This document shows, one piece after another, positions 1 to 32,000 of a stretch of DNA of 32,000 nt (the stretch's first letter is position 1; each line of letters begins with the position of its first letter). The stretch spans positions 780,001-812,000 of the forward strand of contig OZ245922.1 of NCBI GenBank assembly GCA_965229705.1, written 5' to 3'. This DNA is from Candidatus Saccharimonadota bacterium (GTDB lineage: Bacteria; Patescibacteriota; Gracilibacteria; BD1-5; UBA6164). A program made the translations under genes and the position numbers. The notes under the pieces were generated by a model. It was given only the letters and a program-made list of their open reading frames with translations, ran no database searches and had not been told where the DNA came from.

Positions 1-535
1 TGATTGCCCCTGGTTCAATAATCTTTACTTTTCCTCCAAACTCTGCAAGTTCATATGAGAGTGATTCTGATATTCCTTCTACAGCAAATTTTGTTCCATG
101 ATAGAGGGATACTAAAGGAAAGGTCATCTTTCCTCCTATCGAAGAAACATTCATAAGTATTCCTGACTTATTATCTCGAAAGTGTGGAAGAAAAGTCTTT
201 GTTACTTCTAAAAGTCCTATGACATTTACCTCAAACTGACGACGAATAGCATCCATAGAAAAAGCCTCAACAGGACCAGCAGTTCCATATCCTGCGTTAT
301 TGAGGAGCACATCTACGATTCCAAACCTTTCTATTGCTGACTGATATGCTGACTGAATACTTGCGGAGTCTTGTACATCAAGTCGCGTTACAAGAACATT
401 ATCAAGATCTGTAAGCTCTGTTTCTTTCTCTGGACTTCTCATGCTGGCAACAACATTCCACCCTTTTTCGTGAAATAATTTTGCTGTTGCTTTTCCGATA
501 CCACTACTTGATCCCGTAATAAAAATAGTTTTCAT
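1..535 (-). CDS. Short-chain dehydrogenase/reductase (SDR) family oxidoreductase, C-terminus cut by the window edge
   Basis: ATG at 535-533. The N-terminus MKTIFITGSSSGIGKATA carries the TGxxxGIG Rossmann motif, followed by LLNNAGYG and the catalytic S...YHGTK (YxxxK) motif. The frame stays open to position 1. Confidence 0.8.
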   Translation of the reverse strand, partial: MKTIFITGSSSGIGKATAKLFHEKGWNVVASMRSPEKETELTDLDNVLVTRLDVQDSASIQSAYQSAIERFGIVDVLLNNAGYGTAGPVEAFSMDAIRRQFEVNVIGLLEVTKTFLPHFRDNKSGILMNVSSIGGKMTFPLVSLYHGTKFAVEGISESLSYELAEFGGKVKIIEPGAI

Positions 536-615
536 AATAAAAAGAATAAAAAATAAAATATTCTACATAGCAGTATACAGATATATGAACAGAGCTAAAA
601 TAAATTGTAGCTATT

Positions 616-3600
616 TTACAAATGATTTTGTTCCCATTCTTGAAGAGCCTGTGTACTTTCAAGAACAAATTTTGTGTCTACTTCTCTCCCTCATAAGAGA
701 ATAAAAATATGTATTTCTCACTTTTCTTGTACTGAGAGAAAATCTTTGAGATCATGAATTTGATCAAGAGAGGTGCCTTGTGGTATTTCTACAATATATT
801 TTCATGATTCTTGAGAAATCATTTTTTCTACTTTTTCATATTTATTTTCTTCTATTTTGGCTTCGAGTTTTTTTTCAAAAACCTCTTCAGAGTCTCCCTC
901 TCATTTGGCAACTTCACTTTCACGCTCTTTCTCCTCAAAAGAGGAGGACGATAAAAACGCTAAGTCTCTTTTTGAGGTGTCAAAGAGATTCATATCTCGA
1001 GCCTGAGCTCTTAGCTGTGTAAGCGTTGCTGTTATGATTTTTCGGGCACGAATATTTTTTCTCCTATACTCAAAATTTATATCCAAACTTCACTCTACAA
1101 TCACTATTTTTCATACTGTTACTGTATCTTTATACTCGTCATAGTCTCTGTCAAAAATCGTAACTTCAAAATCATATGCATATGACTCACAATAAAGAAA
1201 CAACATATTTTTTCCTGTTTTTGTCACAACTTTTCTTATGTCCATAACGATTCCTACTGTTTGAAGTTGCTGTTTTTTCAAATCTTGCTCAAATTTTTCC
1301 TCATCTTTTTGATAAATCTTTTGAAGCTCTTCCAACCTCATTTGTAGATACTGAGTAGATCGAGATCTTCGAGAAATATATGTTCTTAATCCGTCAAGCG
1401 GGTGTCCAGATACCATATAACCAAGTACTTCTCTTTCTCAAAAAAGTCGCTCTTCATAGGTCATGTGCTGTCATTTTCTGAGAGAAAAACTCTCGTCAAA
1501 AACCTCTCATCAAAGACCTGAGTCAAATAGTCCCATTTGCATTGAGTCTTTCTTCTTTTCTTCATTTTTACTCATTCGAATCATATCATCGATATTTGCA
1601 AAGAGATCTGCTCTTTCGCCAAACTGATCCATTGCTCAGGCAAGTATCATCGCCTCAAGAGACTTTTTGAGCATCACTTCACGTCCTCATCGCTTCACAA
1701 AGTCATCAATATGCTCAAAAGGTTTTTCTTTTCGAGCTGCAAGTATCGCGTCAATAGGTCCATCTCAGAGTCATTTTATAGCTTTAAGTCCGAAACGGAT
1801 ATGACTATCATCAATATAGGTAAAATGTTTGAGAGACTCATTTACATCTGGTCTGAGTACCTCAATATTATGAGACTTCGCTTCTGCAACTTCAAGAATA
1901 ATACGGTCCATATTTTCCTCATCTGAGATCATCATAGAAGTGAGAAACTCTGTTCTATAATGCGCCTTAAGATACGCTGTCTGGTAGGCAATAAGAGCAT
2001 AACAAGCAGCATGTGATTTGTTAAATGAGTAGTTTGCTGCTGGCTGAATCATCTCTTCATAAATAAAGGTACTCGTTTCTGTCTTATAGTCTCGAAATAC
2101 GGCTGCCTTTTCAATAAATTCTTTTTTGAGAGCTGCCACGACTTTTGCCTTCTTTTTTCAGACTCATCGCCTAAGTATATCTGCTTCACCAAGTGAGAAA
2201 CCTGCCATATACTGTACAATAAACATCAATTGTTCTTGGTATACTGCTATCCCATAGGTTACATCCAGAATTTTTTTGAGATCTTCTTCGAGTTTTCTTT
2301 TCTCTTCTTGTATTTCTTCTTGGCTGTAGTTTTTTTTCTCTAAAATTTCTCTGAGTTCTGGGAGCATATACTCTATTGCTTCTCTTTCATGTTTTCTCTC
2401 AACATAGCTTGGTATATACGCTAGTGGTCATGGTCTATAAAGAGAAACCATTGCAATGAGATCCTCAAAGCTGTCAGGAGAAAGGTCTTTAAGATATTTT
2501 CTCATTCCATCAGACTCAAACTGAAATACTCCTGTCGTATCTCCTGCTGAAAAGACTTTATATACCTGTTTGTCATCGAGGGGAATATCTAAAATGTCTA
2601 CATTTTTCCCCTTGGAGAAAGAGATAATTTCCTGTGTTCTCTTAATAATAGTCAGATTTCTGAGTCACAAAAAGTCCATTTTTAATAAGCCTAAATCTTC
2701 AAGGGGATAGGCACTATACTGAGTTACAACTGACTGAGTATCTTTTGGAGGACGAGCAAGAGCGGTGAAGTGTGTCATGGGTTCTGGAGCGATGATTACG
2801 GCGCAGGCATGAACTCCAAGTTGACGAACATTTCCTTCTATCTTGAGAGCGTTGTCTATAATAATCTTATATTTTGGATTTGTTTCATAGGCTTCTCGAA
2901 ACTCTGGGGCTTCTTCTAGAGCACTTGAAAGTTTTGTTCCAGGTTTTTCTGGTATGAGTTTTCCAAGCTTGTTCATCTCTTGAAATGCAACTCCCATCAC
3001 GCGACCAACATCTTTCACTGCCGCACGAGCAGCAAAAGTCCCAAAAGTACATATCTGTGCCACACGGTCTTCGCCATATTTTTGTCGACAATACTCCACG
3101 ACTCTGTCTCTATCTGTATCTGAAAAGTCAGTGTCAATATCCGGCATTGAGACTCTTGCAGGATTGAGAAATCTTTCAAAAAGTAAATCATAAGGGAGAG
3201 GGTCTATATCGGTAATCCCTGTTAAAAATGCCATCAAGCTTCCTGCAGCTGATCAACGACCAGGACCAACCGGGATATGATTTTTTCTTGCCCATCAAAT
3301 ATAGTCTGCCACTATCAAAAAATATGCATTAAATCACATTTCATGTACTACCACGAGTTCATATTCTAGTCGTTCTATCTTGTCTTGTAAATCCTGAGGA
3401 TATGCCTGGATAATTTTTTTCTTCTCTTCTGAATAGTAGGTAAGTGATAGTTCTTTGAGTTCTTGAGGGTCAGTCTCCGTTAGAGCTTTTTTGAGTCTTG
3501 GGAAGTCAGTTTTTGAAACCAGTGTAAATATTGTTTCTTCTGAAAAATTTGTGTTATATCTCCAGTTGAGACCTTTATATGCAAGATAACGTAGATACCA

Positions 3601-4599
3601 TTCGTCTGAGTCTAAGCTTTGATATTGAAGTTTTGTTTCTTTCTCCATACATCCTTTATTAGCTGAAGATGAAGGAATTGTTGTTTTCTTGTCTTGTCAA
3701 AGAGAGACTGAGTGAGCTTGGGCTCTTTCAAAAATCTCTTGGTCTTTTTTCGGAAGAGTAAAAGTTGGTATGAGTACTCCTCACGTTTCTATCTCAATGT
3801 CTATCATGTCTGCTACTTTTTGAGTATTTTGAAGCGCTTCAGGAATATATCCGAAAAGTTCCGTCATTTCTTCACTTGTGAGAAAGGAGTAATCTCCATT
3901 TATTAGTGTAGGTCGGTCTGGATTTTCTATCTCATGTCCTGTTCATAAGGCCATGATAACATCTTGTGTTTGTGTGTCTTCTTTTTCGATATAGTACGAG
4001 TTTTGGCAGGCAATCAGTGGGACATTATACTTTTGTGCGATATCTATGAGTTTTTTTGTAATAAGTTCTTGTTTTGGTATATCTTGATGATATAAAATCT
4101 CAAGAAAATAGTTTTCTTTTCCAAATATTTCTTGATAGGTCTGTATTCTCTTGATAGTTTCTGATTCTGATTTTCATGAAAGAATATAGTAGGGGATTTC
4201 ACCACTAATGGGTCAGCTGAGACAGATAATATCCTGTGAAAATTTTTTCAGGTCCTCAAAGAGTATACGAGCAGTATTTCATGGATTATCGAGAGAGGCC
4301 TTTGAACAGAGAGATAGGAGATTCCTATATCCATCTATATTTTTGGCGAGCAATACCAGCTTGTGTAAGAGTTTTTCGTCAAATTCTGATTGTGTATATA
4401 TCTCTACTCAGAGTAGAGGCTTGATTCATTCTCATTTGCAGGCTTTATAAAACTCATGACAACCATGGAGATTTGCTGTATCAGTGATGGCAACAGCGTT
4501 CATTCAAAGTTCCTTTGCTTTTTTAGCGTAGTCTGCTGGCTTTGGAAGTCCCTCCAGGATGGAGTAGTGGGTATGTGTATGGAGGTGAACAAATGACAT
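616..4599 (-). CDS. dnaE: DNA polymerase III alpha subunit (DnaE), 1327 aa with many in-frame TGA (Gly) codons
   Basis: ATG 4599-4597 gives MSFVHLHTHTHYSILEGL (PHP domain). Track fragments 3334-3648, 2665-3237, 2164-2367, 1771-2139, 1111-1416 and 901-1086 all lie in one frame. The span is 3984 nt (divisible by 3) and ends at TAA 618-616. The fragments contain typical Pol III alpha motifs (FLNPARVSMPDIDTDF, GVHACAVIIAP). Confidence 0.93.
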
Positions 4600-4696
4600 A
4601 GAAGTGAATTCTCAAATATTTGTTAGAGTGTAATTGTTTTTGAAAAAAACTATAGTGAAACTATACTCTTTCTGTTTAAAATCTGTTAATTTATAT

Positions 4697-5386
4697 ATGC
4701 TCAAAATCCAAATAGAGTCTTCATGGGAAAACCTTCTCAAAGAAGAGTTTGAAAAGGAGTATTTCTGAAATATAAAAGCATTTCTCAAACGTGAGATATC
4801 AGCAGGAAAAACTATCTATCCTCATCCAAAAAATATTTTTGCTGCATTTAACGCTACTCCTGTGAAAAATCTCAAAGTTGTTATCCTTGGTCAAGACCCC
4901 TACCATGGTCTAGGACAAGCTCATGGACTAAGCTTTTCTGTGCAAGATTGAGTCAAACTCCCACCAAGCCTAAAAAATATCTTCAAAGAGATTGAAGATG
5001 AAGGACTCCCCTCTCCTCTAAGGAGAGGGGTTGAGGGTGAGGTATCAGGAAATCTCATCCATTGGTCACAGCAGTGAGTCCTCATGCTCAACAGTATACT
5101 CACCGTTGAGTGATGAAAGCCTGCGAGTCATGCAAAAATAGGTTGGGAAAACTTTACCAATGCTGTGATACAAAAGATATCTGAAAACTGTGAGGGGATT
5201 ATCTTTCTCTTATGGGGAAATTTCGCAAGATGAAAAAAAGTTCTTATTAACACGCGTACTCACTATATTCTCGAATCTCCACATCCATCTCCTTTTTCAG
5301 CTCATAGTGGATTTTTTTGAAACGGTCATTTCAAAAAGGTAAACGAGATTTTACAAAAGCAGTCAAAGCAGACAATAACGTGGTAG
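4697..5386 (+). CDS. ung: Uracil-DNA glycosylase, family 1
   Basis: The ATG 4697 to TAG 5384-5386 span is 690 nt. Motifs GQDPYHG, QQGVLMLN and [16 protein letters not shown] are present. Six in-frame TGA codons read as Gly, for example GFF-G-NGHF. Confidence 0.9.
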
Positions 5387-5398
5387 TATTTTCATATA

Positions 5399-7429
5399 TT
5401 ACTTCTCCTCCATCGTCCAGACTCCATCCCAATCTTTTGGAGGTGGAGTCTGCATATATGCCCCACAGCGATTCTTATACACCTGAGAGACAGTATCTGT
5501 AACATACTTTCAAAAGTATCATCTCGCCTCTTCAAAATCCCTCTTTTGGTATGCATCAAGCCCAGAGAAATAATCCTCATACTTTCGCATATCAACATCC
5601 TCTTTCTTTCCGAGAAACTCGTATATCTGTACTGGTGTATCCTTTCATTTTACCCGAATAGTATCAATAAAACGAAATGCAAAATCATCCTTCGTTTTTT
5701 CATATACCGTATGACTCACACAAATATAAGTACCATAATATTTGTTCACTCACTCCAGACGAGAAGCCAAATTCACTGTGTCTCACAGAGCGGTAAAATC
5801 CATTTTTTTTCACACAGCCCCTATGTTTCCAATAATCGCATCTCCACTATGAAGTCCCACTCGAAACCGGATATTTCATCCAAGTTTCCTCCCCCAACGA
5901 GTATGAATATCTTGCAGTATTTTTCTTTGTTCCAAAATACTGAGAAGTACCTGAGAAAAATGTCTATGTTGCAGTTCTTCAAATGCCCCCCATATAGCCA
6001 TAATAGCATCCCCCTCATATTTATCTATGTGTCATCATCGAGACATAATACTCTCCGTCATGCAGGAGAGATAATCTCGAAGAAATGCTACAAGCACTTC
6101 TGGAGAAAGTCTCTCACTCATACTCGTAAATCCCTCAAGATCTGAAAAATAACATAAAAGATTTCGTCTTTCCCCATCCAGCTTTACATGTCCTTTTTCT
6201 GCAATAATCTCATCAGCAATAGACGAACTCACATACTGACTCAGAGCGGTATTGAGTTTGTTTTTATGAAGTGACTCTATAGCATACTTCAGACCCTGCG
6301 CAAGAGCAAAGCTCAGGATAAGAGTAAAGAAAAGTTCGATGGTATACTGCCAGAGCTCTCAGAGTAATAATACGGAAAGAAGAGGAAGAATTATCATTCC
6401 AAAACTCAGCATTAGTGCATGCGACACAATAATCACTCTATAGGAAAAACTCAAATGTATCAAAATACTCAAAAATACGAGAATCACGATAAATGATCAC
6501 TCCAAAATTTTTGGAAAGTATCTGAGAATATTCTCTGAAAGTAAAGTCGAAAGAATATTAGCATGGACATATACCCCGTACTCTTTACCAAAAGGCGTAA
6601 AAAACTCGTCTTTCAGACCATTTGCTGCAGGTCAAATAAGGATAATACTATTTTGAAAACCTATTGTATCTGAGAGCTCTTTGAGTTTTTGTGTATTGAG
6701 CAGATCAGAAAACGATATACGAGTATAACTCTTTGATGGAGCGTAGGATATCAAGATATTTTTATCTCCGGGTCTCTTGAGACTAAATCGTCTTTCAGGA
6801 GAAAATACATACTCATCTTGATGATATTCTCAAAGTTCCTGGGAAGAGTCTTCAAGATACATGTAGGAGAAAAAACTTCTCAGTATTGCCAGAGTAAAGT
6901 GCTCATATACCTCTTTATCTTGAAACTGTGGAGAAAAGCTATAGACAGTATTGGTACTTCGTTCAACACTAGGTGTGAGATACCCGTTTGGCAGAGTAGA
7001 AAAATATGCATACGGTTCTAATATATCTCCATCCTGATTTCTCGCTGATCCAAGAACAACTCTGCCTGGATACTTCTTGAGACTCTGAAGAAATAGAACA
7101 TCTTGATCTTTTTGTGATGGATCAAGAAATAAGATATCAAATGCCACTACTGCCGGATCATAGAAAAAAATATTTTCCAGAGCCTCTCCATACAAACTTC
7201 GAGGAAAAGGAAAAGTTCAAATATCATCAAAACTTTTTTCATCTATTTCGACTACTATGACCTGCTGGCTTTGTTGAAACATTCCAAGACTATAGCGAAG
7301 TTTTACAATGTTTTCATAGATTCAAAAGTTCAGGGAAGCAAAGAGGGGACTCATCAGAAAGACTATCGCAAATATAAAGAGGCTGATAATACAGCTCAAT
7401 CATATATGATAGGCTAGAAAGTGTTTCAT
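5399..7429 (-). CDS. CHASE2 sensor domain-containing class III adenylate/guanylate cyclase (676 aa)
   Basis: ATG 7429-7427 is followed by an N-terminal TM segment (MKHFLAYHIGLSCIISLFIFAIVFL). The CHASE2 region reads VIVVEIDEKSFDDIGTFPFPRS...VVAFDILFLDPS and is followed by hydrophobic helices. The cyclase core reads CYFSDLEGFTSMSERL...GGHIDKYEGDAIMAIWGA...GLHSGDAIIGNIG...FTALGDTVNLASRLEG. The frame was checked codon by codon for 5399-7456 and has no TAA/TAG. Stop is TAA 5401-5399. Confidence 0.87.
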
Positions 7430-8718
7430 TACTCAAGGAGATTTCAAAGAGAGTTATCAAGAGATTTTTGTATAAAATCATCAGCTTTTTGAAATGTATT
7501 CTCGACTCACTCACGCACATTATCCATATCTTTTGGAATATCAAGGTTGAATGTATCCATATCTCAAAACAATGATTCTAAATTTGTTTTTTGACTTGAG
7601 AGAAAATCTCATGAAAAAGAAGAGAGTTTTTCTGTCAGAAACTGCGTATCAAAATCTTCTAAAAGTCATGCATGGGTCTGAAAAAATGCAAAGCTCATCT
7701 CAAGGTCTCATCACTGCTGTCCTTTTTCGAGGATTTCTGTAAGATCATAGAGGGTGTTTTGTAGAAGATTTTGCTTTTCCTCTTCATCATCACTCAGTAG
7801 CATAAGAAATGTTTTATACTGCATTTTTTGAGAATAATTTTCTGTTCATGGAGCAACAAAATTGAGGTTTTGGTATTTTTGAATCATGGTGGTATAGAGC
7901 TCTGCTCTTTTGTTTGGCGAGAGTTGTGAAATATATGTTTCTATATCAGCAAAATCCTGGCTTTTCTCGAGTTTATCAAGTATCTTGTGAGACGAAGACA
8001 TATATTTGATAAAAGGGTTATTTGTATCAAGAGTCAGAGTATCTTGCAACCTTTCTTGAAGTTTTTTTAGATTTTCTTGATCAGCAAGAATATTGAGATC
8101 CGTCCAGACACTATCCTGAAATTTTTCAAGATACATAGCATAATCAATGAAATGTAAAGCTTTTACAGAAAAAGCTTTGCCTTCAGGTATCAAATAGCGT
8201 TCACCATTTTGTCATAATACTTCTACCATATGCTCTGTTACATGGAGAAGATTATTATCTACATCTACATCAAATGTTGTTCCTCGAACTCACGCTTCTA
8301 TATCGTCAAAGCTTTGGATAAAGTATGAGTCTTTCCCAATGTAGGAAGTAACTTGTGACCAAGACTTTCCTGCATCAAGTTGAAATGATATCTTGAGTGT
8401 TTCTCGACCAGGTGCAATAAAGTTTTCACGAACCCGCAAGAGAGAATTTCCAGAGAGGCGTGTCACGCTCCCATCTCACCATTCCAATACTCCAATACTC
8501 GACTCTCCTATCGTCCTAATAACATCATTTTCTACGATAATATGTTTTTTTCATGGGCTAATTCTCAGTTCATTTATTTTTGCATTTCCTTGTATCAGAT
8601 GAAAATAGGAATGGATATCTTGTTTCCGAGATGTATATCACCAAGTGAAATATCCTATAAAAATTATAGCAATGAGAAAGAATGCCCCAAAAAATGTATA
8701 TTTTTTTTGTTTTTCCAT
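7429..8718 (-). CDS. FecR-domain membrane protein (429 aa), translationally coupled to the downstream cyclase
   Basis: ATG 8718-8716 is followed by a TM segment (FFGAFFLIAIIFIGYF). The FecR-like beta region reads GDGSVTRLSGNSLLRVRE...AGVRGTTFDVDV. The frame was checked for 7429-8718. Stop TAA 7431-7429 shares one nucleotide with the cyclase ATG (TAATG). Confidence 0.72.
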
Positions 8719-8780
8719 AATGAGTTGTAAAGTAAGTCTCCGCTCTTATACTATAGGAAAGATATAAAATTACAATAGTG

Positions 8781-9203
8781 ATGAAGCAATTCACGAGATA
8801 TATTTTCTTATTCCTGATTTTCTTGCTGATATACATGATTTTTCTTGTTATCCGCTATACGCTTGATGAGTATCGGGTCGAGAAATATATACAAGATATC
8901 AAGCAAACCAATCTTGTGCTGCAAGAGCGTATTCGAAGAGCGCATATTCATATAGATATTATTACGAGTGAAAGTTACAAAAATAAAATACTTAAGTCAG
9001 AGCTGTGATGGAAGAATACAGGAGAAGAGGTAGTGATCCTCATAGGAGAAGATACCTATAATAAGTATAGTGATGAATATCATACTTCTCAGAGGAGAGA
9101 CGATCCCCTTCTCTATGCCGTACGGGAAGAACAGAGACTCATATCTACCATGACCATATACCAAAAATGGATATATTTTATATTTCAGAAAGATATACGG
9201 TAA
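8781..9203 (+). CDS. Septum formation initiator (FtsB/DivIC/FtsL-like) protein
   Basis: The N-terminal TM segment (YIFLFLIFLLIYMIFLVI) is followed by a coiled-coil-like stretch and YKNKILKSELG-G-KNTGEEVVIL, which is typical of this family. There is one double in-frame TGA, and the stop is TAA 9201-9203. A GTG at 8778 is an alternative start. Confidence 0.55.
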
Positions 9204-9220
9204 AAAATCAATAAAAAATC

Positions 9221-9247
9221 TTGACAATATATTTTAAGTTATATAAT
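9221..9247 (+). promoter_or_regulatory. Putative sigma70-type promoter for the 9284 gene
   Basis: TTGACA at 9221-9226 and TATAAT at 9242-9247. The 15-nt spacer is short; shifted -10 readings give 16-17 nt. A GAAAGG Shine-Dalgarno sits at 9271-9276, upstream of ATG 9284. Confidence 0.35.
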
Positions 9248-9283
9248 TATTTTGCGTTAACTATTATTGAGAAAGGTTATGTT

Positions 9284-9610
9284 ATGCGCTATATACTCTT
9301 AGCAGTATTTGCTGCTACCGCTACTTTAATTACCTCTGCTTATGCAGATGTCATTGGAGAAAACGTGTTTAGCTGCGACAGAGTCGTTATCGAAACTTTA
9401 GATGGAGAATCATCTACAGTTTACGAGGAATCATTTTTGATTTTTCAAGAAGTTGAGGAATCATTTTTGATTTTTCAAAAAGAAATATTTGTGAGTAATC
9501 GTTTTGGGCTAGCTGTTAACGGCATTGCTCACGCAAATCATTTCCAAAAAATGGAAATGGAATTTGAATCAGATGAAATCGTCTGTACCTTGATCGAGGT
9601 CGATAATTAG
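9284..9610 (+). CDS. Small secreted protein of unknown function (108 aa) with an internal 10-aa tandem duplication
   Basis: The signal-peptide-like N-terminus is MRYILLAVFAATATLITSAYA/DV. An SD lies upstream, the stop is TAG 9608-9610, and a strong terminator follows. Confidence 0.6.
   Translation: MRYILLAVFAATATLITSAYADVIGENVFSCDRVVIETLDGESSTVYEESFLIFQEVEESFLIFQKEIFVSNRFGLAVNGIAHANHFQKMEMEFESDEIVCTLIEVDN
9425..9484 (+). repeat. Tandem direct repeat, 2 x 30 bp, in frame (EESFLIFQEV / EESFLIFQKE)
   Basis: gaggaatcatttttgatttttcaa occurs at 9425-9448 and again at 9455-9478 (24/24 identical). The 6-nt tails differ (gaagtt / aaagaa). Confidence 0.9.
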
Positions 9611-9631
9611 CGGCGACGAAAACATAATTGT

Positions 9632-9660
9632 GGGTGGGCATTTGCCCACCCCTTTTTTTG
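9632..9660 (+). terminator. Rho-independent terminator
   Basis: GC-rich stem gggtgggca / tgcccaccc (9632-9640 / 9643-9651) followed by a T-run at 9653-9659. Confidence 0.7.
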
Positions 9661-9674
9661 CGATCAAATAAGCA

Positions 9675-9700
9675 TAAAAAAAAGAGGAATATTCCTCTTT
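9675..9700 (-). terminator. Rho-independent terminator for the minus-strand gene 9712-10089
   Basis: Perfect palindrome agaggaat/attcctct at 9683-9698. On the minus strand it is followed by a U-run (the A-run 9675-9682 on the plus strand). Confidence 0.55.
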
Positions 9701-9711
9701 TTGAAACTTGT

Positions 9712-10089
9712 TTACAAGTCTGAAAAATCTGCAGGAAAACTATCTAGCGTATCGGTATTGTAATCTGTATCAAAGTCATAACTCGGACTCACAAATATCC
9801 TATCTCCTATCTCCTCAATTTTTTCAAAAATCCTCTGAGGTTTGGCATAACGCTCAACATCAAGACCTAAGAGTCTCCCAAGAACCGGAAAAAGAAAAAT
9901 TGTCAGTACCGTAACTATCATACCAATCACTGCAAAACGAATCGTGTTAATCGCTGGCTTGATCTTATCATCTTTTCCTCATGAAAGTATCAGGAGTAAA
10001 CCTCCCCAAAGAATAAATAAGATAGACAAAATACCTGCCGCAAGAACAAAGAGAGAAATAGCCAGTAAGATGAACTCTCCTAAGTCCAT
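9712..10089 (-). CDS. Small 2-TM membrane protein, resembles CPR TrbC/VirB2-type (T4SS pilin-like) proteins
   Basis: ATG 10089-10087 is preceded by GAGG five nt upstream. The two hydrophobic helices are FILLAISLFVLAAGILSILFILWGGLLLIL and FAVIGMIVTVLTIFLFPVLG, separated by SGGKDDKIKPAINTI, and followed by an acidic tail. Stop is TAA 9714-9712. An ATG at 10140 is an alternative start. Confidence 0.55.
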
Positions 10090-10159
10090 CTTTGCCTCAA
10101 ATATAGAGTTAGAGGCAGCAAAAGCGGTTGCATATATCATAGCATATGTATTACAAAAA

Positions 10160-10405
10160 CTAAGCTGGTATTTCTATAACTCTGAGAGTGATTTTCTTCC
10201 CCATTTTCATCCCCTGAAGTCGCAAAATGGACCTCAGAGCGTTTACTGTAGCTCCCTTTTTTCCTATAACAATCCCCATATCACTTTGCGCAACCTGGAG
10301 CGTCAATAGTGTTCACATCTCATCATCTTGTTTTTCGATCACTACTTCTTCTGGTTTATCTACAATACTCTCAACAATAAATTTTAAAAATGCTATCTCT
10401 TGCAT
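10160..10405 (-). CDS. KH domain RNA-binding protein (UPF0109/YlqC family)
   Basis: MQEIAFLKFIVESIVDKPEEVVIEKQDDEM-G-TLLTLQVAQSDMGIVIGKKGATVNALRSILR carries the GxxG KH signature. The position just downstream of rpsP is the canonical one. Confidence 0.8.
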
Positions 10406-10461
10406 AAACAAAACTCTTATAAAAATAAAATACTACTTGAACTAAAGTAGTACTCCATAAA

Positions 10462-10701
10462 CTAAAATGATATATTGTTTGTTTCCATCAGTTTCTGTAC
10501 TCGGGGAGAAAACTGTACTCCATGAGAAACATATTTTTTCACTTTTTCTACATCTTTTACCTTAAACTCTTTTGTGAATGGATTAAAGTATCCGAGAACT
10601 TCTTTGTAGCCGTGTTTTGCAGCTCTTGTATGTTCTGTAAGAACGAGTCGGTAAAAGGGAGTATTCTTTTTTCCAGATCGTGAAAGTCGTATTTTTAACA
10701 T
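10462..10701 (-). CDS. rpsP: 30S ribosomal protein S16
   Basis: MLKIRLSRSGKKNTPFYRLVLTEHTRAAKHGYKEVLGYFNP is an intact ORF even under the standard code. Confidence 0.93.
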   Translation of the reverse strand: MLKIRLSRSGKKNTPFYRLVLTEHTRAAKHGYKEVLGYFNPFTKEFKVKDVEKVKKYVSHGVQFSPRVQKLMETNNISF

Positions 10702-10771
10702 AAGTAATATATAAATAATAATCTTTTTTATTGTTTGTTGTTCAAATATTTCAAGTTTTCAGAGAGGAGAA

Positions 10772-10856
10772 TGGTGCCCAGACCGGGAATCGAACCCGGA
10801 CTCCCGAAGGAACAAGATTTTAAGTCTTGCGTGTCTACCAATTCCACCATCTGGGC
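10772..10856 (-). tRNA. tRNA-Leu (anticodon TAA), CCA encoded
   Basis: The reverse complement begins gcccagatggtggaattggtagacacgcaagacTTAAaatcttg. It folds with acceptor GCCCAGA/TCTGGGC, anticodon loop CT-TAA-AA, a long variable arm, T-arm CCGGGTTCGATTCCCGG, and a terminal ACCA. Confidence 0.9.
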
Positions 10857-10880
10857 TCACGAGAATCTCAAAAAATGCTC

Positions 10881-11078
10881 TTATATCACTCCTTTTTTCT
10901 TCAATGTCTTCAATCCCTTTGCACTTACTCGTATTCTATATACTAGCCCCGTAAGAGGATCAGTAATATTTTTATAAAAGAGATTTGGATAAAACTTTCT
11001 CTTCGTAGCCCTCATAGAATGACTTCTATTGTTTCCTGTTGAAGTTCTTTTTCAGGTAACATCACATATTCTTGACAT
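10881..11078 (-). CDS. rpmB: 50S ribosomal protein L28
   Basis: [33 protein letters not shown]...RVSAKGLKTLKKKG. The TGA sits at the conserved Gly of the VTGK motif. The span is 198 nt and ends at TAA 10883-10881. Confidence 0.88.
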
Positions 11079-11110
11079 GCTTGCCTAACTTAAAGTGTAA
11101 AATGTATTTG

Positions 11111-11431
11111 TTATGCTTTTATCTCGACTCCTACCCCACTTGGTATAGATACTCCTTGAAGCATTTCCAAAGTCTTTGCTGTAGGATCTTGTATCTCTAC
11201 CAGTCTTTTATGTCTTCGAATCTCAAACTGTTCTCGAGCATCTTTATGGATGAAAGTAGATCTATTTACTGTTATTTTTTCGACTTTTGTTGGAAGAGGA
11301 ATAGGACCTACAACATGTGCTCATGAATCACGAGCAATTCCAACAATTTTTGCTACAGCATCATCTAAAAGACGATGATCAAATGCTTTTATACTGATTC
11401 GTATCTTTTGTTCTCCTTTTTTTGCAGCCAT
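11111..11431 (-). CDS. rpsJ: 30S ribosomal protein S10
   Basis: [58 protein letters not shown]...HKDAREQFEIRRHKRLVEI. The TGA at 11323-11321 aligns with a conserved Gly. Stop is TAA 11113-11111. Confidence 0.92.
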
Positions 11432-11512
11432 AGAGGGCGAAAAATAAATAATAATAAAATATCGTTTCATTACTTTTCTCAAGGTTTCTTGAGAAAAGTG
11501 TATCAAATGATA

Positions 11513-12709
11513 TTAGGCAAGAATTTTTGCTACAACTCCTGAGCCAACGGTTCTTCCACCTTCACGAATCGCAAATCTGAGACCTTCGTCCATTGCGATA
11601 GGTACTTGAAGATCAACAGTCATTTGGATATTGTCTCCAGGCATAACCATTTCAACTCCTGCAGGAAGCTCAATATCTCCAGTAACATCTGTTGTTCGGA
11701 AGTAAAATTGTGGCTTGTATCCTTTAAAGAATGGAGTATGACGACCACCCTCATCTTTTGTGAGAACATATACTTCACACTCAAATTTTGTATGTGGAGT
11801 AATAGAACCTGGTTTTGCAAGTACTTGTCCTCTTTCTACATCATCTCTTTCTACACCTCGGAGAAGCAGACCTGCATTATCCCCAGCTTCACCTCTTTCA
11901 AGTTGTTTATGGAACATTTCTACTCCCGTACATGTTGTTTTACTTGTTTCTTTTACTCCAACGATCTCAATCTCATCACCAACAGTGATAACTCATTGTT
12001 CAATTTTCCCTGTTACTACCGTTCATCGTCCTTTGATAGAGAATACATCCTCAACTGGCATGAGGAAAGATTTATCAAGGTCTCTCTTCGGAACTGGAAC
12101 AAATTCTTCAATAGCCTTAAAGAGTTCTACAATAGTTTTTGCTCCCCACTCTTTATCCATATCAGTAGGATTTTCAAGTGCAACCAGACCAGATCCTCGA
12201 ATAACTGGAGTATCATCTCCTGGAAAATCATATTTTGAGAGTAACTCACGAATTTCCATTTCAACAAGGTCGAGCATTTCAGCATCATCAACCATGTCAC
12301 ACTTATTGAGGAATACCACAATATATGGAACACCTACCTGTCTTGAGAGCAGGATATGTTCTCGAGTTTGTGCCATTGGTCCGTCAGTTGCAGCACAAAT
12401 AAGAATAGCTGCATCCATCTGAGCCGCACCAGTAATCATGTTTTTTACATAATCGGCATGTCCTGGACAATCTACATGAGCGTAGTGTCGTGACTCTGTT
12501 TCATATTCAACATGTGAAGTATTGATCGTAATACCTCGCTCTCTCTCTTCTGGAGCGTTATCAATAGAAGCAAAATCTCTTACTCCTTCACCACCTCCAT
12601 AAAGAGCGTTAAGTACAGCTGAAATACCAGCTGTTGTCGTTGTTTTCCCATGGTCTACATGACCAATGGTACCAATGTTCATGTGTGCCTTAGATCTATC
12701 AAAAGCCAT
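11513..12709 (-). CDS. tuf: Elongation factor Tu (398 aa)
   Basis: [17 protein letters not shown] and NKCD motifs are present. The two track fragments (12023-12709 and 11513-11917) are bridged by TGA codons at 12025-12023 and 11995-11993, both at invariant Gly positions. The span is 1197 nt and ends at TAA. Confidence 0.97.
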
Positions 12710-12865
12710 AATAATAAAAATAAAAAATTAAAAATAACGCGTGTAAGAATATATAAAAAAACTCTCTAAAATCAATGTTAACTTCTCGCTTTTTTTACCT
12801 TTTTCTCAATTATCCTCAGTGCTCTTCTCAGTTTTCTATGAGCATGTCCTGTCAGTCTTGGCATA

Positions 12866-13075
12866 CTATATTTTGTTAGGATGTATTCCGTATTTTTTGA
12901 GCTTTGCAAAAACTACTGTAAGAGCGTTTTTGAGCCATTTTGTTTCTCCCTCAAACTTTAGGCGTTCTTGGAGTTTTTTGTAGTGGGAAATTGCTTTTCC
13001 TACTTTTGACCCTGTAATAGGACCTTTTTTGTTTACCGAATAATTCAGTCTTCTTGGTCTCTTATTTGCTGGCAT
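12866..13075 (-). CDS. Small basic protein of unknown function (69 aa)
   Basis: Intact ORF MPANKRPRRLNYSVNKKGPITGSKVGKAISHYKKLQERLKFEG... with an AAGG upstream of the ATG. No family is recognised. A 28-codon basic ORF (12778-12864, MPRLTGHAHRKLRRALRIIEKKVKKARS) starts one nt after its TAG stop, but I cannot support that ORF on its own. Confidence 0.45.
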   Translation of the reverse strand: MPANKRPRRLNYSVNKKGPITGSKVGKAISHYKKLQERLKFEGETKWLKNALTVVFAKLKKYGIHPNKI

Positions 13076-13196
13076 ACCTTTACAAGTTTAAAGTTAAAAG
13101 CTGAAAGTTAAAAGCAGGAAAGTAAGAAGCTGAAAGTTTCAATGTCTTCTGATCTTTCACTTTTTCCTTTTTTTAGAAATTGCGAAGCAATTTTTA

Positions 13197-13273
13197 TGGT
13201 GGAGAATACGAGAGTCGAACTCGTGACCTCTCGCGTGCAAGGCGAGCGCTCTAGCCAACTGAGCTAATTCCCC
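13197..13273 (-). tRNA. tRNA-Ala (anticodon TGC), CCA encoded
   Basis: The reverse complement is ggggaattagctcagttggctagagcgctcgccTTGCAcgcgagaggtcacgagttcgactctcgtattctccacca. It has the G3:U70 identity pair, anticodon loop CT-TGC-AC and a canonical T-arm. Confidence 0.92.
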
Positions 13274-13278
13274 TTAAA

Positions 13279-13300
13279 TGGCGGGAACAACGGGACTCGG
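13279..13300 (-). pseudogene. Isolated copy of the 3' end of tRNA-Asp (T-loop 3' part, acceptor 3' strand and CCA)
   Basis: tggcgggaacaacgggactcg (13279-13299) matches tggcgggaacgacgggactcg at 13445-13465 at 20 of 21 positions. No matching 5' acceptor strand or T-stem partner lies nearby. Confidence 0.5.
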
Positions 13301-13444
13301 CAACCTACGGGTCGGCCACTTGTTTTTATTGCTCTTATTCATCGCAATAAAATTTTTCTCTTTGAGAAAAACCCTCTATTCGAGTCCTAGATTAGCAAAG
13401 ATTATTCCTCGCTTCTATTACCCTACTCACTTAGCAAGTTTTCA

Positions 13445-13523
13445 TGGCGGGAACGACGGGACTCGAACCCGCGACCTCCGCAGTGACAGTGCGGCGCTCT
13501 AACCAAAACTGAGCTACGCCCCC
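13445..13523 (-). tRNA. tRNA-Asp (anticodon GTC), CCA encoded
   Basis: The reverse complement is gggggcgtagctcagttttggttagagcgccgcaCTGTCACtgcggaggtcgcgggttcgagtcccgtcgttcccgcca. A cloverleaf is readable, with anticodon loop CT-GTC-AC. Confidence 0.9.
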
Positions 13524-13625
13524 ATTTCAAGCCAAAAACTACGCCTTATTTGAGAATAAAGCGAGGGAATTATATAAAAAAAGTGGTGTATTGCAAATAA
13601 TTTTTTCACAAGCTTTTTTGAACAC

Positions 13626-14567
13626 TTATAATTCCTTCAAATTCCCAATAATCTGGTCTATATCTGTATATCATTTTTTTTCTATATATTCATAAAACTC
13701 TTTTTGGATTCTCTGAAAACACTGGGTATCTTCTTTTCCAAGAACCGTCCCAAGTTGTACGAGAGAAGCTCCTGCTAAAAGATGTTCAAATACATCTACT
13801 CCATTTTTAATTCCTCCACAACCGATAATCTTCATTTTATCCCCCAAGAGTTTGTAAAACATGCGCACATTCGCGAGTGCTACGGGTTTGATATAGTCTC
13901 CTCCAAGTCCTCCAAGTCAACCTTTTGGTTTTATAAGAGGAGACTCTGTTTTTGGATCAATAATCAGCGTATTTCACACTGAGTTTATGCAAGTGATAAA
14001 TGAGATGGAATATTTTTTAAGTATGTCTGCCATCATTTGTGTATGCACTGGATCAAAGTAAGGAGGAAGCTTCAGCCCTATAGGCTTATTACCGGAAATT
14101 GCAAATATCTTTGTGAGAAGTTCATCGGAAGCTTCAAAGTCATAGGCTATCTGTGGTTTTCACACAACATTTGGACATGAGAGGTTGACTTCAAGCACAT
14201 CAACATAGTGGTCGTCTTGAAAATCTTGTACCAGTTGTAAAAAATCCTCATGACAAAATCCTACTATCGAAGCAATAATTGGTTTATGGGGAAATTGCTG
14301 TTTCAGCTCTGCAGCATATTCTCTATATTTCTGATAGCCATGATTGGCAAGACCGATGGAGTTGATACTCCCAAGTTCTACCTCCTTGTATCGAGGTTCA
14401 GGATTTCCTTCTCTTGGTTCTGGAGAGCAAGATTTCATCATAATAGCAGAAGACGATGAGTCTCAAAGGGCTTGGAGTTCTTCAAGAGTTGTACAGCGGG
14501 GACCAGATGAGTTATAAATTATATCTGGAAAGATGATGTTTCCGATGGTTTGAGTAAAAGTTTGCAT
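13626..14567 (-). CDS. pyrD: Dihydroorotate dehydrogenase, class 1 type (313 aa)
   Basis: ATG 14567-14565 gives MQTFTQTIGNIIFPDIIYNSSGPRCTT. Further motifs are SINSIGLANHG, EVNLSCPNV and GGLGGLGGDYIKPVALANV. The frame was checked for 13626-14162. The apparent TGA stop at 13673-13671 is read through (EKK-G-YTDIDQIIGNLKEL) to TAA 13628-13626. Confidence 0.9.
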
Positions 14568-14668
14568 AGTTGTCAGTTATTTATAAAGCTCAGCGTGAGT
14601 TTTTATGTCGATGAGTTACATTTTTTTAAAAATAAATAAATGCTCGTGCATAATCAGTAAAAAATTAT

Positions 14669-14839
14669 TTAATTCAATGTTTCTATTTCTAAAGTTGGAA
14701 CTACCATATACTCGATGTTTGATGTACTTATACCATACTCTTCTGACAAAATAGTTTCAATTTCTTCACACTGTATATTATTTTCTAAATTAACTATTTT
14801 GACTTTGCAGTCAGTAAAATCTAAAATAACTATCTTCAT
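14669..14839 (-). CDS. Small acidic protein of unknown function (56 aa), immediately downstream of the DpnI-like gene
   Basis: ATG 14839-14837 to TAA 14671-14669 gives MKIVILDFTDCKVKIVNLENNIQCEEIETILSEEYGISTSNIEYMVVPTLEIETLN. It begins 18 nt after the DpnI stop and has no recognisable family. Confidence 0.4.
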   Translation of the reverse strand: MKIVILDFTDCKVKIVNLENNIQCEEIETILSEEYGISTSNIEYMVVPTLEIETLN

Positions 14840-14857
14840 ATTATTATTTTCAAACGG

Positions 14858-15631
14858 TTAAAAAACTCTATACTTACCTCTTTCCAAAAATTCTAAATAT
14901 CACTTATCTCTTAATCTTTGTAACTGCTGTCTAATCTTATCTTTTACAAAATTATTACTTGGATATCTATCTTTTAACTCATTTTCAAACTTATAAATAT
15001 CTTGAAGAATAAATTCTTTTTTATCCAATCTTTCAATACATTTCATTATATCAAAAATCCATCATTTTGATTCTTGTTTTTCTTTTTCTAAAAACTTTAT
15101 TCTCTCCCATTCATGTAAAACTTCAGTTTTTGTCTTGTAATATCAATCTTTTATATAGTGTATTTTTCAACTTTCAGGAATTTTGTCAAACATAATATTT
15201 CATCAAGTCCATAGTCTTGTCTTTCAATTTTTCTGCTTCACTTTTGAAGTGTTTCTTTTTTGAATAATTTCAGGTATAAAAAAATATTTAGGTACTACTA
15301 AAAAGTTTTTAATTGTGTAATCTTCTGAGTATTTTAATACAAATAAATGCATAGGATCCTTTGTCATCTGTTTTATCATAATATCATATGCTCATCAAGG
15401 AATAGTTTTTCATAAACTTCCTTTTGAACTTTTTAACTCAAAGTTATCTTTACAGTCTCTACAAAACAAGTCATTTACAGGTTTATCTATTTCGTGTTGA
15501 ATTAGAGCACTTCAACAAGCAGGACAAAAGATATTGTTTGCCGTCCAATACTCTGTTAATATTTTTATTGCCTGTGTTCATCATATTTTTTTTCAATCAG
15601 CAATAGGATGATTTTGTGATAGATAAGGCAT
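14858..15631 (-). CDS. DpnI-family methyl-directed type IIM restriction endonuclease (257 aa)
   Basis: With TGA = Gly the product reads MPYLSQNHPIADGKKIGGTQAIKILTEYWTANNIFCPACGSALIQHEIDKPVNDLFCRDCKDNFELKSSKG...GGAYDIMIKQM...KNFLVVPKYFFIPEIIQKR...KGWIFDIMKCIERLDKKEFILQDIYKFENELKDRYPSNNFVKDKIRQQLQRLRDKGYLEFLERGKYRVF. This is colinear with S. pneumoniae DpnI as I recall it: CPNCG...DFYCNHCSEEFELKSKKG...DGAYATMM, and the C-terminal winged helix KEKIRQQLQILRDK...GRGKYR. Confidence 0.85.
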
Positions 15632-15821
15632 ATATTTTATTGATTATGTTTGTTATTATTATTTATTTCAACAGTATATAGAATCACATCATAAATGTAT
15701 ACCTCCTTAGTATACTCCTAACAATGATTTTTCAAACTCAATAAAATACCATAAACACCTTGTATTTTCCGCTGACAAAAATACACTTGCAACAAGTATA
15801 TTCTCTCACTCCCTCACTCTT

Positions 15822-16748
15822 ATGAAATTTCCTCACAAAAACATCCTCCATACAAAACAATTTTCCAGAAGAGATATAGAACTCATCTGCAATACTGCAA
15901 AAGAAATGGAGAAAATACTCTTATGAGAGAAGTCAGGTCAGTTACTCAACTGAAAAATAATGGCTTCTCTTTTTTATGAACCATCAACCCGAACACGGCT
16001 CAGTTTTGAAACAGCTATGAAACGACTCTGAGGAGAAGTTATCAGCGTCAGTGATAGTACATGAACCAGTCTCTCAAAAGGCGAGTCGCTCGAAGATAAC
16101 GCACTCATTAACTCGATGTATAGTGATATACTCGTTATGCGTCATAGCGAAGCAAGAAGCGTGATGAGAAGCGCTGAAGTAGCAACGGTCCCAGTGATCA
16201 ATGCAGGCGATGGTGCAAATCAGCACCCTACACAAGCACTTCTTGATGTGTACACCATACTGAAAGAAAAAAGAACTCTTGATAACCTTCATATAGTATT
16301 TGTATGAGATCTCAAATACGGACGAACAACCCACTCGCTCGTATTTCTCATGGGGCTATTTAAAAATATCTCATTTACCTTTATATCTCCCGAAGAACTC
16401 AAAATGCCAAAGAAAGTAAGAGATTTTGTAAATGAAAAAAATATTCCCTACAGCGAAACTGATAGCTATAAAGAAGGAATACAAGATGCTGATGTGCTTT
16501 ATGTTACAAGAGTACAAAGAGAAAGATTTACAGATATGAGTGAGTATGACCGCCTGAAAGATGATTTCATCCTCACGCTAGATATTCTCAAAAATGCAAA
16601 AAAAGATATCAGTATCCTTCACCCTCTCCCGAGGGTCAATGAAGTAGATTACCAAGTTGATGAGCTACCAAATGCTGCATTTTTTCGACAAGCATGCAAT
16701 GGTGTTCCTATACGAATGGCGCTCTTATACCTCCTCTTGAAAGACTAA
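15822..16748 (+). CDS. pyrB: Aspartate carbamoyltransferase catalytic subunit (308 aa)
   Basis: Motifs EPSTRTRLSFE, HPTQALLD, GDLKYGRT and HPLPRVNE are present. The span is 927 nt and ends at TAA 16746-16748. Confidence 0.93.
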
Positions 16749-17752
16749 TCAATCTTTACGATACTCCAGGCGAGTGTTTCTCCTGCCTTATATGGAACAA
16801 CATTTCCATATTTTTCTGGCACTATAAAATCTTTTTTTTCCAAGACTACTGTCTTGGTATTTGGTATCAGTCCGTAGTTTGTTACTGCCGTATCTGAAAT
16901 AAACTTTTGTAGGTTTTCTAGTTTGCCATTTTTTTCAAATATCTCTACTAATACCTGAAGAATAATAGGAGCCGTAAACACTCCAGCTGCACATCAGCAA
17001 CACTCTTTTGCATGTTGAGGATGAGGAGCACTATCTGAACCAAAACTCACTTTTGGATGTGCGTTCAATGCCAAATCAAGTAGCGCATCTCTATCCTCGT
17101 ACCTCTTCGCAATAGGCTTACAAAATAGATGAGGTCTCAAAGCTCCTCATGCAAGATCATCAAGCGTGATTTCCAGATGTTGGAGCGTAATAGTAGCATA
17201 AAGATTTGGATACTTATCGAGCGTTTCTGCTGCTGCCTTTGTAGTGATATGTTCCATTACGATTTTGAGTTTTGGAAATTCTCGAGCAATGAGCTCGTAG
17301 TTTGGCATAAAATTTGCCTCTCGATCCATGACAAAATCATTGGTTTCTCCATGTATTGACAGCATCATTCACAAATCCTGCATATCAGAGAAAATCCGCT
17401 TGTTTGTTTCTGAAAGAATATTTGTCACTCATCACTGTGAGTTTGTGGTAATTCCTGCAGGATAAAGCTTTATAGTGGTAACATACTCACGCAATTCTTC
17501 TAATACTTCTCGTGTAAGTCACTCATGAAAAAATACCGTCATCAGTGGCAAGAAATTATCTTTTCCCGTGACTTCCTCTATTCTTTTTTTGTAGGCAAGA
17601 AGATCCCTAATATTCATAACTGGCGGAACAAGGTTTGGCATCACGAGAGCTCCGGAAAAACTTTCGCTTGTAAGTGGGGCAACAAGATCTTTCATATCTC
17701 CGTCACGGAAATGAATGTGCATATCAAGAGGATTATAAATCTGAAACTGCAT
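16745..17752 (-). CDS. pyrC: Dihydroorotase, E. coli-like homodimeric type (335 aa)
   Basis: [45 protein letters not shown] matches the E. coli PyrC N-terminus. Track fragments 17519-17752, 17147-17368 and 16745-16981 lie in one frame. Stop TAG 16747-16745 overlaps the pyrB 3' end by 4 nt. Confidence 0.9.
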
Positions 17753-17768
17753 AGTAAAAAATGATATA

Positions 17769-19181
17769 TTATACTCTCATACTCTTAACCAGACTCTCCC
17801 ACTCATTTTTTGGTTTTGGAGATATCTGTGCTCCCTCTGGAAGACGAGGAAGAGTTCATCTCTCTGCCTTGGGAGTTTCATCATCCCAAAAAAGCTCAAA
17901 AGCCTCTGGGGTATAACAAGAAATGAGCGGAACACCCTCAAACTCATTTTTTCCATACCTATTTCCAACACAAACAATTGCCACGACTTCACCACCCTGA
18001 GACTCTACAAGTTGTTTCATTTTCTTGAGTGTTGATCATTTTGTTACTATATCTTCATCAATAATCACCTTTTTTCACGCCAGAGAAATATCATGACGCT
18101 TGAGAGACATATCATCCCCTTCTTTTTCTGTATATACTGATTCTTCTACAGAGAGTTTTTCTGCAAGCATGAGAGAGAGTCTCACACTTCACATTTGTGC
18201 TCACATAACTAGATCTGCCTCTATTTTCTTTTCCTGTAAGAGACTCGCAAGTTCTCGACAAGCTCTTTCTACAACAGCATAATTTCTCTCTATAGTTCAA
18301 ATATTGATGTAAGCATTACTCAAAGTACCACTTGCAAGACGACAGTATTTTCCTCATTCTGGACGAAAATAAAATACTCCAATATACGAAAGAAGTTCTT
18401 TCCATGTTCCCGTATATAATAATCGCTCAAATTCGTATTTTTTCTGATTTCCACGATACCTTGCATGGCTCACTTCATCAAAAAATCTTTCTACCTGCCT
18501 CTGCATATCTTCTGCCTCTAAAATAGGTCTCCCCATTACTATATCCGTCGAACCATTTTTTAGCGTTTCTGCTGGAGTCAAGACTCGTTGCTGATCATGT
18601 GTATCTTCTCACACAAATCGTACTCCAGGATTTACGATGATCATATCTTCTCCGTATACTTCTCTGAGAACCTCAACTTCAAGAGGGGAACATACGATTC
18701 CATCGGCTCCTGCGTCGAGAGCTATTTTTGCAAGTTTGAGTACTGCATGTTTCGCGCTTTCATCAAACACATTTTGCACCTCCTGCTCTCAGAGAGATGT
18801 GAGCGCTGTAACTGCTAAAATCTTCGTTGTAAGTCAGAGCTTATTTCTTGCTGCAACTCCGGCGCGAATCGCCTCTCACCCACTACTGGCATGAAGCGTC
18901 ACATACTCCGTATCTGCTCAAAGTCATGAGTCTGAAAGTTGCTGAAAGTTATTTACAAGAGTATTCGGGATATCATGCCATTTTGGATCAAGCATCAGTC
19001 TCACACCTGTCCCTTCTATCATATTTTTTATTCCCTCAAGTCCTTTCAAAGTCAGAAGATCATTCACCTTGAATAATATGTTCTCCATATAATTCGTACA
19101 TGTTTGTGAGACTTTTGAAATAATATTCTGAGCCTCTCTCGGTCATAAATTATCTAGGGCAATAATCAGTTTATGTTTCAT
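17769..19181 (-). CDS. pyrFE: Bifunctional OMP decarboxylase / orotate phosphoribosyltransferase fusion (PyrF-PyrE order, 470 aa)
   Basis: ATG 19181-19179 gives MKHKLIIALDNL. PyrF motifs KVNDLL, LDPKWHDIPNT, NPGVRF and IVMGRPI follow. The same frame then continues without any stop through ...EVSHARYRGNQKKYEFERLL... into a PyrE domain (CRLASGTLSNAYINIG, GKKVIIDEDIVTKGSTLKK PRPP-binding loop) and ends at TAA 17771-17769. The span is 1413 nt. Confidence 0.85.
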
Positions 19182-19278
19182 ATTCCATGTTTATGGGAGT
19201 AAATAGTAGTTTTTATAATACATTTCTTATTTTTCTGTGCTTCCATAGTATAATAACTCTCTTATAATAAGAGTCAAA

Positions 19279-21666
19279 CTATAGAGAAAAAGGTATTTGA
19301 ATATCTTTTTTATGTTCCGTAAAAATACTCTTTCCTTCAAGTGCTTGTATATCTCAAATATGCAGTTTTCCCAGATAGAGATCCTCGATGGATCATCCGT
19401 TCAAAATATACTCTTCTACGGCATGATATCCATTCACATACACCACATCTTTCATACATGCTCCATCTTTACTCGGATCTTCAAAACCTCTCTTTACGCG
19501 AAGCATATAACGAAATACTTTTTCATAATCATGATGATAATACTCTGCAAGATGAGATATAAATTTTTTATATGAATGCTTGAGACCATAATAGAGAAAA
19601 TAATACCTCTCATAGAGTGAATAGTATTTTGCATCTTCCGAAGAAAGAAACCTATTTTGGTTATAAATAGCAATTCCTTCATCTGTTTCAATATAATAGG
19701 CTCCTCCTTTATGCATAATAGAGAGATCACTTTTTTTTCCATTAAGTTTTCTGAGATAATGCCCCTCTATCTCATGAGCAATAACTGCGCGTATCTCTTT
19801 TTTTCCAACCTTTGCGTCTTCTCTCATAATGAGTGTATCTCCTTTCATGGTAAAACGAGCTGGTATATCTCAGGACTTAAGGCGTATTTTTGTGTGATAG
19901 ATATGTGCAAATTTTTTGAGATACTCTTGAACATCTGCAAAAGATAAAAAGTCTTTTTCTGGAACTATATGATGTCTTGCTGCGATACGTTCTTTGGAAG
20001 TGAGAAAATACTCATCATGAATTTTCCCAAATATTTTTTCGCTATAGAGAGTCATATCTGCCGTATTTTGTTCCTGAAACGCGATAAAAAACTGGAGTTT
20101 GTAGAACATTTCCTCTTTTTTTCTTGCATATATTTCACTATAGGGAATATCTGGCACTTGTATTTTTTCGAGTTCTGCGAGTGTTTTTCGAGGATCAAAA
20201 GAGAGTTCGTTGTATTCAAAACGAGGAATATAATCTCCTTTTTTTTCTATAAATATATGTTTTTCTGTGGCAATATTCACGGGACGAATATACTTGAGTA
20301 TTAGCAGTTTTTTCTCAATATTCATCAGTTTTTTATCCAAATCTTGTAGTTGTTTTGTATACACTCAAACGATAGCTGTATTTTTACTTTTGCCGATTTC
20401 TAGCTCGGTAATTCTTGGTCATTCTGATTTCTTGTATTTAAAAGGATCAATGAGAAATCCCTTCAGAGCATTTCTTCATAAGACGATTTTTTCTTCTCCG
20501 AGATGGTCTATCTTGAAAGAAATATGTTTTTCTACTGCGAGAAGTTCTCCGTCGAGTTTGATACGCGTTTTTTCTCCAAAAGGGATTTTGAGTACTTCTG
20601 ATAAAAATTTTCTATCTATAAAACTCTCTGTTTCTGAAAGTCTCAATGAAGCAATATACTGATGTTCTCTATCATTATGAAAAATCTTAAAATACTCTTT
20701 TGTTCCTACTATCTTCTTTCATGAGATTTGTTCTATTCGACCTTCTAGTTCTCCAGAAAACAGATCTCTCCCAAGTCGCACTCCCTTCTCAACACTATTC
20801 ACCTCAATACCCGCAACTTTCTCAAGTCTGACTTTGAGTGGAGCATGATTGACATTTTGTATTTCAAGCCCTGGTCTCACATTGATTTCTAAAAGAAGTG
20901 GTCAGAGATCCTTATCAAGCACCACATCACATCACAAAAATACTATTCCTGTTGATTTTTGTACGGTTACGGCAAGTGAGAGTATTTTTTCCCACTGAGG
21001 AATGACAATTCCCCGAATATCTCAAATACCTGGTATAGAGTGTATGGTTTCGCCTCTGTGAGAAATAAAAGTGATTTTTCACGAGCCAATATCAATACCT
21101 GCGGCGCAGGCTCCTGCGTGTAGGTTTGCTTTTCCATCAGAGGCTTTGGTGGGAATACGGATCATTGCCATCACCGGAACCATATTATAGGAAACGATTC
21201 TGATATCGGGAAGTCCATAGCTTCACAAGAGGTCTATTTCTTCGGAGAGGATAATCTTTTTTTCTATGATGACCTTATCTTTTTTCCCTGAAAGAGAAAA
21301 AAATCCATCAATAATAAACTCTAAATGACGCTGAAAATCTTTTAAAGAAAATACTTCTCCTGAAGAGCTAACAAAACTTCCATCAGCTAAAGAACTATCA
21401 ATAATCAAAATTCCTTTTCAGCCATACCCGTTATTTGGTTTTACCACAAAGGGGGGTACAAGCTGTGATAGAGCCTCTTGTGAGATATCGGTTTCTCTAG
21501 AAAATATACACAAGGTCTCTGGAACTGAGACTCCTTGAGAGAGGAGGTATTTTTTGGTAGCAAGTTTTGAGTCAGCTATCTTTTTTGCCGCAAGAAAGTC
21601 TTCTCCCTTAATATAGAGAAGATTTCGAGCATTTTGCCCGAGAATACCTTTTCGAGAAAAAAACAT
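19279..21666 (-). CDS. Fusion protein (795 aa): RimK-related ATP-grasp (alpha-L-glutamate ligase-like) domain, a ~150-aa middle domain, and a DUF1704 / MATCAP-like HExxxH metallo-carboxypeptidase domain
   Basis: ATG 21666-21664 starts the N-terminal part MFFSRKGILGQNARNLLYIKG...VVKPNNGYG-G-KGILII...DIRIVSYNMVPVMAMIRIPT...ANLHAGA...LEINVRPGL, which has ATP-grasp motifs. The C-terminal part reads IRAVIAHEIEGHYLRK (HExxxH at 19776-19759)...YIETDEGIAIYNQ (QEGLA-like)...KDVVYVNGY. Track ORFs 21418-21711, 21223-21408, 19870-20364 and 19393-19848 share one frame. I walked codons 21222-20365 and found only TGA interruptions. Stop is TAG 19281-19279. Confidence 0.8.
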
Positions 21667-21667
21667 A

Positions 21668-22579
21668 TTAAGAAGGATTGCGAATATACTTTCGAGATGA
21701 GACAAAACCACTGAGAGCTCCTATAGAGAGGAAGATACATGCCTCCAGTATAAAGATGAGAAGCATATTTCCCTCATAAATTCCCGAGAGTGATGAGGCT
21801 CCGAGTATGAGCTGGAGATTAGAAAGAAAGAGCAGATACAAGAGTGTCGCTGCGATAAATGCTGCTAGTACATATATACATCATTGCAGAGCAAAAGGTC
21901 CATAGATAAACATTTTACTCCCTCATACCAGTCGAGTGATATATATCTCGTCTCGGTAATGATAAATAAAGTTTCCAATAATAGAGTAGATAATAATAGA
22001 TATTGATAACAAAAATGTGAGAATGATGATATAGAGACCTCCTTGCAAGATATGTAACACCGATATGACTTTGTCTATTCGTTCAAATTGGCGAGTATAA
22101 CTCGAGAAGTGCTCTTGTTTTTCTGTTTGGAAATCTCATTCTGATAAAATAAAGAGTTTGTTTTCTATGATCTTGTTGAGACTTTCATAGTCACTGAGAG
22201 GAATGTCTTCTATACTGATTGTTTCTGGAAGTGGATTTTGCCTCTCTAGTATTTGTACCAGATCTGGGTCTCGCTGCCGAAGCTCTTCGAGAAGTTCTTC
22301 TTTGGTCTTGTAAGTCACGCGTATACTTGGATGTGCTGCTGCAATATCTTCTTGAAGGTCAATGACTTCTAGAGAGTTTTGGTCATACTGTTCATCGAGG
22401 TACAGAGAGAGTGTGAGTCTCTCTCCAACACTTTCTATAATACGAACACTGACATTGTGTAAGAGCAGGAGTACATGAATAAAAAATATAAGCAGGGCAA
22501 TAATACACACAGAAGAAACACTCAAAAATGTATTACTCGCAATATTTTTAAAAGCGTAGCGTATGAGCCGATACATCAT
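21668..22579 (-). CDS. ftsX: Cell division permease FtsX-like protein (303 aa)
   Basis: MMYRLIRYAFKNIASNTFLSVSSVCIIALLIFFI forms TM1. It is followed by a periplasmic-like domain (LYLDEQYDQNS...ELLEELRQRDPDLVQILERQNPLPETISI) and three C-terminal TM segments ending ...GALSGFVSSRKYIRNPS. Stop is TAA 21670-21668. No ftsE is adjacent. Confidence 0.8.
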
Positions 22580-22731
22580 AGTCTTTTTCTGTGAATGAAA
22601 TATTTGGTATATTCTAATTTTTTGTAGAAAATTCGCAATTTAAAAAATGCAAATAGTCAAGGTATATATTTTGTCTTTTCATACAATAATATGATAGCAT
22701 AGAAGAGAATTTATTTTTTATACATATTTTT

Positions 22732-25017
22732 ATGGCACTTGAAACACTTCGAAACATTACACAATGAGGAATTGATACGACAGAACTCTCAAGAATTGAC
22801 GATATTCGACAAGAACTTGAAGATCTCGATGAGCCAGAAAAAACCGAGGCGATTCGTATTCTCGATGAGGCAATAGACTCTGCTGACGCAGACGTACGAG
22901 ACAACCTACAACTTCTCAAAGCTTCTCTTGAGGGAAACGCGATAGATATTTCTGATCATTTTACAGACGAAGCATCTGTGAGAAAAGCTCTAGAACTTCT
23001 TGAGTTAGATGGAGTCGAAATTATTGGTGGTCATCTTGTATGAATTGATAGTATTTCTATATCTGATAAGATGAAGAAACTCGAAACATTTATGGATCTT
23101 GCAAACTATATCGATGATCAAAACGCAAATGTCGATGGAAAAATACAAAGACTTCTCACGCTCATGAATCCTGAAACAGAATTTATAGAAGAACGACGCT
23201 TCCTCGCCTATGAGTATATGATGTCTCTTTATGGAGATGCACTTGAAAGATGAGTTCAGTTCATTTTCGATAATAATACCCAATCATATACCCTTGAAGC
23301 TCCTCAAGGTGTAGATACATCAGAGTTTGACTCTCTTCTCAGTATAGATACTCAGTATATCGACTTTGCGAAACTCAACTATATTATCTCTCGCAATAAC
23401 GCTCTTGAAGAGTCTATTGTCGATCGAGAATCATATACACTTTTTCTGATGGAAAACAATGCAAATATTCGATCTATCATGCAAAGTTTATGAATAGAAG
23501 ATATTGATGGGTCGAGCTGACTTCTTGCTCAAAGAGAAAGTGTTATTATACAATTACAAAGTATAATAGATACCTGAAATCTCGATCAAAAATCACGAGA
23601 ATATCTCGAAGTACAATGGCTCTATGAGTACCTTGCTTACGAACGCTATGAGTCACATTTTGAGGATAAAGATCTTTTTAGAAATATCAGTGCCTATAAT
23701 ACTGTTTTTGCTGAAAAAGAGAGTTTTATAGAAGCCGTAGATATGCAGTGAATAGATCTTGATAACTTTGATCCCAATGCTGATAAACCAGCATGGTATA
23801 GAGCAATGAAAGAGTTTGGTTTTAAAGGACTCATTATGGGAGTACTTCTCGCAATATTTTGAAGAGGACAACTACGAACATGATGATTTGCAGCTATTGC
23901 CGGTATTCTTGGAGCTGATGCAATACTCGAGTTTACTGATACCGCAACTGGAAATGATGTGAAGCGTGATGCTTTTGAAAAATTCGACGCTAAAAAAGTC
24001 ATCCCCCCAATAAATTATGGATCACTTGATCACCTTAAATACTCTCCAACACTTACACAGCTTACCAATGCTATGGAAGTGAAGAGAACAGCATGAGTAC
24101 AGTCCTTGAGTAATATTAAGACTGCTGCTATTTTTCAACAAGTTTTAGCAAATAATAATCTTTTACAAACAAATATTACTAATGTTTGACCAGCAGAACT
24201 CACTACCATGTATGCAAGTATAGGAAATACTAGTATCGATAATCAAACATTTTGACAGCCAATTCCATGAAGTGAACATGGTGAGATTACGCAAAATGAT
24301 TTTGATATCTTTCTCGGAGTACTTGAGTCTATACAAGATGATTCAGATATCACTCTCAATGATGCTTTACAAGTAAATAATGAGGTCGATCTCCAGCTGA
24401 GTTATCCAAATAATCCTGCAGATGCTCAAGAATTTACGAGGTTTGCATGAGATTTAGAAGCAAAACTCACAGAGATAGATACAAAGATCTCTGAAGCCAC
24501 AGAAAAAGATGCTCTCAAAAATACAATACTCACAAATTTTCATAACTGGTTTACTCAGAGTTATATCCCAAGTATGAATATCTCCTCTGCCAAGAATTTT
24601 TATCTCCTCCCAGAAGCATTTTACACTCCTATGGATAATGGTTCTATCGCTGAATGATATGACCGTATAAATGAAGCATTTTACAATGCTATTTATGAAG
24701 AGCGTTTTCATACAAGCATATTAAGTGCCGTAAAAGATAGTGATATAGACCTTATACAAGCAGCGAACGACCCAAGAATCAACAAGCAAATACAAAGTAT
24801 ACGTAGCCTACTCAATGGTAATTGACAAGCACAGGTGCAAAGTAGTACTATACAGGATATCTTTAACAACGATGCATCAACTCTTCATGATCTCTTAGAG
24901 GCAGTACATAGTATGACAGATAGCGCACATCAATCTGGTCTCAGTCCTCAAATACAGTCTATGCTCCGAGGAATAGATGCAGGTCTTGTAGGTGCAAGTT
25001 TAACACTAATACCGTAA
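22732..25017 (+). CDS. Large acidic protein A of unknown function (761 aa) with a central Gly-rich hydrophobic hairpin
   Basis: The ATG 22732 to TAA 25015-25017 span is 2286 nt. Every codon was walked: no TAA/TAG and 17 in-frame TGA. An upstream in-frame TAA lies at 22687. The hydrophobic hairpin is GFKGLIMGVLLAIFGRGQLRTGGFAAIAGILGADAIL (23818-23928). I recognise no catalytic or family motif. Confidence 0.8.
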
Positions 25018-25021
25018 AACC

Positions 25022-27205
25022 ATGGCTCCAGGTAATAATATAAATATTGGTCCTCAACTGGATCAGTCTATAAGTACTCCATCAAGTTCTACGGACTATT
25101 GAGCGCTCAATACAAAGATACAAGCGCTCCCACAAGGTCATCCCGCTCTACTGTCTTGGCAAGAACATGTTGTACCTCTCAGTACGAGCATAGCATCTCT
25201 GAGTCAACAAACTCGAAATGAACTCGAAAAAAACTTTGGTGTGATTTCCGCTCATATAGATGCTGGGAAGTATGGTGATGCGATATTTATGATTGAACAA
25301 ATACAAAATCTTCACGATAAGTTTACTCAGGCTCAAGACCTGATTAGTGCATCAACTCATACAAGAGAGGCTCTTACACAATGAGATGATATATATAGAG
25401 TAGATCGAAACAGAGACGGAACTATCACTCAAAACGAGCTTGATTTTCATAGAAGAAGATTTGAAGATACCAACTTTGTCTGATGAGTCTCTCTTGCAGA
25501 GTTCAATAGAGAGGTTTCTGCTCTCGCTGAAGATGTCGCACAAAATAATCCAAACATCACAGCTCAGGAGTATCAGGCCTATCTGCAAGCACTCTTTTGA
25601 GAGCAGGGGATAGATATAGTAAATAGAGAAGAAAGTGAGGTAAATGCTATTATCAGAGAGTCACTCACTCAAACAGAAGATCTCCTAAACAATGAATACA
25701 ATACAATATTTCAACAAACTACTGGACCATATGAGATAACTTTTTGAAGTCAGTTAGACATATGAGACTTTGACTTTACGGGGGATTTTCCAGAAGGGAA
25801 TCTCACTTTTGAAACTCAAGGCGAAGCCCTCGAATTTCTGCTCTTTATGAAAGAAACTCTCAACAATATGGAGCCAGGGAGCTGGATCCGAATGTGGGCA
25901 CATATGACTGAATGGTATCGCTGGTGAGCATCAGGTCTCACATCAGAGGCAGGTCGTGAAGGAGTTCAAAGTGCAGGGATAGGAATAGCAGCTCTCTTTG
26001 CAGTATATTTTTTGAAAATGGCTGGAGTTGCTATATGGTCATCTCTGCGATGAGACTCTGGAAACTCATCAGACTCCTGATCTTCTCGAGCTAGGCGTTG
26101 AACACGCTGAGACACATCAGGAGAAAGTACTTCTTCTCAGTGACCAAGTGAGAGATGATGATCAGCTGAAATGCGAGAAACCTTCCGTAATGATAGCCGT
26201 ATACTAAACGATATTTTTACTCGAAATGGTATAGAGCACCCTATGAGTCTTACATCAGATGAGTTTGATAGAATATCTGCAAGTCAAAACGCTTCTGATA
26301 TAGCCCTTAATAATACTATTCGTGAGTGATTACAGGCAAGAAGTTTCCCATGAGGACAAGCCCTTCATAACATTCTGCGTCTAGAGAGACCATCACTCAC
26401 ATGATCTCTTATTGATAATCATCGTCGAATTACCAATATATTTGCCTACATTGATAGTATCGACTGGAACAGTCTTCCTGACAATGCCCACCGCCCTACA
26501 AAAGCAGATTTTATGAGAGAAATCTCTACAAGAGTCTTCACAGAAAATGGAAAACCAAGAACCATCAGCATATGAAAATCCCTTTATAATGATATCACAG
26601 GACGAATGATCAATCTTGGTATTACCAATAGTGAAGGTATCGCGTCTCTTAAGAACAATATCAATGGAAACCCTACTCAGTTTACACCTGCTAATGATAC
26701 TCCTGCAGTAGCTTCTGTCGATGAATGAAGGACGACAGATTGATCGTCTGGATGACCATCAGAAAGAGTGTCAACAAGTAGTGAAAAAGAAGCAATGAAA
26801 ACCTATGGTTATAGTATCGTTGATAGAGTAAGACTTGAAGCGTTCTTGATTGATCCTGAAAGTATCAATACCCTCAGTAAGATACAAGTACGATCTATGA
26901 TAGATGACATTGTAAGAGATATGCCTGTGGATGAGCTCACTCAGGAAGCAGTAAGAGGAAAACTATTTCAGCGCTTAGGAGAATTTCAACCAGGTATGGA
27001 AATCCATTCTCTTAAAAGCATAAACGAACTAGGAGAAATATTTAACAGCATACTTTTGAGTCTCCCTGAAGAAGAGAGAAACACACTCATCAACTCTCGA
27101 GAATGAAGAGCTTTCGGTGAAGTATGAAACCTAGATGACTTCAGATTTGACAAGCATAAAATATATTTAAGAAGACTTTTCAGAGCTGCGTCTCGAGCAA
27201 TATAA
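25022..27205 (+). CDS. Large protein B of unknown function (727 aa) with an EF-hand-like loop, a hydrophobic hairpin and Ser/Gly/Arg-rich linkers
   Basis: The ATG at 25022 lies 4 nt after the gene A stop. The span is 2184 nt, ends at TAA 27203-27205, and was walked codon by codon with no TAA/TAG. It carries DRNRDGTITQNE at 25403-25438 and the hydrophobic segment GVQSAGIGIAALFAVYFLKMAGVAIWSSL at 25961-26047. Confidence 0.8.
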
Positions 27206-27215
27206 GATAAGCATT

Positions 27216-29357
27216 ATGTGTAGCGGTATAGAACACCTTTATGAAAACTCTCCTGAGTCAAAAAGCGAGAGTTTTATATGATTTGAGAGCTCCAGCTTTG
27301 AGTTTTTTCAGCAAGAGCTCGAGACAGGTCTCTATCATTACTATAGTCAATATTATATCAGTGAGATTCCTACGTGATCAGCGGAAAAACTACTTTGAGA
27401 TCTCAAAGCTCGGATAAGTACACAGTATAATAACTATGAAGTAGATGATGTGAAACCCGAACATTTTGCTGGTTTTTCTATACTCTCAGGTCTTTTAGTG
27501 GTTCAAGATACATGAGGTGTAGAGTATACCTATGACTTTAATATTGATGGAAAACTGCGATTTCTCTGATATGCTCCTCATGATATTCTTTGTGAGCGAA
27601 GAGATGTTATACGAGAACAGACTGAAGGTCTTGAAACAGTATTAAATGCGATGGATGAAGTATTTCAAAAAAATGAAAGAGAGTGGTTTGATAGGCTCGG
27701 AGAAAATGATATCTACAGTTGAGATTTGAAAGTACAAAGTATTGAGGGAGAGTCTCTCAAACTCCAATGAAAAAATATTATAGAGCTCTATAATCTTGCC
27801 CGAGAACATCTTCTCGCATTGCGTCTTGCTCGGTCAAGTATTCAGTGATGAGATCCCGTAGATATCAAAATGTATCATGTGGAAAAAAGATTTGCAGATA
27901 TGGCGCTTGGAATATGAGATGTATATGAAGGCTGAGCAAAACTTTTTGATCTCAGTCCCGATGAACTCAACTATCTCGTATCTCGTCAGATTGAGTCATT
28001 TGTTGACAATGATGATTTGCTATCATTTCTCTCTTCTCAGCATGAAAAAATGTACAGAAACACTCATAGGTCTGAGAGTGTTAATACAGCAAATACCATC
28101 TATTCTCAGGCTATACACAATGCTATATATCAACGCTTTACAAAGCAGTTAGAAATATCGGAGACAAATGGAGATATACAAAATCATGAAAAAATACAGT
28201 CCTCTTTTCTCAGACTTATAAAAATCATCACAGGAAGAGAGTGAAATGTATTGAAAATCCTGCATAATCCTGATCTTGCAGCGCATATAAGCTCCTATCT
28301 ACTTACTCGTCCATGAGGAATCATAGAAAGACTCAATGAGCATAATAACACTGATATTCTCCAAGAAGATCCTGAGATGAATGGAAGAACACCGAACCAA
28401 ACAATAGACAGATTTATTTCTGTGTGTCAAAAACGATTGTTTGAGTGAGAAACAAAAAAGTCAGTAAAAATATTCATCGCTGTAAAATACGGTATCCCTA
28501 TGAAGCTCCTCTCATGAGCAAATGATCTATGAGATTATTGAGAACTCAGTTTTCAAGAGAAATGATATGTCTCCCTAATGGAAAGAATGGCTGATCGATT
28601 GTCCACGCAAAAAAAGCTCTGATACACATACAGTTTTGAAAAGTTTGATGCTCTACTGCGAGATATCTCACAGGAAACTCAAAATGATCTGCGAAAATAT
28701 CTCAGTCGTGAATTTGATTCAAAGTTCTTTGATTGGAATGGTTTTTGAAGTGATGACTTACTCAATATCTCATGAGAGTCTGGACAACCACTTTTTTCTC
28801 AAGCTGATGGAGAACTCCTTGATCTATTTAATGATATTGAGTGAAATGGCTTGTTTGATTTTTCTGATGTGACAAATAGCTATATATATGAGTGAACTAA
28901 AATCGCTATTATTATTTGAGCTGCTGTTGTCCTATTTGTCGCAACATGATGAACATGAGCGGCTCTTGTTTGATGAAGTATTATCGCGCAGTGAGCGGTC
29001 GTATGAGCTTGAGCTACAATGGCTTCTTGGGCTACCCATCCTCTATGACATGACACACATCTTGAAATGCTAACGGATTTGTGATCTGATCTTGCTATCT
29101 GAACGGCTTTGTGAGCATGATGATGAGCACTAGGAAAACTCGCAATAGGCTGAGCAGGTATTACTTCTGTAAATGGTTTTAAAACAGCGGCTCGAAACTT
29201 TTCTTTTATTCAAGCACCTGATTTGACGAGTGGTATTGCGATAGAAATGTTTGCAAGATATCCCACAATATCACGTATTTTCCATGCTTGAGAGATTATT
29301 ACATGAAATGATGAGTTTGAACTGACAGATATAGAAAAACTTCCTGATTTTTCATAG
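27216..29357 (+). CDS. Large protein C of unknown function (713 aa) with a C-terminal glycine-zipper membrane region
   Basis: The ATG at 27216 lies 10 nt after the gene B stop. The span is 2142 nt, ends at TAG 29355-29357, and was walked codon by codon. The C-terminal region reads GTKIAIIIGAAVVLFVATGGTGAALVGGSIIAQGAVVGAGATMASWATHPLGHD...LGSDLAIGTALGAGGGALGKLAIGGAGI. Eighteen of its glycines are TGA-encoded. Confidence 0.8.
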
Positions 29358-29434
29358 TATAAAAGAGCTTATTTTTTGTCAGAAAACAAAAAGTATGATA
29401 TCCTCAAAGTATATAATATTTTTTTATTATCACT

Positions 29435-31384
29435 ATGACAGCACCAAAACTCGAGACACTTGTCTCTCCATGAACACCAGAGACTCCTGAAACCATGAGT
29501 CCTGACCCGATGAGTGATGAAGCAGTAAACAAGCAACTTTTACGAATAGGTATTTCTCCTGAAAATCTTGATGCTGATATGAGGGAAAGGTTTCGTGAAG
29601 CTCTCACGCTCTATACCACCTCTCCTGATAGTAACCTCGCACTTCTCGAAGAACGTGTTGGACAAGGATTTACAACAGAAGATGAAAAAGTCGTAGAGCT
29701 CACTCGCTGGATAAACGAACATCATCCTGATTGAGGGACTTCTCAAGGTATACAGTGAGAGTTTGAACAGCTCTGAACCATCTTTCAGTGAGGAATATTT
29801 TCTCATATTCAAAACTTTTTTTCTGATACATTCAAAAATATATTTTCGTCATTTTCTACCGGAAATGAAGCTCAAGATCAAGCTGTTGAATGAATTTTTT
29901 GAAGAATTTTTAAAGGAATTTTTGGATTTGATGTGTCAGCCACTGATGAAACTCAGCCCGAAGATAATAAGACGTGAGAAGAAGGAATATGACAAGAGAG
30001 ATGATCAGAGACCAGCATCGAAACTGCTGAAAATCTCACTATATCACCCGAAGTCATTCCACCTCATATACAATGATTTTATAATACTGGACTGCGAACT
30101 ATTCTCTTTCTTGGTGGGTATGAGTGAGGAAATGTTGGTGAGAGTGAAACATTTTTAAAAAATTATTTTTATACTGAAAATCTCGCTCTTACAGACATGT
30201 CAGCTCTCGAAGTCTCTGAAAGTCAAAACGAAACAACTCAAGAGGTATGAGAAAGTATGTATGAAGCATTTGAGCATCAAAGGGTTCGTGATATTCTTTC
30301 TGTGAGTCTTTCATCTGAAAACCTCAAAAATATTATCAAACCTGCAGGAATGACAAATACCATACTTGCATCTAAAATGTGAATCGATACAGAGTCTGGT
30401 ATACAACGTTTAGAAGAAATATATGAAATATCACAAAAAAACGGTTTTGACTACCGAGAGCTCCCTATTCATGAAATATCTCTTTTATATGCTTTTTCGG
30501 CGCTTTGACCTGCTGCAGGGCTCAGTGAGACTCTCGCATGATGGGTATGAAACAGCGAATCATCTATAAATGAAGATGAGATTATCACGGCTCTTGCTAA
30601 TAGTACCTACATAGACAACGACTTGAGCCGAGCTTTTTTAGAAACTGAAATAGCTCAAGGATGAAGATGACTTCTTGAATCCAGTGAAGATGCAAGAGTC
30701 AAAGAACTTCTGATAGAGTATTTACAGCAAGAACAACTCAGTCAAGATCACCCAGCATTTCAGCAGATAGAGGAACTGATTTCATATAAAGATTTTGTAT
30801 TAGAAGATCTGATAGAACAAGATATTTTTCAGCTCAATGAAGAAGAAAAAACTGCTATAAAGCAAGGTCTCAATTATGGGAAAATCACACTTCTCTATGA
30901 GTCTCTTCATGGAAAAAAAGAAGTATGAGATGCGCAAATATTTAGTATCATTGCTCTTTTTGCCTCTATTTTACGATCACAAATAAATAATGAGGCAGCA
31001 ACAGAGTATTTTTGAAGATTTAGCAATATTAACTCTGCGTCAAATGTATTTACTGATAACCAGATACAGCTCATCTCCGCATATACAGAGTCTGTAAGTT
31101 TAGAGGCTTGGTCTCTACTTATCGATCAGGCTTTTGGGTGAGCGCGCATGATAAATGGCTATGTACAATGAGCAACGGGAGTTGACTCTACTATTGTTGG
31201 TGCTGGTTTAATGGGTAGTGCTGTTGCCTTATGAAGCGCGACAACAACGAGAAATTTTCAATGACAATTAGTTCCTAGGGCGTGAATATTGCCATCCGCC
31301 ATTCGAACAATAGCGCGTAAGGCATGATGAGTATGACTCGTACTTATAGGCCTTGATGCAATCACATACGCATCAGAGGAATAA
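29435..31384 (+). CDS. Large protein D of unknown function (649 aa) with C-terminal Gly/Ala-rich hydrophobic segments
   Basis: The ATG 29435 to TAA 31382-31384 span is 1950 nt and was walked codon by codon. An upstream in-frame TAA lies at 29414. The C-terminal segments are GATGVDSTIVGAGLMGSAVALGSA (31169-31240) and AGGVGLVLIGLDAITYA (31322-31372). Confidence 0.78.
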
Positions 31385-31388
31385 ACAA

Positions 31389-31420
31389 ACTTTCAGGAAG
31401 CTCTGAGAAAGTCCTTTTTT
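31389..31420 (+). terminator. Possible weak intrinsic terminator after gene D
   Basis: Imperfect stem ctttcag / ctgagaaag (31390-31396 / 31403-31411, one bulge) followed by tcctttttt. Confidence 0.3.
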
Positions 31421-31541
31421 CTCTCCTTTTACAAATGAGAGATGGCTCGATAGAGCCAGAGAGGATTAGAAAATCTACGAATACTATTGAGATAATTTTA
31501 AAGCAGTATACTATAATTATCTTTACTCACTCTCACTATAC

Positions 31542-32000
31542 ATGCACCTCTCAAACTTTGACTACCATCTCCCACCCGAACTCATAGCCCAATCAGCAGC
31601 TGAACCCCGAGACAGTTCACGACTCCTCTGTCTTGAGAGAACATCTTGAGAGATACAAGATGCTATTTTTTCTGATATTGCGGATAAACTCTCTGAAAAT
31701 GATGTCCTCGTAGTCAACGAAACTCGCGTCATCAAAGCTCGCCTAAAATGAAAAATATGATGAACAGGAAAAGATTGTGAAGTATTTCTCCATAAACAAA
31801 TCTCTGATAACTCCTGGGACTGTCTTGTGTATCCCGGAAAAAAACTCAAACCAGGAACGCAAGTAATTTTTCCTTTTTCGAGACTCACTCCCTCCAATTC
31901 CACCTTATGAAGTAGGGAAGAAATCATCAGCGAACAGGATGGATTTACTGCGAAAATAGAAAGTGTATCTGAAAAATGAAGAATCGTTTCCTTCTCCAAA
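31542..32000 (+). CDS. queA: S-adenosylmethionine:tRNA ribosyltransferase-isomerase, N-terminal part (runs off the window)
   Basis: [71 protein letters not shown] is the canonical QueA N-terminus. A TATAAT lies at 31512-31517. Confidence 0.9.

What the first reader, a model, noticed from the sequence alone, without database searches (positions are those of the whole stretch)
19279..21666. Single-polypeptide fusion of a RimK-like ATP-grasp amino-acid ligase with a DUF1704 (MATCAP-like, HExxxH) carboxypeptidase domain, apparently co-transcribed with ftsX
One 795-codon frame, interrupted only by TGA, joins three parts. (i) An ATP-grasp domain of the alpha-L-glutamate-ligase-related (RimK-like) type, with GILGQNARNLLYI, KPNNGYGGKGILII and LEINVRPGL. 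(ii) A ~150-aa middle region (about 20365-20810) whose end, KIVLGRNALKGFLIDP, recalls the retropepsin-like 'ATP-dependent zinc protease'/RimB family. That family is usually encoded next to such ligases, but I cannot find a DTG catalytic motif here. (iii) A DUF1704 domain with AHEIEGH (19759-19776) and a QEGLA-like TDEGIAIY motif. As far as I recall, DUF1704 is the family of the eukaryotic tubulin detyrosinase MATCAP and is annotated as a Tyr/Phe carboxypeptidase. These activities are normally on separate proteins. Fusing a C-terminal amino-acid adder to a C-terminal amino-acid remover implies a self-contained write/erase cycle on some protein C-terminus, analogous to RimK/RimB on ribosomal protein S6 or TTL/MATCAP on tubulin. 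The ATG lies 1 nt after the ftsX stop (21664-21670, TAAtATG), which points to co-expression with a divisome component.
Basis: partly seen in the sequence, partly recalled or inferred. Interest (0 to 1): 0.78.

Follow-up and report, generated by a model that had tools for sequence, protein, structure and literature searches.

The report
Fused protein-tail ligase and trimming peptidase
One 795-residue protein of a Gracilibacteria genome (TGA read as glycine) joins a RimK/RloC-type ATP-dependent amino-acid ligase, a catalytically dead retropepsin-like domain and an apparently intact MATCAP-type zinc carboxypeptidase. It is encoded 1 nt after an ftsX gene that has no ftsE beside it, and it looks like a self-contained add-and-trim machine for a peptide or protein C-terminus, but nobody has tested it.

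Summary
Window 19279-21666 (-) is one 795-codon ORF with 13 in-frame TGA codons, and the TGA codons fall mostly at conserved Gly columns (code 25).

- Residues 5-288 are an ATP-grasp ligase of the RloC/TIGR02291 type.
- Residues 444-777 are a MATCAP/DUF1704 metallopeptidase with HExxxH plus Glu intact.
- Residues 319-408 are homologous to the retropepsin-like (RimB/PF05618) domain of relatives, but R-L-S replaces D-T-G.

The fusion is not a one-off. It occurs in 31 species representatives (Gracilibacteria, Peribacteria, Patescibacteria) and in at least 78 clusters at 50% identity. Databases hold it only as "DUF1704 domain-containing protein", and I found no paper on it.

An ftsX gene sits directly upstream in 29 of 33 loci (median gap 7.5 nt), and no ftsE was seen in 402 kb of loci. 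Standard-code relatives instead carry a PKD+7TM (RloB-like) membrane protein upstream, and all 120 listed homologues of it end in Glu-Glu. One lineage has the unfused operon 7TM, then ATP-grasp-retropepsin(DTG), then MATCAP.

Best reading: a compacted Rim/Rlo-type writer-eraser for C-terminal glutamylation that works with a membrane partner. The chemistry and the substrate are inferred. It is a new variant of a known kind.

The parts
19279..21666 (-). Whole gene: 795 codons plus TAG stop (19279-19281), with 13 in-frame TGA codons read as Gly (code 25)
   Evidence: full-length homologues
20803..21654 (-). ATP-grasp amino-acid ligase domain (aa 5-288), RloC/TIGR02291 type. Conserved features are K76 in VVKPNNGYGGKG and D247/E260/N262/R264 in the LEINVRPG region
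   Evidence: Pfam PF14397 E 8.9e-55. TIGR02291 235 bits. Invariant residues. Foldseek to RimK 5zct E 7.5e-9 on the model of homologue P0052
20443..20712 (-). Retropepsin-like (RimB/PF05618-type) domain, aa 319-408, catalytically degenerate
   Evidence: hhalign against the PF05618 domains of relatives: 97.9% and 95.4%. Beta-rich in the model, pLDDT about 77-89. Foldseek BFVD acid-protease hits
20635..20643 (-). R342-L343-S344, at the columns where relatives have the catalytic D-T-G (AKIDTGA)
19336..20337 (-). MATCAP/DUF1704 (QEGLA-family) zinc carboxypeptidase domain, aa 444-777
   Evidence: Pfam PF08014 E 4.3e-27. TIGR02421 118 bits. phmmer to human MATCAP 7z5g E 2.4e-6. Foldseek 7z5g E 1.1e-11, TM 0.62
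19759..19776 (-). HEIEGH, the HExxxH zinc-binding and catalytic motif (H631, E632, H636; invariant in 32 family members)
19669..19686 (-). TDEGIA, the counterpart of the QEGLA motif. E663 is invariant and is the presumed third zinc ligand
   Evidence: relatives L029 and L032 have the canonical QEGLA
21668..22579 (-). ftsX-family gene (303 aa, one TM + extracellular domain + three TM). Its C-terminus is ...SSRKYIRNPS. No ftsE lies next to it
   Evidence: Pfam FtsX_ECD and FtsX. NCBIfam FtsX_Gpos E 4.4e-25, full length. PDB FtsX E 7.5e-9. No ABC ATPase ORF in any locus
21664..21670 (-). TAAtATG junction: the ftsX stop and the fusion-gene start are 1 nt apart, suggesting translational coupling
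   Evidence: the gap is at most 25 nt in 24 of 26 ftsX-linked loci
22611..22638 (-). Promoter-like hexamer pair upstream of ftsX. This is weak: 9 of 12 consensus positions, and the region holds no more such sites than shuffled sequence

Best explanation
The gene encodes a cytoplasmic, single-chain writer-eraser of the Rim/Rlo kind.

Writer. The N-terminal ATP-grasp domain is RloC-type and a relative of the S6 glutamate ligase RimK. It uses ATP to add amino acids, most likely glutamate, to the C-terminal carboxylate of a protein tail or peptide.

Eraser. The C-terminal MATCAP-type zinc carboxypeptidase removes those residues one at a time, which limits the tail length.

Middle domain. It descends from the RimB/RloA retropepsin, the usual eraser in such systems. 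It has lost its catalytic aspartate. It is probably kept for a non-proteolytic role: tail binding, dimerisation, or stimulation of the ligase, the last of which RimB is known to do for RimK.

Membrane partner. The enzyme is made together with, and probably works at, a membrane protein encoded immediately upstream. In this genome that partner is an FtsX without an adjacent FtsE. In standard-code relatives it is a PKD+7TM RloB-like protein whose cytoplasmic C-terminus always ends in Glu-Glu. The physiological output is probably control of the cell envelope or of division.

Shown versus inferred. Shown: the domain identities, the conserved catalytic residues, the loss of DTG, the gene linkage, and the EE tails in the sister system. 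Inferred: the ligase and peptidase chemistry, glutamate as the added residue, the identity of the substrate, and any effect on FtsX.
For: Domains.

Middle domain. It is homologous to PF05618 domains, with DTG replaced.

Functional coupling of ligase and peptidase:
- 78 of the 150 best 50%-identity representatives carry both domains.
- L038/L039 hold an unfused operon with overlapping genes: 7TM, then ATP-grasp+retropepsin(DTG), then MATCAP.
- P0207 has all three domains with DTG intact.
- In Shinella, a MATCAP-family gene lies next to a GshB-like ATP-grasp gene.

Eraser replacement. D[TS]G is lost in 42 of the 49 representatives of 700 aa or more in which the middle domain was detected. It is kept in 27 of 55 shorter representatives, which are mostly ATP-grasp+retropepsin proteins.

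Membrane partner:
- ftsX lies directly upstream in 29 of 33 loci, with a median gap of 7.5 nt.
- A PKD+7TM_transglut gene occupies that position in L029, L032, L037 and L038.
- 120 of 120 homologues of that 7TM protein end in ...EE.

Literature:
- RimK extends the acidic C-terminus of S6. RimB trims it and also stimulates RimK. A RimB-RimK hybrid protein is active (PMC11957791).
- Deleting rloB or rloC suppresses the cell-shape, hypo-osmotic and beta-lactam defects of rloA protease mutants (PMC11957051).
- MATCAP/TMCP enzymes remove C-terminal Tyr and Glu from acidic tubulin tails (PMC10499314).

Subfamily. The ATP-grasp gene next to an RloB gene in L034 passes the TIGR02291 cut-off (413 bits). 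TIGR02291 is the target's best NCBIfam model.
Against: - No biochemical, proteomic or transcript data exist for any member of the family.
- The amino acid added is unknown.
- The FtsX partner here ends in a basic tail (...RKYIRNPS; orthologues end ...SSRKYLK), not an acidic primer.
- Canonical RloB proteins of Legionella and Aeromonas do not end in acidic residues either. The EE-tail clue therefore applies only to the PKD+7TM subfamily.
- Four of 33 loci lack ftsX upstream.
- The wider region (tuf and ribosomal-protein genes) is also syntenic, so part of the ftsX linkage could be inherited gene order.
- The scores to TIGR02291 and TIGR02421 are below NCBI's equivalog cut-offs.
- The structure model is of a 53%-identical homologue. 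Its pTM is 0.50 and the linkers have low confidence, so the relative placement of the two active sites is unknown.
Confidence: 0.55

Rival explanations
1. Free-polymer or small-peptide metabolism. The ligase makes poly-alpha-glutamate or another short peptide that is not attached to a protein. The MATCAP domain degrades it. The pair sets a glutamate or osmolyte pool, or supplies an envelope-associated polymer that the membrane partner handles or exports.
For: RimK makes free poly-alpha-Glu, and RimB stimulates this (PMC11957791). RloA proteases are secreted and cleave polyglutamate, and their substrate may be a free polymer (PMC11957051). In Photobacterium, the QEGLA gene, the neighbouring 'GshB' gene and rimK are all strongly induced at low salinity. 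The FtsX tail here offers no acidic primer.
Against: The invariant EE C-terminus of the 7TM partner in sister systems (120 of 120) looks like a protein primer. Here every enzyme domain is cytoplasmic and fused, unlike the secreted RloA. No exporter other than FtsX or the 7TM protein is encoded nearby.
Confidence: 0.22
2. It is simply the lineage's RimK/RimB equivalent. It glutamylates and deglutamylates ribosomal protein S6, and the ftsX adjacency is inherited gene order without functional meaning.
For: There is RimK-like homology. In most loci the gene lies upstream of tuf-rpsJ-rpmB-rpsP. S6 is so far the only bacterial protein known to be extended by C-terminal poly-alpha-glutamylation (PMC11957791).
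Against: The N-domain scores 235 bits to TIGR02291 but only 33.6 bits to the RimK family model. Relatives are coupled, often with overlapping genes, to membrane proteins rather than to ribosomal genes. The gap to ftsX is 0-25 nt in 24 of 26 loci, whereas the downstream neighbour varies between pyrFE, a second MATCAP paralogue, a small ORF and tuf.
Confidence: 0.1
3. The enzyme is a non-canonical cytoplasmic partner of an FtsX that has no adjacent FtsE. ATP use by the ATP-grasp domain, or reversible tailing of FtsX or a divisome protein, gates the cell-wall hydrolase activation that FtsEX normally controls.
For: The ftsX-fusion pair is tight and conserved. No ABC ATPase gene occurs in 402 kb of loci. 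Rlo phenotypes concern cell shape and peptidoglycan-targeting drugs (PMC11957051). In L001 a glucosaminidase-domain gene lies divergent from ftsX.
Against: ftsE may lie elsewhere in the genomes, which could not be searched. The FtsX tail is not acidic. Two code-25 loci have the fusion without an adjacent ftsX (L025, L026). There is no interaction evidence.
Confidence: 0.1
4. The fusion joins two enzymes that act independently, or one domain is a relic, so no write/erase cycle exists.
For: The middle domain shows that catalytic decay does happen in this family. pTM is only 0.50, so no fixed inter-domain geometry is predicted.
Against: The catalytic residues of both outer domains are invariant across 32 sequences that share only 45-60% identity. 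The same pair is kept adjacent when it is not fused.
Confidence: 0.03

Closest known systems
RimK / RimB (ribosomal protein S6 C-terminal polyglutamylation; Pseudomonas, E. coli)
   Same: An ATP-grasp alpha-L-glutamate ligase is paired with a retropepsin-like protease that trims the product. All components are cytoplasmic. The logic is that of a writer and an eraser (PMC11957791). The model matches RimK structurally.
   Different: The ligase is of the TIGR02291/RloC subfamily, not RimK (33.6 bits to the RimK model). The retropepsin domain has lost DTG. A MATCAP-type metallopeptidase has been added. The genes are linked to a membrane-protein gene rather than to S6.
RimBK hybrid (Desulfotalea psychrophila DP2392)
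   Same: It is a single polypeptide that combines a retropepsin-like domain with an ATP-grasp ligase, and its protease activity has been shown (PMC11957791).
   Different: The domain order is reversed (RimB-RimK there, ligase-retropepsin-MATCAP here). Its retropepsin domain is active. It has no metallopeptidase domain, and its ligase belongs to a different subfamily.
RloABC (P. aeruginosa osmotic-stress/cell-shape operon)
   Same: The ATP-grasp subfamily is the same: an RloB-adjacent ATP-grasp passes TIGR02291, which is the target's best model. Relatives of the target keep an RloB-like 7TM partner upstream. The protease antagonises the ligase genetically (PMC11957051).
   Different: RloA is secreted and active, whereas here the retropepsin domain is fused, cytoplasmic and dead. 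The partner in this window is FtsX, not RloB. A MATCAP domain is present. The CPR (candidate phyla radiation) 7TM partners carry PKD domains and an EE tail that canonical RloB lacks.
TTL/TTLL ligases with MATCAP (TMCP1/2) on tubulin tails
   Same: ATP-grasp ligases add Tyr or Glu to acidic C-terminal tails, and MATCAP-family gluzincins remove C-terminal Tyr or Glu (PMC10499314). The peptidase fold and the HExxxH...E site are the same.
   Different: In eukaryotes these are separate proteins with tubulin as substrate. Here they form one chain, in a bacterium that is not known to have tubulin, and the substrate is unknown.
Proteobacterial FGase - QEGLA (TIGR02421) - GshB-like ATP-grasp operon
   Same: A MATCAP-family protein is encoded next to an ATP-grasp ligase. 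It is uncharacterised.
   Different: The ATP-grasp subfamily differs (glutathione-synthetase-like). The genes are separate, an N-formylglutamate-amidohydrolase-family gene is present, and there is no retropepsin domain.
FtsEX
   Same: The upstream gene is a full-length FtsX-family protein with the extracellular domain.
   Different: No ftsE lies beside it in any of the loci, and it scores below NCBI's FtsX cut-offs. Its downstream, translationally coupled neighbour is the ligase-peptidase fusion.

Membership tests
ATP-grasp superfamily, Pfam PF14397 (ATPgrasp_ST) | Profile match above the gathering score | tested here: met
   186.3 bits against a cut-off of 31.4, aa 29-284
ATP-grasp superfamily | Conserved nucleotide- and Mg-binding residues (Lys in the KP..G.G loop; the D...E.N triad) | tested here: met
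   K76, D247, E260, N262 and R264 are invariant in 32 sequences. Their assignment to function rests on general knowledge of ATP-grasp enzymes
TIGR02291 alpha-L-glutamate ligase-like protein (RloC type) | Score above NCBI's equivalog cut-off (314.2 bits) | tested here: not met
   235.1 bits over aa 5-288. It is the best model but falls below the cut-off. The RloB-adjacent L034 protein scores 413 bits
RimK family (TIGR00768 / PRK10446) | Score above the family cut-off | tested here: not met
   33.6 bits against 143.4, and 14.4 bits against 331
MATCAP / DUF1704, Pfam PF08014 | Profile match above the gathering score | tested here: met
   95.5 bits against 27, aa 472-777
MATCAP / DUF1704 | HExxxH motif plus a downstream Glu (the (Q/T)EGLA motif) as the zinc and catalytic site | tested here: met
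   HEIEGH at 631-636 and TDEGIA at 661-666 align to HEIGTH and TEEGLA of human MATCAP. They are invariant in the family
MATCAP / DUF1704 | Fold similarity to the solved MATCAP structure | tested here: met
   Foldseek 7z5g E 1.1e-11, TM(target) 0.62, on the model of the 53%-identical homologue P0052
MATCAP / DUF1704 | Carboxypeptidase activity on C-terminal Tyr, Phe or Glu | not testable with these tools
   Needs an enzyme assay
TIGR02421 QEGLA protein | Score above the equivalog cut-off (338.65 bits) | tested here: not met
   118 bits
Retropepsin-like RimB/RloA family, Pfam PF05618 | Direct profile match | tested here: not met
   No PF05618 hit for 12 family members even at E up to 10. No match to PDB sequences
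Retropepsin-like RimB/RloA family, Pfam PF05618 | Homology to bona fide PF05618 domains (profile-profile comparison) and a matching fold | tested here: met
   hhalign 97.9% and 95.4% against domains that pass PF05618 (P0207 at 38.1 bits, P0216 at 34.7 bits). Foldseek BFVD acid-protease hit E 1.8e-4 and 'ATP-dependant zinc protease' E 0.015
Retropepsin-like RimB/RloA family, Pfam PF05618 | Catalytic D-T/S-G motif | tested here: not met
   R342-L343-S344 lie at those columns. The motif is absent in all 12 aligned Gracilibacteria members
RloABC-type system | An RloB-like 7TM (inactive transglutaminase) membrane protein encoded with the ligase | tested here: not met
   The window has ftsX upstream instead. 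Relatives L029, L032, L037 and L038 do have a 7TM_transglut gene upstream
FtsX (upstream gene) | Full-length similarity to FtsX, including the extracellular domain | tested here: met
   FtsX_Gpos aligns 3-300 to 5-296 of 296, E 4.4e-25. It is below the 225-bit cut-off. FtsX_ECD scores 23.8 against 23.5. PDB FtsX E 7.5e-9
FtsEX system | An adjacent ftsE ABC ATPase gene | tested here: not met
   No ORF with Walker A plus LSGGQ in the window or in the 38 fetched family loci, 402 kb in all. The rest of the genomes could not be searched
Genetic code 25 (Gracilibacteria/SR1) | In-frame TGA at conserved Gly positions | tested here: met
   9 of 13 TGA codons lie at Gly columns. W+G is constant in mistranslated homologues

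The most novel reading that the evidence does not exclude
In Gracilibacteria an FtsX that has no adjacent FtsE has recruited a single-chain amino-acid ligase/carboxypeptidase as its cytoplasmic partner. Cell-wall remodelling or division would then be gated by reversible C-terminal tailing of a membrane or divisome protein, a bacterial counterpart of the tubulin tyrosination/glutamylation code. The MATCAP family would have begun as the eraser of such bacterial tail codes. In the sister lineage, the invariant Glu-Glu tail of the 7TM partner would be the first membrane-protein substrate of C-terminal polyglutamylation.
Probability: 0.15. Interest if true: 0.9.

Novelty: new variant of a known kind. 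Interest (0 to 1): 0.66.

Why it matters
Bacterial members of the MATCAP/DUF1704 family have no known function. The RloC-type ligases are known only genetically, through their effects on cell shape, osmotic tolerance and beta-lactam tolerance in Pseudomonas.

This family ties the two together on one chain, and the link is backed by an unfused operon. That argues that bacterial MATCAP homologues trim what ATP-grasp ligases add. It also suggests that such writer-eraser pairs predate the eukaryotic tubulin code.

The family shows an apparent replacement of one eraser (retropepsin, now dead) by another (metallopeptidase).

It gives concrete, cheap experiments:
- Test acceptor peptides ending ...IEE (7TM partner) against ...RKYLK (FtsX).
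- Mutate the HExxxH motif.

It points to a possible new regulator of FtsX in organisms with very small genomes.

As a practical point, most database copies are mistranslated, with Trp in place of Gly at TGA.

Tried and rejected
1. Direct identification of the middle domain failed. A profile of 12 members against PDB sequences and Pfam scans of each member gave only noise. The domain was resolved only through relatives.
The model is therefore of homologue P0052.
3. P0001, the window's own protein as deposited, is not on record for a context look-up. The organism name could not be recovered.
4. Candidate substrate in the window: the 649-aa ORF 29435-31384 ends ...ASEE. It has no homologues apart from itself and one weak hit, so conservation of the tail cannot be tested. 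The lead was dropped.
5. Is an acidic tail general to RloB? No. Legionella and Aeromonas RloB-like proteins end ...AKARS and ...PGKDK. The L034 alphaproteobacterial protein ends ...GNE.
6. The FtsX C-terminus as an acidic primer was rejected, because all orthologues end in basic ...R(K/R)Y(L/I)K-type tails.
7. Literature. No paper holds DUF1704 together with ATP-grasp, or 7TM together with inactive transglutaminase and ATP-grasp. No paper links MATCAP with RimK. Iyer et al. 2009 (Mol Biosyst), which may describe related ATP-grasp systems, is not held.
8. The promoter and terminator scans are uninformative. Promoter-like sites are no more frequent than in shuffled sequence. The two terminator-like sites inside the 5' end of the ORF have weak T-runs.
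9. Pfam's name "sugar-transfer associated" for PF14397 has no support here. No glycosyltransferase gene lies nearby.
Full report
**1. What is in the sequence**

The reverse strand from 21666 to 19279 reads as a single frame of 795 sense codons, from ATG to TAG. It is interrupted only by 13 TGA codons. At 36% GC, a 795-codon stretch free of TAA and TAG has a chance of about 1e-18 (my own estimate).

Three lines show that TGA encodes glycine here.
- Nine of the 13 TGA codons fall at alignment columns where the four homologues deposited with a code-25 translation have Gly, for example GYG-G-KG and DL-G-PLLLEIN. The other four fall at variable columns.
- In 27 homologues that were evidently translated with TGA=Trp, the sum W+G stays near 60-67 while W ranges from 12 to 52.
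- P0001 is this same protein deposited with W at all 13 positions. It comes from a 1,006,762-bp contig.

The window is therefore from a code-25 bacterium (Gracilibacteria in the broad sense).

**2. The two outer domains**

The profile matches are:

| Model | Score | Residues |
|---|---|---|
| Pfam PF14397 ATPgrasp_ST | E 8.9e-55 | 29-284 |
| Pfam PF08014 MATCAP | E 4.3e-27 | 472-777 |
| NCBIfam TIGR02291 (alpha-L-glutamate ligase-like) | 235 bits | 5-288 |
| NCBIfam TIGR02421 (QEGLA motif protein) | 118 bits | 444-777 |

Both NCBIfam models are the best hits for their regions, and both scores lie below NCBI's equivalog cut-offs. The RimK family model scores only 33.6 bits.

phmmer finds human MATCAP (7z5g) at E 2.4e-6. 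The aligned motifs are HEIEGHYLR/HEIGTHYLR, TDEGIA/TEEGLA, RVKRG/RAKRG and KDVVYVNG/KDQVYLDG.

- Mean pLDDT is 77.6 and pTM is 0.50.
- The MATCAP part is mostly above 90. The ATP-grasp part is about 70-88.
- The N-terminal 34 residues and the linker at 265-309 are of low confidence.

Foldseek against the PDB gives MATCAP first (E 1.1e-11, TM 0.62). RimK follows (5zct, E 7.5e-9), then ArgX/LysX and D-Ala-D-Ala ligases.

Across 32 sequences that share only 45-60% identity, these residues are invariant:
- ATP-grasp domain: K76, D247, E260, N262 and R264.
- Peptidase domain: H631, E632, H636 and E663.

Both enzymes therefore look catalytically competent. That conclusion is an inference from conservation.

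**3. The middle domain**

Direct searches with a profile of residues 305-425 found nothing, either in PDB sequences or in Pfam.

The exhaustive profile search of 1.84 billion representatives recovered relatives of 420-500 aa that align across profile positions 1-410. It also recovered longer relatives. Several of them carry a recognisable PF05618 domain ("putative ATP-dependent zinc protease", now named RimB-like) at exactly this position. P0207 has ATPgrasp_ST + PF05618 (38.1 bits, above the cut-off) + MATCAP. P0216, P0220 and P0230 also pass the PF05618 cut-off.

Profile-profile comparison of the Gracilibacteria middle region with these domains gives:
- 97.9% probability, E 3.4e-13.
- 95.4% probability, E 1.8e-8 when both sides are trimmed to the domain proper.

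The model is beta-rich in this region, with pLDDT of about 77-89. Foldseek against viral structures returns:
- a phage "putative acid protease" (E 1.8e-4, TM 0.61 over 127 residues);
- other aspartic proteases;
- an "ATP-dependant zinc protease".

Where relatives have AK(I/V)DTGA, the window protein has ASLRLSE. R342-L343-S344 replace D-T-G.

Among the representatives of 700 aa or more in which the domain was detected, 42 of 49 have lost D[TS]G. Among shorter representatives, which are mostly ATP-grasp+retropepsin proteins plus some fragments, 27 of 55 keep it.

**4. How widespread the fusion is**

- All 120 listed hits of the first protein search are about 750-800 aa long and have both Pfam domains. 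The few names attached are "DUF1704 domain-containing protein", [quoted passage not shown] and "alpha-L-glutamate ligase-like protein".
- Of the 150 best 50%-identity cluster representatives, 78 carry both the ligase and the MATCAP domain.
- A scan of one genome per species found the full-length gene in 31 species representatives labelled Gracilibacteria, Peribacteria or Patescibacteria.
- The fusion also exists unfused. In L038/L039 the genes run PKD+7TM_transglut (537 aa), then ATP-grasp+retropepsin with DTG (428 aa), then MATCAP (374 aa), with overlapping stop and start codons.
- In a Shinella plasmid a MATCAP-family gene lies between an N-formylglutamate-amidohydrolase-family gene and a GshB-like ATP-grasp gene.

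The ligase-MATCAP partnership is thus a recurring theme, and the fusion is a Rosetta-stone version of it.

**5. Genomic context**

The upstream gene (21668-22579, -) is a full-length FtsX-family protein:
- FtsX_Gpos E 4.4e-25 over the whole length, below the cut-off.
- FtsX_ECD just above its cut-off.
- PDB FtsX chains at E 7.5e-9.

Its TAA stop is 1 nt from the ATG of the fusion gene.

tblastn with code 25 finds ftsX directly upstream on the same strand in 29 of 33 loci that hold the fusion. In 26 ftsX-linked cases the median gap is 7.5 nt, and 24 gaps are 25 nt or less. The downstream neighbour varies: pyrF-pyrE as in this window, a standalone MATCAP paralogue, or a conserved 69-aa ORF followed by tuf.

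No ORF with Walker A plus LSGGQ, that is no ftsE-like ABC ATPase, occurs in the window or in the 38 fetched family loci (402 kb in all).

The four loci without ftsX are informative.
- L025 and L026 have a divergent coiled-coil gene upstream.
- L029 and L032 are 34% identical to the window protein and use the standard code. Upstream they have a 538-aa PKD + 7TM_transglut protein that overlaps the fusion gene or lies 9 nt from it. It matches NCBI's RloB model in its 7TM part.
- P0207 also follows a 7TM_transglut gene.
- In an alphaproteobacterial locus (L034), a canonical RloB-like gene is followed by a 323-aa ATP-grasp. That protein is 37% identical to the target's N-domain and passes TIGR02291 at 413 bits.

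The N-domain is therefore of the RloC type, and the family is a compacted relative of the Rlo system.

**6. A clue to the substrate in the sister system**

The 7TM partners in L029 and L032 end ...IEEE. L037 ends ...VDAD, and L038 ends ...YLKE. All 120 listed homologues of the L029 protein (46-100% identical) end in Glu-Glu:

| C-terminal tripeptide | Count |
|---|---|
| IEE | 86 |
| EEE | 25 |
| TEE | 5 |
| VEE | 3 |
| LEE | 1 |

Their Trp content is normal, so they come from standard-code genomes. With an extracellular N-terminal PKD region and seven helices, this C-terminus should be cytoplasmic (inference).

An acidic encoded C-terminus is what RimK extends on S6. That terminus is ...DE in P. 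fluorescens (PMC11957791) and ...EE in E. coli as I recall.

The clue does not transfer directly to this window.
- FtsX here ends ...SSRKYIRNPS, and its orthologues end ...SSRKYLK or similar.
- Canonical RloB proteins of Legionella and Aeromonas do not end in acidic residues.
- The only window protein ending in EE (ORF 29435-31384) has no homologues, so nothing can be concluded from it.

**7. Most likely mechanism**

Established by others:
- RimK adds glutamates to the S6 C-terminus and makes poly-alpha-glutamate.
- RimB is a retropepsin-like endopeptidase that removes those glutamates and separately stimulates RimK.
- A RimB-RimK hybrid protein is active (PMC11957791).
- In P. aeruginosa, loss of the three secreted RloA retropepsins causes cell-shape, hypo-osmotic and beta-lactam defects. 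Deleting rloB (7TM) or rloC (ATP-grasp) suppresses them (PMC11957051).
- MATCAP/TMCP1-2 are metallocarboxypeptidases that remove C-terminal Tyr and Glu from acidic tubulin tails (PMC10499314).

Inferred here:
- The N-domain ligates amino acids, probably Glu, to a C-terminal carboxylate.
- The MATCAP domain trims them processively and has taken over the eraser role from the now-dead retropepsin domain.
- That middle domain persists as a binding, dimerising or ligase-stimulating module.
- The enzyme acts at a membrane partner made from the same transcript: FtsX here, a 7TM protein with an EE tail in relatives. Its output concerns the cell envelope or division.

I put this at 0.55. The domain identities are near certain, write/erase on a C-terminus is about 0.6, and a functional tie to FtsX is about 0.4.

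Rival readings are scored in their own section of the report: free polyglutamate or peptide metabolism, S6 modification with an incidental ftsX neighbour, the enzyme as a stand-in partner for an FtsX without an adjacent FtsE, and two independent activities.

**8. Comparison with known systems, and novelty**

It works like RimK/RimB and Rlo, and conceptually like TTL/MATCAP.

It is a member of PF14397 and PF08014. It is not an equivalog of TIGR02291, TIGR02421 or RimK. Its middle domain is a homologue of PF05618 that fails that family's catalytic criterion.

New relative to the literature I could search:
- the ligase-(dead retropepsin)-MATCAP architecture;
- the decay of DTG in most MATCAP-bearing fusions, while about half of the shorter proteins keep it;
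- the ftsX linkage without ftsE;
- the invariant EE tail of the 7TM partners.

The family itself is already in databases under uninformative names, and Iyer et al. 2009 could not be read. I therefore rate it a new variant of a known kind, with interest 0.66.

**9. Limits**

- There is no expression or activity evidence.
- The structure model is of a homologue, and its inter-domain geometry is uncertain.
- The genomes could not be searched beyond the fetched loci, so the absence of ftsE, the S6 tail and the presence of a 7TM gene in code-25 genomes remain open.
- Some of the "short" representatives in the DTG count are fragments or code-11 truncations, so that contrast is indicative only.

Noticed in passing
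relatives of the window gene: proteins P0002-P0120: Most database copies of this family were translated with TGA=Trp (W counts of 12-52 per roughly 795 aa, against 1-2 in correctly decoded copies). Their glycine-rich loops therefore read GYGWKG and the like. This degrades profile scores and may hide the family from annotation pipelines.
   Followed up: partly
loci L029, L032, L037, L038; proteins P0274-P0393: PKD + 7TM_transglut (RloB-like) membrane proteins are encoded just upstream of relatives of the fusion gene. All 120 listed homologues end in Glu-Glu, which resembles the acidic S6 tail that RimK extends. Canonical RloB proteins of Legionella and Aeromonas lack this tail.
   Followed up: partly
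window 22732-31384 (+): Four consecutive large ORFs (761, 727, 713 and 649 aa) lie divergent from ftsX. None has a Pfam hit, and each contains hydrophobic hairpin-like segments. The last one ends ...ASEE and has no database homologue except itself and one weak hit.
   Followed up: partly
window 14858-15631 (-): A DpnI-like (Dam-replacing family) restriction endonuclease gene lies in the window's lowest-GC stretch (0.306 at 14001-16000). It sits between pyrD-like and pyrB-like genes and is probably a horizontally acquired insertion in a pyrimidine-biosynthesis cluster.
   Followed up: no
window 17769-19181 (-): A pyrF-pyrE fusion (OMP decarboxylase + phosphoribosyltransferase domains in one 470-aa protein) lies directly downstream of the target. 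It is present at this position in only some relatives, for example L004, L009-L012 and L017. This shows the downstream neighbour is variable while ftsX upstream is kept.
   Followed up: partly
window 12869-13075 (-): A conserved 69-aa, very basic ORF (MPANKRPRRLNYSVNKKG...) lies upstream of tuf. It is 62-81% identical in L001-L004, has no Pfam family and is called as a gene in those records.
   Followed up: partly
locus L001 10459-12045: In L001 a second, standalone MATCAP-like paralogue (528 aa, with HEIETH and EREEGVA motifs) sits immediately downstream of the fusion gene. The wider fusion-to-tuf spacing in L014 and L020-L022 suggests the same, but I did not check those loci.
   Followed up: no
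proteins P0207, P0220, P0230: There are further architectures in the wider family. P0220 combines ATPgrasp_ST + an active retropepsin domain + a second, different ATP-grasp domain (P0230 may be similar, but Pfam found no second ATP-grasp domain in it). P0207's MATCAP-like domain has HEIVH (HExxH) where HExxxH is expected.
   Followed up: no
window 5399-8718 (-) and 9712-10140 (-): A CHASE2 + adenylate/guanylate cyclase gene, a FecR-like gene and a T4SS-pilin-like small membrane protein lie in the same order relative to tuf as in L001-L004. Gene order across this region is therefore broadly conserved in the clade.
   Followed up: partly
Photobacterium damselae, PMC10308900: A QEGLA-motif protein (RS17025) and the neighbouring 'glutathione synthase GshB' (RS17020) are listed among genes induced at low salinity, with rimK induced 52-fold. 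This hints that ligase/MATCAP-family pairs respond to osmotic conditions in Proteobacteria.
   Followed up: no

Follow-up and report, generated by a model that had tools for sequence, protein, structure and literature searches.

A four-gene cluster of Gracilibacteria that may encode a hairpin-anchored envelope or host-interface complex

Genes A, B, C and D, which are found between positions 22,732 and 31,384 of the window (the 32,000-nucleotide stretch of DNA that was analysed), are real genes, native to a Gracilibacteria genome that uses code 25 and arranged in a tight, operon-like array. We propose, with a probability of roughly 40%, that they encode a putative lineage-specific, hairpin-anchored complex of the Gracilibacteria envelope or host interface. 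Gracilibacteria and Absconditabacteria, in which UGA codes for glycine, are thought to live on other bacteria or to prey on them, and very little is known of the molecules with which they establish contact and transport material. A fixed, widespread and fast-evolving operon that combines membrane anchoring, a confidently predicted fold with no neighbour in the PDB or BFVD (in one family) and hints of wall binding and of toxin delivery is a testable candidate for this interface.

The genes and their products

The EF-Tu gene of the window contains two TGA codons, both of which align with conserved glycines of E. coli EF-Tu, so that the genome uses code 25, as the sequence-only reading had held. 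With table 11, just 11 ORFs of at least 150 aa are present in the window (6.4 kb); with TGA read as sense, long ORFs run all along it. The four stop-to-stop frames (TAA and TAG only) span 22690–25017, 25010–27205, 27171–29357 and 29417–31384, and the first ATG in each was taken as the gene start. This gives A (22732–25017, 761 aa), B (25022–27205, 727 aa), C (27216–29357, 713 aa) and D (29435–31384, 649 aa), all on the plus strand with gaps of 4, 10 and 77 nt, and ORF calling thereby reproduced exactly the sizes, coordinates and gaps of the sequence-only reading. Using an expectation of 0.0487 TAA or TAG per codon, which was derived from base composition, the chance of an open frame of 650–762 codons is estimated at 8e-15 to 3e-17. 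In addition, the GC content of the four genes (36.6–39.8%) and their use of TGA (40–63% of glycine codons) are like those of neighbouring genes. The earlier view that these are very likely real genes in one operon-like array is thus upheld, by chance values below 1e-14 and by native composition. A scan for promoters and terminators returned counts that are no different from those in shuffled sequence.

The cluster is bounded by ftsX and queA, and both neighbours, named as such in the sequence-only reading, were confirmed. The first is divergent (21668–22579, minus strand, 303 aa), its product matches Pfam FtsX and FtsX_ECD, and it was used as the anchor for finding syntenic loci. The second is the 5' part of queA (31542–32000, plus strand), which encodes the QueA N-terminus, is cut by the window end and forms the downstream boundary of the cluster.

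All four proteins are acidic, with net charges of −32 to −68, the latter being that of A, and all are predicted to be mainly helical. A motif scan found no P-loop, HExxH or CxxC in any of them, and none has a hydrophobic N-terminus or signal peptide, which agrees with what had been claimed for P-loops, HExxH and signal peptides. Their hydrophobic segments are rich in Gly, Ala and Ser. In A, a bilobed hairpin at residues 361–402 (23812–23937, plus strand) reads GLIMGVLLAIFG - RGQLRT - GGFAAIAGILGADAIL, with two short lobes of 12–16 residues each around RGQLRT. In B, a single Gly/Ala-rich segment at residues 313–342 (25958–26047, plus strand) is followed by a Ser/Gly/Arg-rich linker. The segments of C, at residues 557–603 and 626–652, contain 10 and 8 small-xxx-small pairs. 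C also has four long C-terminal helices at residues 551–690 (28866–29285, plus strand), which were mapped from the model of P0014 to residues 551–582, 586–607, 615–640 and 655–690. The first two helices form the glycine-zipper hairpin, and helices 3 and 4 are weakly hydrophobic (KD 0.2–0.7). Finally, D carries two moderately hydrophobic, Gly/Ala-rich segments near its C-terminus (residues 583–647; 31181–31375, plus strand), at 583–602 and 626–647, and these are weaker; neither passes the 19-residue KD threshold of 1.4. Pairwise comparison of A, B, C and D detected no similarity among them, so that the single architecture once ascribed to all four is a loose likeness of layout and not paralogy.

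A calcium-binding loop had also been proposed for B. The pattern itself stands: residues 128–140 (25403–25441, plus strand; DRNRDGTITQNEL) fit PROSITE PS00018. The Pfam scores fall below threshold (13.9 bits for EF-hand_5, where 25.9 are needed, and 11.8 for EF-hand_1, where 25.4 are needed), and the loop is a lone one, as paired helix-loop-helix EF-hands were not found in B. The candidate EF-hand is therefore a pattern match only.

Searches of A–D against Pfam, NCBIfam, PHROGs, PADLOC and PDB sequences produced nothing significant; for the PADLOC anti-phage defence models this means no match at E <= 0.01. Searches of the PDB by phmmer with A and with B, and by profile with the first, 7-sequence C-family alignment and with the D family, came back empty. 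The statement that the cluster has no described counterpart holds in this form: the libraries and the PDB sequences assign none of A–D, and structure comparison covers the C family. With their dense small-xxx-small spacing, the C segments resemble glycine-zipper proteins and peptides such as the Pfam Gly-zipper families and microcin E492. Unlike those small lipoproteins and peptides, A–D are 650–760 aa long with large structured domains, and the Gly-zipper models (Gly-zipper_2TM, _Omp and _YMGG) have no match in them at E <= 1. The match that phmmer gives between C residues 613–648 and microcin E492 (E 0.055) is weak, falls short of significance and reflects composition, and kinship was rejected.

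Public protein sets carry genes of the A–D type as table-4 mistranslations (TGA as Trp), an error that conceals the glycine zippers and makes fast homology searches fail. In word-indexed searches, whether the query was C itself, an alignment of 4 C sequences or a D alignment, the matches were limited to mistranslated entries of the proteins themselves and one homologue. On the local ORF set, phmmer missed relatives that BLAST recovered. A search for contigs encoding the protein P0001 found none. As to the literature, a paper on "hypervariation" in Gracilibacteria (PMC6851277), considered as a match, concerns a different repeat gene, and a paper on the Patescibacteria T4SS has no link to the cluster.

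The C family and the conserved locus

Gene C belongs to a Gracilibacteria family of at least 62 proteins, which was collected by exhaustive HMMER searching; the 62 true relatives are mostly 650–800 aa, and all named members are Gracilibacteria hypothetical proteins. The protein from the window is similar to the family over its full length, with E-values against the 62 down to 1.8e-46, and blastp comparison with its syntenic counterparts in loci L023, L027 and L025 gives 1e-51 to 1e-46. It also has the family motifs, which occur in the order AMDxxF..N..EWF, GIGDxYEGGAKxF, FxKIITGR, LFDxxxDIxGNGLFDxSD, the Gly-zipper hairpin and a PxGxDT loop. An AlphaFold2 model made with 54 sequences (pLDDT 82.4, pTM 0.76) predicts the fold with confidence and ends in four helices of 22–32 residues each. 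Foldseek detected no structural neighbour for this predicted fold in the PDB or BFVD, with no match below E 0.09 and a best BFVD value of 0.1.

The membrane domain of the C family most likely leaves both ends of the protein facing outwards, towards the cell wall. Positive charge prevails in the loop that connects helices 3 and 4 (K+R 3.24, D+E 1.17), and the stretch before helix 1 and the loop between helices 2 and 3 are acidic. In addition, L029_C838 has a C-terminal PG_binding_1 module (27.2 bits, cutoff 23), for which P0002 and P0003 reach 21–22 bits. It is the charges of the loops together with these C-terminal modules that suggest the outward placement of both ends. Such modules are rare, being present in 2 of 54 C-family members, and Pfam finds none in the window's own A–D. 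The C-terminal extensions vary among members: they are of the PG_binding_1 type in P0002 and P0003 and unassigned in P0017, P0026, P0031 and P0038. The family also diverges quickly, and C is 25% identical to its counterpart, as against 62.5% for FtsX and 57.7% for the ATP-grasp neighbour. Fast divergence next to conserved neighbours is the typical pattern of exposed proteins.

One paralogue, P0046, stands alone and is 1088 aa long, with its C-terminal extension following a Ser/Asn/Asp-rich linker. The best PDB sequence matches of this tail are SaSAS (8vx3, E 0.014) and the T6SS toxin Tas1 (6ox6, E 0.021), followed by three RelA chains at E of about 1.2, and all of them span the catalytic core. 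The tail had first looked like RelA/SpoT; the RelA_SpoT model of Pfam has no match there, and the support that these PDB sequences later gave is marginal. Downstream of P0046, locus L036 contains genes of 88, 172 and 88 aa, the 88-aa gene being duplicated, and an HD_4 hydrolase gene.

Gene D has relatives as well. It matches L029_843, which follows the C-like gene of its locus, with an E-value of 5e-16 over residues 35–617. The D family has 6 members, including those of L023, L031, L035 and L002, and D has full-length homologues in the same cluster position. A model of D made from two table-4 sequences (TGA as Trp) was unusable (pLDDT 37.4). For A and B, no significant homologue was found by HMM, BLAST-type or profile searches. 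Proteins of 623–757 aa occupy the position of A beside ftsX in relatives. B is weakly similar to B-position proteins of relatives, namely to a fragment in L001 (E 0.009) and, at its C-terminal end, to the B-position protein of L023. Families E, G and H were tried as homes for A or B using hhalign and HMM searches, which placed neither; the hints that are left are weak (A with family E, E 0.024; B with family H, E 0.0035). As A and B are without demonstrable homologues, the four-gene set as a whole is conserved in position only.

This position is fixed on the chromosome across genera. A frame in which ftsX is followed by an A-like gene, a G gene, a B-like gene, C, a small Gly-rich gene, a D-like gene and queA recurs in many MAGs. 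The frame of ftsX, cluster and queA is seen, in either orientation, in L020, L023, L025, L027, L029, L035 and L037, and queA (Queuosine_synth) is in the same place in L020, L023, L027 and L035. It bounds the cluster in L020, L027 and L035, and in L023 one reverse-strand gene lies between. Large divergent ORFs adjoin ftsX in L001, L003, L004, L008, L010, L014–16 and L020, and in 8 loci a B-position gene is followed by a C-like gene at a spacing of 3–19 nt. Two further PG_binding_1 modules occur here: one lies towards the N-terminus of L008_1226, a G-family protein (23.1 bits), and the other is in a 483-aa protein that closes the cluster in L035. The whole region, which includes EF-Tu and the pyr genes as well as ftsX, is syntenic among relatives, and linkage to ftsX and queA may thus reflect inherited gene order instead of functional coupling. 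The sequence-only reading had allowed for lineage-specific filler, to be recognised by a lack of conservation or synteny in related genomes together with a lack of expression; what was found is a recurring position, at least 62 relatives of C and full-length homologues of D.

Possible functions of the cluster

In the explanation that we prefer, the operon would encode subunits of one membrane-embedded complex of the envelope. Each subunit would be large, acidic and mostly helical, and would be held in the membrane by Gly/Ala-rich hairpins that pack through their small-xxx-small spacing: one hairpin each in A and B, four helices in C and the two weaker segments in D. The B-position and C genes are always adjacent, and their products are probably the two core subunits. 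At the cell surface, where the complex would act, it would touch the wall and the host or prey cell. We infer the topology, the formation of a complex and the role in surface or host contact; the interaction with a host, for which the sequence-only reading had pointed to a likeness in form with membrane-inserting effectors and pore formers, rests on the loop charges, the peptidoglycan-binding modules of relatives, the fast divergence and one toxin-like fusion. Sec/YidC normally does not translocate N-terminal domains of 350–550 residues. Given this limit and the lack of signal peptides in A–D, a location outside the cell needs some other export route. Consistent with a surface role, relatives of this lineage live as epibionts or predators and have elaborate surfaces (PMC8080830, PMC11452946).

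It is possible, at somewhat longer odds than the envelope complex, that the proteins leave the cell as effectors or translocators whose glycine-zipper helices enter the membrane of the host or prey, with the C family as a delivery module that would bring its C-terminus to the far side. This would account for topology signals that point outward in proteins without a signal peptide, for the variable C-terminal extensions and for the tail of P0046, whose best matches are enzymes of the alarmone-synthetase type and whose downstream genes are laid out like a toxin with its immunity. In this layout the family would resemble polymorphic toxins (Tas1, CdiA-type), with glycine-zipper helices preceding the variable end. 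However, the P0046 similarity is marginal and invisible to Pfam, and the C protein of the window has no toxin extension, just as its cluster has no immunity-like gene (a 77-nt gap, then D). Trafficking domains (PAAR, LXG, Rhs, TPS) are undetected, no secretion ATPase or known secretion gene is found in or beside the cluster, and each core gene is present once, at a fixed, housekeeping-like site, which is unusual for effector genes. An N-terminal motif (hydrophobic-Glu-Thr/Ser-hydrophobic) is present in 8 of 19 cluster proteins from several families and in none of 75 other ORFs and could be a shared export signal, although it was picked post hoc against a redundant background set.

Chlamydial Inc proteins and T3SS translocators (IpaB/YopB type) are alike in layout only: the bilobed hydrophobic hairpins of A and B, of about 40 residues, lie between soluble helical regions with no signal peptide, and the organisms live on other cells. 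In C and D, by contrast, the segments are C-terminal and not central. The IncA and IpaB/YopB-type models are not among Pfam or NCBIfam matches at E <= 1, which are noise, the C-family fold has no structural match in Foldseek, and no type III secretion genes were seen in the window or the loci.

The boldest proposal is rather doubtful. Here, the cluster would be a hitherto unrecognised, Gracilibacteria-specific apparatus for membrane insertion and delivery at the contact with host or prey, and the C family would be a new kind of translocation module, which would take its own C-terminus across a membrane. This end would have no addition in the core operon; in some members it would bind peptidoglycan, and in a paralogue it would be a Tas1-like nucleotide-pyrophosphokinase toxin. 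The shared N-terminal hydrophobic-Glu-Thr motif would be the export signal.

We think it unlikely that the proteins are scaffolds of the cytoplasmic face, whose Gly-rich hairpins would dip into the inner leaflet while the acidic domains remain inside and give the membrane its shape or organisation, for instance where the cell divides or attaches. The lobes of the A hairpin, at 12–16 residues, are too short for classical TM helices and would fit such monotopic insertion. The lack of signal peptides, the large domains that flank the hairpins of A and B on either side, the helical character of all four proteins and the stable position beside a division gene point the same way. Against this, the PG_binding_1 modules of the C family, the G family and the closing gene of L035 would make no sense in the cytoplasm, the length of the four C-family helices and their charge distribution fit a true transmembrane bundle, and internal scaffolds do not usually diverge so fast.

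The neighbourhood of ftsX raises a further idea, that the proteins are coiled-coil adaptors driven by FtsEX to control peptidoglycan hydrolysis in division, as are EnvC, PcsB, CwlO and RipC. The cluster adjoins ftsX in nearly every locus found, even when inverted, long helical regions are present and some cluster proteins carry peptidoglycan-binding modules. Adjacency is partly built in, however, as the loci were gathered through an FtsX search or lie in the broadly syntenic region. No LytM, CHAP, NlpC/P60, amidase or hydrolase-activator domain was found in the 4 window proteins, 26 proteins from the loci and 54 C-family members, and ftsE is not adjacent. Known FtsX partners are Sec-secreted and have no TM hairpins, unlike A–D, and we regard this role as very unlikely.

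Finally, the notion that there is no functional unit at all, and that the genes are filler ORFs or prophage or mobile-element remnants such as tape-measure-like proteins, agrees with the lack of annotation-library matches, with A and B being without detectable homologues and with tape-measure proteins among the non-significant BFVD matches, but it is largely refuted and extremely improbable given the open frames, the native composition and TGA use, the many full-length homologues of C and D, the confidently predicted family fold, the fixed position, the lack of any PHROG match and a scan of 2.9 million viral contigs with 9 closer C-family sequences that found no relative.

For the envelope or host-interface complex, a further parallel, by description only, is with the giant membrane or surface proteins of Vampirococcus and other Absconditabacteria. 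These are 1392–4163 aa long, most are reported to have known interaction domains, and they are proposed by the authors to mediate host recognition and attachment (PMC8080830). Unlike them, A–D are 650–760 aa long and have no known domain; what the two groups share is that they are large, membrane-associated proteins of unassigned function in sister lineages that read UGA as glycine.

Coding content and features of the cluster proteins

The window (32 kb, GC 36.7%) is nearly ORF-free when read with table 11, with only 11 ORFs of at least 150 aa that total 6.4 kb, and fills with closely packed coding sequence once TGA counts as a sense codon. In the window's EF-Tu gene, the two TGA codons align with positions at which E. 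coli EF-Tu has a conserved Gly, and thus the genome uses code 25. Here, the four large co-directional genes of the cluster, each taken from its first ATG, lie on the plus strand: A (22732-25017, 761 aa), B (25022-27205, 727 aa), C (27216-29357, 713 aa) and D (29435-31384, 649 aa). The intergenic gaps of 4, 10 and 77 nt noted in the sequence-only reading were obtained again, and its view that A-D are real genes is borne out by the chance of such open frames, which is at most 8e-15 (TAA plus TAG, 0.0487 per codon). The GC content of A-D (36.6-39.8%) and the share of TGA among their Gly codons (40-63%) are similar to those of adjoining genes, and thus A-D are native to the genome. The flanking assignments hold as well: the divergent gene upstream matches Pfam FtsX and FtsX_ECD, and the start of the gene downstream resembles QueA. 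No plus-strand terminator-like site was found within the cluster, by a scan that did no better than on shuffled sequence.

None of A-D could be linked to a known family, domain or fold. Comparison with Pfam, NCBIfam, PHROGs and PADLOC gave no significant match, and P-loop and HExxH are absent, as had been claimed, and so are CxxC and a hydrophobic N-terminus. PDB sequence searches (A, B, C, D profile) were empty apart from microcin E492, whose match to the Gly-rich region of C (E 0.055) is compositional.

All four proteins are acidic, with net charges of -68 (A), -32 (B), -42 (C) and -57 (D). The hydrophobic Gly/Ala/Ser-rich segments are located where they had first been placed: a bilobed hairpin in A (residues 361-402), a single segment in B (313-342), two segments in C (557-603 and 626-652, with 10 and 8 small-xxx-small pairs, respectively) and two weaker ones in D (583-602 and 626-647). 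The Ca-binding loop proposed for one of the four survives as a pattern match only: residues 128-140 of B fit the EF-hand loop pattern PS00018, whereas the Pfam EF-hand scores are 12-14 bits against cutoffs of ~25 and the loop is unpaired. Distant paralogy among the four, which had been raised for checking, was not borne out, their mutual similarity being below detection.

Relatives and gene order

Word-indexed searches matched nothing beyond the entries for C (P0001) and D (P0067) themselves. These entries, and most public copies of relatives' proteins, were translated by table 4 (TGA=Trp), which turns glycine zippers into Trp-rich strings such as WAAVVLFVATWWTWAALVWW. The failure of the word-indexed searches is explained by these mistranslated entries; nonetheless, exhaustive HMMER with P0001 as query against 1.84 billion representatives identified 62 true relatives among 64 hits. 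These C-family proteins are mostly 650-800 aa long, almost all are table-4 mistranslations, and those with a name are called 'hypothetical protein [Candidatus Gracilibacteria bacterium]'. A scan of 2.9 million viral contigs turned up no relative, which argues that the C family is not viral.

With FtsX as anchor, 4 loci were obtained from Gracilibacteria genomes and 18 from metagenomes, and ORFs of 650-1374 aa (code 25) stand divergent from ftsX in every retrieved locus with upstream sequence. The recurring frame runs from ftsX through a protein of 620-760 aa at the E/A position, a G-family protein of 1020-1300 aa and a protein of 890-1370 aa at the H/B position, followed by a C-like protein, a small Gly-rich protein of 130-190 aa, a D-like protein of 600-850 aa and queA. 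Thus, with lengths in aa, L027 (GCA_020631485.1) has ftsX, then 757, 1029, C-like 713, an IS, 600 and queA; L025 has ftsX, then 694, 1253, 1097 and C-like; L029 has ftsX, then 623, 1269, 1163, C-like and 843; L023 has B-like, C-like, 168, 698, one reverse-strand gene (225 aa) and queA; L020 has ftsX, then C-like 1232, 901 and queA; and L035 has ftsX, then 1018, 888, C-like, 516, 182, 702, a 483-aa PG_binding_1 protein and queA. The set of L035 recurs in L037:1-15619, where the whole cluster is flipped with respect to its flanks (queA divergent from the cluster, which reads towards ftsX) and still lies between queA and ftsX despite this inversion relative to window 21668-32000 (ftsX divergent from the cluster, which reads towards queA). 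The gap between the preceding gene's end and the C-like gene is always 3-19 nt.

Small proteins very rich in Gly/Ala (168-197 aa) are encoded at L023:3670-4176, L031:6752-7321, L037:12073-12585, L035:13845-14393 and L002:7019-7612. The gene directly follows the C-like gene in all of these except L035, where the 516-aa gene comes before it (182 aa). In the window this gene is missing, and C and D are 77 nt apart.

D has a full-length homologue in L029_843, the 843-aa ORF of L029 (E 5e-16), and the D family has six members. A and B had no significant homologues by BLAST, HMM or hhalign, and have positional equivalents and weak local likenesses only. Identity to L008 is 62.5% for FtsX, 57.7% for the ATP-grasp neighbour and 25.1% for C; the same three proteins share 47.7%, 50.3% and 32.7% with L027, and positional pairs for A, B and D share 22-24%. 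C and D each define a new family. As a conserved unit the cluster appears undescribed: type IV pili, T2SS/T4SS genes and giant surface proteins are on record for related lineages (PMC8080830, PMC11452946, PMC12102498), and the cluster is absent from these accounts.

Predicted C-family topology and a putative envelope complex

The C family was modeled on P0014, a correctly translated member, with an alignment of 53 homologues (mean pLDDT 82.4, pTM 0.76). The model has a small alpha/beta domain at the N-terminus (16-123), a long helix (124-161), an all-helical domain reaching residue 545 and then four long helices (554-583, 588-609, 617-642 and 649-680), which map onto C at 551-582, 586-607, 615-640 and 655-690. 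The best Foldseek matches had E 0.09 in PDB (TM-scores of at most 0.26) and E 0.1 in BFVD. A model of D from two mistranslated sequences (pLDDT 37.4) was unusable. In the C family, the 15 residues preceding helix 1 and the helix 2-3 loop are acidic, loop 1-2 has ~6 neutral residues and the helix 3-4 loop is positive (K+R 3.24, D+E 1.17). By the positive-inside rule, this pattern fits four transmembrane helices with both termini outside.

The cluster is best read here, with a probability of about 0.4, as a Gracilibacteria-specific operon for a multi-subunit envelope complex, in which A-D would be subunits anchored by their hairpins and directed at the wall or the host. Modules of the peptidoglycan-binding type occur among the relatives: PG_binding_1 is C-terminal in L029_C838, a C-like ORF (27.2 bits, cutoff 23), reaches 21-22 bits in the C-family proteins P0002 and P0003, is found in the N-terminal part of G-family L008_1226 (23.1 bits) and is present in the protein encoded by the last cluster gene of L035; L020_1232 has a sub-threshold LysM. 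Against an outside location, such modules are present in only 2/54 C-family members, and none of the PG_binding_1/LysM type is found in A-D of the window. As A-D lack a signal peptide, an outside location would also require some other export route, and the lobes of the A hairpin, at 12-16 residues, would suit a monotopic anchor as well.

It is doubtful that A-D are instead exported as host-membrane translocators or effectors. In layout the cluster recalls Inc proteins, T3SS translocators and polymorphic toxins, and none of the membership tests run placed it among them. A role as cytoplasmic-face scaffolds is unlikely. FtsX-coupled wall remodelling is quite improbable, a hydrolase domain being present in no scanned cluster protein. 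That A-D are filler ORFs or phage remnants is hardly credible.

A further feature of the proposed envelope proteins is the pattern [ILVFM]-E-[TS]-[ILVFMAP] within the first 12 residues, which may be a common targeting signal. It was picked post hoc and occurs in 8/19 cluster proteins from several families (expectation from their own composition, ~0.02 per protein) and 0/75 other ORFs, a redundant background of only ~30 independent families. In the window it reads LETL in both A (22732-22770) and D (29435-29470), and it is also present in cluster proteins of L008, L010, L015 and L020.

P0046 and other genes of the window

The region L036:10001-15316 (ena:ERZ23492089 scaffold_11) holds a stand-alone C-family paralogue, P0046 (1088 aa), whose C-terminus carries a long extension. 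When compared with PDB sequences, the final 235 residues of P0046 matched SaSAS (E 0.014), Tas1, a T6SS toxin (E 0.021), and three RelA chains (E ~1.2), with every alignment lying over the synthetase core; Pfam did not see this alarmone-synthetase similarity. Downstream of P0046, a 172-aa gene stands between two almost identical genes of 88 aa, and an HD_4 (PF13328) hydrolase gene comes next. There is a marginal case for a toxin with immunity genes, which, if true, would mean that the C-terminus of the C family is delivered into the cytoplasm of another cell.

Directly after ftsX, the window encodes a 795-aa fusion (19279-21666, -) of ATP-grasp (ATPgrasp_ST, E 9e-55) and a MATCAP/DUF1704 metallopeptidase-like domain (E 4e-27), which has the same place in L001, L004, L007, L008, L013, L027 and L031 and may pair an amino-acid ligase with a carboxypeptidase. 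A restriction-endonuclease-like gene (14858-15631, -, 257 aa) is inserted among pyrimidine genes; with a GC content of 25.7% against ~37% in its neighbours it looks foreign by composition, yet fully recoded, TGA being 88% of its Gly codons. The 142-aa protein at 9712-10140 (-) has two hydrophobic helices, and its positional counterpart in L037, beside a KH-domain gene, has a weak T4SS_pilin (PF18895) match. A CHASE2-type membrane adenylate/guanylate cyclase (5399-7429, -, 676 aa), identified by eye and from the Pfam labels of its counterparts at the edge of L034 and L037, is preceded by the gene for a protein of 429 aa that has a single TM helix at its N-terminus (7429-8718, -).
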